Positions 1 through 64,000 of a DNA stretch of 64,000 nucleotides are shown here, piece after piece. The notes beneath the pieces were generated by a model that searched no databases, was not told the DNA's origin, and worked only from the letters and a program-made list of their open reading frames with translations. The stretch is from Rhizophagus irregularis. Its lineage: Eukaryota. The translations under genes were made by a program, and so were the position numbers. Within the stretch, counting starts at the first letter, position 1; each line of letters begins with the position of its first letter. The stretch spans positions 868,001 through 932,000 of the forward strand of contig NC_089429.1 in assembly GCF_026210795.1 (NCBI RefSeq), written 5' to 3'.

Positions 1-1219
1 ATTCTTAGCGACTTGCGTGATAAAGGTTGAGCTAACATTCTTGAAATTGTGTTGGCACGTTTAATGCTATTTAAATTTAGCATAATTTGTAATTTTCTTA
101 ATACACTATCTTTATGTCATTAGGATGTTTACCGAGAGTCAGCAAAAAATGTACTTGACAGATAATCCAACGCCTCATCAAAGACGTGATTGAGCAATCG
201 TTATTTTACTATGCATCTACGACTGATAATTTATTCAAATATTTCAATAATATTTACAGGCCTTTGTAACAGTTTAATAATTAATAATATACGTACGCTA
301 ATTAGTAAGAAATTTGATTTATAAATCAACTTTATAGGAGTGTTTAGGACTTAGAACACTTATTATTCATAATACAAAACCATATTGTTCACTTTAGTGG
401 ATAATTATACAAGTTTATCAAAAAGTTATATTATGATTAAGTTTAATACTATGATTTAATAGTAAATGAACGAATAATAAAATGTAATATACTTTAAGGA
501 TAATGGTCTGCAAATCTTGGACTAAATAAATTTTTTTAAACCAAAAATTAATAAAAAAATGCAAGCAACGTATTAATTATCAAATATCATTATTCCGTTT
601 TAAAATCTGTGGCCACAAAAAATATTATCCATTTATATTATAGTTTATGGCAATTTTTTTAATTGAAACTTAACATAAATGGAAAAAAAATGAGGTAAAT
701 AAATAAATCTATTAATTGCTAAAACTGCATTTTATCTTTATCGTTTGTGAGTAATGAAGTAGGTGAATATTTATAATTAACTCTATATGAATCATTGGAT
801 TAATAATAATGATATAAATAAAACTCGATATATAATCAGTTTTAATATTTGATTATTTTTCGCTGCAATTTCTTTCTATGTTAAGTGAGCAAAGGTAGTT
901 ATAGTCTATATAATAAATAAAACACTGCAGAAAAGGACCTCAGTTTATGAGTTTGGGTATTTAAAGTTTTAATTATTTATACAATCCCAAGACGTAATGA
1001 TAATTTGGAAATAGCCAAGTATTATATTATTTGATTTTTTTTCGCGAGTTCGAAGTTTTCATCATTTGACTAGTGACGTAAAATTTTGATCATCTCACGT
1101 GATTAATGATTAATTACTCATGCGAAAAAAATCATAAATCATTCCATTCCATTACTTTTACGAAAAATTCTTGCTCTTTTTTTTTTTTTAAAAAAAAAAA
1201 AGCAAAAAATTCGTGAAAC

Positions 1220-1662
1220 ATGGAAAAGAAAGAAAGTTATGAAATATTAGAAGATAATCCAATCTTGGTAAATTTTATTAAATAGTATTATTATCATCTT
1301 ATTTAAATGTTTTTATTATACAAGTGAATTATTACTTATAAATTTTGATTTTTTTACGTTAGCAAACATCAGTAATTTCTACCAAAAATTCTTCTTCTAA
1401 AGATATTCAACAAAATCAATCATTTTGCAAGATTTCTTCCTCTTCTTCATCACGTTCATCAATATTTTCTAATAATATCGATAAAAAAATATTACAAAAC
1501 GAAAGGAAAAAAATGCTTAACAGAAAGGCTGCTGCAAGATTAAGACAAAAAAAAAAGAAAGAGGTAAAAGAATTACAAGATTCAAATATAAGTTTAAGAG
1601 GTGAAATTGAACAAGTGGAAAGTATTATAATGAAATTAAGACAACAAATTATGGGATCTTGA
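1220..1662 (+). CDS. Small bZIP transcription factor (115 aa, 2 exons: 1220-1267, 1363-1662)
   Basis: GT..AG intron 1268-1362 joins MEKKESYEILEDNPIL to an exon with a bZIP basic region (ERKKMLNRKAAARLRQKKK) and heptad zipper (LQDSNISLRGEIEQVESIIMKL). Not in the ORF track, which shows only its antisense shadow. Confidence 0.85.
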
Positions 1663-2133
1663 AATAAAGGAGAAATAATTTTTTTATTTTTCAATATATT
1701 GTATGAATTTGCTAATATTATCATATTGAAACATTATAACTTGATATTAATTATTAACATGTATTCCGGGAATTGGGAAATTAATTTTATAGAGAACAAA
1801 TTATTATATTTTATAATTAGGCAAATTTAGCTTTATATATAGTTACGCGAGTATTTTTTGTATATTTAAATCTTATTATAAACAAAACTTTCGCCAATAT
1901 CGCTATGAAATTATTTTTAATAAGAAAATGTGTTGCGTAACGTTTTTAAATTTTGATATAATATAATTCATGCAGAGTAATTCAAAATCTACTGATCAAA
2001 AATAGATAATTCTATTTTAATAAAAAATGCATAACTTGATCTGGTACCTAAAGAGCTATCAGACCTTTGCTATTCAATATCTTTATCTTTATCTGATATA
2101 ATATTTAAAATTTTACCTAACCAATTACAGTAT

Positions 2134-4737
2134 TTTATTTATTTATTTTATGTGAAGCCGGACAGACTATTAAACAGGACATATACCACACGTGAGTTAT
2201 CCTACTTCTAGCTATCATCTATCACCAGGGCGGACCCAAACTTCTTTAAAAATGTTGGAACCAGCCTGATCCTCCTCCACTACCGAAAGAAGAACAGGAA
2301 CCACAATTAAAAAGTGAACTAATTAACCCGTATTTTTCTTTCAACCATCAAGGTCACCACCTGTAAATACTGTCATAGGTGGAATGATTCACACTGTTTG
2401 TAATTGTTAATATCTATTTTAATACGAACCAAAAAAATTCAAAAAATGAATTACAAAATATAGAAACTAAACTATTTCAAAATACGAAATTTAAAAATTA
2501 GGTCTATATTAGCGGGTAAGAAGTCTTCTTCTTTAGTATCCCTACAATCGAAAGTACAAATTTTTTTTGTTAAAGGTGTAAGATCTCCATAATAATTATA
2601 GTGATTATGTCTGGCGCGATGCTTTTTTGGGCGACATTCTATTATTTTCGTGTCATCGGAGGTATCACTGAGATCATCTTTTACGTATTGAATATCATTT
2701 GGGCGAATAATAGCGCAGTACGGTTTTAAAGGGTAGTGTTCATCCCTGTATTGTTGTCCAAAATCTGTTATCAAATTGTTGAGATGTCTTGAAGCGACTG
2801 TTCGTTTGTCGTTGCTTTTCTTCGTAGATGCTCCATACGCAAAATTGCGAATACTGGCCATACGGTCATCAAAATTATCATTCATACGAGTAAAAAACTT
2901 TATAGCATTAATACGTCTAAGGTAATGTTTGGCGGAGGTATTATGATCCTTAATGTCTTTAATGACATTTAACCTTTCATTAAGACGATCACGAACTCTG
3001 ATCTCACTGATGCGATCTTCATCTAAACCTAGCATATATGCGTCTCTCAAGGATAGCTGAATTGTAGAGTCTTGTAATAAAAGTACGGCATCTATGTATT
3101 CTGATGCACCTTTACCATAATGTTCGTCAATAAGATTTGCGATATACCAATCCCTATAAGAGTTTTCTGATGTATCATCCCTGCCATTGTTGGCTGAAGA
3201 GTCATCCTCTTCATCTGAATTCTGAATCTTGATGACACTGCGTGATGCAGGAGTAATGTGAGGAGGAAGAATCCTATCTTCAGAAAGATGTAAAAGAGCG
3301 CAGTTCCGATCGTATGGAAAACGGAATAAGGGAACGGTTGGGAGATGAAGGATCCGTGTATAAATCTTTTGATACAGATGAAAAAGGAACTTCCTTTGAT
3401 TCGCAAGTTTAATCTTGTGGCAGAGTTTAAGGGCCATCCTAGATTTAGGTTTATTACCATTGAAAATACGTTGACAAGATCGGTCAAAATGAGCTTTTTG
3501 CCGTGCAGCAGTACGTAAATTAGAACTTAAAATGCAAGAAAAGTTCTCATAAATCTTGGTATACATAGGACCAGTAGCCTTGTTAGGGGGTAAAATTGAG
3601 TCAAGGTTGTGTGCTTCATAACGCGTTGTATAAGAGATGCCCAATCGATTCGAAAAAATCTTTTGCCTTGAGTTATTGTTATATTTCTCGTAAATAATGT
3701 TGGCGTGAAAACTTTTGTGATGAATAATATTGATCTCAGGTGCTGATGTTGCCTTATCCTCTGAGAGTGTGTTTTTTTCTTGAGTGATAGCCGAATGGTG
3801 TTGGATGCAAGCGTGTCGATTAAAATTTTTAACAAAAGGGCACGGTATATGGCATGGTGTTGTTTTTTGATGAGGAAACTTTTTTGTAGGTAGGTGATTA
3901 CAAGCTACATAGATACCAAAGTGAAATCTGTATCGTTTATAAGAGAAGTTGAAAAAAGTTTTGGTAATATTGTTGCTGCACGTGATTTTTCCTTCACGTA
4001 ATGCTATCAGATTGATTCTATCTAACAACTTGAGTCGTATCATGTTAAAAAATTTGTTCTGAATACGCCGAGGAATGACTCGTTGATGTAAAAAAAAGTG
4101 CGTGAGGCATTTCGATATTTGAAATCGATGATTAGGTAATTTGCTTGTGGAATAATACCGAATTGGGGTTGATAACATATGATGATCGTTTATGTATATT
4201 TTAAGGTGAATTTCATTGGTGTCTGGTATTTGATCGACAACCTCAAAAAAGAAACTTTTTGAACGCCTACATTCATAGATCTTATTATAACCTGCTTTGG
4301 ACGCAGCAGTCACATGAAATTTTTTGAAAGAGACCAAAAAAGAGAAGGTCGAAAGTATTGGTGAGGGTAAAGGAGCTTTGACTATGATAGTCGGAAGTGC
4401 GTTATCCTGTGGTTTAATATTCATCCTTAAAACTTTATCTTTAGAAAGTCCGCCTTCAGGAATGTTTCTTCTGTTATCGAAGTGTACATCCAACTGCGGA
4501 TAAGGTTCCAAAGGTTCATATGAGGCCAAGGAAAAGTTGGTATTTTTGTTGTTTGAAGATGACATAGTCCCTTAATATTGGGATAAGATAAGAATAAAAC
4601 CTTGTATGAGAACCAAGACGCCCAACAGGGCCTTTTTCCCCTTAAAGTTTTCGTGAAAAACTATAGAAAAATAACCAAGCGCAAAATACTGCGGAAAACT
4701 AACAAAATAAAAAAAAAGGGGAAAGAGTTTTTTTTTT
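2134..4737 (-). mobile_element. Full-length retroposed, RT-less protein-coding element, copy A
   Basis: 16-bp direct repeat TAACCAATTACAGTAT at 2118-2133 and 4738-4753. Minus-strand 3' end ...CTTCACATAAAATAAATAAAAATA; 5' end A-run+CTCTTTCCCCTTTT. Termini and ORF are homologous to 42788-45443. Confidence 0.85.
2472..4565 (-). CDS. 697-aa basic protein of unknown function encoded by element copy A
   Basis: Intronless ORF, more GC-rich than its flanks. Paralogous to 43344-45272 (38/54 identities in the KFHVT...SxPI block). Candidate Zn ligands CNH...C...RHACIxHH. Confidence 0.85.
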   Translation of the reverse strand: MSSSNNKNTNFSLASYEPLEPYPQLDVHFDNRRNIPEGGLSKDKVLRMNIKPQDNALPTIIVKAPLPSPILSTFSFLVSFKKFHVTAASKAGYNKIYECRRSKSFFFEVVDQIPDTNEIHLKIYINDHHMLSTPIRYYSTSKLPNHRFQISKCLTHFFLHQRVIPRRIQNKFFNMIRLKLLDRINLIALREGKITCSNNITKTFFNFSYKRYRFHFGIYVACNHLPTKKFPHQKTTPCHIPCPFVKNFNRHACIQHHSAITQEKNTLSEDKATSAPEINIIHHKSFHANIIYEKYNNNSRQKIFSNRLGISYTTRYEAHNLDSILPPNKATGPMYTKIYENFSCILSSNLRTAARQKAHFDRSCQRIFNGNKPKSRMALKLCHKIKLANQRKFLFHLYQKIYTRILHLPTVPLFRFPYDRNCALLHLSEDRILPPHITPASRSVIKIQNSDEEDDSSANNGRDDTSENSYRDWYIANLIDEHYGKGASEYIDAVLLLQDSTIQLSLRDAYMLGLDEDRISEIRVRDRLNERLNVIKDIKDHNTSAKHYLRRINAIKFFTRMNDNFDDRMASIRNFAYGASTKKSNDKRTVASRHLNNLITDFGQQYRDEHYPLKPYCAIIRPNDIQYVKDDLSDTSDDTKIIECRPKKHRARHNHYNYYGDLTPLTKKICTFDCRDTKEEDFLPANIDLIFKFRILK

Positions 4738-5016
4738 TAACCAATTACAGTATATTTTATTGTCTGGAGGACGATATCAAAAAATTTGTGGTCACGGTTC
4801 ACCCACGTGATCCTCAGCCAATAAAATCGCCTCCCATTTCCTAGTTATACAATTTAGCCTTATTATTTATCTTCATTATATTTCACCAATTTTTAACAAG
4901 CTATTATTTAAGCTTAAGAAAAAAATATTAATAAGCTTATTTGAAAATGAGAACGAATAATTTTATGTAGAAATCGGAGTATTATACGTTATGAACTATA
5001 ATACTATAACCATTAG

Positions 5017-5159
5017 GGTATTAGGACATTTCGCCGAAAGCCATTTCGCCGAAAAATAATCTCTGGCCTGAGTTATTTATAATTCTGCATAATGTTGGCC
5101 CTATTTTTCGGCGAAACGTCCTTTCGGCGAAATGGCTTTCGGCGAAATGTACCGTAACC
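5017..5159. mobile_element. Small MITE with internally repeated TIRs (possibly Mutator-like)
   Basis: Inverted arms ACATTTCGCCGAAAGCCATTTCGCCGAAA / TTTCGGCGAAATGGCTTTCGGCGAAATGT. Imperfect 9-bp flanks AACCATTAG / TACTATTAG. Confidence 0.65.
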
Positions 5160-5242
5160 TACTATTAGAGATGTTAGCAATCTGAAATGCGAATACATCG
5201 CTAGTACTTAAAATATTGTAATTAGTTATATATTGACACTTT

Positions 5243-5343
5243 ATAATGATTATTCTGGAAATAATCCATTGATTCCTCATAATGATTATCCTGGAAATAA
5301 TCAATCAATTTCTCATAACAGTTTTCTGGAAACAATCTATTGA
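5243..5343. repeat. About 3 copies of a ~36-bp degenerate tandem repeat
   Basis: ATAATGATTATTCTGGAAATAATCCATTGATTCCTC-like units. Confidence 0.6.
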
Positions 5344-5366
5344 GTGAAATATGTCTTCGTCAATTT

Positions 5367-5578
5367 AGGACCCCGAAATATACATAAAAGGGTCAGGTCA
5401 GAGTTTGCGTATAATGAGTCAAAAAATCATGTAGATCATTCCTTTTATGGATAATTCCAGCCAAAATAATATTTCCTAATTTAGATAATGGCTGAAATTA
5501 TCGTAATTCCGGCCCTGAAAGAATGCGTATTTTGGACCACTTCTGGACCTGACCTCTACATATATATTTCGGGGTCCT
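5367..5578. mobile_element. 212-bp MITE sharing termini with the P-like transposon at 49988-54640
   Basis: TIR AGGACCCCGAAATATA at both ends. Perfect 8-bp TSD GTCAATTT (5359-5366, 5579-5586). Confidence 0.9.
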
Positions 5579-7627
5579 GTCAATTTCATTTAAATTATTC
5601 TAGGCTTACACCTTTTTGATTTATAATTTACTGCGCCTGCGATAAATCATAAGAATTCAGAGATTTTTTTTTTAGTTACTATTCCCTCCAAAGTATCAAC
5701 TATAGTCTTAACCTCAAAGTATCATAAATTTCAAATTATTTTCATTAAATAATAATAAAAATTTAATTCTTAAATTATTTTTATATTTTGTTGTTTTAAT
5801 CAATATTTATCTATCAAATAAGGATTTATTAAAAAGAAAAAAACTTTATTACATTCAGTTTGTTACGTCATTATCCAAACATTTATTTTGTGATTAATTA
5901 GCATTGTATAGCCAAATTATTGAACGTAATATCTACTAGATATTTATTAAAATAGCATTCGGAATTATTTTTCTTAAAAGATTTAACGCATGATTCCAGA
6001 AACAACATTCTTGTACAATCACAATAAAATCAAATAGACTACCAGTTGTTTCATTTTTAATTAGGATTTTTTTTCTTTATAAAACATAGAACGTGATATG
6101 AGGGAATCAAAAAAAAGTTTAGGAAATATAGTAAAGTATTACGGCATGATATAATATAAATGTATGGTACGATTAATAATTTACAAGTACGAGCGGGCAT
6201 GATGTTAATCGTGCTAGAAATTAGTAAATTATTAACTATTGATGCTATAATCTGATGATAGAATTGAATAAGACAATCAAAGTAAGGAAAAATGTTACAA
6301 AAAAAAATTAATATAAGCATTTAGAAAGTTAAAGTTTCAACTCCGAATAAAAAAATTAAGTTAGAGTTGAAACAAGTATTAATAAATAATTTAACTATAT
6401 CAAGCTTTAGAAACTTTTTTGATAAAAATAATGGCAATTTTGCATTAGACAATTAGATAACAAATTTTTGCATACTTACATGCTTAAAATTATAATATCA
6501 ATTATAATAATGTCAAATAAATAAAGTTTCAATTCATTATTTCATCATAGATGAAAATGATCAACATTTTTAACATTTGTAGAGAGAACTAACTTAATAC
6601 ATTTATAAATCATTCAAATATAAACTTGTATAAATATTATAAATATTTTATATATATAACATGTTTCGTATAAAACCAATACGATATGATCAGTCAATGG
6701 ATGATATCATAACTGTAACTGTGGAACGCAACTATTTTAATAATACTGAAAGTTTGATCATCCTTTTAAATGAAAAATTTTTTTGCAATTTTAAATGTTT
6801 CTTTTAAAAAAAATTTTTAAGTCCATAATTTGGTTTAATATAACAAAATTAATAAAATGCGGAATAAAGGAATGAAAATGTAAAAACATCTGCTAAGTGA
6901 AATATAAATTTTATAAAGTTCATCAAAGTTTAGAAAGTGATTTAAATACTACGTTAATTATAAATTTTACTCATAATCATATTTTTTTCAAAAGAACTTT
7001 CTGAATTCTTTGGGATGACTTAGATGACTTACCCTGAGATTTACATTTTAACCAGAAGATTCTAGTAAAAAAATTGAACTTGTGATAATAACATAACGAT
7101 AACGATAACGAAAATACTCCATAAAGCCCCATAATGTTCATTTTTACGTTACAGTATTTGTTAGTAATGCACGTATTATTATCTAAAAAATTTATCTTTT
7201 GTTACAGATTTTAAAGTTTTAATTCTTTCGGAAAAGTATATAGCACAAATCACGAATTTAGTCTAAAAGAGTAATTCTCAATGCCGAATTTTTTTACTTT
7301 TAGAAGTTGGAATTCCAAAAAATTTGGATCTTTTCGACAACATGATTATATTTTAAACACTGCACTTAACAATTAGTAAATAAACATAAAAAATGTGTAT
7401 ATTTACTAGCAGTTATCAACAAAAAATATTATTTGTTTATTTCTTATGAATCTATTTTAAATAAATCTTTTAAAGCTATTAATGACCAATATCGGCAAAC
7501 AATGCTATTACTTTGATATACAATACTTATAAAAAAAACAAATGAAATAAATGAAATAAATTTTATATCTATAACAGTATTTTGCTTATTTATTTTATTT
7601 AAACATTTAAGCAAAAATATTCTCAAT

Positions 7628-10600
7628 TTACTTTGCATGAATTTGTTCTAATCTATTTTGAGCATTTTGATTTCCTTGCAATGCAGATTGTTTATACCAG
7701 TAAATTGCTTGATTTATATCTTTAACAATCACTTCTCCATTCTCATACATAAAAGCAAGATTATATTGAGCTATACTAATATTTCCTAAATCTGCTGATT
7801 TTTGAAATAATTCAAATGCCTTTTTTTCATCAATTTCAGTTTCAATTCCTTTTTTATAACAATTACCTAAATTATTCATTCCATATGCATTTCCTAAATC
7901 TGCTGATTTTTGATATAATTCAAATGCCTTTTTTACATCAATATTAGTTCCAATTCCTTTTTTATAACAATTACCTAAATTATTTATTCCACCTGCATTT
8001 CCTAAATCTGCTGATTTTTGGTATAATTCAAATGCCTTTTTTTCATCAATATCAGTTCCAATTCCTTTTTTATAACAATTACCTAAATGATTTATTCCAC
8101 CTGCATTTCCTAAATCTGCTGATTTTTGAAATAATTCAAATGCCTTTTTTTCATCAATATCAGTTCCAATTCCTTTTTCATAACAATTACCTAAATTATT
8201 CATTCCATATGCATTTCCTAAATCTGCTGATTTTTGATATAATTCAAATGCCTTTTTTACATCAATATCAGTTCCAATTCCTTTTTTATAACAATTACCT
8301 AAATGATTTATTCCACCTGCATTTCCTAAATCTGCTGATTTTTGAAATAATTCAAATGCCTTTTTTTCATCAATATCAGTTCCAATTCCTTTTTCATAAC
8401 AATTACCTAAATTATTCATTCCATATGCATTTCCTAAATCTGCTGATTTTTGATATAATTCAAATGCCTTTTTTACATCAATATCAGTTCCAATTCCTTT
8501 TTTATAACAATTACCTAAATGATTTATTCCACCTGCATTTCCTAAATCTGCTGATTTTTGAAATAATTCAAATGCCTTTTTTTCATCAATATCAGTTCCA
8601 ATTCCTTTTTCATAACAATCACCTAAATTACTTATTCCAGTTGCATTTTCTAAATCTGCTGATTTTTGGTATAATTCAAATGCCTTTTTTACATCAATAT
8701 CAGTTCCAATTCCTTTTTTATAACAACCACCTAAATGATTTATTCCACCTGCATTTCTTAAATCTGCTGACTTTTGATATAATTCAAATGCCTTTTTTTC
8801 ATCAATATCAGTTCCAATTCCTTTTTTATAACAACCACCTAAATGATTTATTCCACCTGCATTTCCTAAATCTGCTGACTTTTGATATAATTCAAATGCC
8901 TTTTTTTCATCAATATAAGTTCCAATTCCTTTTTTATAACAATTACCTAAATTATTCATTCCACTTGTATTTCCTAAATCTGCTGATTTTTGATATAATT
9001 CAAATGCCTTTTTTTCATCAATATCAGTTCCAATTCCTTTTTTATAACAATCACCTAAATTACTTATTCCAGTTGCATTTCCTAAATCTGCTGATTTTTG
9101 ATATAATTCAAATGCCTTTTTTTTATCAATATCAGTTCCAATTCCTTTTTTATAACAATAACCTAAATTACTTATTCCATTTGAATATTCTCTTTCAGCT
9201 AATTTTTTAAATAATTCAAAAGCTTTATCATCATCTTTATAAACACCATTCCCATGTATATAACAGCAACCAAGGTTATATTGTGCTATAATATTTCCTG
9301 AATTTGCAGCTATCTGATATAATTCAAATGCCTTTTTTTTATCAATATTAATTTCAATTCCTAAATAATTAAAATCTCCAAGTAAAACAATAGAATTTGA
9401 ATGATTTTGATTATTTAATAACCAAATATAAATTTCCTGTGAAGTCATATTATGATTATTAAGATAATTATAAATACATAGTCTTTCTAATTCTTCATAT
9501 TCTACGCCTGCCTTATCAGAAAGTTCAACAATTTCATCAACCATCACCTTAAAATTATTATTTGATGATATTGAAGAATCTATTTCTTTAGTATTCATCT
9601 TGTTAAATTCTTGAATAAATTTGGATAATTCCCCATGTGATGAATTATTTATAGGATCTTCAAAAGCATTCAAATCGAGTTGTTGTTTACTGGATAATTG
9701 GTTTGTATAAGAATCATTTGCCCGAAAATCTTTTATAATCATGTTATTATTATTCTTCAGAATAATTGCATTTAATTTAAAAACCACCTGATTGATAGTT
9801 GGACGATTATCTGGTTCATTATTCCAACAATCTAAAAAAAATAGATAGAATTAATTTAACATTAATATAAACATAAAATTAATTATTAATTATATTTACC
9901 AGTATAAATATTCACATAATCTTCGGGTGTATCAGGAATGGGTGTCTCTCTAAGGCCTTGTGATATATTAATAGCTAAACAAACGTCATATGGTTTACCT
10001 TCAGTATAAAAAGGAGGATTGCTACTAGATATCTCCCATAAAAGTACTCCAATACTATAAATATCACTTTTTTTATTTAATTTATAATCTTGATTACTGA
10101 AACTTTTTGGGTCAATATAAGGAATTACTCCAAATAATTTCGTTGAAGAAAGGTTGGATGATTCTTCAATTCTTTTTGATAAACCAAAATCTGCTAATTT
10201 AACTATATTTTGATGAACTAATACATTTTTGGAATGCTATTAATATTATTAAATACAATAAATTTATTAATTACAATTCAACAACAAACATGAAATAACA
10301 AAATGTAAACAAATGAATTACCAAATCACGGTGAATAATTCCTTCATCGTGTAAGCATAATATAGCACAAGCCAACTGAAATGCCATATTAAACTTATTA
10401 TTCCAAGTAAGATTATCAAAATGTTCCTTCAAATATTCTCGAAGAGTACCTCCATTTGCATATTCCATTACTAACCAATATTTTTTTGAATTATCAACCT
10501 GATTTTCTTTGTAAAAAAAAAATAAATAAAACAATAAATTTATATTTTACAATCAAATTATGCATGAAAAGAAAGTATATTGTACCTGTTGCAATACCAC

Positions 10601-10972
10601 AGAAACGAATAATATTCTCATGGAAATCCACTTCCCGTTGGATTTTAAGCTAAACAGAATTTTAAATTAGAAGTTATATAAATTATAAGGTAATAATTAT
10701 TTTATTATTACCTCTTTAACTATTTCTTTAATTGTGACGTTGTTAAAATTGAAAAAAGATTTTAATGCCAAATAATTAGGAGAACTTTTCCAGTTCGCAC
10801 GGTAAACTTTCCCAAATCCTCCGAACCCAATTTCTTGAAAATTACTAAAATGATTGAGTTCATAATATTTAAAGTAATCTTTTGCAATGGCTTCTTCAAT
10901 CCAATTAATCCACTCATTATTTGAATTTTCAGTAAAATTTACGGGTATATTAGACTCAGTGTTATTAGACAT
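7628..10972 (-). CDS. TKL-like protein kinase fused to 16 Sel1-like repeats (~1016 aa; exons 10972-10712, 10649-10586, 10506-10322, 10236-9900, 9831-7628)
   Basis: Motifs GFGGFGKV, ALK, HRDLHSKN, DFG, PYIDP, SDIYSIGVLLWE, CW..EPDNRP. GT-AG introns keep the frame. C-terminal 36-aa KKAFELYQKSADLGN..G...LG.CY..GIG repeats. Confidence 0.92.
7780..9190 (-). repeat. About 13 near-identical 108-bp coding tandem repeats (Sel1-like units)
   Basis: 108-bp periodicity with an alternating 216-bp higher-order pattern. Confidence 0.9.
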
Positions 10973-11489
10973 TATTGGGCTTCTTAATTTTATTGACGAA
11001 GATAATATTTTTTTTTTTCATGCAATTTATTATAAGGAGTGGTATTACCAAAACGTAATTGTGCATGTAGTGCCTCGACCCGGATGAAAACCGTCATCCG
11101 GATTACACAAAAAAAAAATCCGGATTACATCCGGATTGACCCGGATTTTGAATCCGGATCAGATAATCCGGATAGAAACCGGAATCCGGATTGGATTTAC
11201 ATATAATTTTTTTTTGACTGCGAACTAAAGTTAAACAATTTTCGCATAATACTTCAAAATATTTATTGTCAAAAATTACCAAATAATAATTACTGAAATC
11301 TGATGCAAAAATATACTAAAAATAATTTAAGAAATAGATATTAATTATAATTAAATTATGATAGCAGCAATTTAATTATTTCATTTTTATTTTAACATTT
11401 CTTTATGTTTATACAACAATTTCATAGCATTTATGTTTTTGTTAATAAGCTTTATAAAATTTATTAATAAAATTATTTTTAAGTTTATA

Positions 11490-12270
11490 GCATTATTTAA
11501 TAAATTTGTGGCTTTTAATAAATTTTATATAAGCTTTGTGTCATTTGTGGCTTTTATGAGTAGGACTTGTGGTTTTATAGATGAGATCACAACTTTTTTT
11601 AATAGGATTATATATGGCTTTTTTGATAAAAATATGGCTTTTTATTTTGATAAAAATTAAAATCATTTTGTGGCTTTTTTTGATAAAAATTAAGATTACA
11701 TTATGGCTTTTTTTTGATAAAATTAAGTTTGTTTTATGACTTCTTTTAATAAATATATGGTTTTTTTAATAAAATTGTGGCTTTTTTTGATAAAATCATG
11801 ATAGTTTTCTTGATAAAAATTAAGATCATATTATGGCTTTTTTTTTGATAAAAATTAAGATCACATTATGACTTTTGTTGATAAAATAATGCTTGTTTTA
11901 TGGATTCTTTTAATAAAATATATAACTTTATTAATAAAATCATGGCTTTTTGATAAAATTATAGTTCTTTTTGATAAACATTAAGATCATTTTATGGCTT
12001 TTTTTTTGATAAAATTTATACTTGTTTATGATGAGATATAGTTTTTTTAATAAAATTATGATACTAGTTTTTTTTGATAAATATCAAAGATCATTTTATG
12101 GCTTTTTTGATAAAATATATAGCTTTTTTAATAAAATTATGGCTTTTTTAATAGAATTATAGCTTTTTGATAAATATATAGGCTTTTTTTTTTGATAAAT
12201 ATTAAAATCATTTTATGGCTTTTTTTGATAAAATCTTAATTTTATAAATTTATAATAAAAAGCCATAACC
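11490..12270. repeat. Degenerate AT-rich repeat array inside the hAT left arm
   Basis: Recurring TTATGGCTTTTTTGATAAAA-like units. Confidence 0.7.
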
Positions 12271-12373
12271 TTACTTAAAAAAACACTATATAAATGCTGT
12301 AATTTCACCTTGATAATTTTTACATAATTTCACTTTGAAATTAAATTTAATATTTAAAAATAATTTATTAAAT

Positions 12374-14629
12374 ATGGCAGATGATAGTAGTTATATTCTA
12401 CCTTCAAGTGATGATGACTTTAGTGAAGAAATTACTAATGAAATGGTCCAAATACCAGAATTACCAGTAGCTACAAGTGAAATAGAACAAATAAATGTAA
12501 TTAGTATACCTGACTCAACAGTTCAAATATCAGCTAAATTACAAACAAAAGTAAGTAGTTGGGTATGGAAATATTTTATTAAAGATTATAATAATAAAGG
12601 TGAAATACGTGCATATTGTCAATTTGTAATGGAAAATGGAGATAAATGTACAAAGAATTATAAATATGATGGATCTACAGGAAACCTTAGTAGTCATATT
12701 ATTAAACATGGAATTATACCACCTACAGCAGCAGAAAATTTACCTGCTGCTGAAATTAAATCAAAGCCTATACAATCTATTGATAATATTGGACAAAAAG
12801 AAAAGGAAGAATCTACATTACGATGGATTCTATTGACAACACAACCCCTTTCAACTGTAATTCACAAAGCCTATATTGAACATATGCATATCATAGATCC
12901 AGAATTTATAGTTCCTGGAGAGAGGAAAATTAGAATGATGATTGCTCAAAGTTATGGATATAATAGAAACAAATTAAAGCAATTTTTAAAATCTGCCCAA
13001 TCCATTTCTTTGACCACTGATTTGTGGTCTTCTAGGTCAAAACATGGTTATTTAGGTTTAACAGCAACTTGGATTAATCAAAATTTTGAAATAACAGATA
13101 TTTTACTTGAAATATCCTATTTTCCAGCACCACATACTGCAGATAAAATTGCACAAACTATTAAAATGATTATCCAAAAATGGGAAATTGAAAACCTTAT
13201 AGTATCAATTACAACTGACAATGGTGCTAATGTAGTAGCTGCTATTCGTGAATTAGCACCAATTGAAAGGTTTTCCTGTGCAGCACATACTTTACAATTA
13301 GCTATTGGAAAGGGTTTAAAACTTGTGGAAGATTTAGCAATACGTGCAAGACAGTTAATTAATTTTTTTTCAACTCAAAAACAGATTGAACGATTAGTTA
13401 AAATACAAAAAGATAATGGTTATGAGGAGCAATTACATTTAATACAAGATATTCCCACTAGGTAAATAAAAATTTTAAATCTTTAATTTTGTTTACAAAT
13501 TACAATATAATGCTAATATATTTAATTTTATTTCAATTATTTAAGATGGAATTCAACTTATTTAGCATGGGATCGTCTTATTTTCCTTCAATGTGCTATT
13601 CTTCAGCTTAATGTAAATTTATCTTGTTCTTTAATACGTGAAGAAAAAGCTGATAGTATCAAATTGAAAAAAATTATGTTGAGTGATAATGAATGGGAAT
13701 TACTAGATGAATTATGTAATATTTTGTCACCATTTGAAAAAGCTACACGAGATTTGTCTGGAAATACTTATGTTACATTAAGTCAAGTGGTTCCTATTAT
13801 TACAAGACTTACAAATTCTTTAAATCCATCTGGTAATTTATATGAAGAAGAACCTGATGATAGTTTTAATGATTTAGAAGAAGAAAATTCAACTAACCAG
13901 CAAACTAATTATGATAATATTAGAGAAACTTTAGAAAATGTAAAGAAAAATATTTACAGAAGTTTGAGATACTATTGGAAAATACCAAACGAGTTTGGTA
14001 TTATGGCAGCACTTTTAGACCCAAGATATAAGAATCTTGATTTTATTTCTGATGATAGTATAAAGAGAAAATTTCATTCTACTTTAAGAACACGATATGA
14101 CCAATTAAAATGGGATATAAGTCAGCAAAGTATTCCATCATCACCTACAACTGTTACTTCTGCTGAAAGTTTAATTGCTGGAAGTTCAACTCCAAGTAGA
14201 TCTTTACGTGACCATAAAGCAAGACGTGAACAAAAAGCAAAAGAAGTATTTCAAAGAACAGAAATCCCTACATCATCAATGGAGGATGAAATTACAAGCT
14301 ATCTTCTTATGCCAATTGCAAGGGAAAATAAAAATCCATTAGATTGGTGGAGAGTAAAACGTGAAATTTTTCCAATTCTCTCTTTAATTGCACAAAAGTA
14401 CTTAGGTATTCCTGCTACCTCTGTAGCTTCTGAGCGACTTTTCTCTGATGCAGGAAATCATATTACATCAAAAAGAAATTCATTGGACCCTGGCCTATTG
14501 GGAAAAATGATATTTTTAAAGCGTAATATGCAAACAATGGATCATATTAATGTGTTTCCTCCAGATTTAGATGTGGAAAAGAGTAATTCAGAAGAATATT
14601 TATCTGAATGTGAATTTGAGGAATGGTAA
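12374..14629 (+). CDS. hAT transposase with BED zinc finger (723 aa; exons 12374-13461, 13546-14629)
   Basis: SWVWKYF..C..C..STGNLSSHIIKH BED finger; TTDLWS, TTDNGAN, CAAHTLQL, TR|WNSTY across the intron; PATSVASERLFS dimerisation motif. No stops after splicing. Confidence 0.93.
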
Positions 14630-15329
14630 ATAAATAATAATTTTTATCTACAATTATTTGTTATTTGTTAATGTATAAATTTAAATAAATAAATCTGATA
14701 CAAACTTCAATAAATAAATTATAATTGAAAAATCTTCTTAAACTTACTGTATTAAAAAGTTTAATATAACTAATAAATTTTAATAAAAAAAATTATCCAT
14801 AATATCATTTAGATATAGAACGTTATGGATCAGCAAAATTATTATTATTAAAAAAAAAAAAAAAAATTTCATCCGGATTCCGGGTCAAACCGGATATTTT
14901 TCATCCGGTTTATAATCCGGATGAAAACCGTAGAAATCCGGATATCCGAAAAAAAAAAATCCGGATCAATCCGGATTGATCCGGATACGGGTCGAGGCAC
15001 TATGTGCATGGAGGTACAGTAACTGTCGATCACTTCAGGTGATACTTTAAAAAACATTTCAGTTTATATTATGTAGATCAGATTTTAGTTAATTTGAGCC
15101 AGAATTATCTCTAAATATGGACTGCAATTTTCAACGTTGTTTAATATTTTTTAGAATCATAAATAATATCGCATAAAATTGCAACTTTAATTAAAAATTT
15201 GGTCTGGGACGGTTCAGACCACATCTTCATATTTTAATTAATAACTATAATTTTTTTTAATTAAGGGACATATCTGTCACTCAATCGGAGAAATTTAATT
15301 AATACAATACAAGTATACAACACAGTTAA

Positions 15330-16340
15330 AGTTACACTGAAATATTCATGAAAATATCATACGATTTTGTGAAATCACAAAGATAGAATATATCAGTAAG
15401 TATTGAAAACATATTTAACATAATAATCAATTTATCTTAATAATAAGTAATTATTTTAAGATAAAATTGATTTAATTAGGCGAAATTTAAAAATATTCTT
15501 TAGTCTTAGAATACGCTGATAGTAGTGGTACGTTAAATGCTTACTTATTTAAGCAACCATTTTAATGTTTCGAACTGGAATGATAGATCCCACTTAGCAT
15601 TGCAATTGGCCAGCTCTGTAGAATTTTTGCAGATAATGATATTATTCATTGTGACCTGGTAATACTATATATTTTTTATATATTTTATTCATTCTAATAT
15701 CATTTATTTTAAAAAAAAATACAGCATAATAATTGAAGCATGGAAATAATATACATATACTTATATATACATCAGAAAAATATTAAATTAGCAGATTTTT
15801 GTTTATCAAAATAAAATTGTCGAAGCATCAAGTGACATATCAAAAGCACTTGGTGTATTACCCTATATCGATATGGACCCAAAAGTTTCGATGACAAAGA
15901 AAATTATAAATTAAATAAAAAATCTGATGTATACAGCATTGAAGTTTTATTTTGGCAAATTTCAAGTGGATGCAGACCTTTTTGTTGAAATTAATTATGG
16001 TCCAAGTTTAATGTTATTTATATTAAATGGTAAAAGAGAAAAAATTGTTGATGGAACTCCTGTTAAATATGGTAAAATATATACAGGTAACATTAATAAC
16101 CTTATTAATATTTTTTTATGAGCATTATTATTGATATTAATTTTATTTACTAATTGATTAGCATGTTGGAATTATGAACCGAATGAACGTCTAAATATGC
16201 AAGAAGTTGTTGTGACACTTAAAGCAATCATTTCTTCTGAAATTACCATTTATAATAACTTAATGAAGACAAAAAAAAATTCTTTTTCATCAGAAAATTA
16301 TGAAACAAATTTAGAATCAAGAAAGGATCTTTGGATATAA
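15330..16340 (+). pseudogene. Degraded TKL-like kinase pseudogene
   Basis: Frameshifted remnants of [58 protein letters not shown], with intron positions like the kinase at 7628-10972. Confidence 0.8.
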
Positions 16341-18532
16341 ATAATGGTTTAAATATTAACAGATAGTTTAATATTTGATACCATCAAATATTACACCATT
16401 AAATATTAATGTATGTGATAGTAGGATAAGGCGGTAATTGTAGTAGTCGTATGAATTTTATTGTCAATGACGTCTTTTCAATTATAAAGTTGATATCCTT
16501 TATTGAGAATCTAGAATAAAATTATTAAAAAATACAAGCTTATTGTATCCACTGATGTTTTTTATTATGAATTTCAAGCCTTATTATAATATTTTTTTTT
16601 TTACATTTCATTATTATTTCACAAAAAATCTTTTGTTAATTGCAAACCTTTTTGATGAGTTTTACCTTTTATATATATTAAAACATTTCTTTTTACAATT
16701 ATCACAAAAGCATTGTGTGTGACCTAACTCGTTTCTTTTATGTATTATCAATATTATTCATCATTTTTCTTACATGTTTTGAAGATGAACATGATAAAGT
16801 AATTTTTGATTAATATGTATAATTAATTGGCTCTTTACAATCAAATTGTTTCATTCGTTTTTTATTTGAATTAAGATTGGCTATACAAAAAACCAATTTT
16901 TCAGCAGGATCTTTCATAAAATCCTATTATGCCATTATACCAAAATTTCTTTTATAGTATAAATTGACAATTGCACCAGTTTCCGAAATAAGAATAAAGG
17001 TGATACCAGTTTCTAAATTTGGAACAATAATTTGGGTATGAAAAATTAAAAAATGGGAAATATTGAAAGAATATAATGAAATCTACAAATATCGATGTGA
17101 TGTTCATTTTTTTTTAAATAAAAAGGATTGTTAAAAACATATTTATTTAAAAGCTTTTTTTACATAATATTTTCATATATAATAACTGAAAATAACAAAT
17201 GAAATCCGCAACTTACTTTTTAATTTAAAAGATTATGCAATGTAATTAATATATTTATTGCATGCAACGGGTAAAAAAAATATTTTGTTGTTCAATTAAT
17301 AATTAAAAATATCTCTGTCTAATAATTTTTTCTAATAAACTATAATATTTAATATATATTTTAACATTTCAAAGAGAATTACAATGAAAATGATAAAATA
17401 AACTGTCTATAAAATAAAGTAATCGTAGTTTCTTATTATGAACTGCAGATGATAGATAGTACATATGTTTGTTAACCGGTAATGCACTGCTACTTTTGTA
17501 AGGGATTCTTGGGTTCATTTAAATCTGGAAATTTGACCTAAATTGTTATTATAAAATTACTCTATATTTTTTAATATTGTAATAGGTCAAATTCTTCTTT
17601 CTGATACCCGGGAAAAGTTGCTTCTGATATTGCATAATTATTTACATAAGTAGTATTTGACATTGATGGATTTGGATGTACAGTATATCTTCTTGAGGTT
17701 TATTTTGTGAATTATTTTCATTTGAATGATTTTCATTTTTAATGATTTATTTCCGTTTTTAAATATTCGATGTAACTTGTCTTTATTTTTTTCAATGAAT
17801 TCAAAATTGGAATAGTAAATTTAACTTCAGATTTACTTTAGAATCGAAGCATGATTGGCCTATTATTGATCAGCTGATTCGTTCATGTGATCATTCAACG
17901 CACGATATTAAAAAAAAAGAATAAAAAAAACATTTCCTATATTATAGTAACAAAACACTCGTTTTATTTTAATAAAAGAAGAATAAATTACGTTTTCTCT
18001 TTAATAAAAACAACTGATTTTAGTTTTTTTTATCAAATCATAAAAAATAATAAAAACTGATTTTGGGTTTTTATTTAAAAAAAAAATATCAAATGCAATT
18101 TTATATTAAAAAAAATGTGTTTTGTTTATTACATAAAAAAGTTTCATTTATTAAATAATTTTTTTTTATTAAGGAACAGAAGTAACTAATTGGCACAGTC
18201 AGTTGTTTTGTCATATTCGCGAAATTTGATGCAGTATCATATTTAGATTAATGTGAAAAACTGAAAAACAAATATACGATAAGAATGAATGGCTATGGAT
18301 TTACTAATATAAAATTTTAATATAAAATTGGTAAACCTATGATAACTAATCTAATTTTCTAACCTAATTTTTTTAATCTATTATGGTTTAATTGTACTTT
18401 TTATGTCGAGGAGTGATGACATCACCCATCTTTTTTTTCACTTATCAAATATATTGTTTTTTTACAAATATTTTACACTAGTATTATATTAGTATAAAAT
18501 ATCAAAAGAATAAAAATAATTAAGAAATATTG

Positions 18533-20011
18533 CTAAAAAGAACGAAAATCATGATAATTATATTCTTTAATTACACCCTCATCAAAATATTTTTTTATAA
18601 TCTTATCATGTTCTGTAAAACTTCCATTATAGCGGAGTTTGATAATATTTAAAATGAGTGGTGATTTTCTTTTTTTCCAATTTTCAAAAAAAATTTCTAA
18701 GCCTTCAATTGTAAATATTAAATTAAATGAATATTCACACAAAGTTTCTGGTGAATAATCTGATATAATTTCTAATAATTTGTCACCATTATGTTCTTTA
18801 CTATCCAATAAAGCCAACATTTCTAATTGTGTACAATTTAAAAAGATTTCTTTTAAATCTTCAAAATTTTCAGGTTCAATATTAATAATTGTAAACCTTT
18901 TAATCTTTGGACAACATTTAGAAATTGTTATAATTAATTTTTTAGTATAAATAGGATCATGAACTTTCATTTTAAGTATATTAATCTCTAAAATATTTCC
19001 ATTAGATTTTTCAATCAACATATAATCTTTAATAAAGGATGGTAAATAATAATCATGTATTTTTAGATATTCAAGATTTGGAAATGAAGTAATTGATAAA
19101 TATTCATCCCAAGCTTCCACCGTGTAACCTTCAAATAACATATTAAAATCCATATCATTAATAAGTTCTAAATGTTGTAAATTTATCAATGATGTAAGAA
19201 TTTTGGGTGATAATAATCCAATAAATGGTCTTATAATGAATTTTTTTAATGTAGAAGCTTTCTTCATAATTATACTACTCAATGGAATAAATTCAAAGAT
19301 ATCCGATCTTTCTTCATGAAAAAAATCTATGGATAATGATTGTAAATTTCTTTGAATTTCAATGAAATTAACTAATCCTACTATGATATTTCCTTTACAT
19401 TCAATTACTTCCAAGTGTTTAATATTTTGACAAATTTGTGTCATATCAAATAAATTTGCTATTGTCAGAAACATAAGATTAATTATTAATGTACATAATT
19501 GAGAAAAGCAAGTAGTTGCCCCTTGATATTTAAATAAAGGATGTGATGTATTCCAATAAAAAAGTTTTAAACCTTTACAATTATTTATAAATAACTCATA
19601 AAATTCTTGTTCCAATACATACTTCTCATATTTTTCTGCAATCCATTTTTCATCATTATATCCTTTACTATTAACTAATGACTGTGATATACTACTAATT
19701 AAATCTGGTGAAATTTGAGTGAAAAAGCTAATATAGTTAAACAATGGTTTATCATAAGGAATTTCAGTTAAAGAAAATTCAGGGATATTATCAGATAGAA
19801 ATTTCTTTGAAGATTTTGGTAGTAAGAAAATTATCATATTATAAAGTTTAGAAGGTGAAAATCCTTTTAGAGAAGATGGATTTTTCCATAATATTGGTAT
19901 AGCTATACGACACCAGTATCTATTCACCAAAATGCATGAATATAAAGATGATAAATCATATTGTAATTCATTAATAATAATTTGAAGACAATCTTCAGCA
20001 ATATGCAACAT
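18533..20011 (-). CDS. F-box-like / LRR (RNI-like) protein, 492 aa
   Basis: N-terminal IAEDCLQIII..L..D..SLYSCILVNRYWCRIAIPILWKNP followed by LxxLxL-rich repeats; intronless. Confidence 0.85.
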   Translation of the reverse strand: MLHIAEDCLQIIINELQYDLSSLYSCILVNRYWCRIAIPILWKNPSSLKGFSPSKLYNMIIFLLPKSSKKFLSDNIPEFSLTEIPYDKPLFNYISFFTQISPDLISSISQSLVNSKGYNDEKWIAEKYEKYVLEQEFYELFINNCKGLKLFYWNTSHPLFKYQGATTCFSQLCTLIINLMFLTIANLFDMTQICQNIKHLEVIECKGNIIVGLVNFIEIQRNLQSLSIDFFHEERSDIFEFIPLSSIIMKKASTLKKFIIRPFIGLLSPKILTSLINLQHLELINDMDFNMLFEGYTVEAWDEYLSITSFPNLEYLKIHDYYLPSFIKDYMLIEKSNGNILEINILKMKVHDPIYTKKLIITISKCCPKIKRFTIINIEPENFEDLKEIFLNCTQLEMLALLDSKEHNGDKLLEIISDYSPETLCEYSFNLIFTIEGLEIFFENWKKRKSPLILNIIKLRYNGSFTEHDKIIKKYFDEGVIKEYNYHDFRSF

Positions 20012-20689
20012 TATTTTGAATTTAATAAAGAGTCAAAGATAAAGAATTTAAGATAAAAAATTTAGGAGAATATATATGTATTTGTATAAAATGATAGTGT
20101 AAATAATTGTAATTATCAGTCAGTTAGTGCCAAATTTGACCACAGTGATTCTTTCATATGAAATGATCTTATGTTTCAATTATAGTGTAGAACACTAGTT
20201 TTATAATTATTGTTATTCAGTATAGTTAAAATGACTTCATTAATAATCATTATATAACCATGATTAGTAATCTTAATTACAAATACACTAACCTGTTTTT
20301 TTCATGTATATCATGTATAACAAAAAAAATACATTCATTTCCCTGTAAAGAAACTAAATTTACCATTCTTTCAAAATAAAATAAAGTTTAATCACTTTTT
20401 CCATTATTTTATTGTTTGGTTAATTATGATTCTTAAAATCTCTCATATAATTATAAGAGAATACTTTTTTTTATTCCGCTTTTTGTACCATAAAAATAAA
20501 AATTTGTTTTAAATAATATTCATTTTTAAATTCGATGTGTTTTTTATTTGATCAATTTGATTATTAAAAATATTTATAAGTAATCAAATAACTTTTTAAA
20601 TAATTTTGAAAGTTAAGCTTTAAATAGTAATTCATCAAATACAGTTAGTGGGAATTTATAACGCAATTAAAAAAAAAGTAATTTTTGTT

Positions 20690-21390
20690 AAATATTATGT
20701 TCGTGGATTATGTTCTATTGTAATCAACCAAAAACTTCATTTCTAAACATTTTAAACAAGATTTCAATTATATCATAGATAAATTTATACAAGATGCTTA
20801 ATTAAAAGCAAGAAATTACAGAAAAGGTATATATATAGAATGGATTTTTTATAATAATTTGAGAAATATACAAGGAGAGTTCAGTGTTGTTTATAAGGCC
20901 AATTTGTTAGGTAGGTATCTAAATGAGTGGAATAATACACAATTGTGGAAGAGACCGTTTTATAAGCTTGAGGTTGAAATACAAAATGGGAAAATATTAT
21001 ATCGCAGGTAATGACAGCTCATTGATTATTTTTGAATTCTATGATGTCTTGAGATATATATATATGTGCACCGCCCTAAAAACAAAATTCAACAATGGAC
21101 AATATTTATGGTAAATAGTCTTACAACGGTTACCATCAAGAGAAAGAAGGTCATCTGGAAAAGCTGGCGGTACACTACAAAGAAAATGAATCATGAGACT
21201 AGGTGCCGCTGTAACTGCAGTGAAGCTTCTACATTATGCTCACTTAGTGACACTAACTCTTATTACTTTTTTTTTCAAAAAAAATGTAAATTATTTCCAA
21301 AAATTGATGATCTGGACGAATTTGATAAAATCTGATTCAAAACTTGCAGATTTTCATGGGATACTACCTCACGTCTATTTTAATGATGTC
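20690..21390 (+). pseudogene. Highly degraded kinase pseudogene fragments
   Basis: Remnants resembling CNQPKT, HFKQDF, IDKFIQDA, IEWI.YNNL, EFSVVYKA and KLADF.GILP, comparable to the kinase at 38746. Confidence 0.55.
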
Positions 21391-23214
21391 TAGGAAAGAA
21401 CTGAAGTTGGTGGTGTGAAGCAATAACCTATTGCTGTGTTTTTGTCAGATCAATGTACTATTTCTTAAAGATCTCATTTTAATATATGTTTCCAAACTTT
21501 ATTTCTTTCATTTATAAATCATCAATTAGTGAAATCAAAGATTTTTCTGTTAGGAAGCGAGAAGTTTTAAATACTTTTAAGCGATTTGATGATTTGATCA
21601 GATTTACTAAGAAATCCTGACGGTAATATTTGATAATACACAATACACTTTAGCAACAAGTTATCACGTGAAAAGTAAAATAACCAAATGGCAAGATGGC
21701 GTAGTAATTTATTAATCATCAAAGTTATCAAACAATTTAACTACAAATAATATTTGAAATGAAGAAATGCTATGTCATCCTTAGTATGTAAAGGTTCTTT
21801 AAAGATAATCGTTATATCTTTAAATGTAAAATATTAATTTACGTTAAATTATTTCACACAATACTTTTCTAAACAAAGTCATGACAAACCATTTTTCATA
21901 GAAAACTATTTGTAATGTATGTATGTAAATAGAAAATACTGATATTAAAATATGACTTCATGTGTATAATGACGTAAGAATATCTTATTATAATCAATCA
22001 ATCATTACTAATCCCGATTTAAGTAAAATACAGTACATAAAATAGCCACTGTTTCTCTTTATTCTCTTTAACCCCTCTTTCCTTTCTTACTACTTCTCGC
22101 TCTTCTTTTTCTTTATTTTTTTTTGCTAAGTATGGTAAAGGTAAGGTACAACCAACTCCACATCACATTTTAGAACCGGCCAACTCCACGTTGAAAAATT
22201 ATAAAAACCGTTAAAGTTAAAAACCGTACTTAAACAAATTTTTAATGAAAATTGAGTAGAGAAACCTGTGTTTATTGCTCGGTCGTCTTTCCCACATTAC
22301 GTATATATACGTACGTATTATATGTATGTATGTACATAGTACGTATTGTGTATATATGTAAACCAAATAATTAGATGGGGGGATGAGAAAGCTTATTTTG
22401 ATTTTACAAAAATAATTTCTTTCTTGTTCTGATGCGCTTGTGCATAATTTTTTTTTTGATTTTACGTTAATTACTTTCTTATCTTTCTTGTTATTTTGAT
22501 GCACTTGCGCATAAGTAGTAGTACCTGGGGCCAGAACATAACTAAAAAACACAGTTTATGTATAGAAATCGATCAAGTTGTGTTGTTATATATCTTTAAT
22601 TCTATATGTCCGAACTTCTCTGCTCAATTTTTGTTCTTTTAACAACCCAAATACTATTTTTTTTTTTAACCCTATTAATTATAAACTGGTTGTAAAGTTT
22701 TAAAGTAAGTGGTTTTTTTTTTACCTGAACGAAGCTTGTCACCTCTACGTGGTGTTCAGGAGAAACAGCTGTAGGTTAATTTACCATACATCTGGCCAAG
22801 AGCAAGCATCATTTTATTTTACATGTTTTTAGATTTTTTTGCGCCATTTTGTATTGAATATCACGTAAAACGTTTATTGATTGTAAAAATCAAAAAAGAA
22901 ATATTCAAAGTTTGAGGAAACTCAATGATACTAAAAGAAGGAAATTATTAATTGTTTAATAAAGATTTAACGAAAAGCTTTAAATTCTCTTAAAAATTGT
23001 AATTTAGAAGTGAAATACGCAAAATAATTGAATTATACTTTGGAAATGGAAGAACCTTTAATTAATTATGTTCAGGTTTACGCTCAGTATTTTATATACA
23101 TTTATTGTTAAAAAAAAATAATGAAAAAAAGTATTAATTAAATTAAATAAAAAAAAATTCGTAACGTGAAAATCGAATAAATGGAAAAAAATATATTTTG
23201 AAACGAAAAAAGAA

Positions 23215-23975
23215 AATTAATGCTTGCTGTAGTACTGAAACGCATTTCCTGATCCTTGAGTTCCCGATTGAAAGGATAAAAAATTTTTTTTTTTTTAAAA
23301 ATAAAATTCAAACGGGTGAATTGGCGCTCACCGCAATACCGCAGCAGTAAGAGTAAAATTTTTTTAAAAAAAAATTAGTAAGAATTAAATAGAAAAAAAT
23401 TATTAAAAAAATTGAAAATTGGTGCTTACCGTAATATCGTAGTGGTAAGAGCATCTCCCGACCGTGAGTTCTCAATCTTAAAAGGCGAAAGAAAAAAATT
23501 AGTAAAAAAAATCAAATAGAAAAAAAAATATTATTTCAAAACGAAAAAAAATTGAAATTGGTGCTTACCATAGTACCGCAGCGGTAAGCGTGCCATGAGT
23601 TCCCAATCTGAAAGGACGAAAAAATAAATTCTGTCGTATAATCATGAAGGCGCAACAATGATATGGCTAGTACAACATAAATAAAGTTTCAAAAAATAAT
23701 AAAAAAATATCAATATTAGCAAAAAAAAATAAAAATAACAGAAATAAAAAATTCAAAATGGGAGAATCAGCGCTTGCAGCAATCTGAAGTCTGAACTGCA
23801 AGTTCTCGATCCTAAAGGATGAAAAAATTTAGAAAAAATATTATTTCAAAATGAAAAAAAAAATTGAAATTGGTGCTTACCATAGTACCGCGTCTCACAG
23901 CTGATCCTAAAAGTCGAGAAAAAAAAATAGAAAAATTAAAAAAAAAATCCTGAAAGCAAATTAGTGCTTACCGTT
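23215..23975 (-). repeat. Degenerate tandem array of ~110-150-bp units (GC-rich core plus T-rich spacer with splice-like signals)
   Basis: Minus strand repeats CCTTTCAG|ATTGGGAACTC...ACTATG|GTAAGCACCAATTT. Confidence 0.65.
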
Positions 23976-25160
23976 TTACCAAAGTATTTCATTGAAAAAT
24001 TCTTTTAATACCAAATCTGACATAAAGAAGAGAAGAATGATAATAATTTTTTGGTCTTGAAAAACCACACTGTCCACACACTTTAACTAGTTTTTCTTAT
24101 ATTAACTTAGTTATTATTCATAATTTTTATTCGATTAAAAATGATTCATAATTGTAATAATTTTAATTTCTTTATACACGTTACATATAAAACAATTATT
24201 AAAAGAATAACTATTTAAAATAATTTTTATCAGCTTGTTTTATTATTTCTATTGTAAAGAATCAAATGCTGTAATGCTTTTTATAAAAAAGTCTATTTGA
24301 CAAATCTATTTTTAAAAAAATGGTATGGTACAAATAAAATACATCTAATTATCTATCTAATTATTTCTCATAATCTTTTGATTGAACTATATTATGATCG
24401 AGTTTCCACAAAATATAATAAACTAATAAAGTGCTATCTACTGGAGTATGAATTTCGGAAACATTTTAAACTCTAACTCGCTCATAAATTAGTAAACTCC
24501 ATCCCTATCTTTTATTTACCTAATATTTTTTTCTGATTATTTAAATTATTCTCTAATAGTGATTAATACAAATTATTTCTCAAATACTTTTTTGTTATTA
24601 TTAAAAACAATCTTCAAGATAATTTTATTCAGAATTTGATTTGTCAAAAATAAAGGACCATTTTATTTTCAAAAGGATAAGAGCCAAGAATTTGGTTTTA
24701 AAGAATAGGAATGATTTCACTGGTAATTATTATAAAGATCAAGTGAAGAATTTTGATTATTCGTGACGTTAACCAATATAAATACCACCGTACTATTCTA
24801 ATAATATTAGTCGATGCAAGAATTATACATATTAAATCAACCATGTTGTAACACCCAAATTTTTATGATCGATATATTATAAATTGAGGTGCAGCTTAAT
24901 CTTTGAATTATAATTCCGGCCAAAATTTCCTTAATTCTGGCCAAATTCGTAATGCCGGCTTAAAATCGGTTAAAATTGAAAATGCGCAGTGATTGATATT
25001 GTAAATAAACTTACAACTTTATACTCGAAAAGAAATATTAAAATTTGACCTTCATGGTTATTTATTTGTAAATTTATAATAAATAAATATATATATACGT
25101 ATTTATGAATCATACTATTTAAATAAAAAATGTCTATTTCAATTATTACTATAAATTGTT

Positions 25161-27882
25161 CTAAAGTTCTGTCTGTATAGCTGATAATAATGTTCTTACA
25201 AATTCACAAAGAGTACTATAAGTTGGTTCTTTTCCAAGTATAGTATCAACCGTCCAATTAACGACATCGCCACTTTCGAGAGTTATATTTTGTTCAAAGG
25301 CTTCATTGTGTTTTTCACTAAATACCTATATTTTCGATTTTTTTAATTATAATTATTATTTTATAAATAATTAATAATCATAAATAAATATCTCACCTCG
25401 ATGGTATAATAAACATCTCTATCATCTCCGGTGGCCTCGCCTAATCCTTTATTAGTTTTAGGTTTTTCGCTAACCTTTAGTCTCTCAACGCGAGTTAATT
25501 GATAAGTAAAAGTTTCGCTAACTTTCTTTGTCGTAGATTTTTTGAAATCAATAGACTTGACTTCAAGATATCTAACGAGTGTGTCAAATGCTGTTCCTCT
25601 TTTACTTTTGATCTTCTTATCAACATTTTCATATGCGATCGTTGAAACTTCATTTGGGTTAACTGATATCCTTTTGCTAAATGTAGTAAATGGTTCTACA
25701 TCATGACGAATAGCACGTCTTGTGGCTAAATTTATCGCAATATCAGATTTTCTGAATAAAAAAATTCAAAAATTTTAAAAGATAATCATTATTTAAAAAC
25801 GATAAAAAAAATTAAATCTTACAAATTTAACATTGTCCAATCTATGTTTACAAGAGGTTCCCATTCTGATCCAACTTTAACTAAAGAAGCGTTGGCTCTA
25901 TTAACACGCATGTAAACTTCACTAAATTCATCATTTGGCGAATTTCTTGCATCCGCTTTTATTTCAAAATACTCTGTATAATCCTTTTTTTTATCCGGAC
26001 TAAAAAAACTATCGAATCTCTTATAGGTCGAGTTATCGTGTGTCACACTACGAAATATTTTATAAACGTTTTATTTAATAAATTTCGAATTTTTTTTTTT
26101 TTAAAAAAAAATATATAAAAAAATAAATTGAAGAACTCACTCTTCATCAAATCTTGATTTGATATCATATTTTGAAATTATACTTTCCAAATCATTAAAA
26201 TTCCAAAGTTTTCCTTTAACTTCATCAGTTTTACTGAACATCGATTTCCCCAAGCTAATTAAATAATTAATTGAGGTTAACCATATTTTTTGAAATAATA
26301 TCCTTTAAAATTTATTTACCTTCCATAAAAACGTACTTCTCCTTGATGTACGCGCACATACTCTAGTCTTAATATGTAAAATATGATGGATTAATATCAA
26401 ATGGTATTAGAATATAATGTATTATTAAATTGATATTAAATACCCTTTTGTCAGCACATCGCTCATCCTAGCGAGATTATAACCCTTAATCCTTTAATAA
26501 TAATATAAAGTAAGTAATAATGAATAATTTAACAACAATTAATAAAATAAAATGTAACATACTTTTTATCGAGAGCCAACCTTTCAGAATTTTCCAAACT
26601 TTTCGAATTAGGTTCATTTATATGGTGCGAAAGTATACAAACATCATTAAAATAATCCATTGCTGCATCTTTAAAATATGGATGATTGTTAGGGAGACGG
26701 AAACCGACTTTGAAATGTGCATGTACGTTTGAAAAATGTACTAGTGGAACGCGTTTATGGTTAAAAGTTTCTCGAAGCTGATTTTAAAGGTAAATAAAAA
26801 GTTAAATAATGGATCAACATTTTTAAGTCAATTATTACAATGTTAACTTAAAAATTTTCATACATAATTATTTTCTATTTGTCTTAATTTACGTTTCGCC
26901 TTTTCAACATCTTTACGTTTACCTTGGATGAATTCTATCCTCTATAAAGAAATTTCAAATAAAATTAATGTTATGGAAACGTAAAAATTAATATACACAC
27001 TTAATAAATACAGTATATAATTACTCTGTCATCATATGAGATTTCACCATTAACATTACAACTTTTACAAATATCTCTCCAATAATCGACATGGGTAAAT
27101 GGTCTCCATTGATTCGTTCCAAATAAACCATCTAACTCGGCAGGTATTCTTATTTGAGGATTAAATCTGTATAATCCTACTAAACCTACAGGAATTTCTT
27201 CTTCCTTTTTTTCAATCATAAGAGGAACAGTTTCCTTCATAGGTGGAGGTTTACCAGGAGCTGATTTTTCAAATTTGGGTTCTTTTTTCTTATAACGAGG
27301 CACGGCATAGCTTTGCTTTTCAGACTATGAATATAAAATACATACCAAGGATGTATTGTTAAGACTAAATTTAAAAGTATAAAACGTAATTATAATTTTT
27401 TTTACATACCTTTGACTTGAGAAGTTCGAATATATGATCACGCCTATTACAGTAAATAATTATTAATTAATATTAACTATTTATTTAAAATTAAAAATAT
27501 ATTACAACTTACGTTTTATTTAATTCATCATAGTCGGTGCCTTTTATATCGAATAACTGTCAGTTTAAAAAAAATATATATATATTATTATATATACAGT
27601 ATATAAGCCATGTATATGTAATATTGTATATTCCGAAAGTAATAAATATGCTAATACATAAATTACATAAATGCAAACCTTCTTTTCCCTTATGTATTCG
27701 ACTTTCACACCATGAGCATCCTCAAGTTTTCTATCAAAAAAATTTATAAATAAATAAAAGGGTATAGTTACAAAAAAAGTAAATATAACTTACCGACATT
27801 CCCCCTCTATTGAATTAATTTCTTCCTCACTATACGCCCAAAATGTTATAATACTGTATGAAATTTCTTCCGTATTTTCCAT
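25161..27882 (-). CDS. Multi-exon (~13 exons) hypothetical protein with possible KH-like segments
   Basis: ATG at 27882 (MENTEEISYSIITFW). Successive GT-AG bounded exons checked by eye give sensible reading frames (e.g. RIEFIQGKRKDVEKAKRKL, GEVRFYGSLGKSMF). TAG at 25161-25163 after LSAIQTEL. Confidence 0.75.
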
Positions 27883-28957
27883 TTTTTTTTTATAAAATAT
27901 TTTTATTAGTTGATATTTTAAGGTTAGAAGGCGGAATTTTATGTATTTATATATTTTTTTTTGTACCAATTATAAATCACGTGAAACAGGGATTGATACA
28001 TATTTTCGGTTAGATTAGATTATATAAACAACAATAACCAACAATACTAACAATAACATAATAATATATGCACCTTGTCAATCTCCCCAATTTCGAGAAC
28101 AAATACAACAAAAACAAAAAGTAGACCATTTATCCCAAAAGTTTATAACAATAAATTACTAGTAGATATGAAAACAAAAGTATAAATAATAATCTAGAAT
28201 AAAAACCAATGACAAAATATTGCCATTTAATACAAGAAAAGAAATCCAAAAAACAAATCTGTTTAGTAACTTAGTATAACATTTTTAAAGTTTAATCCTT
28301 TATGACCGTTTTAAAAATTGTTTCGTATTTTATTAATTGTTAATTCGCCGTTCATACAAAGTTCATTAGTCAGAAGTATAACGAAGGACTACGTTTGATG
28401 ACGTCATGTCCGGACGTCTGATAATTCCCAATTAATTCTGCTCATCTCAGAAACTGAACCTATTTTCCTTAGATAACAGATTTTGTAATTTAACTACTAC
28501 TTCGTGCGGACTTAATAACGGTTTACATTTTCCTACAAATCTTACAAAGTATAAAGCATGAAGGTGTAAAAAAGAGTATAGACTAAGGACTATGACGATC
28601 TGGGTCAGATGATATTCATATCACCTAAATTGGTAAGCTTGCATGAAATATTTTCATATGAAACATTCAGCCACATAACTTGATTTTTATGATTAACTTA
28701 CCGGATTTTTTAATTACTTGTACTGTACATTTTCAATATTAAAATGGTTGACTAAATTGCCACATTTTTTTTATTGTTCCTTAATTATAGAAAAATTATT
28801 TAAACTAATTCCTTAATTGTAATAATATTGTTGAATTAAATTTTCGCAATTAAAAAGAGCCCATTTTATAATTGATCATAAAGGCCATGGAAGAAATAAC
28901 ATTATGTACCGTATAATCAAAATATATAATATGATAATTACTGATTGCCACTGCATA

Positions 28958-30260
28958 CAGTACCCGGGTCTATACTTGCCGCCCAAATAAATGGGATGGG
29001 ACTTGGGAGTCCCAACCCATCCCATCCCAAATCCCATTTAATATATAATAATATTTATTTATTTTATGTGAAGCTGGAGGATAATATTTATCCTATAATT
29101 GCCAAAAATTAAAAATCACGTGACTCCGGCGAATAAATAGCAAAAACCTTTTTTTTAACATAAAATTTTTTCAATATAATACTCTTAAAAGATTTATTTT
29201 TTAATTCTTTATAATTTTTTTGTTTTGTAAAGTATTATCCTATTAAGCATTCATATTATTAATATTATTATCGTATAATCTGTAATTAATCAAAAGATAT
29301 CATATCTTATAGTGTATATGCTAATAATTTAAATTTAAATTAGAAAACTAAGTCCTTTTTTATTGAATGCCAAGCCATTTTAATTAAATACTAAGCATTT
29401 TTTTGTTAAATACAAAGCCATTTTGTTAAATCCTAAGCTTTCATTTTTGTTAAACACTAAGCCACTTTTGTTAAATGCTAACATTTTTTGTTAAATACGA
29501 AGCCTTTTTTGTTAAACACTAAGCCTCTTTTGTTAAATGCTAACATTTTATGTTAAATATTAAGTCATTTTTATTAAATTTTAAGCCTTTTTTTATTAAG
29601 TACCAAGCCACTTTCTGTTAAATATTTAATTCTTAATTAATCAAAGTAGAATAAATCAGCTAAAAATAAAAATTCTGATTAATATAATATCAGTTACTAA
29701 TCATTACAAATCAGTATTTTTCTGATTTATAGTTATTGCAATTTATAATTGATAGCAGATATTGATGTTAATTAAAGTTCTAATTTATAGCTAATTCTAA
29801 ATTAATCCTAATATGATTTTTTACTTCAATTAAAAGCTTTTTTGTTTAATAAAATTTGGCTTAATACTGATAATTTGGCTTAGTTTCAAATACTTGCATC
29901 ATCATTAAATAATGGAATTGACTTATTTGATGATAATGACCTTGAAGTTAATTTTGAAATATTAATGTGATCGAAGAAATTGTAGATTTAGAAGGAATAA
30001 ATAATCAAGAACTAGAAATTACAAATTTTATTGATTTATCAATAAGTTTATTAAATAATAATAATAAGGATGAAAAAGAAGATGAAGTAAGTATAATGAA
30101 CCATGGTCCATGAAGACTTAAATTTTGATGTTGATGAATTAATAAATAAGTTTGATGAATCAGTTTAATTAGTTTTCTATATTTATTATTTATTATATAG
30201 ATAAATTTTTTATCATTTTAATAGATAGGTTAAAATAAAGTTTAAAATATTACATTTTGT
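28958..30260 (+). mobile_element. Decayed, internally deleted DNA-transposon remnant (hAT-like architecture)
   Basis: Quasi-palindromic TGGGAT/ATCCCA cluster at 28989-29039. Array of TTTTGTTAAATACTAAGCC-like units at 29350-29625. Acidic coding remnant ending NFDVDELINKFDESV*. Termini not resolved. Confidence 0.35.
29059..29080 (-). mobile_element. 22-bp 5'-truncated retroposed insertion related to the 3' tail of elements A/B
   Basis: TTATTTTATGTGAAGCTGGAGG matches TTATTTTATGTGAAGCCGGACA of copy A. Flanked by 11-bp direct repeat ATAATATTTAT (29048-29058, 29081-29091). Confidence 0.7.
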
Positions 30261-31803
30261 TATAAAAGTTTATAATTTTGTAATGCGTTTTATAATAACA
30301 ATGCAACATTAAAAAATTAATTCCAAAACACCGGCGAGTAAGACTGAATATCGAATTTCACTAACTGAAGACGCTCTCAATAATCCAACCGAATTGCGTG
30401 AGAATGCATGTGAAGAGGATTTTAATGTTATAGTAGATTTGTTAAAAGATAGTTATCCATTAGATAACTTGCATCTAAGAAAGCGTCGCGCGGAAGAAAA
30501 AATCAAAAAAATAATCGTGTATATTAGAAAATTATGTATCACGGGCTGTGACAAGTCATTTGTATTTATTTTTGCGTGGTGCGTCGTTCTATTACTGTAT
30601 TGATAAAAATTTTTCTTGCATACCATCGGTCCCACAAATTTATTGACAATTTGAATAATATTCAAAAAAATATTATCAATAATTTCATCAGAACTTGAAT
30701 TATTGAAGCAACTCATTACCGAGCTTGAGACTGAACGCGAAGTTGAAACAAATTATAGAAGAAATCTCCGGGCGCGAAGCTAAGATTACTGAACTCTCGT
30801 CTAGAGTCAGCATATGATTACTGAGCTTAAGACCAAAGTTTCGAAATCAGAACAGGATTACTCTGCGGTGATTGAGACTTGGGCAAATATAAAGTATAAC
30901 AATCACGGTTCAGTTTCAGCAAGTACGATCACATACTAGACAGATATAGCAATTGGTATAACTATAGGAAAGGTACTTCTCGCAGGTATTGAACATCCAC
31001 CGTACAGTCTTTATTATGAGTTGTCCAGAGAAATACAACCTAAATGGTTATGTATGGTCATACTAATAGCATCCATATTGTATTACTAAAAAACTATCAC
31101 CAATCGTATAATTATTTCTCACTCTATATATCTCTCGTTAACTTAGGAGATGTCTTTAATTACTAGATAAATACTTAAAAATAAAAAGGGAATAAATTTA
31201 TCGCAAAATTATAAAAGAATTTTTTTTCATATATATTGTTACTTTTATAAAGTTGATAAAATGTGCACGACAGATTACAAAGCGTATAATAGATAATTAT
31301 ATCAAAGCAAGAAATTCGGGGTTAAAACTGTCATATTGGCAAAAAATAAATGTTTATAAATGATACTCCATAGAAATGTAACGCATTCATGGAAATTAAA
31401 CGGTCAAAATTAATATAAAGTATAAAATTTTTGTTCTCAATAATCCGACACGTTGCAATTCGAAATTTAAAAATCTAAAAGTAATCAATACAACATCACA
31501 CTATATTGCTATATAACATTCGGAATTTCGGATACCGAATTATCTATCACGATAACTTAAAGCTGAAATCCTGCACCAAATAAGAAAGTGATTATAATGC
31601 GTGATTGTGATTGAACATTTCTTTCACCTCATGGAAAAAAAAAATAAATTATATTAAAAATAAACCCTTAATAATCTTTAATAATCATAAAAAATCGAGA
31701 AAATTAATAAGTGATAAAAAAATTAGGCGTTAAATTTCTTAAAAATGAGGCGGATCAGAATGTTCTCCTACTTTCCATTAAACGTAAAAATATTATTCAA
31801 ACC

Positions 31804-31990
31804 CATATTCTAACCTCGATATACCGATATTCGATATACCGATATATTATTAAAAACTTGATATACCGATAAAATTTTATTTTCCCACTATATGTGAGGA
31901 CATATAATATCGGTATAACTTTGATATAACGATATTTCCTAAAAATTCCATATATGTCCCGACATATCGTTATACAAAGGTTTGACTGTA
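31804..31990. mobile_element. Tc1/mariner-pogo-like MITE
   Basis: Right end GGTTTGACTG|TA, degenerate left end, repeated CGATATA(A/C)CGAT motifs. Inverted homologue at 34299-34448. Confidence 0.6.
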
Positions 31991-32310
31991 ACCTCATTTA
32001 ATGAACTGAATGTTATTTGCTGTTCTAATTCTTCTAAATCATCATGTTTGTTTCATCGGCAATGGAAATTTGTTCGTCAGCCTCCTCAATAGGCGATTTG
32101 TCCAAGCATTGTGATTTACTATCAGAGAATACAGTTGCGGAGGAACCTTTTGTGGTTTTAATCTGAGTTCCTCTGTTTGACCTTGCAATCTCCGAATATT
32201 GCGAATTTGATGATGGTGATGTGTTTTCGAACGTGACCTTGAAAAATTAGAACCAACAGCCAACGTTCTGTCAATTCTCATTAAAAAATTACCTCGTCCC
32301 GATCTCTTCT

Positions 32311-32869
32311 TGTCATAAGTTTCACTCCACTGCTTATATTTTTAACGGTTCCTCCATTTACCACAGTCCCGTATTTAGATTCGGTTAGTGGATGTGAATT
32401 TGTTTTTGCGTGCGCTTCTTTTCGCTTTTGTACGATCTGGTTTAAGACCTTAGCGTGGAAATTCTGGAAATTAATAATAATTCTTAACTAATATTTCCTA
32501 TCCCACTAGGACATCAGCCAACCTAGCAGGCCAACTGTGCCTTAGTGAATCCAATGCTGGATCAGCTAGCAGCCTTTGGCATCAGATAACCTAACAAGTT
32601 ACCTATGCGCCAGCATCAGTTTCGTGGCTCAGCTAACAGCCTTGAATGACCGACAACCTAGCAGGCCCCCGCTCACATCACGACTTAAAGAACTTTTACT
32701 TACTAGTATAAATCCGTCGAGAAGCGATTGCGCTTTTATACTCCTCTCTCCTTGCGATGGGTTTTGAGACTTTTTGTGTATCTATCTATCTTTGTGTCCA
32801 CACTCGTTTAAGAAATCAATAATACCCAAGTCTCAGGATTTCGTTTAAAATATTCATGATCTCTTGACA
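32311..32869. mobile_element. Possible solo or truncated LTR
   Basis: GC-richer 559-bp block bounded by TGTCA...TGACA with an internal TATAAA. No TSD found. Confidence 0.3.
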
Positions 32870-34298
32870 TGACTAATACACGTTTTTTTGTAGAGTATAA
32901 CTTTTACGCTTTAAACAAAATGAAATAACGGTATATATGAAGCCGATTGGGATCATCCACCGCTATATGCTTATGGTAACACAGGTGACATATTATGCAG
33001 GTGACATATAGAGATCAGACCACTCAAAAAAAAGTCGTTGAGATAAATATAAACAACGCGAACGAGGCAGTCAACGTGAACGGTGACGGTTAGACATCAG
33101 AGGGTGGTGTGGTAAGATTATTCAGCCGATTATTGCACAAATCCAGTAACATGCCAATCGGGGAATAATTTTTTCTGATGTCACAAAGTCCAAAATGTGA
33201 AACGTATGTATTATCTAATAACACATTCTAACCTGATACCAATGGTAAAAGTTTTCGATGAAAATTTCTGAAGTGTGCGAAATTTTATTGACTTTTCAGA
33301 TATATAACTAATCAGAGTAGCGAGAGAAATATATAATGCTATCAAAGAGGGAGGGAGTACGCGGATCCCAGGTAATTTAATGCGAGTCCCAGCATCAAAT
33401 TATTCTCACATTTACGGAAAATATCTATAGCTAATTTGTTTCTATTACTAATATTTCTAACTACAAGATTTTCCTTTTTCTACATTAGATTTTCGAAATA
33501 AATTTCCCACATACAGTATCTACAGAATTTGCGATAACAAAAAAAAACCTTCTTCTCGGTAAAACGATCTTAACAAAAAAAAGAAAAGAAAAATTATTTG
33601 TTTATTTATTTTTTTATTTATTCAAAATTTTTGGAAATCCGGAATGTAAAGAAGGACTATATTATTTTCTAACCAGGAAGAAATATATTATTATATGCAA
33701 AATATTAAACCATAATTAGTTTATACCATTTGCGTCACCTTTTAATTTTAAGAGCGCGTGGGGCATGTTGAACTTTATTAAATAGGCCAGCCATGCAAAC
33801 CGGTAAAGACGGTATCGGTGGTTGCTTATTGAAATTTGATTACTTTAGGAAAGAAAAAAAGTGATAAAAACCTTTTCCTTCATTAATAATCCGATAAAAA
33901 AAAAATACGTAAAATAAACTTAAAGTGAGGCACTCTTCTAAAAAAAGTATGATTTATGAAATTATGCATGAAATAAAAACGTGACAAACTATGAAACAGT
34001 CACACAGCGTTTGATTATATTTAATATTTAGACCAAAAAGAGAAACTATAGTAACGCCATATTAGATTTTCACGCGGCTTATGCTCCATATATACGATAA
34101 AAAATGGTTGTACAACAGCTTTTCTTGGAATTTAAACAAAAATTGTAAAGTGAAAGTTAATCCGGTTAATGATATCCGGAGGATCATCCGGATGAAATAA
34201 AGTTTCTTTTCCGAAGCTTCGATTTATCAAATTTTAATTTCATGAAGTTGACTAACGAGTAACGACTACACGATTGACGGTCGTACATAGTTTATAGT

Positions 34299-34448
34299 TA
34301 CATTCAAACTCCGATATAACGATATGTATCCATATAAAATATCGTCACATCAATATTTATACGCTCTCTCATATAGTGAGAAAGTAAAATTTTATCGTTA
34401 TATCGAGGTTTTAATAGTCGAATATCGTTATATTTAAGTCTGACTGTA
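34299..34448. mobile_element. Tc1/mariner-pogo-like MITE
   Basis: TA|CATTCAAACT.CGATATAACGAT ... ATCGTTATAT..AGTCTGACTG|TA. Internal sequence is the reverse-complement homologue of 31804-31990. Confidence 0.65.
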
Positions 34449-34963
34449 TACTTTTTATTTTCTTCTTTATTGAGACAAATGATATCATTTATAATTTATC
34501 GATTATCATTGAAGTTTTCTTTTGAGAATTGTAAGAATAAATAGAAACATGAAATAAAAATTATGCATGGTGCTAAATCAAATATAATTATTATGGTATG
34601 TATCGAAAAATAAACTTTTAACCAATAAATTTTAAAGATTCATATGATCGTTTAAAAATTCGGATAGGATTAACCCGGATAAAACCTAATTTAATGAATG
34701 TATCCGGATTAACGATCCGGATTTGCATCCGAATTGCCTAAATAGATTTTTGTCACAGTGACGTGATTTTAGGACACGATTACTAAGGGGGGGGGCATCC
34801 GGAATTTACTTAAATTAACTAAAAAAAGGAACGATTTACAAATTTTTTTATTGCAGGTCATATTGTTGCCTTTTTATGGAATATTTAATAAATTGTACTC
34901 GAAAATTGATAAATTTGCATCCATTGTGAAATGAAAGCAAACTCTTTTTTTTCTTCAACCAAC

Positions 34964-36583
34964 ATGACATGTTCAAAAATATTTTCAGGAGATTTACCAG
35001 AATTAACAAATGAAATTATACAACATTTTAGAAAAGATTTTTCAACATTACATTCGTGTATTTTAGTTAATAGATTTTGGTGTCGTTTAGCGATTCCATT
35101 ATTATGGGAAAGTCCTTTTTCAATTCCTACTCGAAATTGTCATTATATTGAAGTTTACTTACGCCATTTAAATGATGAAGGTAAAGCAAAATTTAATGAA
35201 TATGGAATCAATAATGATTTATTAAGTTCAAATACATTATTCAACTATCCCAGTTTTATCAAACATTTAAATATAAGTAGCATTTATTTTTCTATTAAAG
35301 AGTGGGTTGGTACTTTGGTGATTAAGAATAATGAAAAACTAGAAAAATTAGTTTATAGATCATTATTTGAAGTGTTCCTTGAAAATGAAGGAATTTTAAA
35401 TTCTTTTGAAATTGTGATGTTTATGAATATTGTAAATTTTAATGATACTATGGAATTAATTTTACAAAATCCAAATTTTATATATAATATTAGAAATTTA
35501 AAATTTCATACCTATAATATTTCATTTCAAAACATCGTTCCTTTTTTAAAATTTTTATGTTCTAATTGCAATTTAATCACATCACTTCATTTTTATTTTT
35601 ATTTTGCTTTATCTAATATTAATGATTTTTCATTAATTGAAAAATATTTATCACAGATAATTATGTCACAACATAATCTCAAAATAATTTCATTTGGATC
35701 TAGTAATGCTATTTTATATCACCCATTTTTATCATTAAAAAATTCTAATTGTTCAAATACTTTAAATACGATTATATTTGATAATATTGATTTTAAAAAT
35801 ATAATTACTATTTTAAAAAAAGTATTCGATCATCTGAATGTTTTAGATTCTATTCATATCCTTTATTGTGATTCTTTGAATTCCGATTTTGTTCAACAAA
35901 TCATTAAGGTTATTAAACCTTTTAAATTGAGATCTTTATTTATGAAGGAAATATTATACATTGAATCATTACATTTGTTATTACAAAAATGTGGAGATTA
36001 TTTAGAAAATTTTGAATTTGGATCTATGCGTGAAGAATATGAAGAATCAAGACAACAATTTCTTAAATTAATTATGAAATATTGTACAAAAATTAGACGC
36101 TTTACTTCAACTATGCCTGATGATAATAATATTTATCAATTAATTGAAAATACTAAACAAACCATTAATTATCTTACTATTGATAATTATTATGACGAAT
36201 TAGGTTCAATTGTATTACAAAACTTGGGTCAAGTTCTTCCTTTTAAATTAGAATATTTACGATTATCACTTTCATTTAATTCAAATGATTTTGAAATATT
36301 TTTAAAAAATTCTCAAAATACTTTTATTAAGAAATTATTAATTAGTAATATGATGCAAAATGAAAGTGTAAGTATTTTATTTTATATAAAAAAATATATT
36401 ATGAGAAGGGAAAGGGTTAAATATTTGGCTTTTTCGGAATTTTTTCCTGATATTGATACGGATGAAGAATTGTTTTTTTTAGAACATGAAGTAAATGAAT
36501 TTAAATTACATAATATTATAGTTCAAAAATATTCTGATTTATATATTTCTGTATATAATATTATTTACAATTTTAATAAGTAA
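34964..36583 (+). CDS. F-box-like / LRR protein (~539 aa from MTCSKIFSGDLPEL; an in-frame upstream ATG lies at 34931)
   Basis: LPELTNEIIQHFRKDFSTLHSCILVNRFWCRLAIPLLWE. Paralogue of 59257-60900, where the equivalent upstream ATG is out of frame. Confidence 0.87.
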   Translation: MTCSKIFSGDLPELTNEIIQHFRKDFSTLHSCILVNRFWCRLAIPLLWESPFSIPTRNCHYIEVYLRHLNDEGKAKFNEYGINNDLLSSNTLFNYPSFIKHLNISSIYFSIKEWVGTLVIKNNEKLEKLVYRSLFEVFLENEGILNSFEIVMFMNIVNFNDTMELILQNPNFIYNIRNLKFHTYNISFQNIVPFLKFLCSNCNLITSLHFYFYFALSNINDFSLIEKYLSQIIMSQHNLKIISFGSSNAILYHPFLSLKNSNCSNTLNTIIFDNIDFKNIITILKKVFDHLNVLDSIHILYCDSLNSDFVQQIIKVIKPFKLRSLFMKEILYIESLHLLLQKCGDYLENFEFGSMREEYEESRQQFLKLIMKYCTKIRRFTSTMPDDNNIYQLIENTKQTINYLTIDNYYDELGSIVLQNLGQVLPFKLEYLRLSLSFNSNDFEIFLKNSQNTFIKKLLISNMMQNESVSILFYIKKYIMRRERVKYLAFSEFFPDIDTDEELFFLEHEVNEFKLHNIIVQKYSDLYISVYNIIYNFNK

Positions 36584-38745
36584 CTTGTTACACAATTTAA
36601 TAAACTTGTACTGAATGTTGTATCTTAAAAATATAAGACGTATTACAATACAATTGAATGTAAATATAATGAAAATCTCTAGAGTACTAACAAGAGTTGA
36701 AGAACAGACTAGTTCCTGTAACATATATGATAATATGTGGTTATTTATGAAACATAAATATCAACTAACAATCGCCTTGAAATGTCTGCTAACTCCTGTA
36801 CTAGATTTAATAGTAATTGAAGCCATTTTAGATAAATAAACAAAAAGTAAGATTTCTTCTTTTTTATTGCGCATTCCACTATAAAATTTGAGAATATAAT
36901 AGTGTTATAGTTATAACTAAAAGCGGTAAAATAAGCTACTACTGTATTATATTATATTAAATATTTATCTTAAATTGGCCAGTACGTATAATTTAATATA
37001 ATTCCCATTATATAAAAAATAAAGGTCAAAAAAAGAATTTCAAATAAAGCATTTCATCAAATATTTCCGATATTAACTTTAACGCTTTATAACGTAATAT
37101 TCCTTCTGTCTTTACATAAATACATAATCCTAAAAGATTTTTAAGTGACGAAAAAAGACATCCGTTTCTATTTTAATAAACCTCAATGAATGATGTAAAT
37201 AAAACATTTAAGTTAATTTTTTAAGTTAATTTTTTTTAAAGTAATTTACCCATGTTTTCATTTTATGATATTTGATACGAAAACAAAATATTTTTTGTCG
37301 AAATTACAATTTTGGTTGTTAATTCTTGAGTATTACAAATTATTTATATAAAAAATGTAATGTGATTTGTCATCACAAAGTTTAATTTATTAAAATTTAG
37401 TACTTGTAAAATTAAGCTTATTAAATGTAAGAAATTTTACTTTTAACATGTGAATCACTTGATTTTTACCCGGGAATTGTAATGTGATATTTATTTGAAT
37501 AAATATTTTTTCATCAAAATTTAAACCTAATGACTTAACATGTAATTAGTCTGACTGATAGTTGTATTTACAGCTTATTCAAATTATTATAATTTGTTTT
37601 TTTACTTCCCATAGCTTATGACTTTATTGACGCAAATGTGCTTATCATTTAATGATTTAATTTCAAACTTAAATTGAATAAGAGATGATGCTCAGAAGGT
37701 GTGAGAGTACCCAAATAATATTTTTTTATCAATGTCGACGCTTTATAATATATAATTATATTTACTGTGCATGATAATTTCAGCACTTTAAATAACCAAG
37801 GGAGTTTTCACTAATTAAGTGGTTTTAAATTTTTAATGTATTTAGAAACATTCAGAATTTGAATTGTACTAATAAATTAGTTCCGTCAACGAAAATTTCC
37901 TTATTTTTTTTGTGATGATATTTAATATTCATTGTAAAATGCTTTATTTTATAAAAAATTATTACATATAAATCTGTAAAATTATTTTCAACGTAATAAT
38001 GTCATCATCAATAAATTTCAATGGTTGGTAAAATCAAATGTACTATATTAATTCATTATAAATCTATATAAGAAATTCCTGTATTTTATAAGTAAAATCG
38101 TTATAACAGCTATTTTTTCATTGAAAATTATTTATCTGTTATTGATAAAAAACGAATAAAAAAATCGTAATGTTAACTTTTAAATAAAATTTGATTATTA
38201 CAATAATATTTCATGAGACTTTTATTCAATAACAACTTCAATAAATAATTTCAAAATATTGTAGTTTATTATGTTATATATTGTATGAAGGTTTGATAAA
38301 AAAAAAAAGAAAGAATTTTTAATTCTTTTATTTTAAAACATGTTTCACAGTTAAGTAAAATTTTACATTAATTTCTCAAATATTAAATACTCAAATTTTT
38401 TTTATTTTTTTTTTGCATTATCCATATTAGGCTATAACAGCTATTAATTCCTTCATAATTTCTATAAATTGTACGAAAATAAAAATCCGGTCTGTCAGAT
38501 GATGATCTTAGTTCCGAAACAATATTTTATTTTGTACGAGGCTTATATTATACAATTACTAAATTAATAATGGAGTTTGCCTGTTTACCTAAAAAGGATA
38601 TTTTTTATTTGTAGCATTTCATTATATGTGTAATAGTTAATGTGGTATCACAACTGTCACATAATAAAAGGTCAATCAGCGGGTTTAACGGTTACACCAT
38701 TTTTTTCGATTTCTAACAAATTGTTAAACACACTTTATAATAATT

Positions 38746-41132
38746 ATGTCCACTATTCGAATAGAAATAGTTCAAGCTGCACTTATGAGAGCATTTACAT
38801 TAATTGATTATAATATTCACAAAGGTTTTCATAAACATTATGAATTTATGCAACAAACAATTCTTGCTGATAATTCTCTTACAGAAGAAGAAAAAACTGA
38901 AGCAATAAGATTAAATAATAAAAATTATGATCGAGATAAAATTCGTTTGAATTCAGGAACAAGAAGAATTTGTGAAAATTGTAATCAAAAATGTTTAGCT
39001 ACACTATATTGTGAATATTGTGTTCAAAGTTATTTAAAAGTTAATTTTTCAAATTGGACTTCTGGAAATAATGATATTGATAATTTAATAAAAAATTGTC
39101 AAATGGAAACACTTATACCAAATAAAATAATTGAATGGATCCCATATAATAATTTACAAAATATTGAATATCTAACAAGAGGTGGTTTCTCTAAAATTTA
39201 TACAGCAGATTGGATTGATGGAAGATATAAAGAATGGGATTCTAATGAACGAAAATTAATAAGATATGGATCTCATGAAGTAATACTTAAACAATTAGAA
39301 AATGTTGAAAGTGCAAGTCAAAGTTGGTTTGAAGAGGTTTGTAATCTAAAAAAATTTAAGATATTTTCTTTATTTATAAGAAACTAAAATTCAAAATCAT
39401 CTTTTATATATAGGCTAAATCACATTTAACAATAAGTAACAAATATGCTGAGATTGTTCAATGTTTTGGTTTAACACAAGATCCATCAAATGGAAATTAT
39501 ATGCTTGTTATGAGGAAATGTGATGTAAATTTAAGAGAATATTTACAACAAAATCATGATCAATTTATATGGAAAGAAAAAATTAGAATTACTTTTTTAA
39601 TAATTAATGCATTTTATTGGATTCATGAAGAGAATTCAATTCATAGAGATTTGCATTCTGGAAATGTATTATATTCACAGTTAAATAATTCTTGGCATAT
39701 TAGTGATCTTGGATTTTGTGGTCCTGCAAATAAATCATCAACATGCATATATGGAAATCTTCCTTATATTGCTCCTGAAGTTATTAATGGAAAAGAATAT
39801 ACTTTTAAATCTGATGTTTATAGTATTGCAATGCTTATGTGGGAAATTTCATCTGGACAGCTACCATTTATAAATTATGAACATGATTGTAATCTTGCAA
39901 TTAATATTATTAATGGTATGAGACCAAAAATTATATCAGAAATTCCTTCAGAATATAAAAGTTTAATGGAACAATGTTGGGATGCTGATCCATTAAAAAG
40001 ACCTGATATTAATACACTTAGATTTAAGATGAATGAAATTATGTCATATTATCAAAATAAACCAAATGAATTACCTCAACTAAAAGTAAAAATGGATAAT
40101 GTAACAAATAATAATATTAGTAGTAAACTATTTACAAGTAAAATTCATAAATTTGAAAATTTGCCAGAACCAAAAAATGCAACGAAAGGTATGGCTATTT
40201 AATTATTATTGACTATTTATTCTTTTATTTAATATAATATTTATTTTAATTAATTTATAATAGAAGAACAAGAAGGTAACGTAAAGTATAATTCTTTAGT
40301 ATAAAGTTTTAATTAATAATAAATTGAAATAATCTTTTTTTTAAATAGCATTTTATACTAGTAGTAAAAAATATGATTTTAGTAGTATTTCTGATAATTG
40401 TAAGTATATATTTTTAAAATAACATTGGATTTTAACTCTTAATGATGAAGATATCGCCAAAGATTTTCCAACTTTAAACAACAAATCACTCAAAAAAATG
40501 GTAAATAAACAAATAAATATAATGAACATAATAAAATAACAAATGATTTATTTTTATTATAGCTAGTATTTTTAGTACAATAAGTAATCAGTATACGTCA
40601 ATTAATTTTAAGAATCGTAACGAAGGTAATTTATTTTTATATTAAACTTTTATAATAAATAAATACTAATTTGTATTTTAATTTTATATAATGATAAAGG
40701 ATCCAGATTATTTAAAAAATTGAAAATGGAGAATGGTAAGTAAAAATATTTATTAATTTTTCCATTCTAATTTTTTTTGTACAATAACACTATTAAGTTG
40801 AAGAAAAGATAAATAATTGTTAAATTTGATTTATTTAATAATAGTAGATGTTCAAAATGACTATGATGAGAGAGAAATAATGCAACAACAATCAAATATT
40901 GATATTAATGGTAGGAATATAATTATTTATGTATATAATAGTTAATTAATTCTATTACTCTAATTTATCTTATTTTTATAGATGAAGTACAAAATAATCC
41001 AAAACTTCATTCAGAGGAACAATATGAATTTGAAATTCCTGATGGTTCGTCTATTCTTTCTATTCTTTAATATAAAATAATAAAATTTTTTTATTTATTA
41101 ATTAATTTTTTTTTTTTATAGATGGATTTTAA
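38746..41132 (+). CDS. TKL-like protein kinase with a Cys-rich N-terminus and several small 3' exons
   Basis: Exon 38746-39336 (CENC..CLATLYCEYC, WTSGNNDID, IEWIPY, GGFSKIY). Exon from 39414 (HRDLHSGN, SDLG, GNLPYIAPE, SDVYS, CWDADP..RP). Micro-exons end NNPKLHSEEQYEFEIPD|DGF*; 3' exon boundaries are approximate. Confidence 0.85.
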
Positions 41133-41839
41133 ACTATTTCTTATAAATTTTATTGATAGGAATATCAGTCAATTATTGAATTATTTAAACACTAAAGATT
41201 ATAGTTTTAGGTAATTTCTTAGTTTGTAATTTAAATAATTCTTTTTTTTTTTGTATATGTATTAACTTATTCATTTATTAAATAAAAATACTTACAAATT
41301 TATTATATATTATATACTACAAATATTATGTGAACGTCGTATGATTTGTAAAATATATTAATTTAAGTATTAATATGCTATTTATTTAATAAGTATTTTA
41401 ATTACAAATAATATACAGTAAATTACTCATTCATTTCTAAAACATTTTCGCATCTTTTATATAATTCACTTTCTGTTTGTGCATTATAATTCAAACATCT
41501 AAAACATGTAAATAAAGAAGCCCTTTTAATTATAATCTTATAAATCCATCAACTTCATTAGTATATATCGAAGTATTATTTGAACAATTCTCAATCATTT
41601 CCGAAGACGAAGATATTGTTGCGTCTGAAGTTATAAAAATAGATTGCTAGTCCACATCAGAGAACATATTCTTAGTTTATTATTCCTCCATTTCAAGATT
41701 ATTTAGTCAAAACAAAAGGAGACCTAAAGAAAAGAGATATCGGGTGAAAGAAATATTCTTCAACCTTACAAAGTTTCAGACTGCCAGCAAAGGGAATTTA
41801 TGATGAATATATTTTTCCATAAAGTAGTAATAAATTTTG

Positions 41840-42420
41840 AACCCTAAAAGAAAACCCAATAAAGAGAAGACCTAGACAGAGAAGATAAACCTAAAAAAAA
41901 GATGAAAAAAATATAAGATGAAACATTACCCACACTCCCAACCAACATACCTAAAGGAGGACGTAAAGAAAAAGGCCTAAAAGAAGACCTAATGAAGAGA
42001 AGACCTAAATATAGAGAAGATAGACCTAAAAAAAAAGATGACGAAAAAAAATAAAATGAAACACCACACTCCCAAACCCACACTCCCACACTCCCAACAC
42101 TCCCACACTCCCAACACTCCCAACACTCCCAACACTCCCAACCCGCACTCCCACACTCCACTACCAACACTCCCAACCCGCACTCCCAGACAGAGAGAGG
42201 ATAGACCTAAAAAAAAAAGATGACGAAAAAAAAATAAAACACCACACTCCCAAACCCACACTCCCACACTCCCACACTCCCAACCCGCCCACACTCCCAC
42301 ACCCCACCCACACTCCCAACCTACATACCCAAAGGAGGACGTAAAGAAAAAGGCCTGAAAGAAAACCTAATGAAGAGAAGTCCTAGACAGAGAGAAGATA
42401 GACCCGACGAATAAAAAAGA
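41840..42420 (-). repeat. Compound repeat: duplicated AGAGAAGATAGACCTAAAAAAAAGATG blocks interleaved with (CTCCCACA/CTCCCAACA)n microsatellite
   Basis: Directly visible. The minus strand is G-tract rich and carries GTATGT donor-like and TTTTAG acceptor-like signals. Confidence 0.8.
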
Positions 42421-42787
42421 GGTGGTATTGAGGGTATATAAATACTTTTTTCAAATACATAGTGACTAATAATGAGATAATATCTTTCCGTTTCTTCCGA
42501 CTGTTTTTTACAATCACAAAACTTGCTTTTCTATAAAATATTGGAAGAATGAAAAAAAAAAGTGTCAAAATGACGTTAGAGTTGTCAAAATGACTAATAA
42601 TTGAATCATAGAAAAAATCATATGTTCATGATCAATAAAAATAGACTTTTCGTACTACTCATATTGGTGGCACATCAAGTATTTTCCTATAGTATCTTTG
42701 TAATCTTGCGCAATACAATTGTTTAACAATAAGGGGCTGACTGAACTAGGAAAGAATAGCAGATAATCGCATTATTAATTATTATTT

Positions 42788-45443
42788 ATTTATTTTATGT
42801 GAAGACGGACAGACTATTAACAGGACATAAACGTAACTGTGCTATCCTACTTCTAGCTATCATCCCCCCGAAGATGGACCCGAACTTCTTTAAATCCAAT
42901 GAGCCAGAATGATCCCCTCCCCTACCAGAAAGAAACCAATGAACCGAAAGAAAGAAAATGATAAAGGACACTGACTAAATATTAAGAAGTTGTGGCAATC
43001 TACACATTATAAATAGCAAAATTCAATTAATTGACGAGCATTAATCCGTATTTTTCTTTCAACCACAAGGGTTGCCACCTGTAAATACTGTAAGAGGTGG
43101 AATGGTTTACACTATTTTAAGTTGTGAAAAATCTAACGTAAAAAAAAGGACTAAAATGCTAAAAAGCATGTACAAAAAGAAACTAATATATGTATAAGTG
43201 GTTATGTTAAAATGACTAACGAGTACTTAAGTAGTACGAGTAGAGGAACTGTTTTCTAAATCCTTTGAAGCGGATAATATACAAACTTTTTTATCTATAT
43301 GATAGCCATAGTGAGTATCTAAATTGCCATTATCTCTGGCCTTTCATTTAAGCGGTCGATCGTCCATGATAGCACAAGGCTGATATGCCAGACTATAATC
43401 TTTCTTATAGTATTCCATGTAAAAGATATCTTCCTCATTGCTAACCCGAGAACGTAAGTCTGCTAAGATTTCAGTATCTTCCTGTTTTTTCCGATCAAAT
43501 TCTTTTAGTTTTTGTAAGTGACATTTTTCGCGTTTTTTGCGTTCGCTGTTATTAATCGGTCCAGTTACAATTGGTAATTCAGGAGGTACTGACGATGAAA
43601 TCTCTAATAATTTCATTTCATATTCATGTTTGTGGTTTGTGACTTGCATTACAAGACTGCAAAGATTACTCCGATATTCGCCTTGATCAGGGGTGGTTTC
43701 CCATTGTATTCCAGCGTCGATTTTTCCTTGTAGATATTTGGTCCTTGATACGTGTTCATCATAAATTACTTTCATGAAGGCTAACCAGCCATCACTGCCG
43801 ACTGCAAGCGGTTGTAAATTCTTTTTCCAGATTTTACCACGAGAAGGTTGATTAAATCGGCCTCCTTCGTAAATATCATATGGAGGAATTAAAGGAATGT
43901 AATGTTCAGGTACATTCTCCCAAATGTTTGTATTGACTGGGGATATAGAATTAGCCGTCGGTGTAGGTGCGACAGAGCTATCGTTGCAAATCGGTTCCAC
44001 TATAGCAGGTACAGATACTGTCCTTGGTTTATGAAAAGGGATTGGAAAGGTATAATAACCTTTTGTCGGTATGACAAATCTTTTCTTGTATCGAAGATGT
44101 TTAATGGGAGTGATAAAACTTTGATTTTCTTGGAATAATAATTTGTGATGTCGTGCAACGTGGAGTTTATCATCCGGTAGCGCATTGTCATCCAACTTGG
44201 CGTTATGAAAAGTGTGTCTAATCAGACCATTAAAACGTGCTTCTTGTCTTTTCTTTACCTTTGGACAAGAACTGGGAGTGAATTGAAAATTCCCATAAGT
44301 TTTGCCATAAATAAAATCAAGTCCTTTTGTAGCAACGACGTTAGTATTATATGCGTGGTATGATGTGGTGAAAGAGATTCCCAATCGGGTCGAAAAATTC
44401 TGATGAAATTTCTTTTTAGTCCATCTGTTGTAGAGGCGAGATGCGTGGAAATCTTTGAATGTTTTGCAACGACTAAAGTCAGGAATTTTGTTATCCTTCG
44501 AAATATAGTATAGAACTAGATTCTTATGGTGGATGATACAGGCATGACGATCATGTGACATTGTAAAAGGGACCGGGATAGAGCAAGTCGCAGTAGTATT
44601 GGGAAGTAAACCTACTGTGTGAGTGTGATTGCATGGGAGGTAAATTCCAAAATAAAATCTATATTTTTTATACGAAAAATTAAAAAAAGTTTTAGTCATA
44701 TGATTATTTTTGTCTTTTTTTTGGGCACATGATCTTATAAAATCCAAACGCTCCAATAGTTTTTTACGAATAAGTGTAAAAAATTTGTCTTGCAATTTTC
44801 GAGGAATAACTTTTTGTGTTGAAAAAAAGTGCGTGAGCTGTTTCGATATTTGAAATTTGAAATTAGGGAGTCGGCTCGTGGATTCATGATTAATCGGGTT
44901 AGAGGACATATGATAATCATTTGTGTAAATCTTCAATTGAAGTTGATTGGTGTCTGGTAAATGATCAACCAGCTCAAAAAAGAAACTTTTTGAGCGCCTA
45001 AAATTGTAAATCTTGTTATAACCGGCTCTATGGTGTGGAGTCACGTGGAACTTTTCGTATTTTGTAGAAAAAATATAAGTTTTGTTAGGCGAAGAGAAAG
45101 GCCTAATATCATCAAAGTCGTTATGAAATGAAGGTGTATCCGATAAAATGTTATCAATAGGAGGTACTGTTTGTAAAGTATCATGGTTGAAAATGAAATC
45201 ATTAGGACCAGCAGGTGTATAGTCGTATCCGGGTGCAAGAGCAAAATCGTCGGCTCTTGGAAAATAAGACATAACCAACCCTTAAATATGGGTATAATGA
45301 GAACAGTAAAACCTCGTCTTATGCCCGAGGTGCCCTGTAGGGCCTCTTCCCTTTAGTTGTTTCAAATAGAAACTAAAAAAAAGAAACTTGCACAAAATTA
45401 CTGCGGAAAATTACCGAAATGAAGGAAAAGGGGAAAGAGTTTT
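42788..45443 (-). mobile_element. Full-length retroposed, RT-less protein-coding element, copy B
   Basis: 21-bp direct repeat TCGCATTATTAATTATTATTT at 42767-42787 and 45444-45464. 3' end ...CTTCACATAAAATAAATAAAT; 5' end AAAACTCTTTCCCCTTTT. Homologous to 2134-4737. Confidence 0.87.
43344..45272 (-). CDS. ~642-aa basic protein of unknown function (copy B); stop at 43344-43346 is probably premature, with the frame continuing to 43227
   Basis: ATG at 45272 follows the conserved CCC-N8-GGG hairpin, as in copy A. Read-through gives RPLK*KARDNGNLDTHYGYHIDKKVC, which aligns with RPKKHRARHNHYNYYGDLTPLTKKIC of copy A. Confidence 0.82.
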   Translation of the reverse strand: MSYFPRADDFALAPGYDYTPAGPNDFIFNHDTLQTVPPIDNILSDTPSFHNDFDDIRPFSSPNKTYIFSTKYEKFHVTPHHRAGYNKIYNFRRSKSFFFELVDHLPDTNQLQLKIYTNDYHMSSNPINHESTSRLPNFKFQISKQLTHFFSTQKVIPRKLQDKFFTLIRKKLLERLDFIRSCAQKKDKNNHMTKTFFNFSYKKYRFYFGIYLPCNHTHTVGLLPNTTATCSIPVPFTMSHDRHACIIHHKNLVLYYISKDNKIPDFSRCKTFKDFHASRLYNRWTKKKFHQNFSTRLGISFTTSYHAYNTNVVATKGLDFIYGKTYGNFQFTPSSCPKVKKRQEARFNGLIRHTFHNAKLDDNALPDDKLHVARHHKLLFQENQSFITPIKHLRYKKRFVIPTKGYYTFPIPFHKPRTVSVPAIVEPICNDSSVAPTPTANSISPVNTNIWENVPEHYIPLIPPYDIYEGGRFNQPSRGKIWKKNLQPLAVGSDGWLAFMKVIYDEHVSRTKYLQGKIDAGIQWETTPDQGEYRSNLCSLVMQVTNHKHEYEMKLLEISSSVPPELPIVTGPINNSERKKREKCHLQKLKEFDRKKQEDTEILADLRSRVSNEEDIFYMEYYKKDYSLAYQPCAIMDDRPLK

Positions 45444-45691
45444 TCGCATTATTAATTATTATTTTTATTTATCTGTAAGGCGTCAACCACTTTATACAAA
45501 TCACGTGATATAATCTTATATTTACTAAGGAGTGGATAAATTATAATCCCGTCTCGCGACTCTCGCGTCCCATTCAAAATTACGAATCATAATCCCAAAA
45601 AATTCAAAATCTCACACTCATTATCCCAAAACTTATTATCTTTTTTTTTTAAAAAAAAAATTTTACATTATTATTTTTCTTTTAGATGTAA

Positions 45692-46879
45692 CTAGGCGCG
45701 TTGCGCCGGGGATGATACTATTGATACTTGCCCATCAAGTAAGAGAGTAATAATAACACACATATTGTAGTATGGATAGGTCTAGTTTTTAACTATTATT
45801 ATGATGGTATTAGTAGGAAATAAATGTAAATAATTACACAATTTATATGATTATGCAAATAATAATGAATTATGTGCAAGTGTTATACAGTATATGAAAT
45901 ATTATTATTAAATGTTGCAGTACTGTGAAATTTATGAATTCATAACAAAAACAATTTTGTATAAGTAGTTTATTGTTACATTGTTACAAAAAAATTTTTT
46001 TTTTAAAAATATATCTCACTAATTAATATGAAAAAAAAAATTCCCAGAAAATTAATTATAACGATCTATTGTTACAAAAAAGTAATAAATAAGTAATTAT
46101 ATAATTTATGTTAGTCTATTATTGAGCTTAATACAAAAAAATATTATTATTATTAATAATAAGAATCGGGAAAAAGGCAATTGCCGTGGCGCCACAACAT
46201 CGATCTGATCATTGATCCAAACCTAAATGGTGAACGAATGTATTTGGGAAAAAAAATTTGGTTCGAAAGAAGAAAAGCCAAACCAAAAAAGGAAAAGGGA
46301 AAAAATTATCAGATTGGAAAAAAAGTCAACCGGAGAAATCAAAAAAATTTGAAAAAATGAAATGAAAAAAAAAATTTGTGGGGAAGAACAAAGAGAAAAA
46401 TCGGGATGAAAAAAAAACCGAAAAGGATAAAGAAAAAAAAATTTTGGGGAAAAGAAAAAGGATAAAGAAAGAAATTGGTTTAAAAAAAAAATTTACTGAA
46501 AAAAATTCTTGAAAAAAAAGGACAATAATTTTGTCCAAAAAGACCGAAAAAAAATAAAAAAATCGGTTAAAAGAAAACAATAGAAGAATAATTTTTCAGT
46601 TTGGGAAAAAAAAATCAAACCTAAATGGGAAAAGAATGAGAAAAAACAAATTTTTCGGAAAACTAAATCGAAAGAAGAAAAGGAAAAAAAATGGACAAAC
46701 TGAAATTGGATTAGATGATTGGAAATGCCATAAGGATCGAATAGTTTTTAACCATAAATAGATTAGGCGGAAGCATGTCACGATTGTCACAGGTATTTAA
46801 TTATATGGCCAAGTTACAATTCAAATTATTTATGCGGAGACTAATCCAAACGTCAGACAATTTTTTTTAGTTATATAGA
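45692..46879 (-). mobile_element. Non-autonomous Helitron
   Basis: Minus strand begins A|TCTATATAACTAA and ends with hairpin GGCGC-AAC-GCGCC overlapping CTAG|T. Inserted between A and T with no TSD. Confidence 0.8.
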
Positions 46880-48899
46880 TGTTATAACAATTAATATTTT
46901 TATTGGTATCAGGTATGTAATAAATTTGTATGTTTCGCAAGAATTAACGTTTTTTTATTTGTAAAAATTTAAATTTTTATATTAATAATACTTTTACAAA
47001 TTTTAATAAATTATTATTAAGTGTCATTAGTTAATTAATTAAAAAAAAATAATAATAAATTTCGGTTTTTTTTGCTTTATAATAAATAAAAAATGTAATT
47101 TTTTATATAATGATATAATTTTTTTATTATTAATATGCTGATTAAAATTTAATAATTAATTTTTTTAAAATTTTTGTATTCATGAGGTCGGGAAATGTCG
47201 TGACTCGTGACTTTGAATTTTTGTGAAACGTCAGGTTTTGGGATTCTGATCGTCGGGATTTCGTAGTAAATCATGGTACGATGTGATTTTGATCTTTCAC
47301 AAACTTTTCCAGCGTAATCATGAAAATTGGCCAGAATTATAACATTTTACTGGCATTAAGAAATTAATTATATGACAAATTATCGGCATTATAGAAAGTT
47401 GGTCATACTGTATGTCGGAATAAAAACTAGAAAAATGATCATTTATCGGAGTTTTATCCAAAAAATTTTTTATGGGTGTGTGATTCACACACCGTCCCCA
47501 GAATATACAGTATAATAAAAATAACAAAAAGTGTAGAATGTGGTGCAGCGTGATGAATAATATGAATAGCGTGATTTTATTAACGTGATTTTACTACTCA
47601 GTAATATTAAATTTATTTTAGTTTAAATTCTGGCGGGTATGATCTTATGTAGATAGTTTCGTAACATACCTGCTGTAAATCTAAAATTGTTTTGGCCAGA
47701 TGATTTGACAAAATAAAATAAATTAAATCCTGTCAACATAATTGACTGAAATAATCAATTTTTTTTAAAGAATAAGGCATTATGGCCTGCAAATAATTGC
47801 ACCGTAAAATTTTTAAGTGTACCTGATAAAAAAATACATAACAGCGCACTAAAATAACAAAACTATACCGTAACTAAATACAGAATAACCCGAAATGAAG
47901 TTTCTGTTTGAAATTCTATTATAGTATTTTTTTCCAATGATAACCTAATAATAACCGTATTTTAAATTACATACAACTTCAACCGTAGTGTATCGTAGAA
48001 TCACTATTACGACATTAACTTTTTACCATTTTGCATAGTATTTATAGTATTTCCAAAAGGTGGCAGTAGTACAACCCAAGCATCACTTCGAATAATTATT
48101 AAACGATTCCTTTAGAATATATTTATTATTATTATATTATATTCGTTGAATATAACAAGCTTTGTCTACAAATACTAATATATCTAAATCGGAAATCGGA
48201 ACCTTAAATTGTGATTTTGATCAGCTAACAATTTCCTATTATAATTATACGCGACGCGTAACAGTTGTAGACTCATGATCATACGATCAATATAATTATG
48301 AGTCATTTTTTATGGAAAAATTTTTATACTCCATAAATTTATAAAGTATAAAAACTATAAAAACCTTCTGCTTTTTGCTCTTTTCTCTCTCACCTTTTTC
48401 CACTCTTGTTGTCTAGGACCACGGCTCTCCGGACGCCTCTTGGACAGAATTTTGATATAGTATATATATATATAAGGTAAACTTACGAAATTCTGATTTT
48501 TTTTCTTGTTTTTTTTTTATTTAGCGAAACGTTTACTAACGTTTCGTCTTTCTCTTTTGTAAGTTCTGGGCGTTTCATTTTGTCATCTCTTCCCCTTCCT
48601 CTAGTCCATAGTCGATTTTCATAACTTTCCTTTTCATCGTCTGTCTAAGGAAATATTTAAGTAGACTTCTAGGTATTTTGTTGGGACCATATTAACTTTT
48701 TTTTTTTTGCAACGCATTTCTTTTAACATATATAATATTTAGAACTACTTAGAGATGCCAACCAAATAAATAAACCTCGTTCTCTCACAATAACTATAAC
48801 AAAAATTGAACCTAACGCGAAGAAATCCAAAAAAAAAATTAAAATTAGCTCACAACCAACTCTAGCCTATGAAAAAACCGTATCCGGAGAAAGTGTGTG

Positions 48900-49979
48900 A
48901 TCAAACCAGACAAATTACCAAATGGTCTACTCGCCCAGTTTTATTTCTCCTCTTTCCCCACGGCCTTCCCTACAAAAAGTAAATTAATAAGTTTGTGAAT
49001 TCTAAACTAATCAAGAACCCCCTATGTTAAACACTAAGCTAAAAGCAGTTCGACGCAATGGCACGGTTGGCTTGGAAGGGGTCGTTAGTCCAAAATCCAG
49101 TCACTCATTTGACCTAGTCATCGCCGTACCCGCATAAAATTTGTTATCAGAAACTTTTTTACGTGAAATCACGTGACTTTGATTGTGAGATGCGACCCAT
49201 TTATTGCGTCTCTCATCACATTAATTCTAGCCACTGCCACTAGCGCCTCCGGACTGTATGGGCTCTCTGTCTTAGGTTTCTTTTCTCCTACCTCTCTCTC
49301 ATCGGTCATACGATTCTTGTCTTTGAGTCATTTTATGAAATCGCAACGTGGTGTATTCTTGCGAAATTTCTCCGCTTTTATGACCCATCCTCAAGAAGTT
49401 GTTATGTTTCATAGCCCAGTCTTTCATCTGATCCAGGCTTCCTAGACCTTGTTCTTTGCTCAACATGTACGAAGACTCTGTCCTAATTTGTTGCCATTCC
49501 ATATCATTGGAAGTTATTGTAAAGATCTCTTCCAGTTCCGTCAGCTTTGCTTTACCTCTGCTATACCTTTGGATTTCTCACTGGGCGTTTGGTATCGATC
49601 TTTTTGGCTGCACGATAATCCATTATGACCTCTACAACTTCTTCTGGCACAATATTATCTTGTTTTAGAGGCTTTAACTACTCCCAGTTCTGCATCAACT
49701 GAATCTGAATCCAAGTCCGAATCCTCTTCTAATCTCCAATTGATAATCATATCTACTATCACAAAGGTGTAGTTTTTTTGTATTTCTTGACCGGCATATT
49801 TGCTAACTCCATGTACATTCTATCGGAAGGTGTCAGTGGCATAGAAATGTTTGCCGATTGGTCAGCTGGTGTTTGCGTATAAGCCATTTTCGTCTTCTCC
49901 CTCTCTACTTTCTTCGAAGCCCTACCGTTTTTGTATATCAGAACTTCCGCACCTTCTATATTAAATCCGCACTACCTTC
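48900..49979 (-). pseudogene. Degenerate GC-richer coding-like remnant (possibly retroelement-derived), interrupted by the P-like transposon
   Basis: Composition shift and broken reading frames; similar sequence continues for a short distance after 54648. No diagnostic motif recognised. Confidence 0.25.
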
Positions 49980-49987
49980 TACTCACT

Positions 49988-52900
49988 AGGACCCCGAAAT
50001 ATATATATAGAGGTCAGAGGACACAAAAATTTTTTACTAATAGCTGTACGCAAGGGTTTTTAATAAGGTCAGTACGCAAATTTGACACTTAACCTCAAAT
50101 AGTTAGAAAAAATAAGCAAACCAAGCTTATGACTTAATCATCATGTGATTTGCCGTTGTTTATTATAAATTTTAAATGTAAAACACTATCGTATTGTTTC
50201 AATTACATCTTTTCGACCAAAATAACTATAATAATACTGTTTTTCGTTTCCCAGTAGCTTCAATACATTTTCTTCAACTAACACACTAGTTGGTCCAATA
50301 TGATAAATGATATTAGAAGCAAGATGATGAGCTAAAATATTGCACCCTTCGCTAGTTAAATCACTAAATACATGATGGATTGGAATATAAACATGTAAAG
50401 AAATATAAGATATATCATCTAAATTTGTTATTGCTTCTTCAGAATAGCAATGATTGCCATAAGCTTCGAAATAAACTGCAATAACTCTCCCTACACACAT
50501 TTGATTACCATATATAACGAAAACATAATCTCCTTTAATTAACGGAAAATCCTTTGAGATATTCGCAGTTTCAATATTTGGAACTTTTGGAAATAATAAA
50601 TTTATATTAGTACTTGACTGCAATTAAAAGATACATAACAAGAAATTATACTCACTTTGAATAAGAGATTGCTGTATCTTCTTTTTAGGTAAAGTTTGCT
50701 TTTTTTTTAATTTTGCCAATTCTTCAGCATGAAATTGAGCTAAGGTAATAGACATTTTTTTACGGGTTTCCTTCCATCGTTTTTCACGTTGAGTAACAAA
50801 TCGTTGCTCTGGATTTTCATTTTTAGTAAAGTAAGCAACAAAATGACTAGCTTTATTCGGCTGTATAGTGGCAATGGCACTGGTTTTTGTAGAAACTGTT
50901 TTAAATTTTCGTTCAAGTGGCTTTGAAGTATATGCTTCATGTCTTTGCCGTTGTTGTAATAGAATTTCAAAATTTAAGTTATCTTCTATTTCATATTGAA
51001 ATCCGGAGTTAACTATATTTGAGAAATTGTTTGATTAATAAAGAATAAATAATAAATTTTAAAGTATAATAAAATTATCACTTACTGCTGTCTCCATTAT
51101 ATAAAACAGAGAGATCTTTTTGAATTTGATCAATTATATTTAGTTGTGAAGACTCTTTTTGGAATAAATTTGATAAATCATCATCATTATTATCACATTC
51201 TTCTGTTGAAATACGCTTCATTTCATGAGATGCTTCTGTTAATGCTGTGGTTAGGTCAATTTCAGCGTTTTCAACTTGTTCTTTATCGTTTTCATCATGA
51301 AGTTTTCTGCATGACATGGAAACTTCTTTTTCATGAATATTGATTAAAACTTGTAAATTTGGTTCAAGAGCGATATCTGCAGGTTGAATCATTCCAAGAA
51401 ATTCGGCAAGTTCACAAGCTAAGTAGCGTGAATGCTTTATTGTTTGTGAAATTTGTTCATCTGTTGGCCAAAGTCTCAATATTTCTAATGTTGATTCTTC
51501 TAAATTACCAGTATTATAGTCAAAATGATAACCTGTAATAAAATTAATAAAAATTTATTGTTAAAAAAAAAAATAAATAAATAAAAAAAAATTTGTAATT
51601 AAATAATATTACCTTGACGAACAGTTTTTTCTTGATTAAAAGATAATTTTTTTGATCTTAAAGCTCTGGAATACTGTGATATTTTAGGAAGTATTTGGAT
51701 TAAATCTGCAAAATCAAAATCTGGATTTAATTGGCGCGCAATACCAAAAAAGTGTTCCACAGGCTCAGATCCATGAAACCAAGGTAAAAATGGTACTTGT
51801 TGATAATATTCACGATGAGCCTTAATTAACAAAATAAGTGATTCACAAAGAGAAATGAAAATAGCAAATGTTTGGTTTGCTAAAAAGTTTTGTCATATTG
51901 AAATAAATTCAGGATATTTTTGAGAAAGAGTTTCTATATGGATACGCCATAATTGAATGAAAAAATAACCAGTCATAACCATTCTAATTCGTTCAAGTGG
52001 TGCAATATTACGGTTTAGATAACTATCAATGATTTCTCCTTTTATAAATAAAAAATAAATGTTAAAATTAAAATTAATTTTTAAAATATTTATATAGTAT
52101 ACAATTAATATTACCAATTACAAAAATATAAATAGCAAATCCTTCCATTCCAATTTTAACTTTATAATCAGCTGTTAAACATTGTCGAAAATTTGAAGAA
52201 CAAAAGGTTCGATAAGCAGCTGCATCATCTTGACGGTCCAGATTAATAACATCATTCTTATACATAATAGAATCATATTGATTAATAAGTTGTAAAAAAT
52301 GATCAAATCGGGCTGAAGAGTTGCCAAATGTTAATAATCGTGCTCCTGACATTATGGCATTTCTTGCTGTCTTTTTTGCGTGTTTTGGATCCTGAATCCT
52401 TACTACAGGACCAACATTATTAAAAATTGGACAAGAAAAGTTAATATTAAATTGAGGTTCTTTAATTATTAACTTTTCATTTGTTTGAATGTTTAAAATT
52501 AACTGTTGTGCTTGAAATTCTGTTATTGCACCATCAGATCCTAAAGAGAGTATACAAAGACCAAGTTGTGGTGCAATTCCTAAAACTAATTGTTTATGTA
52601 ATTGCGATATTGCATTTGCAGTCTCAGTTCCTTTATTCGGAATTAAAGCAATAACTACAGGAGGAAATGCCGGTAATGGTATCTGTTTTACAATAAAATA
52701 TATAAATTAGAAAATTAATAATTAATAAATAATTTAAATTAAATTCTTACTTGTAAAATATATGCGCGAACATTCTTAGCCATTCCATTTTCTAGTTTAA
52801 TTTTATTAATAATTCTTGGAATATCATTATATGTATTAATTTCTGCTTCTTTTTTTGAAAATACTGATCCAATAATACAACCAAGATTAGGAGAATACCG

Positions 52901-54640
52901 TAATCGTGACTTGAGTTTTGTATTATCGGTCATTGCTGAAACTGGACCATTATAATTTATTGAATCAACTAATCTTTTAAATCTTGCTACATTTTCATAA
53001 CATAGTTCCGGATTCGTTAAATAATCTTCATTATTTCTTCTTAATTGTCTAATAAATTTAGTTAAAACAATTAGAAATCAAAATTTAAACAATTTATATT
53101 TAAAAATATTAAATTAACTAACCGAATTGATTGAAGTGAACGACCTTCTAAATTTTGTCTGAACAATTCTAAGGCCCTTGAACTTATTCCTCCCAAAATA
53201 GTTAAAAAATTGGTAAATTCTTCGCTATATTTTAAATTTCTTTTAGATTTGTTATTGATTTTTCGTTCAATTGCATTACCCATAACCTCACAAAGACCAG
53301 TAAATACTGGCATATCCTTAAAAGCACCTTTTATAGCTTTATTGGCAAGGATAATCCACGGATTCTCTTGTTGATTTTCCGATTCATTATTAAGTGTATT
53401 CCAAATGTCACGAAGGTCACAATTCTGAAGATATCGTTTTAAAGGATTGTCTTCCCAATAATATTTGGGCGTAAATTTGATATTATCAGGTAATGGTAAA
53501 GGTTGCACTATTCTATTGCGTAAAATTTTATTATACCGAATAAAAGAACACTCATGGCATATATTTCCCTCTTCAGCAACTCCAGTACAACTTTTTGCAC
53601 GTATTGCATTACCTTATTTAAAGAAATAAATAGTTATTAATAAAGCAGAAATTAATATTGGAGATCACATATTTAGTGAACTACTTACATGATCGGTCGA
53701 TTTTCCATATAGATTCTGCAAAAAGTGCACGGTTTAATAACCTTTTTTGTTTAGAATTCAATTTTTTTCTATTGAACTTATATGGAAACAGGTTAGGAAA
53801 AAGCTCACGTGCAACAATCTCAATACGACGACTACCACCAAACTGTGCAGGAGTCCGTTTAATGTAACTTGATATTTCTGTAGACCGAAGGCCAATACAA
53901 ATTAATTTTCTTTTTTTAGCATTTTTGCTACTATTTTTATTATCTAATGTTTCATTAATATTAATAGCTAAATATTCATTTTGATCATCTTGATCATCTT
54001 GATTTTGATCATCTTCATTTTCTTCATCAATTCGCACTATATCATCGTCATCCATATTGTCATATATATCAGAATCATATTCCTCTTCCTCCTCAATTTG
54101 TTCATTTTGTTTTAACTTCGCTGGTTGAAACCAATTATATAATGTTCTTTGACCTTCATCCGCTTTGCAACCAGAACGACGAACATGACGGTCAAGATAG
54201 TCCTCTTCCCACTTTCGATTAAGTTTGATTTCTTTGCCACAAATACACACTACTTTTTTAGGATGTATAATACAAGCAACATATTTATGCTTTAAAAGCC
54301 TTTCGTAACTGTATTTCCAACTTGACATCTTTCGAAATAAGTAAAAAAAAAGAGATGTATCTATGATATATCTTGCATAACTATGCAGATCAATTAGTAT
54401 ATTTAAATCTACTTATCACGTGCGTATATATATAAATACGTGTATATCAAATTAGTATCAAAAATACGCAAATCAAACCCCTTACTTATAAAAAATTTAT
54501 CAAAAATACGCAAACTGATAACATGACTTTGGCTAAAAAATCCATTGATTGTACGCAAATCAAAATCTAACCTCAAAAAAAGTTTATATGGTGACGACGC
54601 AACTTTGCACCCCACCTCTATATATATATTTCGGGGTCCT
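49988..54640 (-). mobile_element. P-element-like DNA transposon (4653 bp)
   Basis: 27-bp perfect TIR AGGACCCCGAAATATATATATAGAGGT. 8-bp TSD TACTCACT (49980-49987, 54641-54648). Subterminal TACGCAAA repeats; contains a spliced transposase gene. Confidence 0.9.
50186..54328 (-). pseudogene. 8-exon P-element-like DDE transposase with a single in-frame TGA at 51893-51895
   Basis: Spliced frame gives AMTDNTK, LGSDGA, QDPKHAKKTARN (DxxH), DRQDD and SEPVEHFFGIARQ. These resemble P-element motifs DPPHLLKxxRN and QDxLEHFFGxxR. N-terminal Cys/His clusters. Confidence 0.8.
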
Positions 54641-54799
54641 TACTCACTGCCGTCTCCATCATTTGTTGCTCAGTAAAATAACATATCACTTTTCAGTTTT
54701 CCGTTATTTTAATGATTTTGATGAAAGCAACATGGCCCATATTAACTTTATTTTCGTTGTTATACTTTAAATGTCTGGAAAGTAGTCTTTTGGGTATTT

Positions 54800-55965
54800 C
54801 AATGGAGCAGCATGATGCTATACGTGGGTGGGAGTATAGCGTGCTTACTTTGTAAGCCTGTGAGTACCAGCTTTTGCTGCAGTCTCATGGTAGGGCTGGT
54901 TGGGAATTTGGAGCGGTATAGTACTATGCGAGGGTTGGAGCATAGACGCTTACTTTTAGTAAGCTCGTGGGTACCAGCTTTTGCTGCAGTCCTGCGATAG
55001 GACCGAAGGTAAGTGCACTTTTTTGTTATTTTCAGCTTTTTATTTTTTTTTATGATTTTTTTTATTTCTTCATTATTTTTAGCTTTGGGCAAAATTTTTA
55101 TTGGAGCAGCATGATGCTATACGTGGGTGGGAGTATAGCGTGCTTACTTTGTAAGCCTGTGAGTACCAGCTTTTGCTGCAGTCTCACAGTAGGGCTGGTT
55201 GGGAATTTGGAGCGGTATAGTACTATGCGAGGGTTGGAGCATAGACGCTTACTTTTAGTAAGCTCGTGGGTACCAGCTTTTGCTGCAGTCCTGCGATAGG
55301 ACCGAAGGTAAGTGCACTTTTTTGTTATTTTTCAGTTTTTTTATTTTTTTTTATGATTTTTTTTATTTCTTCATTATTTTTAGCTTTGGGTAAAATTTTT
55401 ATTGGAGCAGCATGATGCTATGCGTTGGGTGGGAGCATAGTGTGCTTACTTTGTAAGCCTGTGAGTACCAGCTTTTGCTGCAGTCTCACAGTAGGGCTGA
55501 ATCAAAGGTTAGTGCACTTTTTATTATTTTTCAGTTTTTATTTTTATTTTTTGTTATTTTTTTATTTCTTCATTATTTTTAGCATTGGGTATTTTTATTG
55601 GAACAGCATAATGCTATGCGTTGGGTGGGAGCATAGTGTGCTTACTTTGTAAGCCTGTGAGTACCAGCTTTTGCTGCAGTCTCACAGTAGGGCTGCTGGA
55701 CCAAAGGTAAGTGCACTTTTTGTTATTTTTTAGTTTTTTTTTTATTTTTTTTATGATTTTTTTATTTCTTCATTAATTTTAGCTTTGGGTATTTTTATTG
55801 GGGCAGCATGATGCTATGCGTTGGGTGGGAGCATAGTGTGCTTACTTTGTAAGCCTGTGAGTACCAGCTTTTGCTGTAGTCTCATAGTAGGGCTGGTTGG
55901 TTGTGGTACAGCATGGTGCTATGCGTAATTTTCATGGGAGGAGCATAGTGCGCTTCTTAGGAAGT
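54800..55965 (+). repeat. Tandem array of ~200-300-bp units: hairpin-rich GC core plus ~75-nt intron-like spacer
   Basis: Repeated GCTATACG..GTATAGC, GCTTACTTTGTAAGC and CAGCTTTTGCTG hairpins. Spacers run AAG|GTAAGTGCAC...TTTTAG|CTTTGGG. Confidence 0.9.
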
Positions 55966-56649
55966 CCCTTGTGGCAGGGCCGTAATACTAAAAAGCGCAA
56001 GATTTTTAAAGTGTTGGTCGCACCAATTTTTTGCTATGAGATAAAAAGTTATGAATATAAGTGTTAAAGAATTAAAATATATCCGAAAATAAAGATGTTA
56101 TTAAGAAATTTATTATAAATCTTGATCTTGAAAGCAATAACATCTCAAAAAAAACATAAAAACAAATACTATTTAATTATTATGATAGAAATTACAGAAA
56201 TTATTTTGATATACTGTACCATTTAAAATAATTTTCTTTATTAAATTATTATTTGCTATTTGTTATATAATATTGAAATATATGTAATATTGGAAATTTG
56301 CTTGTGTATATTATATTATTTTTATTTCATCCTACCATTCTTTTACATATTTACATGTTTTTTATCATTATTTTATTGTCAAATTTATGTATCAAAATTT
56401 TGATATGCCCACTATTGCTTTAATTTCTTTTTTTCTCTTTCTTTTTTTTTCTTGCAAATATGATTCTAAAAAGTAATTTACTGTAGACATTTGTGAATAA
56501 GTATTTTAAATAGTATTAAAATATCTTAGAAATCTTTTGCTTTAATTTCAAAAATTTCAAATAAAAGTATAAAAAAATATTTTTTTTTTCAAAATATCCA
56601 GCAAATTTGTATAAAGTTGTATATGGTTCACTAGTAATGGGAACCTGAA

Positions 56650-57235
56650 GGTTGAAACATTATAAACATATAAACACCTATGTTAACGTGATTCCTTCTT
56701 TGTATGTTTTATATTAATTGAAATTCACTTATAAGTTTAATGGCTACTTTTAAACCATCTCGCTGTATAACCTGTAAATTTCATTCATTGATGTGATGCC
56801 AGATATCCTCTTTGGGAATTCATGTTTAAAGAATTCATTCGATGAATATGTTTCCAAAAGATGATTTTTAATCTCTTGTGGATTGATAATTTTCACTTTT
56901 AAAACAAAGCGAACGAAAGTTGACAAGAAATTTAAGGCATCATCTTTATCGCCTTGGAAACTCATTTGATCTAACCTATACATGCGACAATTTTTATATA
57001 TTTCAAAAGTGGAATGGGTTTTAAGAGCCTTTGAAAGTTCATTAAGTATATTTATTTCATTGGGGATATATATCGGAGAATCAATATTTAATTTACGTAA
57101 TTTTAAAATATCTCTTTCTTGTCTAATATTATTAATTAAAGAACTTACTTTACCCATTCTTCAGACATGATGAACGATCCCATTATACCGTATCTTGTTA
57201 ATCAACTACTTTAATTCGTGATCCTGAGTCAACTG
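56650..57235 (-). pseudogene. Broken gene fragment (ILKLRKLNIDS...KALKTHSTFEIYK...NPQEIKNHLLETYSSNEFF)
   Basis: 135-aa open segment of protein-like composition, flanked by stops and frameshifts. Function not established. Confidence 0.5.
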
Positions 57236-57779
57236 CAAAAAAAATTCATATATGATTTATATCGATCGTTAGTAATTTTTCTGATACCCAATTTTCATTC
57301 CTTAAATAATGAACTCATTTAAGCACTAATATATTTTAATACATATTATTTATCCCGAGTTTCAAATAGTTTATTTTTTAAAACAGTTTTTCGCATAACT
57401 TTTAATTTTATTTTGACGCCACGCCAGATTCCTAAAGCTGACTCATGGGATCGCGAATTAACGCAAAATTCGCAGAAATTGTTAAAAGCAAATTTATACG
57501 TATTAATATGGATAACGATTCTATGGACTTCTTGCAAATTAGATTTAAAATTCTAAGATAAACGTCTTTATGATTGTAAACCAAAGAAGCCAATAATATT
57601 AAGAGATTCGCCTCAATGGTTTGCCAATTAAACAAAGAGCAATGAAAGGTACTTAGATCTATTATCATAGATGATATTTTTAATTTTTATTCATTAAAAG
57701 TTACTATATATAGTATTTATTTTTAACATTTTATTCATCAATACTTAATTCCAAAAGAAATTTATGATAAATAGTTAAA

Positions 57780-58140
57780 TTAAGATGGTAGTATAATTCG
57801 GTACATAGTATGCTCTTATGCAATATTTTAATTTGTAGGATGAAAAAATGAAATTCATTAAACAAAAATATTAATTATCCTCTAAATTAAAGTATTTAAA
57901 ACTTAGGATTAATTCAAGTGATTTAAATGTATTTAAAAATTCTATTAAAATGTTATTAATTAGTGATATATTAAATGCAAGAAGAATATAAAAAATATTT
58001 TATTTGTATAAAGAAATATATTATGAAAAGGGTTTATGTACTTAGCGAATTTAGATCTTTCTCTTGAAAGACGAAGAAGATTAATTTATGATAATAGTCA
58101 TGATTTTGCAAATAATTTTAGATTTATTTATTAATAAAAA
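57780..58140 (+). pseudogene. Decayed 3' fragment of an F-box/LRR paralogue
   Basis: Remnants matching L.SKL.YL, SDLNVF.KNS, IKMLLIS, YIKKYIMK.RV.YLA and FSLKDE of the neighbouring paralogues. Confidence 0.6.
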
Positions 58141-58559
58141 TTCACTTTATAATTCTCATATTATATACGACAAACAGGGCGGGCATCTCTATATCATCAT
58201 GAATTTTGATGATGTCACATTAGAAAAGGTGTCTATTTATTATATTAATGAAAACTTTTATATAAAAATTCTACAGATAACATTATTCCAAAAATCAAAT
58301 ATTATTGAGTTTACTGATATATATGGTGATTTAGAACTATTTATTAAATTTCGTATGCGGCAAAATTTTATTATTATTTTTAATTTTGTAGAAATTTAAC
58401 GGCATTAAATTTAATAAATTTTGTAGCATAATTTATATATTAATTTGTGGCATTAATTTATTAAATTTTATGGTACAACCTTTTCATTATCAGAGATTTA
58501 ATAAATTAAATATGAAATTAATAACCTGTATTATTGAACGGATTACTGTATTATTTTTA

Positions 58560-58818
58560 CTACCCCTATAACAAAAGAATGTCCGCTGAAAATGTCCGGA
58601 AAATGAAAATGTCCAGAAAATTGCAATATTCCGGACATTTTAAGGACACCAGACCTGAGCCCTCCTAGACATTTCTGGACATTTTCCGGAATTCACAATG
58701 TCTCGGCGTCCGGAATATTGCAATTTTCCAGGCATTTTCCGGATACCTGAATATTTTCTGAACATTTTCTGAACATTTTCAACGACAATTTCTAGACATT
58801 CTTTTTTTATAGGAATAG
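58560..58818. mobile_element. MITE with ~24-bp imperfect TIRs and internal inverted AAAATGTCCGGA repeats
   Basis: CTACCCCTATAACAAAAGAATGTC versus the reverse complement of the right end, CTATTCCTATAAAAAAAGAATGTC. Confidence 0.7.
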
Positions 58819-59256
58819 ATTGTATATAGTATAGGGAATATTTATACAAAGTTTCAAGTTTCGCCTACGCAGCCACGCGTATTCACCTTCGCCCATCAAT
58901 TTTTTTCCGATGACTTCATATCATCACACAATGATGCAATTTAATTTATTTTGTTATAATAATAATATGTTTAAATATGATTTTATAATGATTTTCATAA
59001 TATTTTTACTAATATTTTACCAAGTTATTTAAGAAATTCGTCATATGTTATATGTGATCGACAAATGATCTGCAAAGTATGTCTGAGAATAGATAACAAG
59101 AGATCGGCGTGCCGGAATTACTTGTGTTTATTATCAAAAAAAGGAACGATTCACATATTATTTTTATTTCTATTTGTAGTACAACATACGTTACGAAAAA
59201 TTAATAAATTTTGTTCCCAATTGTGAAATGAAAGCCGCTTCTCTTTCTTCGCCAAC

Positions 59257-60900
59257 ATGGCATGCTCAAAAATATTTACAGGATATTTGCCCGAATTAAC
59301 AAATGAAATTATACAAAATTTTAGAAAAGATTTTTCAACATTACATTCGTGTATTTTAGTTAATAGATTTTGGTGTCGTTTAGCGATTCCATTATTATGG
59401 GAAGATCCATTTTCAATTCCTTCCCAAAATTATCGTTGTATTGAAATTTATTTACATTTTTTAAATGAAGATAGCAAAGCAAAATTTAATGAATATGAAA
59501 ATATTAAAATTTTAATACCTACAAATACATTATTTAATTATCCTAGTTTTACTAAATATTTAAGTTTAAATAGTATTTGTTCTTCTGTTGAAAAATGGGT
59601 TGCTACTTTAGTGAATGATAATCGTGAGAACCTAGAGAGATTAGTTTATAGGTCATTATTTGAAGTATTACTTGAAAATGAAGGAAACTTACACTCTTTT
59701 GAATTTGTAATGTCTAGGAATGGTAGTAGTATTTGTACACATTTTAATAATACTATGGAATTGATTTTACAACATCCAAATTTTATTTGCAATATTAAAA
59801 ATTTGGCATTACATATTTTTCATGATATTTTCCTTCAAAATACCATAAATATCATTCCCTTTTTAAAATTTTTATATTCTAATTGTAATTCAATCTCATC
59901 AATTATTTTTCATTTTCGTATATATAATGTTGATAATTTTTCATTAATTGAAAAATGTTTATCACAATTAATTATTTCTCAACATAATCTCAAAATAATT
60001 TCATTTATTGCTTGTAGTACTATTTTATATAAACCATTTTTATCATTAAAAAATTCTAATTGTTCAGATACTTTAAATACAATTATATTTGATAGTATTG
60101 ACTTTAGAAATGTAATTACAGTTTTACAAGAAGTATTTGATCAATTGAATGTTTTAGAATCAATTCATATTCTTTATTGTTATTCTTTAAATTCTGATTT
60201 TGTTCAACAAATTATTAAGGTTAATAAACCTTTTAAATTGAAATCTTTATTTATAGATGAAATATTACACATTGAATCATTACAACTTTTATTACAAAAA
60301 TGTGGTGATTATTTAGAAAATTTTGAATATGGATATATGATCAAAAAGTATGAAGAATCAAGACGACAATTACTTAAATTAGTTATGAAATATTGTACAA
60401 AAATTATATATTTTACTTCAGATAAACCTGATGATATTAATATTTATTTATTAATTGAAAATATTGGACAAACTATCAATTATCTTACTATTCTAATGGA
60501 TGCTAGCAATAAATATAATTCAATTGTATTACAAAATTTAGGACAAGTTCTTCCTTCTAAATTAGAATATTTATATTTGTCACTTTCATTTAGTAATGAT
60601 TTTGAAACATTTTTAAAAAATTCTCAAAATACTTTTATTAAGAAATTATTAATTAGAAATATGTTAAAAGATGATAATAAAATTGTTTTATTTTATATTA
60701 AGGAATATATTATGAGGAAGAAAAGGGTTAAATATTTGGCTTTTTCAGAATTTGTTCCTGGTTACTCTTACACGGAAAAAGAATTGTTTTTCTTAAAAGA
60801 TGAGGTAAATGAATTTAAATTATATAATATTATAGTACAAAAGCATCGAGATTTATATATTTCTCAACATGATATTGTTAATATTAATATAGAATATTAA
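59257..60900 (+). CDS. F-box-like / LRR protein, 547 aa
   Basis: LPELTNEIIQNFRKDFSTLHSCILVNRFWCRLAIPLLWEDP; colinear paralogue of 34964-36583. Confidence 0.88.
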   Translation: MACSKIFTGYLPELTNEIIQNFRKDFSTLHSCILVNRFWCRLAIPLLWEDPFSIPSQNYRCIEIYLHFLNEDSKAKFNEYENIKILIPTNTLFNYPSFTKYLSLNSICSSVEKWVATLVNDNRENLERLVYRSLFEVLLENEGNLHSFEFVMSRNGSSICTHFNNTMELILQHPNFICNIKNLALHIFHDIFLQNTINIIPFLKFLYSNCNSISSIIFHFRIYNVDNFSLIEKCLSQLIISQHNLKIISFIACSTILYKPFLSLKNSNCSDTLNTIIFDSIDFRNVITVLQEVFDQLNVLESIHILYCYSLNSDFVQQIIKVNKPFKLKSLFIDEILHIESLQLLLQKCGDYLENFEYGYMIKKYEESRRQLLKLVMKYCTKIIYFTSDKPDDINIYLLIENIGQTINYLTILMDASNKYNSIVLQNLGQVLPSKLEYLYLSLSFSNDFETFLKNSQNTFIKKLLIRNMLKDDNKIVLFYIKEYIMRKKRVKYLAFSEFVPGYSYTEKELFFLKDEVNEFKLYNIIVQKHRDLYISQHDIVNINIEY

Positions 60901-61180
60901 TAGAGGATAGCGTGTTATCAAACCTTTGCATGTATATTTTAAAAATTGAGGATATATTATAATTTATTAACGTTACAATGGTAATTTTTTCGATCTATTA
61001 AATTTTAATTGGACTATTATTTTTTTTTATTTATATTATAAATAATAAATACTTTAAATGAAAATATTTAATATTTAAAAAATTATAGAAGATATAATTT
61101 ATTTTTAACTTGATGATAATTTAAATGTTATTCCGGGAAATTTGATAGACGTAAGGCTCATATTTGTCAATTATCAATTA

Positions 61181-61760
61181 TCTATATAACTAAGCGATAT
61201 TTAGTTTACATCCATATTAAATAATTGAATTGTGTAACATGAAACCCGTGATGTATCTGCGCCGTGTTAGGATATTTTGATTATCAAGGTCATGTGCACG
61301 TTCCGATAGCCGTTTTCTTTTTTTTTCCATTGATGGTTAACAGCCTTTTTTTATTTTTTATTTTCTCTTTTTCTAGTTTTTGAGAACTGGATTTACATTC
61401 TAGCTTTTAAAAACCGGGATTTTTCTTCTTTTAAAAAAAATTTTTTTTTAATTCTCTTAAGTTCTGTTTTAAAACCTGAATTTCTAAAAATTTTTTCTCT
61501 TACTGCCTGTTCTTTTGAGACTGGCTCTTTTTAATAATATTATTTTCTTTCACGGTTTTATAATTTTTTATTTTTTCTTTATTCCTTTTTGTTTTTTTTT
61601 GTTCTTTTCCCCTTCAGGTTTGGATCAGTGATCGTATTGACACTGCTAAGCCCTTTTTTCCCATTTTTATTTATAATGATTTTTTTTTCATTATTTTTTT
61701 TTTTACCGAAAATTATATTGCCTTTTCACCTTTTAGGTTTGGATCGGTGATCATATTAAA
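61181..61760 (+). mobile_element. 5' portion of a Helitron related to 45692-46879
   Basis: A|TCTATATAACTAA start identical to the other copy; shared internal TTCACC.TTTAGGTTTGGATC..TGATC motif. 3' hairpin/CTAG not found. Confidence 0.6.
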
Positions 61761-62405
61761 ATAATTTGTTTGATTTTATTCAATTGGAATAAGTAAAATA
61801 TCAGATATCTAGACAAATAAAAAAATCAAATAATTAATATAATTAATACTTATCTTAATATTGATCTTTTTGACACCATTAAGATATTTTACGTCTAGAA
61901 AAATCATAAATTTTATTTTCTATATTTATCAAATTTTGCCCGAATTTTTGAGCCGTTTTCTTAATTTTTCATATAAAAAGATCGGCAGAGGCTTGTCCAA
62001 TTTTGGACGAAAATTTTTTCCGTTAATTTTTATACAGTATACGCGCGGAAAAAAATTTAAGTATGTAATATATATTTTGCGTTAAAAAAAAAATAATATA
62101 TTAATTATATATATATTGAGTTTATTTGATTTAACATTGCATTACCAGTAATGTGACTAATATTTATTTTTAACCACAGAGAAACCAATAAGTATGTAGT
62201 TTTATAAAGTTAACCCAAAGATAAGATTTTCTGGTAATTTTTATCTTTAAGGGGAAAAAATTTTAGTCGATCATCCCATTTTGACCAGATTTTCGCCAAA
62301 ATTTTCCCATTCCATTTTTAAAAATCACCACATGCACAGTTGCCGTGGATACAAAAAAAATTGCCTTTTTGGTAAAAAAGTCTCCAGTTAATCTTTATAT
62401 TATTA

Positions 62406-62470
62406 TGTACTTGTACATGTACATGAACATGAACATGAACATGAACATGTACAGTACATGTACATGTACA
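62406..62470. repeat. (CATGAA/CATGTA)n microsatellite
   Basis: Directly visible hexamer repeats. Confidence 0.8.
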
Positions 62471-62599
62471 GAGAAAGTGAACATTCACTATGGAAACTTT
62501 TTGCGCTGAGTTTAACTGTGCTGCTCAAAAAGAATGTTAACTTGACAGATCATGAAATAGTATGTTGATCATTTTTTATTAAAATGTGAAAAAAAAAAA

Positions 62600-64000
62600 A
62601 AAATTTGACGTTTTTGTGATTGAAAAATCAAAAAAAAATTAATTTTTTTTAATCAAAACGTCAGACTTGACGTTTTTGTGATTGAAAAATCAAAAATAAT
62701 TGATTTTTTTAATCAACTTGACGTTTCTGTGATTAAAAAATCAAAAAAAATGATTTTTTTAATCAAAAACGTCAGACTTGACGTTTTTGTGATTAAAAAA
62801 TAAAAAAAATGATTTTTTTAATCAAAAATGTCAGACTTGACGTTTTTGTGATTAAAAAATAAAAAAAAATGATTTTTTTAATCAAAAACGTCAGACTTGA
62901 CGTTTTTGTGATTAAAAAATCAAAAAAAAAATGATTTTTTTAATCAAAAACGTCAGACTTGACGTTTTTGTGATTAAAAAATCAAAAAAAATGATTTTTT
63001 TAATCAAAAACGTCAGACTTGACGCTTTTGTGATTAAAAAATCAAAAAAAATGATTTTTTTAATCAAAAACGTCAGACTTGACGTTTTTGTGATTAAAAA
63101 ATCAAAAAAAATGATTTTTTTAATCAAAAACGTCAGACTTGACGTTTTTGTGATTAAAAAATCATTTTTTTTGATTTTTATTAGCTAAGAACGTCAGACT
63201 TGACGTTTTTGTTATTAAAAATCAAGAAAATTTGATTTTTATTAGCTAAGAACGTCAGACTTGACGTTTTTGTTATTAAAAATCAAGGAAATTTGATTTT
63301 TATTAGCTAAGAATGTCAGACTTGACGTTTTTGTGATTAAAAAATCATTTTTTTTGATTTTTATTAGCTAAGAACGTCAGACTTGACGTTTTTGTTATTA
63401 AAAATCAAGAAAATTTGATTTTTATTAGCTAAGAACGTCAGACTTGACGTTTTTGTTATTAAAAAATCATTTTTTTTGATTTTTATTAGCTAAGAACGTC
63501 AGACTTGACGTTTTTGTTATTAAAAATCAAGAAAATTTGATTTTTATTAGCTAAGAACGTCAGACTTGACGTTTTTGTTATTAAAAATCAAGGAAAAATG
63601 ATTTTTATTAGCTAAAAACGTCAGACTTGACGTTTTTGTTATTAAAAATCAAGGAAAAATGATTTTTATTAGCTAAAAACGTCAGACTTGACGTTTTTGT
63701 TATTAAAAATCAAGGAAATTTGATTTTTATTAGCTAAGAATGTCAGACTTGACGTTTTTGTGATTAAAAAATCATTTTTTTTGATTTTTATTAGCTAAGA
63801 ACGTCAGACTTGACGTTTTTGTTATTAAAAATCAAGAAAATTTGATTTTTATTAGCTAAGAACGTCAGACTTGACGTTTTTGTTATTAAAAAATCATTTT
63901 TTTTGATTTTTATTAGCTAAGAACGTCAGACTTGACGTTTTTGTTATTAAAAATCAAGAAAATTTGATTTTTATTAGCTAAGAACGTCAGACTTGACGTT
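62600..64000. repeat. 58-60-bp palindromic satellite/minisatellite, running off the window end
   Basis: More than 20 units with invariant core AACGTCAGACTTGACGTT; two subtypes switching near 63165. Confidence 0.95.

Follow-up and report, generated by a model that had tools for sequence, protein, structure and literature searches.

Two units within the window (the whole 64-kb stretch of Rhizophagus irregularis DNA that was analysed) are best read as full-length copies of a Glomeraceae-restricted family of protein-coding non-LTR retroposons, referred to here as DUF8211 elements. The members of this family have no reverse transcriptase (RT) of their own and are likely copied by target-primed reverse transcription (TPRT), with the RT and endonuclease (EN) of a LINE acting in trans; we assign this reading a probability of roughly 0.7. 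The family has its own large protein but no copying enzyme, which makes it likely that it borrows the RT of another element.

According to an account of the R. irregularis genome, about half of the latter consists of repeats, and two-thirds of its transposable elements (TEs) are said to be unclassified (PMC11075540). The DUF8211 elements would provide one concrete class for part of this unclassified fraction, namely a protein-coding, RT-less retroposon with defined ends, and at the same time a function-level lead for the uncharacterised Pfam family DUF8211 (PF26638). A full-text search of the literature for the term "DUF8211" found no paper, and none of the titles and abstracts retrieved on non-LTR or non-autonomous elements of Rhizophagus or Glomeromycota describes the family; Repbase, Dfam and subscription journals lay outside the scope of this search, and TE libraries may list the family under another name.

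Two insertions with common ends

Both units are approximately 2.6 kb long and lie on the minus strand, copy A at positions 2118-4753 and copy B at 42767-45464. Each is enclosed by a perfect target-site duplication (TSD): in copy A, the 16 bp ATACTGTAATTGGTTA on the 3' side (2118-2133) recur on the 5' side (4738-4753; 16/16 identical), and in copy B, a 21-mer on the 3' side (42767-42787) recurs on the 5' side (45444-45464; 21/21 identical). For comparison, when the 60-nt flanks were shuffled 2000 times with their composition preserved, shared words reached a length of at most 12. Long terminal repeats (LTRs) and terminal inverted repeats (TIRs) are absent from copies A and B, because the TSDs are their only terminal repeats. 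TSDs are documented for two copies only, 2/2 of those in which both ends can be seen; no single contig among the 14 from metagenomes spans both element ends. In the flanks of one relative (L001) the only common word is an 8-nt A/T stretch; its contig probably stops short of the element end, and it was excluded from the TSD count. The perfection of the TSDs of copies A and B points to recent activity. The copy A site was filled in 3/3 DNA sequencing runs compared, and neither an empty site nor strain polymorphism was seen among these three runs.

The 3' terminus of both copies is GTCTGTCCGxCTTCACA followed by TAAA repeats. The TAAA-repeat tail of copy A comprises 17 nt (2134-2150) and stands directly after CTTCACA (2151-2157). 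In copy B, the TAAA-repeat tail after CTTCACA (42798-42804) is short and grades into the A/T-rich TSD (motif and tail together 42788-42804). In both insertions the tail adjoins TAAA-like target sequence.

The 5' terminus of both copies consists of an A-run and then CTCTTTCCCCTTTT. The A-run comprises 10 A in copy A (4728-4737), where it lies between the TSD and CTCTTTCC, and 4 A in copy B (45440-45443). The 5' UTR of copy A (4566-4727) starts with CTCTTTCCCCTTTT and contains TTCCGCAG at 4689-4696; that of copy B (45273-45439) has the same terminus and contains TTCCGCAG at 45401-45408. Each terminal motif has exactly two occurrences in the window, and at least two matches were obtained in 0/100 shuffles. 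The combination of an A-run and CTCT(T/C)TC is seen at 7/7 visible 5' ends (copies A and B and the relatives L001, L002, L005, L009 and L014), TTCCGCAG occurs at equal spacing in five of six aligned sequences, and the 5' terminus is kept in metagenome relatives with 30-42% identity.

At every visible 5' end the A-run sits inside the TSD, a feature that was counted against the preferred reading; its retention there also argues against ribozyme cleavage at CTCTTTCC. In Rfam, copy A produced only chance-level snoRNA and sRNA rows at E<=10, with no ribozyme and no other family among them.

The preliminary description had noted long TSDs of differing length, a common 5' terminus composed of the A-run and CTCTTTCC, and a TAAA tail after CTTCACA, and had read the TSDs and the A-rich tail as hallmarks of TPRT. 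Both TSDs, the terminus and the tail are present in the two copies, and the anatomy is that of target-primed retroposition: variable long TSDs and a simple-repeat tail overlapping a TAAA-like target, without terminal repeats.

The DUF8211 protein and the two-hairpin RNA module

Copy A encodes an intact, intronless DUF8211 ORF of 697 aa (2472-4565, minus strand); the annotated protein P0001, which carries PF26638, is 100% identical to it over 69% of the ORF. The DUF8211 ORF of copy B (43344-45272, minus strand) comprises 642 aa from the ATG, the ORF listing starting two codons upstream at TTG, and is C-terminally truncated: 38 former codons (43230-43343) lie behind a premature TGA (43344-43346), and 33 of these 38 residues align with the C-terminus of another family protein (P0046) with 67% identity. 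The description of each unit as bearing one intronless ORF of 640-700 aa therefore stands as regards number and length and needs correction as regards copy B, which has a premature in-frame stop. Because of this stop, and since several metagenome copies are frameshifted, many copies are dead.

The ORFs of copies A and B are 43% identical in their core, and PF26638 is found by precomputed annotation on 76/76 relatives, including P0001. A local copy of Pfam, which apparently lacks the PF26638 model, assigned no family to ORF A and only a sub-threshold Rpn13 match (E 0.17) to ORF B; across 25 family members, it revealed no family common to more than one member.

The DUF8211 ORF is under purifying selection. 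The preliminary description had proposed a comparison of dN and dS across copies; between metagenome copies the ratio is 0.16-0.50 (three pairs: 0.21, or 0.16 with L006 as reference, 0.27 and 0.50), and the differences at first, second and third codon positions amount to 15/17/38 and 42/36/63.

The core of the protein could be modelled with confidence (pLDDT 87.9, pTM 0.73). Foldseek returned no match to this core model at E<=0.001 in either PDB or BFVD, and the best Z in a VIA fold comparison was 3.8 among 48,161 chains; with the whole-protein model, VIA retrieved only generic helical hairpins (Z about 7). PDB sequences searched with a profile yielded no hit under E 1, and the top feature score in the ESM Atlas (0.75) was under the level of a usable lead. 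The comparisons with Pfam and with solved structures revealed no ORF1 or Gag to which the protein is similar in sequence or fold. It is basic (core pI 10.1) and helical in its C-terminal region; its conserved residues are aromatic, basic and Cys/His, and the near-invariant columns of a 43-sequence alignment include C158, C174, C189 and H192; Asp and Glu are absent from these columns.

The second conserved component is a two-hairpin RNA module common to all lineages. In copy A it occupies positions 2327-2399 (minus strand; covariance model R1, 88.3 bits) and consists of a first hairpin (HP1) with a conserved 14-nt loop and a second hairpin (HP2), followed by AAAGAAAAATACGG; its counterpart in copy B is located at 43045-43117 (minus strand; R1, 92.5 bits). 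According to alignments, the 3' UTR of copy A (2134-2471) includes a terminal domain conserved with copy B, and the nucleotide identity between the two 3' UTRs is 76-81% in two blocks. The module begins 72-120 nt past the ORF stop in copies A and B and in L001. The UTRs keep a conserved, covarying structure, as had been claimed: in an alignment of 7 sequences, 68/68 cells are paired and compensatory changes are seen in 10/11 pairs, and in one of 10 sequences, 101/101 cells are paired and 11/11 pairs are compensatory. None of 500 shuffles matches the 10-sequence result, and slid controls are only 31-39% paired. A DNA pattern of the hairpins had no match in viral contigs and none in metagenome contigs, a pattern that was too strict, as it fixed a covarying stem.

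In two lineages (L002/L004 and L003) the module is located in the 5' UTR, and in L011, a relative of L002, it lies 3' of the ORF. The location in the 5' UTR is a poor fit with a role purely as a 3' entry site of the RT and complicates a simple 3'-recognition story.

In the preferred reading, these components could cooperate in the propagation of an element as follows: Transcription would start from the element's own 5' end, where the invariant AAAAACTCT.TC and the TTCCGCAG box at its fixed +33 spacing may constitute an internal-initiator-like promoter with a downstream element. The protein, which is basic, carries a conserved Cys3-His site and lacks any near-invariant acidic position, is predicted to bind the RNA of its element, for which the hairpin module is a plausible site, and to assemble the RNP in the manner of LINE ORF1 or Gag proteins. 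The EN/RT of the partner LINE would nick A/T-rich, tail-like targets; the partner RT may then use the (UAAA)n 3' end for priming and extend the copy as far as the defined 5' end of the RNA.

A more specific and rather doubtful possibility is that the DUF8211 element is one half of a split retrotransposon: its protein, which would have a new fold, would bind the two-hairpin module and hand the RNA to an RT encoded on a separate RNA with the same handle. If so, structural and enzymatic functions would be distributed over two co-evolving mobile units across Glomeraceae, and the shifts of the module between 3' and 5' UTRs would mark a protein-binding packaging signal, not only an RT entry site.

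A dispersed family without reverse transcriptase

The DUF8211 elements are a dispersed multi-copy family with boundaries at the ends described above. In sequencing run X5, the summed contig depth is 338 and 285 in the two flanks of copy A versus 704-18,026 inside the unit, and the depth jumps likewise at the unit ends in runs X7 and X3. Two relatives, L009 and L014, are 97% alike, yet differ upstream of the A-run. In a further run, X18, tentatively taken as RNA, the contigs that touch the unit are all short and come from diverged family members.

The relatives fall into 291 representative clusters at 50% identity, and those that are named all come from Rhizophagus or Glomus cerebriforme. As far as the sequences seen so far indicate, the family is known only in arbuscular mycorrhizal fungi (AMF) and is restricted to Glomeraceae. 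It had been described as old and diversified, in agreement with the number of clusters and with the 43% identity of copies A and B.

The same description had noted the absence of RT, of APE or RLE endonuclease and of DDE motifs from the units. Indeed, no such domain was found in ORFs A and B, RT or EN domains occur in 0/76 and 0/114 relatives, and no Pfam family besides PF26638 was detected in these; the relatives found do not exceed 1220 aa in length, and there is no RT-like long ORF elsewhere in the 64-kb window. In copies A and B and in L001, with only 42-43% protein identity, the ORF leads straight into the same 3' module. Judging from these comparisons, the RT-less layout is ancestral.

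Several simpler classifications were considered and rejected. A one-off internal deletion of a LINE is contradicted by the ORF-to-3'-module layout shared by copies A and B and L001 despite their low identity. For an autonomous LINE, the ORFs and relatives lack an RT/EN domain, and the mere 72-120 nt between the stop and the 3' module leave no space for a second ORF. A SINE is incompatible with a unit of 2.6 kb with an ORF of 640-700 aa, and no tRNA, 5S or 7SL match was found in Rfam.

DUF8211 could also be the fast-evolving ORF1 of an autonomous Glomeromycota LINE, such that the elements would be ORF1-only derivatives of a conventional LINE (HAL1 type) that have lost ORF2 and still use the ends. 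Precedents exist in HAL1 and HeT-A, the basic protein with its helical C-terminal region resembles many ORF1 proteins, and CR1-Zenon, L1-Tx1, L1-R1, R2-Hero, RTE-BovB and I LINEs are reported for R. irregularis (PMC11075540). We nevertheless consider this origin unlikely: DUF8211 is combined with RT/EN in none of the 76 and 114 relatives, no relative over 1220 aa was seen, and comparison of the protein with solved and Pfam ORF1 and Gag proteins revealed no similarity in sequence or fold. Moreover, any loss of ORF2 would have to be ancient and not repeated, because three lineages of only 42-43% identity have the layout of ORF and then 3' module in common.

It is highly improbable that the units represent a host multigene family, the mRNAs of which were repeatedly retrocopied (retrogenes or processed copies) and the UTR elements of which serve host regulation instead of mobility. 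The loci are annotated as genes, their ORFs can be intact, are intronless and have dN/dS <1, and the module resides in UTRs, 5' or 3', which would suit a regulatory element. However, the tail is a TAAA repeat straight after the conserved CTTCACA and not a poly(A) tract, the same start motif is present in every visible copy down to 30-42% identity, and many copies are frameshifted or stopped; relative to the flanks, the summed contig depth rises 2- to 60-fold within the unit, and although the family occurs in a single fungal lineage only, it comprises 291 clusters at 50% identity.

Even less credence is given to a self-sufficient new element, in which the DUF8211 protein would account for the enzymatic steps itself, being a novel nuclease or polymerase, or would recruit them by capturing a host RT such as telomerase. 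The confidently modelled core without structural relative leaves room for such an activity, as does the persistence and diversification of the family without visible RT, whereas the conserved aromatic, basic and Cys/His residues fit binding better than catalysis, and the absence of near-invariant Asp/Glu from the 43-sequence alignment argues against a metal-dependent nuclease or polymerase. Least probable of all is an origin from a mycovirus segment or an RNA replicon without capsid that was endogenised through the machinery of a LINE: conserved termini, structured UTRs and an mRNA-sized single-ORF unit resemble a viral segment, but Foldseek retrieved nothing from BFVD at E<=0.001, the related genomic copies number in the dozens and belong to deeply diverged lineages, and the DNA copies themselves carry a templated TAAA tail and a promoter-like 5' end.

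Relation to known elements

The closest parallels are found among non-LTR elements that depend on others. HeT-A of Drosophila telomeres, the partners of which are TART and TAHRE, is described as lacking pol and requiring RT in trans (PMC5537684). Like the DUF8211 elements, it is a non-LTR element with its own structural protein and no pol, long-lived and abundant (PMC5537684). In contrast, the Gag of HeT-A is recognisably related to the Gags of its partners, whereas nothing outside the family is detectably related to the DUF8211 protein; HeT-A targets chromosome ends without TSDs, whereas the DUF8211 elements occupy internal A/T-rich sites with 16-21-bp TSDs.

HAL1 (half-L1) of mammals encodes ORF1p only and is likewise a non-autonomous LINE-type element with just the first ORF, as outlined in PMC5753468. 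L1 has repeatedly given rise to HAL1 through loss of ORF2, and the ORF that HAL1 retains is L1 ORF1p; the RT-less layout of the DUF8211 elements is instead common to lineages that are only 42-43% identical, and their ORF cannot be recognised as an ORF1.

In stringent LINE/SINE pairs, the LINE recognises a 3' stem-loop that is also present in its SINE (PMC1636434, PMC4176376). In eel UnaL2/UnaSINE1 and zebrafish ZfL2, as in the DUF8211 elements, a conserved 3' stem-loop and a short tail repeat form the likely RT handle (PMC1636434, PMC4176376). The dependants in these LINE/SINE pairs are short and non-coding; the DUF8211 unit, in contrast, is 2.6 kb long and protein-coding, and some of its lineages have the module also in the 5' UTR.

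Among the internally deleted, non-autonomous derivatives of LINEs, NARTc and RIME of trypanosomatids lack an RT and retain both ends of their parent elements. R2 SIDEs are described in the same terms, as RT-less and keeping both ends of the parent element (PMC3414825). All three differ from the DUF8211 units in being non-coding and often ribozyme-headed, whereas the latter keep a large ORF under purifying selection and have no ribozyme match in Rfam.

The DUF8211 elements may offer a tractable system, comprising a basic, confidently modelled protein without structural relative, a small, fully covarying RNA module and perfect TSDs. It would allow testing how the RT of a LINE comes to be captured by a non-autonomous element that encodes a protein itself, a question that is still open for HeT-A. 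Where gene content or effectors are analysed, the many family "genes" annotated in AMF genomes are probably best handled as TE ORFs.

In runs X5 and X7, a joint of position 2385 to position 4709 was observed, which may represent a mini-element composed of the 5' end and the 3' module, the shorter side of the joint measuring only 27 letters.

Boundaries of the two units

Both minus-strand units are bounded by perfect TSDs: copy A (2118-4753) by ATACTGTAATTGGTTA (4738-4753 and 2118-2133, minus strand) and copy B (42767-45464) by a 21-mer (45444-45464 and 42767-42787, minus strand). The longest word shared by the flanks in 2000 shuffles of 60 nt each was 12. A repeat search of the units returned no other terminal repeats, direct or inverted, and the elements thus have neither LTRs nor TIRs. 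Inside the TSD, the 5' end consists of an A-run, 10 A long in copy A and 4 A long in copy B, and then CTCTTTCCCCTTTT; the 3' end of both copies reads GTCTGTCCGxCTTCACA and continues into TAAA repeats. The window contains each terminal motif exactly two times, and two matches were obtained in 0/100 shuffles. At both insertions a TAAA-like target adjoins the TSD, such that tail and target overlap, which would be the trace expected from reverse transcription primed on a nicked, tail-complementary target. The observation in the preliminary description, including the unit anatomy on the minus strand and TSDs of 16 and 21 bp, is real, and its first reading is right in its testable part.

Both ends are visible only in copies A and B. 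The 5' terminus could be followed further by a protein-guided scan of metagenome contigs, which yielded 14 short loci (L001-L014). All five loci that reach the 5' end carry an A-run of 5-8 nt followed by CTCT(T/C)TC (A-runs at L001:121-128, L002:61-68, L005:1986-1993, L009:104-110 and L014:656-660, compared with 4728-4737 in copy A and 45440-45443 in copy B), and the common terminus proposed from the two copies is thus found at 7/7 visible ends. The 160-500 nt that precede the ORF match in L003, L007 and L008 lack the motif; the other six loci start inside the element. L009 and L014 are 97% identical from the 5' terminus onward and unrelated upstream, which marks the 5' boundary independently of TSDs. 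At all visible 5' ends the A-run separates CTCT(T/C)TC from the TSD or flank by 4-10 nt; it could reflect transcription start within the run or added (non-templated or slipped) nucleotides. Across six aligned sequences AAAAACTCT.TC does not vary, and in five of the six it is followed at constant spacing (+32 to +40) by TTCCGCAG; judged by analogy with other non-LTR elements, the two are a putative internal initiator and downstream promoter element.

A diversified family without reverse transcriptase

Copy A encodes a protein of 697 aa (ORF A, 2472-4565, minus strand) and copy B one of 642 aa counted from the ATG (ORF B, 43344-45272, minus strand). The two are 43% identical over 360 residues (E 1e-82), a similarity limited to copy A residues about 65-417, and at the DNA level a single 406-nt stretch of the ORFs is alignable (70%). 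The UTR blocks are better conserved than the ORF DNA (5' UTR 73%; 3' UTR 76% and 81%). Since the TSDs are perfect, the insertions themselves are recent; their source lineages separated long ago. The ends of copy A coincide with those of the 80%-identical database relatives P0002 and P0003. Copy B is slightly truncated by a premature in-frame TGA (43344-43346, minus strand), as the 38 codons behind it (43230-43343, minus strand) still code for the family's conserved C-terminal tail, 33 residues aligning with the C-terminus of the relative P0046 at 67% identity. The apparent 3' UTR of copy B is about 250 nt longer than that of copy A for the same reason.

A Pfam search assigned no family to ORF A and only Rpn13 (E 0.17) to ORF B. 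The precomputed family PF26638 (DUF8211) is present on 76/76 word-indexed relatives, among them P0001, a protein annotated in R. irregularis DAOM 197198 that is 100% identical to ORF A over 69% of the ORF. An exhaustive phmmer search returned 291 representative clusters at E<=1e-3 (58 at E<=1e-30) and a profile search 114 proteins. All named matches derive from Rhizophagus irregularis (several strains), R. diaphanus, R. clarus and Glomus cerebriforme; the remaining ones are unnamed metagenome proteins. No match carries any Pfam family besides PF26638, in agreement with the earlier reading of the units, in which no RT or endonuclease motif was seen. A search for the family among proteins of 1221-3485 aa returned none, which is weak evidence, and none of the ORFs of 110 aa or more elsewhere in the window is RT-like. 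None of the full texts searched names DUF8211, and the titles and abstracts of the Glomeromycota TE papers retrieved do not describe the family.

An origin of the units by a one-off deletion is ruled out by L001, whose protein is 42% identical to that of copy A and which comprises a 5' end, a 264-nt leader, an 808-aa ORF and a 3' module 120 nt past the stop: the RT-less layout is common to three deep lineages (A, B and L001). Several metagenome copies are frameshifted, in line with the decay that most members of a TE family undergo. The dN/dS across copies, a measure named in the preliminary description, is 0.16-0.50 among metagenome pairs: 0.21 for L009 vs L006 (194 codons; 0.16 over 308 codons with L006 as reference), 0.27 for L002 vs L004 (262 codons) and 0.50 for L002 vs L011 (218 codons). 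Differences at first/second/third codon positions number 15/17/38 and 42/36/63 in metagenome copies; in the closest pairs, L009 vs L014 (3/5/5) and L009 vs L010 (3/2/5), they are too few to judge. Among the variant sites in run contigs compared with copy A (see below), of which 40 are listed and 244 more exist, 30 of the 40 fall in ORF A and are distributed 10/5/15 over first/second/third codon positions.

The AlphaFold2 model of the whole protein (25-sequence alignment) is of mixed quality (pLDDT 65.9): its core, at about residues 70-410, is confident, the N-terminus and the linker are disordered, and the C-terminal region is helical. The core modelled alone on 43 sequences reaches pLDDT 87.9 and pTM 0.73. 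Foldseek gave no match at E<=0.001, either in the PDB (whole-protein and core models) or in BFVD (core model), the best Z in a VIA-align comparison with 48,161 representative chains was 3.8 (rmsd 4.3, 91 residues), with no chain at Z>=5, and a profile search of PDB sequences returned nothing below E 1. The protein thus has no detectable relative in these searches, and novelty of the fold is not claimed. The near-invariant columns of the core consist of aromatic and basic residues, Gly, Pro and, in core numbering, C158/C174/C189/H192, with no Asp or Glu, and its pI is 10.1. These features fit a nucleic-acid-binding, possibly zinc-binding protein and would argue against a metal-dependent nuclease or polymerase.

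The two-hairpin module and known retroposons

In the 3' UTRs of A, B, L001, L008 and L011, the 6-bp hairpin HP1 with its conserved 14-nt loop (xTxACAGxATTTAC) is followed by a second hairpin, HP2, and by AAAGAAAAATACGG. A MAFFT alignment of seven sequences pairs in 68/68 cells, with two-sided changes in 10/11 pairs, a covariation reached by 0/500 shuffles; the covarying UTR structure proposed initially is hence supported for this module. With a covariance model derived from these seven sequences, 10 instances are detected at E<=0.01 in window and loci, three of them outside its building set. These pair in 101/101 cells with 11/11 pairs compensatory, and slid controls pair in only 31-39%; being fitted to the model, the 10-instance alignment is biased towards it, a bias of which the seven-sequence alignment is free. 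Rfam holds no family for the module. The 5' UTRs of A and B have a common fold with 4/30 compensatory pairs, weak as only two sequences are compared.

Of the 10 module instances, seven are located 3' of the ORF (one each in A, B, L001, L008 and L011, and a tandem pair in L013) and three in the 5' UTR just before it (L002:293-360, L004:179-246, L003:300-372). A further partial copy occupies the start of contig L003 (1-40), the module thus being duplicated in L003 and L013. L011 and L002 belong to one sublineage, in which the module is therefore probably present at either end of the element. Placement in the 5' UTR, seen in two lineages, is unexpected for a pure 3' RT-recognition signal and suggests that, beyond a role as RT entry site, the module binds the element's own protein, for packaging or RNP assembly.

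Logan contigs of three runs (X5, X7, X3) were compared with copy A and its flanks, using summed contig depth, which is not a copy number, only for multi-copy status and repeat ends. In X5 the flanks have depths of 338 and 285 and the unit 704-18,026, the highest depths being 18,026 over the module, about 7,000 in the remaining 3' UTR bins and 6,048 at the 5' end; X7 and X3 are similar. The unit is multi-copy, and the repeat ends coincide with the TSDs. Contigs without differences cross the 3' junction of copy A in X5, X7 and X3 alike and its 5' junction in X5, so these runs carry the filled site; no empty-site joint is among the joints listed. Many contigs diverge at 2395, the exact module start, which is compatible with numerous sublineages or with other elements that carry the module too. 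Contigs of X5 and X7 also join 2385 to 4709, linking about the first 20-27 nt of the element to the module start and skipping the ORF. The product may be a mini-derivative resembling a SINE; the joint's shorter side spans only 27 letters.

The DUF8211 units fit a non-LTR retroposon unable to copy itself, and the family is one of non-autonomous, protein-coding non-LTR retroposons. The closest known cases are HeT-A, which encodes Gag alone and depends on RT supplied by another unit (PMC5537684), and HAL1, which encodes ORF1 alone (PMC5753468); the conserved 3' structure and tail repeat recall stringent LINE/SINE pairs (PMC1636434, PMC4176376). The family differs from these precedents: (i) its protein cannot be recognised as a LINE ORF1 or Gag; (ii) its RT-less state is ancient and diversified; (iii) its hairpin module is found in 5' UTRs as well. 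Any of the LINEs reported from R. irregularis, namely CR1-Zenon, L1-Tx1, L1-R1, R2-Hero, RTE-BovB and I-type (PMC11075540), could be the RT partner.

Other features of the window

Just outside copy A, 5044-5187 and 5332-5600 show summed depths 200-400 times those of the single-copy flanks (X5), which points to another very abundant short repeat. Adjoining copy B, 41844-42300 (-) translates in two frames into a reiterated 'WECGSVG'-type peptide, suggesting a G/T-rich short tandem repeat. The two adjacent ORFs at 12335-14629 (+) probably represent one hAT transposase gene interrupted by an intron or frameshift; in the second, a hAT C-terminal dimerisation domain matches at E 4e-22, together with a weak match of hAT RNase-H-like type. 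A protein with 15 matched Sel1-repeat stretches (7628-10236 (-), E 2e-139), adjoining a fragment of a kinase domain, and another protein-kinase gene (38746-40202 (+)) look like multigene family members. The intronless paralogous ORFs at 34931-36583 (+) and 59257-60900 (+), of about 550 aa, 69% identical and without Pfam match, are another lineage-expanded family in the window.

Follow-up and report, generated by a model that had tools for sequence, protein, structure and literature searches.

Two diverged DUF8211 retroposon copies in Rhizophagus irregularis with a common 5'-terminal signature that may be an internal promoter

Two retroposed copies with exact ends

The window analysed here, a stretch of 64,000 nt from one contig of Rhizophagus irregularis, contained two related elements, referred to as copies A and B, whose features are collected in Table 1. 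The original prediction concerned the look-alike leaders that precede the two reading frames on the minus strand, and it was right both in placing them there and in giving them the same exact 5' end. Similarity between the copies started precisely at positions 4737 and 45443, and the flanking sequences upstream could not be aligned. Each copy was enclosed by an exact target-site duplication (TSD), which abutted the first and the last bases of the element; these TSDs, situated at the edges of A/B similarity, were 16 nt long for copy A and 21 nt long for copy B. The two copies ended in the same A-rich tail (CACATAAAATAAATAAATAA...), which overlaps the TSD of copy B and leaves an uncertainty of up to 6 nt at its 3' edge.

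Table 1. Positions of elements, reading frames, signatures and structures in the window
Feature	Position	Strand	Details
Retroposon copy A	2134..4737	minus	2604 nt; 5' leader, ORF, 3' UTR, (TAAA)n-like tail
Retroposon copy B	42788..45443	minus	about 2656 nt; ends homologous to copy A
5' TSD of copy A	4738..4753	minus	ATACTGTAATTGGTTA; partner 2118-2133; identical strings
5' TSD of copy B	45444..45464	minus	AAATAATAATTAATAATGCGA; partner 42767-42787; identical strings
5' hallmark, copy A	4687..4737	minus	A10, CTCTTTCCCC, 23 variable nt, TTTTCCGCAGTA; from alignment of seven leaders and motif scan
5' hallmark, copy B	45399..45443	minus	A4, CTCTTTCCCC, 23 variable nt, TTTTCCGCAGTA
Stems 1 to 3, copy A	4599..4643	minus	3' arm of stem 1, 4632-4643; hairpin 2, GCCC-UGUU-GGGC, 4620-4631; hairpin 3, 4599-4619
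Stems 1 to 3, copy B	45311..45354	minus	3' arm of stem 1, 45344-45354; hairpin 2, GCCC-UACA-GGGC, 45332-45343; hairpin 3, 45311-45331
Stem 4, copy A	4568..4583	minus	UCCC-N8-GGGA; 2 nt before AUG at 4563-4565; copy B, 45278-45293
ORF of copy A (P0001)	2472..4565	minus	697 aa; DUF8211 family; intact
ORF of copy B (P0002)	43344..45272	minus	642 aa; DUF8211 family; intact
Hairpin module in 3' UTR, copy A	2309..2425	minus	copy B, 43029-43140; 6-bp covarying stem, conserved 14-nt loop, then UGAAAGAAAAAUACGG
3'-terminal conserved block and (TAAA)n-like tail, copy A	2134..2250	minus	copy B, about 42788-42894
CACGTG E-box in target DNA of copy A	4804..4809	.	begins 71 nt upstream of 11-A run and 70 nt upstream of first element base
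E-box in target DNA of copy B	45502-45507	.	begins 63 nt upstream of A-run

An empty version of the copy A site was present in one contig each of the public runs X3 and X9 (two of four runs). It joined position 2107 to position 4776 through 38 nt that included a single copy of the TSD. The flanks of this contig differed from the window by 5–6 letters and a 29-nt gap, and it was therefore regarded as a paralogous site or one from another nucleus.

Because of the exact TSDs, the empty site and the shared A-rich tail, A and B are two diverged copies of a retroposon of the non-LTR (target-primed) type, and they share their 5' end since each was retroposed at full length from an RNA whose start was fixed. 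The alternative, that A and B are not mobile elements but normal paralogues among the genes of the host, their UTRs being conserved, draws on the observation that both reading frames remain intact although the two proteins are only 43% identical (over 360 aa), which does indicate selection on the protein. It is nevertheless highly improbable, given that the TSDs coincide with the precise edges of similarity, that an empty site exists, that the tail is held in common, and that the uninterrupted reading frames belong to a family with hundreds of members.

The 3'-terminal block was predicted to fold into a long stem whose loop is variable. In the DNA run X3, the contig depth of the 3' blocks was 2561 and 4275, against about 150–450 for most bins of the ORF (approximately tenfold); this fits a retroposon, and is an indirect sign that a partner LINE may share the 3' end. 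In run X19, the type of which was guessed to be RNA, the 3' modules were very deep while the ORF was almost uncovered; all runs consisted of contigs.

The encoded protein

The homologues found fell into 74 clusters, all of which carried a precomputed PF26638 (DUF8211) label; wherever an organism was named it was Rhizophagus, and judged by these sequences the family is restricted to that genus. A profile search retrieved 532 clusters at 50% identity, and the best 150 of these 532 contained proteins of 697 aa at most; no longer, fused form of the protein was found among the homologues searched, these 150 clusters included. A Pfam scan returned no match for P0001 and only a chance-level match for P0002 (E = 0.17), PF26638 not being returned by that copy of Pfam. 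No reverse transcriptase (RT) or endonuclease domain was detected in either element, or in the 38 other ORFs of the window that were scanned. With a single ORF lacking both activities, the element was classed as non-autonomous; it would be moved in trans by a LINE, its predicted partner.

Structural comparison did not relate the protein to any other. A search of the ESM Atlas with the element protein gave no usable match, and a first structure model was poor (pLDDT 56.5) and matched nothing in a Foldseek search. A second model, covering residues 60–420, was good (pLDDT 87.2, pTM 0.76). With this model, Foldseek returned no match in the PDB at E<=0.001, VIA-align returned none above Z 3.2 among 48,161 chains, and the viral models of BFVD returned none at E<=0.001, the best being 0.049.

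Mammalian HAL1 is a non-autonomous LINE derivative that encodes ORF1 only. The DUF8211 element resembles it in being a protein-coding retroposon without an RT of its own, presumably mobilised in trans. Unlike that of HAL1, its protein could not be related to LINE ORF1 proteins, nor to any of the Pfam families searched, and the model of residues 60–420 remained unmatched.

The term 'DUF8211' was not mentioned in the literature searched and, by title, none of the papers listed for 'Rhizophagus' and 'retroposon' was about these elements. According to PMC11075540, about half of the genome of arbuscular mycorrhizal fungi is repeats, and about two-thirds of their transposable elements are unclassified. 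The motifs of the element were absent from the available portion of the supplementary text of that paper, and the family may already sit under an 'unknown' label in its curated library. One such family is now defined end to end, by its termini, TSDs, 5' signature, covarying hairpin module and large lineage-specific protein family.

Structure in the leader and in the 3' UTR

Four stems had been proposed for the leader, as a conserved and covarying RNA structure, and all four could be drawn as described in both copies. Identity between A and B was 0.62–0.70 across the leader, and 0.47–0.57 across the opening ~250 nt of the reading frame. The claim of covariation fared less well. In stems 1–3 (22 pairs, two sequences), 90.9% of cells paired, as against 41–70% in slid controls, but just one pair was changed on both sides and 239 of 500 shuffles were as good; this was not significant, and two copies are insufficient to establish covariation. 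Among the compensatory changes claimed for stem 3, one pair was truly compensatory, while the other two changes were only compatible with wobble pairing. Stem 4 was present in both forms (UCCC-N8-GGGA and ACCC-N8-GGGU), but its change from U-A to A-U appeared only when the alignment was shifted by one column. In stem 1, 4 of 24 cells were unpaired.

These stems could nonetheless mean that the leader serves chiefly as a structured RNA, in which stem 1, as the closing stem, and hairpins 2–4 are selected in the transcript to control translation, to stabilise the RNA or to bind the protein that the element encodes (for packaging or cis-preference). Several observations are consistent with this. 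The GC stem of hairpin 2 was invariant while three different loops (UGUU, UACA and UAUA) occurred among copies, and the changes in hairpin 3 were compatible with pairing. Across stems 2 and 3, A and B differed at 4 of the 20 positions in stems and at 8 of the 13 in loops (Fisher test, p = 0.027), and all four stem changes preserved pairing, which has a probability of 0.008 under random substitution; however, all four were transitions, and if only transitions are allowed the probability rises to 0.18. Copy A used G.U pairs in its stems, and these are functional on the sense RNA only. In a context of 110 nt, the pairing partner of the 5'-terminal motif, which makes up stem 1, was significant in copy A (0 of 300 shuffles) and copy B (3 of 300), but in these two copies only; moreover, stem 1 did not belong to the minimum-free-energy fold of the whole B leader, where the first 6 nt paired at a probability of 0.04–0.07. 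The fold energy of the leader was modestly better than that of shuffled sequences, with z = -2.2 for A (6 of 200) and z = -2.1 for B (8 of 200).

Copies resembling B were also recovered from four public runs (16–22 contigs each). These showed two stem changes, both of which retained pairing (G.U versus A-U, and G-C to G.U). The first pair of hairpin 3 was G.U in every contig that covered it (7, 9, 12 and 6 in the four runs), and A-U in copy B of the window. The B-like contigs varied too in the segment that joins stem 3 to stem 4, and had an insertion in the loop of stem 4; one loose-end variant had changed loops in both stems 2 and 3.

A further objection to a structured leader came from more distant members of the family, and conservation of the proposed structure, like its covariation, is not established. 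Stems 1–4 were not found in L001, L004, L007 or L006, and RNAalifold placed no consensus pairs on five leaders. L003 had kept a stretch related to the hairpin region of B, but the 5' arm of stem 3 was missing and no homologous hairpins could be folded. The terminal motif was conserved even where it had nothing to pair with, no partner being found in L001, L004, L007 or L006 (shuffle fractions 0.17–0.55). The leader hairpins therefore occur in close relatives only, and their covariation is statistically unsupported. As an account of the leader as a whole, selection for RNA structure is unlikely, but it could hold within the A/B clade alongside an internal promoter. Hairpins 2 and 3 may be an RNA feature specific to that clade, and some function of the leader at the RNA level is possible given their hairpin-like pattern of change and the sense-only G.U pairs. 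In that case hairpins 2 and 3, perhaps together with stems 1 and 4, would be an addition of the A/B clade affecting translation, stability or protein binding, rather than part of the conserved core.

Structure that truly covaries was located outside the flagged leader, in the hairpin module of the 3' UTR. In four sequences, 100% of cells in the 6-bp stem paired and 5 of 6 pairs were changed on both sides (1 of 500 shuffles as good). In seven sequences, with an alignment fitted to the model, 97.6% paired and all 6 pairs were changed on both sides (0 of 500 shuffles). 'Stringent' pairs of LINEs and SINEs, such as eel UnaL2, depend on recognition of a 3' stem-loop by the RT. The present element is similar in having a hairpin whose stem covaries and whose loop is conserved, as well as a 3'-terminal stem, likewise conserved, ahead of a tail of short repeats. 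It differs in that L004, L005 and L007 have the hairpin module in the 5' UTR, ahead of the ORF; hence, a role purely in 3'-end recognition fails to explain it.

The 5'-terminal signature and its target DNA

Relatives of the element from soil metagenomes, at 30–52% protein identity, had kept only the first ~45–50 nt of the leader. Six copies had a defined 5' end, namely A, B and four soil-metagenome copies at 32–42% protein identity. In all six, the 5' end consisted of a run of 4–10 A followed by CT[CT]TTTCY. A second motif, TTCYGCAGYA, was present in five of the six, with its CYGCAG core beginning 34–35 nt after the C of CTC; it was missing from L006. A seventh copy, L002, had the second motif without the first, its 5' end being uncertain. 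The sequence between the two motifs varied and was not conserved. Within the window, UUUUCCGCAGUA occurred only at the two leaders (2 matches against 0.24 expected), and exact matches to CUCUUUCCCCUU were likewise confined to these. Public contigs that matched the first ~55 nt of copy A and diverged thereafter numbered 9 in X3, 9 in X9 and 6 in X16.

A pattern search at the DNA level for further leaders returned none in viral contigs and none in metagenome contigs, and a protein-based search of viral contigs returned no relatives. Three matches in genome contigs (bacterial MAGs of 40–51% GC) were treated as chance; when these contigs were searched by tblastn with P0001 and P0002, the best result was P0002 on L012 (E = 0.007, 28.9 bits), all others having E >= 2. 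Position 51933 of the window resembled the first motif with two mismatches and lacked the second, and was not accepted as a 5' end of the family.

An element that is copied from RNA needs a promoter situated downstream of its own start site. The flagged region is the 5' leader of a retroposon of non-LTR type and, with about even confidence, its family-wide signature is read here as a core promoter for RNA polymerase II, internal to the element, which would set the start of the RNA. The terminal motif and the second motif, at their fixed spacing, would have the layout of an initiator and a downstream core element, and such a promoter would start every full-length copy at the same base; the exact 5' end common to A and B would then be due to it. 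Among the RNA elements offered by the original prediction, an internal promoter fits best, in view of the linear 5' signature and its fixed spacing, while a ribozyme is unsupported and an IRES unneeded.

The A-run is situated inside the insert that the TSDs delimit. RNA synthesis must thus start in or before the A-run, and a simple reading of CTCTTTCC as a pyrimidine initiator with a C start (TCT/TOP-type) does not fit this. Transcription by RNA polymerase III was rejected on account of a run of nine U at leader positions 11–19 in copy A, and a spliced leader was rejected since the 23 nt between the motifs differ among lineages.

An IRES-like element would permit cap-independent translation of the ORF. 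Beyond a conserved leader with hairpins near the AUG there was nothing to recommend it, and it is very improbable. The leader is short (171–172 nt with the A-run), those of distant relatives are quite different (260–340 nt), and a single ORF does not need internal entry. Further, upstream AUGs were absent from both leaders (0 in each, against about 2.9 expected; P(0) about 0.04–0.05), which is the mark of a scanned leader and fits cap-dependent scanning.

In R2 and L1Tc, a 5' ribozyme trims the transcript to its exact first base. A self-cleaving ribozyme, HDV-like or other, could similarly trim read-through transcripts here; it would account for the exact 5' end of A and B, the first 12 nt of which can pair with a purine tract abutting a GC hairpin. 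A precedent exists in L1TcRz, which overlaps the Pr77 promoter (PMC3383444). However, the first bases of the present element are an A-run varying between 4 and 10 nt, a poor fit to a helix beginning at +1, and the terminal stem was missing in four other family members. The comparison with Rfam that had been suggested gave no family at the gathering threshold anywhere in the window, and, on the two elements at E<=1, only snoR66, a chance-level match in the coding region (E = 0.27). A ribozyme at this position is consequently most doubtful.

Promoters internal to retroposons have been characterised in other lineages. Drosophila jockey, Doc, I and F have an initiator and a downstream promoter element, and the 5' UTR of human L1 has a YY1 site. 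In common with these, the putative promoter of the DUF8211 element lies downstream of the start and would be copied with the RNA, the fixed spacing of its motifs setting the 5' end. The motifs themselves are different, the start being an A-run followed by a pyrimidine motif. A close parallel is with trypanosomatids, where Pr77, the first 77 nt of L1Tc and NARTc, is an internal RNA polymerase II promoter; its downstream element (+25 to +28) keeps both its sequence and its place in coding as well as non-coding retroposons (PMC4748587 and PMC3383444). In the Pr77 hallmark of L1Tc, NARTc, ingi/RIME and DIREs, as in the present family, diverged retroposons have in common a short stretch at their very 5' end with a small downstream motif fixed in sequence and position, and non-autonomous elements are among them. 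By contrast, there is no sequence similarity between the two, the present element belongs to a fungus, its second motif is about 34–45 nt from the start, no HDV-like ribozyme was detected, the encoded protein is DUF8211 and not RT/EN, and the role as a promoter is putative. If the hallmark does function as a core promoter within the element, fungi would have a counterpart of Pr77, and a compact promoter would be on offer for a group of fungi that is difficult to engineer.

A different source of transcription was suggested by the target DNA. Each of the six copies with a defined 5' end had an E-box-like CAC[GC]TG in its target DNA, 59–71 nt upstream, although in one of the six the motif reads ACGTG, being clipped by the start of the contig. 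(For copy A, the 11-A run from which distance is given in Table 1 combines the last A of the TSD with the ten As of the element.) With an E-box upstream in all six targets, the flank may supply much of the promoter, and the hallmark could act at the RNA level instead. It might then be a linear site in the RNA, marking the 5' end for RT or second-strand synthesis, binding the DUF8211 protein, or serving as a splice acceptor for read-through host transcripts. Besides transcription driven from the E-box outside the element, such a site would agree with the conservation of motif sequence and spacing where no pairing partner is conserved, and with the stretch from CUCUUUCC to CCGCAG, which is pyrimidine-rich and ends in CAG in both A and B. 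Yet the interval between the motifs was A-rich in L001, L004 and L007, with no continuous pyrimidine tract, and splicing into the element would delete the very 5' end that every copy has kept. A linear RNA site is accordingly considered improbable, and an internal promoter remains the favoured reading of the hallmark.

Integration at a specific position is known from Dictyostelium TRE5-A and yeast Ty3, which insert at RNA polymerase III genes, and from fission yeast Tf1, which inserts at RNA polymerase II promoters. The DUF8211 insertions are similar in lying at a roughly constant distance from a target site for protein binding; they are distinct in that the site is an E-box, CAC[GC]TG, often with ATTT after it, and the sample is only six copies. 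The association suggests targeted insertion, on the evidence of these six copies. Sites of the CAC[GC]TG type are bound by HLH factors, RiPho4 of R. irregularis among them (PMC9895418). A broader proposition, which is possible but on balance doubtful, is that DUF8211 elements are undescribed, Glomeromycota-wide, protein-coding retroposons without RT, whose protein fold is unmatched among solved structures and BFVD viral models, and which integrate about 40–50 bp downstream of (A)TCAC[GC]TGATTT, a site of the HLH-factor type. If true, LINE-type integration would be aimed at a site for an RNA polymerase II transcription factor, and each new copy would combine an upstream activator site of the host with the core promoter of its own 5' hallmark. 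Should the link with the E-box hold genome-wide, this would be a novel instance of a retroposon that selects a landing place beside a transcription-factor site, and the activity of the element could be tied to host regulators, for example to phosphate starvation signalling. The flank of copy A that carries the E-box was also present in the empty-site contig.

Retroposon copies and their common 5' hallmark

Copies A and B are discrete insertions, each bounded by an exact direct repeat, of 16 nt and 21 nt respectively, and both ended in the same A-rich, (TAAA)n-like tail. A contig present in two public runs joined position 2107 to position 4776, and the 38 nt between these points held one copy of the duplicated target of A; this contig is the empty site for copy A. 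The direct repeats, the tail and the empty site are marks of target-primed (LINE-type) retroposition. In contig depth, the 3' blocks exceeded the ORF by ~10x.

A protein-profile scan of soil metagenomes returned nine related loci (30–52% identity), and the 5' end was reached in four of these (L001, L004, L006 and L007), whose upstream flanks were unrelated. Together with copies A and B, all four start with an A-run of 4–10 nt followed by CT[CT]TTTCY. Of these six copies, whose 5' end is defined, five also carried a second motif, TTCYGCAGYA, its CYGCAG core starting 34–35 nt past the C of CTC, and the ~23 nt separating the two motifs were not conserved. The hallmark motifs, CTCTTTCC and CCGCAG, fall within the first ~55 bp of the element; public contigs matched copy A over the first ~55 nt and then diverged. 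The second motif was also found in L002, where the 5' end is uncertain. Past the hallmark, the sequence of the leaders varied, as did their length (165–340 nt). In none of L001, L004, L006 and L007 did the terminal motif have a significant pairing partner, and RNAalifold returned no consensus pair for five leaders. Since the motifs were kept, with neither a significant pairing partner in these relatives nor a consensus pair, the deep constraint is on a linear signature with fixed spacing, and not on helices.

An element copied from RNA loses its upstream promoter, and start-site information is then needed downstream of the first base. A terminal motif with a second motif at fixed distance matches the layout of an initiator and a downstream core element, and full-length retroposition from a fixed RNA start would produce the identical 5' ends of A and B. 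We infer that the hallmark is likely to be an internal core promoter fixing the RNA start. An internal promoter was among the interpretations offered in the original prediction, which is partly supported, in this option. Another was a 5'-processing ribozyme, but a search of Rfam at gathering scores matched no family within the window, ribozymes included, and the variable length of the A-run at the first base poorly suits a helix starting at +1. Similar internal promoters occur in the Drosophila jockey, I, Doc and F elements and in the human L1 5' UTR. The closest documented case to the likely core promoter is Pr77, which comprises the initial 77 nt of L1Tc/NARTc and related elements in trypanosomatids. 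It acts as an internal Pol II promoter and, like the hallmark, is a 5'-terminal stretch with a downstream element conserved in position (PMC4748587, PMC3383444).

For each of the six copies whose 5' end is defined, the target DNA beyond the target-site duplication contained an E-box-like motif, CAC[GC]TG, 59–71 nt upstream of the A-run, often with ATTT after it. The motif was CACGTG in A, B and L001, and CACCTG in L004 and L006; the L007 contig begins with ACGTGATTT at the same place, where the contig start cuts the motif to ACGTG. For copy A, the E-box was within the flank carried by the empty-site contig as well. Relative to the motif frequency of the window itself, and with a range of positions chosen post hoc, CACGTG in three of six copies gave P ~2e-6 and CAC[GC]TG in five of six gave P ~1e-10. 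A position-free test identified GTGATTT in four of six flanks, with 51 of 2000 shuffles as good. RiPho4, an HLH factor of R. irregularis, binds CACGTG/T in promoters (PMC9895418). The flanking sequences suggest that insertion may be targeted downstream of an E-box-like site, six copies being too few for certainty; if so, each copy would hold an upstream activator site in addition to its own core promoter.

Pairing in the two leaders

The leaders of A and B resembled each other from the same base onwards, and the flanks upstream were unalike. Identity between the copies was 0.62–0.70 along the leader and 0.47–0.57 over the first ~250 nt of coding sequence, before climbing again within the conserved protein domain; because identity was higher in the leader than in the adjoining coding start, the leader is conserved in its own right. 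The invariant UUUUCCGCAGUA occurred twice in the window (0.24 expected), solely in the two leaders. Neither leader contained an upstream AUG, which fits ordinary scanning rather than the IRES that had been proposed.

The original prediction described the leader as a conserved, covarying structure of four stems: a terminal stem (1), two hairpins (2 and 3) and a stem before the AUG (4). All four were present in both copies as described, and the observation is partly confirmed. A conserved, covarying leader structure is not established; two sequences do not suffice to show covariation. For stems 1–3 (22 pairs, two sequences), 90.9% of cells were paired, a single pair had changed on both sides, and the covariation was equalled by 239 of 500 shuffles; slid controls paired at 41–70%. 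The change from U-A to A-U in stem 4 was obtained only by one-column realignment. Stem 1 had four of 24 cells unpaired and was missing from the best fold of the full copy B leader; in a 110-nt context, its duplex was matched by none of 300 shuffles in A and by 3 of 300 in B. Fold energies of the two leaders were modestly better than those of shuffles (z = -2.2 and -2.1).

Hairpins 2 and 3 combined differed between A and B at 4 of 20 stem positions and 8 of 13 loop positions (p = 0.027). All four stem changes retained pairing and all were transitions (P = 0.18 under a transitions-only null). Comparison of the B hairpin region with contigs of four public runs (16–22 contigs per run) revealed two stem changes, both compatible with pairing. 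These contigs also varied in the linker that joins stem 3 to stem 4, the stem 4 loop carried an insertion, and one loose-end contig variant had altered loops in stems 2 and 3. Such variation resembles that of real hairpins, short of proof, and hairpins 2 and 3 may add an RNA-level function within the A/B clade.

A covarying hairpin module

Outside the flagged leaders, a module of ~110 nt was identified in both copies and in relatives. Among four sequences, all cells of its hairpin paired, five of six pairs had changed on both sides, and 1 of 500 shuffles was as good. A covariance model of the module found three more loci; with seven sequences, in an alignment fitted to the model, all six pairs had changed on both sides and no shuffle of 500 was as good. 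The module hairpin truly covaries. Its placement was upstream of the ORF in L004, L005 and L007, and in the 3' UTR in other lineages. In the DNA run X3, module contigs had ~10x the depth of the ORF and many diverged on both sides of the module, so that it may occur in other contexts too.

A long stem was also predicted in the 3'-terminal ~100 nt of A and B; its arms were identical in the two copies and its loop of ~15 nt differed.

Coordinates of the retroposon copies, their motifs and neighbouring features
Feature	Position	Strand	Description
Copy A	2134–4737	minus
Copy B	~42788–45443	minus
Leader, A	4566–4737	minus
Leader, B	45273–45443	minus
E-box-like motif, A	4804–4809
E-box-like motif, B	45502–45507
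E-box-like motif, L001	~57–62
E-box-like motif, L004	2–7
E-box-like motif, L006	~362–367, 397–402
E-box-like motif, L007	3–7
Hairpin module, A	2309–2425	minus	6-bp covarying hairpin, conserved loop
Hairpin module, B	43029–43140	minus	6-bp covarying hairpin, conserved loop
Hairpin module, L001	2915–3035
Hairpin module, L009	1002–1115
Hairpin module, L004	266–372
Hairpin module, L005	153–258
Hairpin module, L007	178–287
3'-terminal stem, A	2134–2250	minus	predicted
3'-terminal stem, B	42788–42894	minus	predicted
Modelled domain, P0001	3306–4388	minus	residues 60–420
Sel1-repeat frame	7628–9850	minus	740 codons
Tandem repeats in Sel1 frame	7673–9376
Kinase-domain fragments	9889–10546
hAT-like frame pair	12317–14629	plus
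ORF of ~556 aa, first	34913–36583	plus
ORF of ~556 aa, second	59227–60900	plus
Clustered direct repeats	54797–55895		~200–300 bp
Long tandem array	62565–63963		period 60–61 bp

The DUF8211 protein and its surroundings

Each copy had one intact ORF (697 aa in A, 642 aa in B), the two being 43% identical over 360 residues. Their proteins matched only Rhizophagus records (R. irregularis, R. diaphanus and R. clarus) and three unnamed ENA proteins, which places the window in an arbuscular mycorrhizal fungus close to R. irregularis. The family, DUF8211 (PF26638), has 74 clusters at 90% identity and 532 at 50%, and no longer, fused form was found among the homologues searched. Neither the two DUF8211 ORFs nor 38 other window ORFs scanned had a detectable RT or endonuclease domain, so the element is presumably mobilised in trans. 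The AlphaFold model of the domain in P0001, the copy A protein, was confident (pLDDT 87.2), and neither PDB nor BFVD offered a structural match for it (best VIA Z 3.2). Conserved Cys and His residues (C222, C238, C253, H256 and H287 in P0001) hint at metal binding. No account of the family turned up in the literature searched, in part by title, and the name DUF8211 was absent from it; the TE library curated for PMC11075540 lay outside this search. Non-autonomous retroposons bearing a 5' hallmark are already known as a kind of element. New here, as variations on that kind, are the DUF8211 protein, the motifs of the hallmark, a hairpin module that can change place, and possible targeting to E-boxes.

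The window is AT-rich (GC of 0.21–0.37 per 2 kb) and no tRNA genes were found in it. ORFs neighbouring those of DUF8211 encode a hAT transposase, Sel1 repeats, tyrosine-kinase-like kinases and an F-box. The Sel1 frame comprises fifteen 36-residue repeats, which in the DNA form a 108-bp tandem array at 93–97% identity, and is followed by kinase-domain fragments; this gene type is typically expanded in mycorrhizal fungi. Of two adjoining open frames, the second has an RNase-H-like fold and the dimerisation domain of hAT elements; the pair is probably one hAT transposase interrupted by a stop or an intron. The clustered direct repeats of ~200–300 bp lie in a GC-richer stretch, and the long tandem array reaches nearly to the window end. 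Finally, the two ORFs of ~556 aa, which lack a Pfam match, sit in a segmental duplication of 83–89% identity, ~24.3 kb apart.

Follow-up and report, generated by a model that had tools for sequence, protein, structure and literature searches.

A conserved, probably pseudoknotted RNA module in the 3′ UTR of DUF8211-encoding insertions of Rhizophagus irregularis

Two DUF8211-Encoding Units at the Locus

The window, i.e., the whole stretch of 64 kb of Rhizophagus irregularis DNA analyzed, carries two related units on the minus strand, both encoding a protein of the DUF8211 family. Unit A (2134..4737, 2604 nt), delimited by the end of its homology to unit B and by flanking 16-nt direct repeats, harbors the uninterrupted ORF A (2472..4565) for a 697-aa protein assigned to DUF8211 (PF26638), which is 100% identical to a hypothetical protein of Rhizophagus irregularis. 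Unit B (42788..45444, 2657 nt), delimited by the ends of homology and by direct repeats, represents a second, diverged insertion and contains ORF B (43344..45278) for a 644-aa member of the same family. The two proteins share 34% identity overall and 44% in their core.

The direct repeat of unit A, a 16-mer (sense ATACTGTAATTGGTTA), occurs exactly twice in the window, namely at the ends of the unit (3′ copy 2118..2133; 5′ copy 4738..4753, minus strand), the 5′ copy being located directly before the A-run and CTCTTTCCCC with which both units begin. The corresponding repeat of unit B (sense AAATAATAATTAATAATGCG; 3′ copy 42768..42787, 5′ copy 45445..45464, minus strand) likewise occurs at the two ends of its unit and nowhere else in the window, and measures 17–20 nt, its left edge overlapping the tail repeat. 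Both units end in a (TAAA)n tail (...CACATAAAATAAATAAATAA), and a similar tail was found in the metagenome relative L006. Hence, features of non-LTR elements mobilized by target-primed reverse transcription (TPRT) were present, namely target-site duplications that differ in length (16 nt for A and 17–20 nt for B) and lie precisely at the unit ends, a 3′ end made of tandem repeats, and an intronless body with uninterrupted ORFs. Because of the intronless ORF, the (TAAA)n tail, and the direct repeats flanking the ends, the units are very probably retroposon insertions that encode no recognizable reverse transcriptase.

Besides the coding regions, conserved blocks were identified in both untranslated regions. 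An island in the 5′ UTR of unit A (4658..4732, minus strand) is 82% identical to 45370–45444 in unit B. At the other end, a block of the 3′ UTR (2134..2291, minus strand; 81% identical to 42778–42934 in unit B) comprises a long predicted hairpin followed by a tail of the type ...CUUCACAUAAAAUAAAUAAAUAA. This terminal hairpin occupies positions 2134–2240 in unit A, directly before the tail repeats, and the same hairpin was predicted in A and B, with z-scores that were not significant; a consensus fold of the block from A, B, and L006 displayed little covariation (3 of 19 pairs). At the 3′ edge of unit A (position 2132), the depth of the read runs jumps from 40–67 to more than 4400, and it is high over positions 2132–2163 of the terminal block.

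The DUF8211 Protein

PF26638 was annotated (precomputed) on all 76 relatives found, and a local Pfam search matched no family to ORFs A and B. The DUF8211 family comprises 582 representatives at 50% identity; among the best 150 of these 582, none exceeded 697 aa in length, and no longer fused forms of the protein were found. A reverse transcriptase domain was detected neither in the ORFs of the units nor in the 34 further ORFs of the window. Likewise, a profile of the protein obtained 0 matches among PDB sequences, Foldseek searches with the entire protein and with its core returned nothing at E ≤ 0.001, and the ESM Atlas search gave no usable match. The VIA structure comparison yielded only generic helical hairpins for residues 543–632 (Z up to 7.0), and for the core Z did not rise above 3.6. 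Since neither a reverse transcriptase nor an endonuclease was recognized, the units are probably not autonomous LINEs, the weak fold match leaving room for a very divergent enzyme. A literature search for 'DUF8211' retrieved no account of the family.

A Conserved RNA Module in the 3′ UTR

A folded RNA module of 73 nt had originally been predicted in the 3′ UTR of both units, and it was indeed located at both loci, on the minus strand and behind the ORF of each unit. Its extent, however, had been drawn too short: the conserved island reaches approximately 11 nt further in the 5′ direction, to 2406 and 43124, and the conserved part amounts to about 80 nt (2327–2406 and 43045–43124, minus strand). 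In a self-BLAST comparison, this region (2322–2416 vs. 43040–43135) showed 85% identity; apart from it, only three further islands could be aligned between units A and B, and the spacers on both sides of it could not, as had been claimed. The pattern CCACCTNTNACAGTATTTACAGGTGG, allowing for at most three mismatches, occurred exactly twice in the window, with 0 occurrences expected from 100 shuffles. Module B (43045..43124) matched this pattern and scored 103.3 bits with the search model R1, which retrieved no copy beyond A and B from the window. The distance between the stop codon and the module varies between 66 and 220 nt, while the 3′ end of the unit follows after 194 nt in A and 257 nt in B.

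In the 5′ to 3′ direction, module A starts with a single-stranded flank (2383..2406, CAAUUACAAACAGUGUGAAUCAUU), the sequence of which was kept in five of five module copies and for which no consistent pairing partner was found among them. It is followed by hairpin 1 (2357..2382), consisting of the 6-bp stem CCACCU/AGGUGG (2377–2382 with 2357–2362 in copy A; 43095–43100 with 43075–43080 in copy B) and a loop of 14 nt, which contains CAGUAUUUAC and the strand GUAUUU (2365..2370). Hairpin 2 (2342..2356, UGACC-UUGAU-GGUUG) directly abuts hairpin 1, its stem being CAACC/GGUUG in copy B. The A-rich linker AAAGAA (2336..2341), which reads AAAGNA in five of five copies and is constant in length and nearly so in sequence, leads to the strand AAAUAC (2330..2335) and an invariant GG (2328–2329). 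In module B, the respective parts are the 5′ flank (43101–43124), hairpin 1 (43075–43100) with its loop strand (43083–43088), hairpin 2 (43060–43074), the linker (43054–43059), and the tail strand (43048–43053). Stem, abutting hairpin, and tail thus agree with the original prediction, as does the complementarity between AAAUAC and the loop strand GUAUUU at both loci. The loop of 14 nt, the linker of 6 nt, and the 6+6+2 layout of the loop were constant in all five copies, and the sequences of loop and linker were largely kept as well.

The assignment to the minus strand also held, as the differences between A and B in hairpin 2 give U·G and G·U pairs on this strand and A·C mismatches on the plus strand, G·U pairs being confined to the minus strand.

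Support for the Two Hairpins

Covariation was evaluated for five sequences, namely A, B, and the metagenome relatives L001, L006, and L002. Standard pairs filled 96.5% of the 85 pair cells, compared with 74.7 ± 3.4% in shuffles and 32–46% after sliding by one to three columns; these five sequences come from only two sources, the structure having been derived from A and B and the model trained on L001 and L006. Changes on both sides were observed for 13 of the 17 pairs, which was reached by none of 500 shuffles. Compensatory changes affected every pair of hairpin 1 (6/6, with 100% of the cells paired) and of hairpin 2 (5/5), and RNAalifold independently predicted both hairpins, with all 11 pairs compensated. 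The module contains two conserved hairpins, which are firmly supported because compensatory changes occur at every pair although the proteins of the relatives share only about 28–40% identity.

Folding energies of single sequences did not differ from those of shuffled ones (z = 0.16 and 0.19 for the sense strand; −0.40 and −0.61 for the antisense strand). As these z-scores are near 0, the structural support derives from conservation and covariation, and not from thermodynamics.

Several further candidate elements were rejected. A nested pairing of the tail AUAC with an upstream GUGU, which copy A adopts in its minimum-energy fold, involves a segment that is absent in L002, is broken in L006, and is kept in L001 through wobble pairs only. 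The long-range pairing of GUGUGAA in the 5′ flank with a terminal UUCACAU contains a broken pair in B and, judged by eye, has no counterpart in L006. Similarly, inspection by eye indicated that a PUF-like word (antisense) and an AU-rich loop word are not conserved in L001, L002, and L006.

Probable Pairing between the Loop and the Tail

The original prediction further proposed that the loop of hairpin 1 pairs with the tail behind hairpin 2 (2365–2370 with 2330–2335 in module A) and thus forms a pseudoknot. In further copies, this pairing was upheld by two independent compensatory changes, yet it was weakened in L006 and reached only marginal statistical support. In L001, a U-A pair is replaced by C-G (loop GCAUUU, tail AAAUGC), and in L002 an A-U pair is replaced by G-C (loop GUGUUC, tail UAACAC). 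Overall, 27 of 30 cells of the helix are paired; two of its six pairs are compensated, two are invariant, and the two end pairs are broken in one or two sequences, i.e., both in L006 and one in L002, leaving a core of four to five base pairs in all five sequences. In L006, the duplex comprises four A-U pairs with 0.0 kcal/mol. Energies of the loop–tail duplex are otherwise modest (−4.2 to −6.2 kcal/mol) and were matched by 3–35% of shuffled tails.

An unlikely alternative to the pseudoknot is that the module consists of two hairpins only, the loop and the A-rich tail being single-stranded sequences recognized by a protein and their complementarity being incidental in an A/U-rich RNA. This would be in line with the broken end pairs in L006 and L002 and with the column-shuffle control for the loop–tail helix alone, in which the two double changes were reached by 60 of 500 shuffles. 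Moreover, 73% of the cells still pair when the helix is slid by −2, and in A and B the loop pairs equally well with 6% of shuffled tails. On the other hand, only two substitutions occur in the central loop positions, and each of them is matched by a complementary change in the tail, in independent sequences. When the substitutions of each sequence were distributed randomly among the 53 columns outside the helix, the double change had p = 0.04 for L001 and p = 0.11 for L002, the joint chance being approximately 0.004. The constant linker and loop layout in all copies likewise fit a fixed three-dimensional fold. It should be noted that the pseudoknot had been left out of model R1, with which L002 was found. 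Considering these results, pairing of the hairpin 1 loop with the tail, and thus a pseudoknot, is probable. In such a pseudoknot, the AAAGNA linker would follow the minor groove of hairpin 1, like loop 3 of classical H-type pseudoknots.

Copies, Variants, and Distant Relatives

Contigs from four genome sequencing runs were used to estimate the copy number, and the module was detected on 125–158 distinct contigs per run. The summed word depth over hairpin 1 amounted to approximately 9,150–10,960 in run X3 and 74,000–90,000 in run X11, compared with a depth of 14–36 (X3) and 219–250 (X11) for single long contigs, which suggests that each genome contains hundreds of copies of hairpin 1. In six of six runs, hairpin 1 showed the highest word depth of the region, and in most genomic copies the conservation ends at position 2328 (loose ends). 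The mobile nature of the 'gene' and the hundreds of copies of the motif go beyond what had originally been noted.

Among the genomic copies, hairpin 2 varies at position 2356 (A>G, about 80%), at 2354 (T>C, 20–40%), and at 2355 (C>T) and 2343 (A>G), the latter two in about 20–35%; a second comparison on a narrower stretch gave variants for positions 2353–2362 only. The common variants retain the pairing on the minus strand.

In metagenome contigs, a protein-alignment search confirmed 6 out of 211 candidate stretches, and it retrieved no relative from genome contigs or viral contigs. Three of the metagenome relatives (L001, L002, and L006) carry the module despite their low protein identity, while L003, L004, and L005 represent 5′ parts only and gave no significant match to the module. 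The DNA pattern CATTCCACCTNNNACANNNNNNACAGGTGG obtained 0 matches in the metagenome, genome, and viral contig collections. In L002, the module is located 157 nt upstream of the start codon of a DUF8211 ORF and is itself preceded, at a distance of 334 nt, by a second, partial copy. This placement is at odds with a simple position in the 3′ UTR and may be due to a nested insertion or an assembly artefact.

Comparison with Known RNAs and Retroelements

None of the 4227 models of Rfam release 15, which include HDV-like, pistol, twister, and hammerhead ribozymes as well as xrRNA families, matched the window at gathering thresholds, and none matched positions 2100–2500 on either strand at E ≤ 10. 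HDV-like ribozymes form a nested double pseudoknot (P1, P1.1, P2, P3, and P4) with a catalytic C. The loose resemblance to these folds suggested in the original prediction could not be maintained, as the Rfam search gave no match and the strands follow each other in a different order. The compact fold, the (here probable) pairing of a hairpin loop with a downstream strand, and the occurrence in retrotransposons are shared; in contrast, the module comprises only two hairpins and one probable loop–tail helix, without an enclosing P1/P2, the P1/P2 nesting, or the P1.1/P3 arrangement. Furthermore, HDV-like ribozymes reside at the 5′ ends of elements, whereas the module is part of the 3′ UTR. ENE structures, in which a U-rich internal loop in a stem clamps an A-rich tract, also differ from the module, both stems of which are continuous and free of internal loops.

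A comparable topology is that of the H-type/HLout pseudoknots, in which the 5′ strand of stem 1, the loop strand, the 3′ strand of stem 1, an inserted hairpin, and the loop-pairing tail follow each other. With its probable loop–tail helix, the module would display the same strand order, its A-rich third loop of 6 nt being of sufficient length for a 6-bp stem. This is a structural class, the members of which (riboswitches, frameshift signals, and telomerase RNA) are unrelated to the module in sequence, host, and role.

Regarding retroelements, the R2 protein of the zebra finch was described to recognize a pseudoknotted 3′ UTR element (P1 pseudoknot, linker, P2, and A-rich tract) for the start of TPRT (PMC12222951). 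Like the module, this R2Tg element is small and conserved and consists of two helical parts with a short linker, the first of them pseudoknotted (probably so in the module), together with an A-rich tract; in both cases, the stems tolerate changes and unpaired nucleotides are kept (PMC12222951). However, the R2 element occupies the final 67 nt of its RNA, with an A-rich tract that leads into the active site of the reverse transcriptase (PMC12222951), whereas 194–257 nt separate the module from the 3′ end, and the A-rich tract of the module would itself provide one strand of the pseudoknot. Thus, an R2-type position at the extreme 3′ end was not found (module ends at 2327 and 43045; unit ends at 2134 and 42788). 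Moreover, R2 encodes its own reverse transcriptase and the units encode DUF8211 only, and no similarity between the R2 element and the module was found in sequence or by covariance model.

LINE proteins of the stringent type recognize a 3′ tail stem-loop that is common to their SINEs, and non-autonomous elements need this stem-loop to borrow the LINE protein, as stated in two reports (PMC1636434, PMC4176376). The units resemble UnaL2/UnaSINE1 of eel and the zebrafish LINEs described there in combining a conserved 3′ RNA structure with a short tandem-repeat tail and target-site duplications of variable length (PMC1636434, PMC4176376). However, the stem-loop of those elements directly precedes the terminal repeats, a place taken here by the other conserved hairpin (2134–2240), and it has no pseudoknot (PMC1636434, PMC4176376). 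Within the window, no partner LINE sharing the motif of the units was found. Central domains of SINE superfamilies are likewise short non-coding islands that are shared across diverged non-autonomous retroposons and lie between body and 3′ tail (PMC4758252). Such SINEs are short and non-coding, with tRNA- or 5S-derived heads (PMC4758252), in contrast to the units of 2.6 kb with an intact ORF of 650–830 aa, and, unlike their central domains, the module has a defined secondary structure with covariation.

Possible Roles of the Module

In the context of a retroposon with target-site duplications, a role in protein recognition is the most likely function of the module, and a ribozyme the least likely. 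The module may tentatively be regarded as a protein-binding handle, which would select the element RNA for RNP assembly and TPRT. The unit would then multiply via its RNA with the help of a reverse transcriptase acting in trans, e.g., that of a LINE family of Rhizophagus irregularis, and either this enzyme or the DUF8211 protein of the element itself would bind the module. LINE families (CR1-Zenon, L1-Tx1, L1-R1, R2-Hero, RTE-BovB, and I) as well as SINEs have been reported in R. irregularis in a previous study (PMC11075540). Taken as a whole, the reading of an approximately 80-nt 3′ UTR element with two hairpins and a likely pseudoknot, carried by a multi-copy retroposon encoding DUF8211 only and serving as a protein-binding handle, was assigned a probability of roughly 0.45. 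The separate terminal hairpin with the repeat tail would appear to be a more obvious entry site for a reverse transcriptase than the module.

The recognition elements of R2 and UnaL2 are placed at the very 3′ end, and the upstream position of the module counts against a handle.

In a broader and rather unlikely version, the module would be the signature cis-element of an undescribed superfamily of protein-coding retroposons without reverse transcriptase in arbuscular mycorrhizal fungi. It would then define a new class of RNA folds, an HLout pseudoknot into which a hairpin is embedded, bound by the element's own DUF8211 protein of novel fold, which captures a LINE reverse transcriptase; or the same fold would belong to a new RNA that blocks exonucleases or cleaves itself. 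Repeats make up about half of the R. irregularis genome, and a classification was reported to be lacking for two-thirds of its transposable elements (PMC11075540). If true, a DUF8211 superfamily would explain part of this large unclassified repeat fraction in these fungal genomes.

The module and its host unit represent a large family accessible to annotation, given the number of protein representatives, and the best-conserved part of these retroposons is a small folded RNA. The module would offer direct access to the question of how non-autonomous elements recruit their copying machinery, and its fold lacks an Rfam match, with covariation clean enough for a new family model.

Among the functions competing with the handle, an RNA-stability knot, which would stall 5′–3′ exonucleases or protect the 3′ part and leave a stable fragment with the terminal hairpin and tail, is quite unlikely. 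Small exonuclease-resistant RNAs of plant viruses generally have a hairpin loop paired with a tail further downstream, as is probable for the module; in addition, the knot is preceded by the conserved single-stranded 5′ flank, and the module lies upstream of the conserved terminal block. Nevertheless, no Rfam family, xrRNA included, was matched at E ≤ 10, and the inserted hairpin and the loop sizes are unlike those of known xrRNAs. The contigs gave no sign of a 3′ fragment, although contigs cannot show RNA ends.

It is improbable, too, that the module controls the DUF8211 mRNA after transcription (translation, nuclear export, or localization) through a host factor. The position in the 3′ UTR, 66–220 nt from the stop codon, would suit such control, and a conserved host factor could account for loops that do not vary between copies with strongly diverged proteins; however, no known motif was found in the module, elements of this kind are rarely so strict across hundreds of mobile copies, and the L002 module lies upstream of an ORF.

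Finally, a new self-cleaving ribozyme processing the element transcript, as might be expected from the common occurrence of small ribozymes in retroelements (HDV-like and twister examples), the compact pseudoknotted fold with invariant unpaired nucleotides, and the two tandem modules of L002, is very improbable, as no ribozyme family was matched in Rfam at E ≤ 10, the strand order is unlike HDV-like and pistol folds, cleavage would split the ORF from the 3′ tail needed in reverse transcription, and contigs of the runs guessed to be RNA pass through the module unbroken. These two runs, the RNA nature of which is a guess, carry the module on 6 contigs (X18) and 33 contigs (X19). One of the X18 contigs, with a length of 2588 nt, contains the module approximately 200 nt from one end, which corresponds to the layout of unit A.

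Architecture and strand of the 3′ UTR module

The original prediction had placed the same pseudoknot module at two positions on the minus strand, and all of its parts were found at both. The location was right, with the conserved extent being slightly wider on the 5′ side (to 2406 and 43124), i.e., 2327–2406 for module A and 43045–43124 for module B, both on the minus strand. In both copies, hairpin 1, composed of a 6-bp stem (CCACCU/AGGUGG) and a 14-nt loop, is preceded on its 5′ side by 24 nt of conserved, single-stranded leader. Hairpin 2, featuring 5 bp (UGACC/GGUUG in A, CAACC/GGUUG in B), abuts hairpin 1 without a spacer and is followed in both copies by the linker AAAGAA, the tail AAAUAC, and GG, the tail being complementary to GUAUUU of the hairpin 1 loop. 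This stem-loop pattern occurred exactly twice in the 64 kb window, the chance expectation being none. Folding energies of the module relative to shuffled sequences gave no signal (z near 0 on both strands), and Rfam yielded no match to the whole window at gathering scores, nor to the 3′ UTR at E ≤ 10.

The proposed restriction of G-U pairs to the minus strand was confirmed, G·U being seen only there. Likewise, the abundant hairpin 2 variants among the genomic copies were transitions, keeping the pairing on the minus strand and resulting in A·C on the other. None of the runs recorded as RNA contained the unit. Two further runs harbored 6 and 33 module-bearing contigs, among them one of 2588 nt with a layout like that of unit A; the RNA nature of these two runs is a guess, and the contigs are only suggestive of transcription.

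Covariation in independent copies

When JGI metagenome contigs were scanned at the protein level, six of 211 candidate stretches were confirmed as DUF8211 loci (L001 to L006), and the module was present in the 3′ UTR of both loci reaching past the stop codon. In L001 (2933–3015), it features stem 1 CCACGU/ACGUGG, loop GCAUUU, hairpin 2 CAAUAAU/AUUAUUG, and tail AAAUGC; in L006 (1021–1097), stem 1 UGAUGC/GCAUCA, a 14-nt loop, hairpin 2 CAUU/GAUG, and tail AAAUAC. A covariance model, which had been suggested as a check along with the original prediction, was built from these two and modules A and B, using the hairpins only. Its unfiltered search of the window and the six loci revealed one additional copy at L002:291–372 (34.1 bits, E 2e-4; stem 1 CCGUAC/GUACGG, loop GUGUUC, hairpin 2 UUAAAG/CUUUAA, tail UAACAC) and, beyond it, nothing under E 0.25. 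The structure was defined on A and B and the model trained also on L001 and L006, L002 being the only model-found copy.

Within these five sequences, standard pairs accounted for 96.5% of the 85 pair cells (pseudoknot included), compared to 74.7 ± 3.4% in shuffled controls, none of which reached the observed value (0/500), and 32–46% in slid versions. Changes on both sides were detected at 13 out of the 17 pairs, and compensation was complete in both hairpins (6/6 pairs in hairpin 1 and 5/5 in hairpin 2). RNAalifold predicted the identical two hairpins. All five sequences agreed in the 14-nt loop with its 6+6+2 layout, in the direct succession of the two hairpins (0 nt apart), and in the linker AAAGNA (6 nt).

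In L002, the complete module is located 157 nt upstream of the DUF8211 start codon (ORF start L002:529). Moreover, L002:1–38 repeats L002:335–372, representing a second copy of the module 3′ half at the contig start, 334 nt before; the first ~20 nt downstream of each copy are similar and diverge thereafter. This arrangement may represent a nested insertion into the 3′ UTR of another unit, a tandem-module lineage, or an assembly artefact.

Evidence for the loop–tail pseudoknot

The pseudoknot was absent from the covariance model, and its counts are therefore not fitted. In the five sequences, 27 of the 30 cells of the loop–tail helix were paired. Two pairs were invariant, and the two varying central pairs were both compensated (U-A to C-G in L001, A-U to G-C in L002), as the proposed loop–tail pairing would require; the end pairs did not hold throughout, both being broken in L006 and one in L002. 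Several results count against this helix. The column-shuffle control was weak, two double changes appearing in 60 of 500 shuffles and a slide of −2 pairing 73% of cells. When the substitutions of each sequence were placed randomly over the 53 non-helix columns, the double-change probability was 0.04 for L001 and 0.11 for L002. Duplex energies were modest (−4.2 kcal/mol for A and B, −6.2 for L001, −4.7 for L002, and 0.0 for L006), and shuffled tails paired equally well in 3–35% of trials (96% for L006). A probability of about 0.7 is assigned to the pseudoknot. Its geometry would fit a classical H-type knot with hairpin 2 inserted at the junction, since the 6-nt A-rich linker is of about the length needed to cross the 6-bp stem 1.

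The host units are read as non-autonomous retroposons

Within the AT-rich window (22–37% G+C), each module lies downstream of an uninterrupted minus-strand ORF. ORF A (2472–4565, 697 aa) has a 100% identical counterpart among the hypothetical proteins of Rhizophagus irregularis DAOM 197198, and ORF B (43344–45278, 644 aa) shares 34% identity with ORF A overall and 44% in the core. PF26638 (DUF8211) was identified in 76 of the 76 relatives found, nearly all of which belong to Glomus cerebriforme or species of Rhizophagus. When 1.84 billion representatives were searched with a profile, 582 matched at E ≤ 0.001; the best 150 included no protein above 697 aa, and a fused DUF8211 form was not found among the longer proteins searched.

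In a self-BLAST, the two loci were alignable in four DNA islands only, namely a 5′ UTR island, a coding piece, the module, and a 3′-terminal block ending ...CACATAAAATAAATAAATAA. Exactly at the limits of this homology, unit A (2134–4737) is flanked by exact direct repeats of 16 nt (ATACTGTAATTGGTTA; 4738–4753 and 2118–2133), and unit B (42788–45444) by repeats of 17–20 nt (AAATAATAATTAATAATGCG; 45445–45464 and 42768–42787); neither string occurs elsewhere in the window. Target-site duplications of variable length, a short-repeat 3′ tail, and uninterrupted ORFs together are the hallmarks of target-primed reverse transcription (TPRT). No reverse transcriptase (RT) or endonuclease was recognizable in the ORFs with the Pfam copy searched or by profiles against PDB sequences. 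An RT ORF was not found elsewhere in the window either. AlphaFold models (pLDDT 67.6 for the whole protein, 79.4 for core residues 70–425) gave no Foldseek match at E ≤ 0.001, and VIA-align returned only generic helical hairpins for residues 543–632 (Z up to 7.0), and for the core its Z did not rise above 3.6. The units are therefore read as non-autonomous protein-coding retroposons. They would be mobilized in trans by a LINE enzyme; LINE and SINE families are reported from R. irregularis (PMC11075540).

The 5′ UTRs (4566–4737 and 45279–45444, minus strand) share a start composed of an A-run followed by CTCTTTCCCC. Just upstream of the ATG, two small hairpins common to A and B were recognized by eye, their differences preserving the pairing (GCCC-NNNN-GGGC; UCUUG/CAAGG in A, CCUCG/CGAGG in B). 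The 5′ flanks in sense orientation (4754–4770 and 45465–45480) are similar A/T-rich targets, ...CAGACAATAAAATAT... and ...ACAGATAAATAAAAAT..., both resembling the (TAAA)n tail of the element, which suggests that tail and target may anneal at integration.

Abundance of the module

Contigs from four genome runs (Logan) were aligned to the 3′ UTR at 80% likeness. For run X3, the summed word depth was 40–67 outside the unit (2100–2131), 4,400–6,700 in the terminal 30 nt, ~2,000 at hairpin 2 and tail, ~9,800 at hairpin 1, and 200–600 closer to the ORF. At 3-nt resolution (158 contigs aligned for X3, 125 for run X11), hairpin 1 reached 9,150–10,960 and 74,000–90,000, respectively, single long contigs having depths of 14–36 and 219–250. 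Summed depth is not copy number, and the ratio is taken only as a sign of hundreds of copies. The conservation of the module exceeds that of every other part of the element, and most copies lose conservation at 2328 and 2395–2399, seen as loose ends; the module is thus a self-contained island, in agreement with the original prediction.

Possible functions and novelty

Loop and linker sequences remained constant while the proteins fell to ~28–40% identity, which points to a specific partner reading both the shape and the bases of the module. For a retroposon, recognition by the copying machinery would be the best-precedented role: R2 protein is described as starting TPRT by binding a small pseudoknotted 3′ UTR element that an A-rich tract follows (PMC12222951), and stringent LINE proteins bind a 3′ stem-loop common to their SINEs (PMC1636434 and PMC4176376). 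Direct entry of the RT at the module is argued against by its distance of 194–257 nt from the 3′ end and by a separate conserved long hairpin located just before the tail. This terminal hairpin (2134–2240 and 42788–42893, minus strand; arms GAUGAUAGCUAG...GUAGGAUA / UAUGUCCUG...UAGUCUGUC) has the same predicted long fold in the 3′-terminal block of both units, is situated some 25 nt ahead of the (UAAA)n tail, and matches the position of the recognition stem-loop in stringent LINE/SINE tails; between A and B it showed no covariation, and its z-scores were only −0.7 and −1.1. Given this distance and the separate hairpin, binding of the module by the DUF8211 protein of the element itself, whether for cis-preference or for the assembly of RNPs, would be no less likely than binding by a LINE enzyme. 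Exonuclease resistance, control of translation or export, and self-cleavage are further possible roles.

As a kind, structured signals in the 3′ UTRs of non-LTR retroposons are known. The fold of the module was not described in the literature or Rfam as searched, and neither was a coding retroposon lacking an RT whose protein has no known fold in that literature. The term 'DUF8211' was likewise absent from it; the supplementary TE libraries of PMC11075540 may already hold a family consensus.

Other features in the window

A hAT transposase, possibly split, is represented by two adjacent ORFs at 12317–14626 (+), which carry the C-terminal dimerisation domain of hAT and weakly match the hAT RNase-H fold. 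An ORF (7628–10546, −) whose 15 Sel1 repeats are encoded by a tandem array of a 108-bp unit (13 copies, 93% matches), and which is adjoined by protein-kinase domain pieces, looks like an expanded Sel1/kinase gene type. Paralogous ORFs of ~550 aa at 34902–36550 and 59197–60864 (+), 83% identical in DNA over ~1.65 kb, belong to no Pfam family. A bZIP-domain ORF (1363–1659, +) and the 3′ end of unit A are ~460 nt apart. The region 38728–40199 (+) includes another protein-kinase gene piece at 39414–40199. Immediately 3′ of unit B, a G/T-rich repeat (41843–42404) was observed. Further tandem arrays were located at 29347–29624 (21-bp unit, 13 copies), 54803–55895 (200/299-bp units), and 62605–64000 (61-bp unit, 21 copies), the last continuing past the window end.

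Follow-up and report, generated by a model that had tools for sequence, protein, structure and literature searches.

Copy B is full length and belongs to an old, protein-coding family of the Glomeraceae that has no reverse transcriptase (RT), and it is probably a non-autonomous, non-LTR retroposon that uses the enzyme of a co-resident LINE. The support consists of a fixed 5′ end, 3′ modules, a (TAAA)n tail, target-site duplications (TSDs) of variable length, unrelated flanks, many loci and a single open reading frame (ORF) whose N-terminal half is under purifying selection. Copies A and B have in common the 5′ end, two 3′ modules and the tail, and both are found on the minus strand of the window, the 64-kb stretch of Rhizophagus irregularis DNA analysed here. 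The element measures 2.6–2.7 kb, most of which is taken up by an ORF of 681–697 codons (Table 1). The first-pass annotation had placed a full-length copy at 42767–45464, a span that equals element B plus both copies of its direct repeat. The tail occurs, after the same terminal motif, at a third place in the window, a short piece that is likely an extreme 5′-truncated insertion, although a repeat of 11 bp is in itself weak evidence.

Table 1. Copies of the element in the window and their parts
Feature	Position	Strand	Remarks
Element copy B, full length, 2656 bp	42788..45443	-	21-bp direct repeat at both ends; ends common to copy A
Element copy A, 2604 bp, intact ORF 4565-2472	2134..4737	-	16-bp TSD at 2118 and 4738
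TSD of B, element 3′ end	42767..42787	.	Same letters as 45444-45464
TSD of B, element 5′ end	45444..45464	.	X10 contigs diverge from element here
5′ UTR of B: short A-run, pyrimidine-rich start, conserved blocks	45273..45443	-	73% to A over 168 nt
DUF8211-family ORF of B, 681 codons to sibling-used stop, TGA at codon 643	43227..45272	-	
Conserved basic N-terminal region (P0001 residues ~69-423)	44013..45077	-	Candidate metal site C217, C233, C248, H251
Fast-evolving C-terminal region: predicted long helices, basic RPxKR...KK end	43227..44012	-	
Central 3′ UTR module, two predicted hairpins	43044..43125	-	Sequence match to A, read depth
Terminal 3′ module and (TAAA)n tail of B	42788..42934	-	81% identical to A across 161 nt
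22-bp piece with a match to the element 3′ end only	29059..29080	-	nhmmer E 0.014; 11-bp direct repeats at 29048, 29081

Both copies are nearly open, as the annotation had stated: base composition predicts about 42–45 stops per frame, where A has none and B has one, a TGA at 43346–43344, 39 codons before the stop of its sibling. This sibling, P0068 (681 aa), lacks the break, and its last residues are those of B read through. BLASTP aligns B residues 61–413 with A residues 67–419 (154/360 identities, 43%; E = 1e-82), a match that takes in all of the N-terminal motifs listed earlier, and every other stretch scores 17 bits or less. The C-terminal halves do barely align (12% identity over 162 aligned residues). 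Profiles of the A and B groups match each other directly in this region with a probability of 6%, while both match a third group, at 98% and 97%, so that on profile comparison the two halves are homologous by way of a third subfamily. A C-terminal swap between subfamilies was rejected, since both groups match the third. Two C-terminal patches had been proposed as shared. RP.K..AR...KK.C is present in both copies, but in B only when the TGA is read through. Y.L..PCAI is out of register, the family alignment and profile pairing PCAIMDDRPLK of B with DTKIIECRPKK of A and not with YCAI, and this likeness is probably due to chance.

What kept the frame open? Over residues 66–255 (190 codons), dN/dS between A and B is 0.285 (bootstrap 0.16–0.44), at a dS of 1.30 that is near saturation; over residues 66–420 it is 0.33 (0.16–0.48), and for residues 275–360 alone it is 0.54 with an interval (0.16–1.07) that includes 1. 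A value of 1.0 for the C-terminal half was discarded as meaningless at 12% identity. Thus, a ratio near 1, which would have spoken against the proposed protein-level selection, was not found in the N-terminal half, and at the level of codons that half has been under purifying selection, averaged over the lineages joining A and B. The further claim, that selection acts during retrotransposition, is an extrapolation from the anatomy of the element. Selection likely acted on source elements rather than on the inserted copies A and B. B itself carries a nonsense codon, and is likely a fairly young copy that gained it since insertion. The 34 best-supported ORF differences between B and its close relatives, a biased sample (34 of 640 rows) with 28 in the C-terminal part, comprise 10 synonymous and 24 non-synonymous changes, which is near the neutral expectation of about 7.5 to 26.5. 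As proposed, A and B belong to long-separated subfamilies: each falls in a supported clade of its own, together with close siblings.

The untranslated regions have also been retained. Apart from the 5′ UTR and terminal module (Table 1), the central 3′ module is 76% identical between A and B over 150 nt, and an indel of 75 nt lies between it and the terminal module while both still match, in line with the earlier observation that spacers differ and modules persist. Folding of the 5′ UTR gives a weak signal (z −1.8 and −1.6, with 13/200 and 15/200 shuffles equally good), and the other modules fold no better than shuffles. Covariation in the two-sequence alignments of A and B is too little to support a structure. 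A 6-bp pseudoknot between the first-hairpin loop and an A-rich stretch of the central module was seen by eye only and is invariant. Penelope-like elements and retrozymes carry hammerhead ribozymes in terminal repeats. Rfam searches gave no family in the 5′ UTR or the central 3′ module and no ribozyme family within A or B or at either end, from which a divergent ribozyme could escape, and neither copy has long terminal repeats. The 5′ UTR may carry an internal promoter, and the terminal module with the tail would likely be the recognition signal for a helper RT.

The family is large and dispersed. A profile search returned 585 clusters at 50% identity, of which the best 150 are all 697 aa or shorter. 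Precomputed Pfam annotation assigns DUF8211 (PF26638) to 62 of 63 relatives, one relative is identical to B over its aligned part, and all named relatives found are genomic gene models of Glomeraceae, covering at least four species in two genera (Rhizophagus and Glomus), with two groups only about 21% identical. At least 18 distinct locus tags come from one R. irregularis assembly; together with the unrelated flanks of A and B and the varied sequence past the 5′ boundary, these mark a dispersed multi-copy family. Literature searches found no description of the family, nor the name DUF8211; repeat collections such as Repbase, Dfam and the curated AMF repeat library may already list it as an unknown repeat or SINE.

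Could these be host genes, repeatedly retrocopied from processed mRNA, with selection acting on a host function and not on mobility? Processed pseudogenes and retrogenes have a single-exon ORF, UTRs and TSDs, as this element does, and a fixed 5′ end resembling a transcription start would be expected of them as well. In public annotation, too, the relatives appear as hypothetical or DUF8211 host genes, and predicted introns or truncated forms are frequent among the models. However, the tail is (TAAA)n and not pure poly(A), and it follows an identical terminal motif in subfamilies separated by dS > 1; several subfamilies each occupy several loci in one assembly, and the repeat tail and terminal motif are conserved across many multi-copy subfamilies, unlike in processed pseudogenes. 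The non-coding modules were moreover kept while the C-terminal half of the protein diverged to 12% identity. We therefore regard a retrocopied host gene as unlikely.

The protein itself offers little resemblance to anything known. Residues 66–420 have a pI of 10.1, and C217, C233, C248 and H251, kept in 90–97% of 31 relatives, are a candidate metal site. H79, E103 and D122 are invariant in the family, and no more than three acidic positions reach 80% conservation. The N-terminal structure model is alpha/beta (mean pLDDT 80.9, pTM 0.55) and had no match in fold libraries at E 0.001 (best Z 3.8, with matches mainly over the first 150 residues). The full-length model (pLDDT 72.9, pTM 0.37) gave nothing at E 0.001 with Foldseek on PDB and viral libraries, only generic helical hairpins with Z up to 9. 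A PDB sequence search reached E 0.084 at best, an ESM Atlas search returned no usable match, and a scan of A and B with a local Pfam copy that did not contain the DUF8211 model gave no matches. The absence of a clear fold match in predicted models need not mean a new fold.

This isolation would fit an independent RNA agent, such as a satellite RNA or virus segment, or a gene captured from one, written into the genome by LINE enzymes and now spreading as a retroposon, since the protein resembles no ORF1 type and no solved fold. The contigs that carry several of the intact relatives are close to the element in length (2006–2870 nt), as a free RNA would be, but also collapsed repeats or transcripts. 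On the other hand, predicted viral structures gave no match with E up to 0.001 (best E 0.025, TM 0.09), scans of viral, metagenome and prokaryote collections and of phages found no DNA locus related to the element, neither end carries a ribozyme family, and the named relatives are all genomic. Such an origin is thus improbable, on a par with retrocopying of a host gene.

The junctions point to insertion by a LINE-type mechanism. TSDs are 16 bp for A, 21 bp for B and 11 bp for the candidate piece at 29059–29080. In a chance check with 130-nt windows, 2650 nt apart and taken away from A and B, 5000 of 5000 random window pairs had a longest exact match of 14 nt or less, versus 16 and 21 here. The AT-rich tail overlaps an AT-rich target end at all three junctions. 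In B, a few bases at the inner boundary of the 3′ TSD are shared with the TAAA tail. A DNA-based mobile element, with DUF8211 as an unfamiliar transposase or recombinase, would also have direct repeats at its ends, and one conserved ORF with invariant H79, E103 and D122 and a Cys/His cluster would suit it; but the element ends without inverted repeats and with a simple-repeat 3′ tail, the TSDs vary in length, one copy is a candidate 5′ truncation, few acidic positions are conserved, and Pfam and fold searches gave no DDE, HUH or tyrosine-recombinase match, all of which makes this explanation very unlikely. Segmental duplication of one locus, suggested by the shared orientation of A and B within 64 kb, is refuted, because similarity does not extend past the element ends, each copy has its own TSD, and a comparison of the flanks gave only five low-complexity matches of 30–40 nt each, leaving the insertions independent, as first proposed.

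Retroposition by a LINE enzyme thus remains the preferred reading, and that enzyme is not encoded by the element. Neither A nor B has an RT or endonuclease by Pfam, PDB sequence or fold, as an autonomous LINE would; with no RT, the element cannot move alone. No RT family occurs among the 63 relatives, no RT or nuclease family among 135 new proteins from the best 150 profile matches, and none of 517 candidates of 1130–3225 aa scored, the last being weak evidence. Searches by Pfam, PDB sequence and fold found no ORF1-type domain in the DUF8211-family protein, and none of the gene models examined has an ORF1 followed by an RT. The only RT-bearing models are P0115 and P0128 (one of 25 matches and its cluster mate), in which an RT fragment lies upstream of the domain. 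They were rejected as evidence for an ORF1–ORF2 arrangement, the order being wrong, and more likely represent a LINE into which an element has inserted. No helper LINE with the 3′ end of the element turned up, scans of the viral, metagenome and prokaryote collections giving no related locus. R. irregularis is reported to have several LINE clades, any of which could act as helper (PMC11075540).

Non-autonomous LINEs that retain only ORF1 are a known kind: PMC5786205 and PMC5753468 describe HAL1 (from L1), HeT-A (from Jockey) and Ag-Sponge (from CR1), whose proteins likely multimerise with those of the partner and enhance transposition. By these accounts they resemble the DUF8211 element in having one protein, no RT or endonuclease, and LINE-like ends, and the element shows the corresponding variable TSDs, simple-repeat tail, single enzyme-less ORF and dispersed copies. 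HAL1, HeT-A and Ag-Sponge, as described there, have known parent LINEs from whose ORF1p their proteins derive, whereas no parent was found for the DUF8211 element and its protein matches no known ORF1 domain; the element also differs in its fungal host, with at least four species in two genera. SINEs and ORF-less derivatives of RTE, Ingi, Vingi and R2 (PMC5786205) are likewise non-autonomous, with a conserved 3′ end and tail and with TSDs, but encode no protein, in contrast to the long selected ORF of this 2.6–2.7-kb element, at whose 5′ end, where a SINE would have a head derived from a small RNA, Rfam finds no family.

How would such an element spread? It would be transcribed from its own 5′ end, and its basic, probably metal-binding protein may coat its own RNA in cis, by analogy with LINE ORF1 proteins. 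A LINE enzyme would recognise the 3′ end of the element and nick AT-rich DNA, whose end could pair with the UAAA tail, and the RNA would then be copied (target-primed reverse transcription). Spread would be limited to source elements whose protein works, and this would account for frames that stay open in subfamilies with near-saturated synonymous sites. A bolder version is possible, if rather doubtful: that no living LINE has DUF8211 as its ORF1 and that the element forms an independent lineage of satellite retroposons, having a protein of undescribed fold and structured 3′ RNA modules of its own, which has exploited LINE enzymes from before the Glomus/Rhizophagus split onward, numbers hundreds of clusters and has swapped 5′ ends between subfamilies.

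If the LINE-dependent reading is true, many supposed orphan genes of root-symbiont fungi, a large family, are in fact mobile DNA, and both their gene counts and the lineage-specific novelty claimed for these fungi are affected. Protein-coding non-autonomous LINE-like elements, found described for mammals and insects, would extend to a fungus. About two-thirds of R. irregularis repeats were unclassified, and published curation retains retroelements by their enzyme domains (PMC11075540), so an enzyme-less coding element would likely be missed. Two parts of a retrotransposition particle become open to testing with this element, a protein region that has no clear counterpart among known structures and the conserved 3′ RNA modules.

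Contigs of 4 of 24 listed sequencing runs were compared with copy B and its flanks. In run X10, nine contigs follow the element as far as its 5′ boundary (45444) and continue into dissimilar sequence (agreement 0.56), and in X10, X11 and X16 between 4 and 10 contigs exit at each side of the central 3′ module, which is the deepest-covered part of the element in three of the four runs. Depth in X11 is 245 for a unique flank piece, 1,559–10,769 for the ORF bins and 23,226 for the central module bin, figures that indicate many related copies and give no copy number. The element is covered in one run whose RNA origin is a guess, and this coverage shows nothing on expression. No joint skipping element B, as from an empty site, was among 15 of the 45 joints. 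Three runs contain pieces of B or its left flank without any difference, and may thus carry copy B itself.

The two copies of the element in the window, A and B, share the same anatomy. Each begins with a short A-run and a pyrimidine-rich motif common to both, and ends with a shared terminal motif followed by a (TAAA)n tail. Each is bounded by its own direct repeat; in 5000 random window pairs, spaced as the real repeats are and with the A and B regions excluded, exact matches never exceeded 14 nt. The first-pass annotation had described B as a divergent full-length copy, and the repeat, the A-like ends and an ORF with one late stop bear this out. The UTR modules do persist at varying spacing: A and B are 73% identical in the 5' UTR, 76% in the central 3' module and 81% in the terminal module, with a 75-nt indel between the two 3' modules. 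A 22-bp piece made of the element 3' end only is likely an extreme 5'-truncated insertion, although weak on its own.

Positions of the two element copies and of other features in the window
Feature	Position	Strand	Remarks
Copy A	2134-4737	minus	bounded by 16-bp direct repeat, two copies
Sel1-repeat gene	7628-9850	minus	108-bp tandem units
68-nt inverted arms	10024-10091, 15900-15967
hAT transposase ORFs	12317-14629	plus	two consecutive ORFs
F-box-like ORF	18533-20032	minus
HDV-like ribozyme candidate	22724-22807	plus	immediately 3' of a T-run
22-bp element piece	29059-29080	minus	flanked by 11-bp direct repeats
60-nt inverted arms	31848-34416		arms 2449 nt apart
F-box-like ORF	34913-36583	plus
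CA-rich repeat	41800-42430		adjoins B on the left
Copy B	42788-45443	minus	bounded by 21-bp direct repeat, two copies
F-box-like ORF	59227-60900	plus
Satellite	62565-64000		60-61 bp units

What has selection acted on? The ORF of A is intact (697 codons). That of B starts at an ATG at 45272 and meets a TGA at codon 643, beyond which no further stop occurs until a TAA at codon 682; base composition predicts about 42-45 stops. Because siblings such as P0068 (681 aa), whose C-terminal residues are nearly the same as B's, read through that position, B carries a single late nonsense codon. Residues 61-413 of B are 43% identical to A, confirming the proposed conservation of the N-terminal half. By the Nei-Gojobori method, dN/dS between A and B is 0.285 for residues 66-255 (bootstrap 0.16-0.44; dS 1.30), not near 1, and 0.33 (0.16-0.48) for residues 66-420; residues 275-360 alone give no clear signal either way. 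The N-terminal half has thus been under selection across the history separating A from B, and here the suggested protein-level selection holds. Evidence at shallow depth points the other way: the 34 ORF differences listed between B and its close relatives, a biased sample (34 of 640 rows), comprise 10 synonymous and 24 non-synonymous changes, a near-neutral ratio, and 28 of them fall in the C-terminal part.

The C-terminal part was conserved less than the N-terminal part in all 31 comparisons with B. Between A and B it is only 12% identical, as divergent as had been reported, though the two C-terminal halves are homologous through a third group, whose profile is matched by both the A-group (98% probability) and the B-group (97%); these do not match each other directly. 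The PCAI patch said to be shared by A and B is out of register and probably due to chance.

The 63 relatives of the protein come mostly from R. irregularis (57; R. diaphanus contributes four), and one is identical to B across its aligned part, which places the host in R. irregularis or a very near relative. PF26638 (DUF8211) is carried by 62 of the 63 and a reverse transcriptase (RT) family by none. Proteins of 1130-3225 aa did not score against the family, which is weak evidence. With E up to 0.001, a profile search yielded 585 clusters (50% identity), of which the best 150 were all at most 697 aa, and the 135 new proteins among them carried no RT or nuclease family. Ten hand-picked divergent representatives included three from Glomus cerebriforme and two from R. 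clarus. Among the relatives, one assembly is represented by 18 different locus tags, several per subfamily, and in a tree of 32 rows A and B fall into different supported clades, each with close siblings, as expected of the separate subfamilies postulated for them. A distant second group (P0103-P0151, mostly 470-620 aa, several loci per assembly, without the DUF8211 label) matches by profile at 21% identity (probability 99.8%) and retains the Cys/His cluster. Some gene models (P0027, P0113) pair an N-terminus of the first group with a body of the second, which may reflect recombination or nesting.

Contigs from four sequencing runs were compared with B. In run X10, nine contigs diverge into dissimilar sequence exactly at B's 5' boundary; in X10, X11 and X16, 4-10 contigs depart at each edge of the central module; in three of the four runs this module has the deepest coverage within the element. 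The pattern is consistent with numerous full-length copies inserted at unrelated sites, the central module having been kept by many diverged subfamilies. The contig joints listed for B, 15 of 45, included no empty site.

The element has non-LTR insertion anatomy, occupies many loci and contains no enzyme gene. It probably spreads as a non-autonomous non-LTR retroposon that supplies a protein and uses a LINE enzyme in trans. Its RNA would be transcribed from its own 5' end and bound by the encoded protein; a LINE enzyme would recognise the 3' end, with priming at AT-rich nicks pairing with the UAAA tail, and only source elements with a working protein would spread. LINE families listed for R. 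irregularis in excerpts of PMC11075540 are CR1-Zenon, L1-Tx1, R1, R2-Hero, RTE and I. An RT fragment occurs in one of 25 matches, upstream of the family domain; this match and its cluster mate are the models P0115 and P0128, in which a LINE-type RT fragment lies directly upstream of the second-group ORF. A LINE would have the opposite order, so these models more likely represent an element nested in one, giving a lead to the helper.

A retrocopied host gene family is unlikely, as is an RNA agent or captured viral gene; a DNA transposon of unknown type is very improbable. Segmental duplication of one locus is hardly credible and was ruled out because the flanks of A and B share, beyond their distinct repeats, only five matches of 30-40 nt, in keeping with the independent insertions inferred earlier; that interpretation is largely correct. 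In excerpts, PMC5786205 and PMC5753468 describe HAL1, HeT-A and Ag-Sponge as encoding an ORF1-type protein only, and the present element, which shares four anatomical features with them and is a candidate for the same class, would work in a similar way. A literature search for 'DUF8211' returned no paper, and the search results listed held no published description of the family, although Repbase, Dfam, the curated AMF library or supplements may list it undescribed. It is most suitably classed as a Glomeraceae family of protein-coding non-autonomous retroposons, hidden among orphan genes.

The N-terminal region of the protein is basic (pI 10.1). Among 31 relatives, C217, C233, C248 and H251 are conserved in 90-97%, and only three acidic positions reach at least 80%. 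Charge and Cys/His cluster suggest a non-enzymatic, nucleic-acid-binding role. The predicted structures show long helices C-terminal to mixed alpha/beta domains. Searches of Pfam, PDB sequences and the ESM Atlas gave no clear match, nor did Foldseek or VIA-align, whose best Z for the N-terminal model was 3.8. That the protein had no LINE ancestor is a tentative, minority possibility.

The window, AT-rich fungal DNA, carries genes of the Sel1, F-box-like, kinase and hAT types. The repeat adjoining B is a different one, with short CA-rich tandem units; it is internally duplicated and has deep coverage in all four runs. The HDV-like candidate (Rfam HDV-F-prausnitzii, 35.1 bits against a gathering score of 44, E 0.0088) could be the head of another retroelement. 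The split hAT transposase has a weak zf-BED and a hAT dimerisation domain (E 6e-22), and the 68-nt arms may be the ends of its element. The 60-nt arms are 85% complementary, do not enclose any ORF of 100 aa, and possibly delimit a non-autonomous DNA element. The Sel1 units are mostly 93-97% alike, the two plus-strand F-box-like ORFs are paralogues (about 86% DNA likeness), and each satellite unit has a short near-palindromic core.
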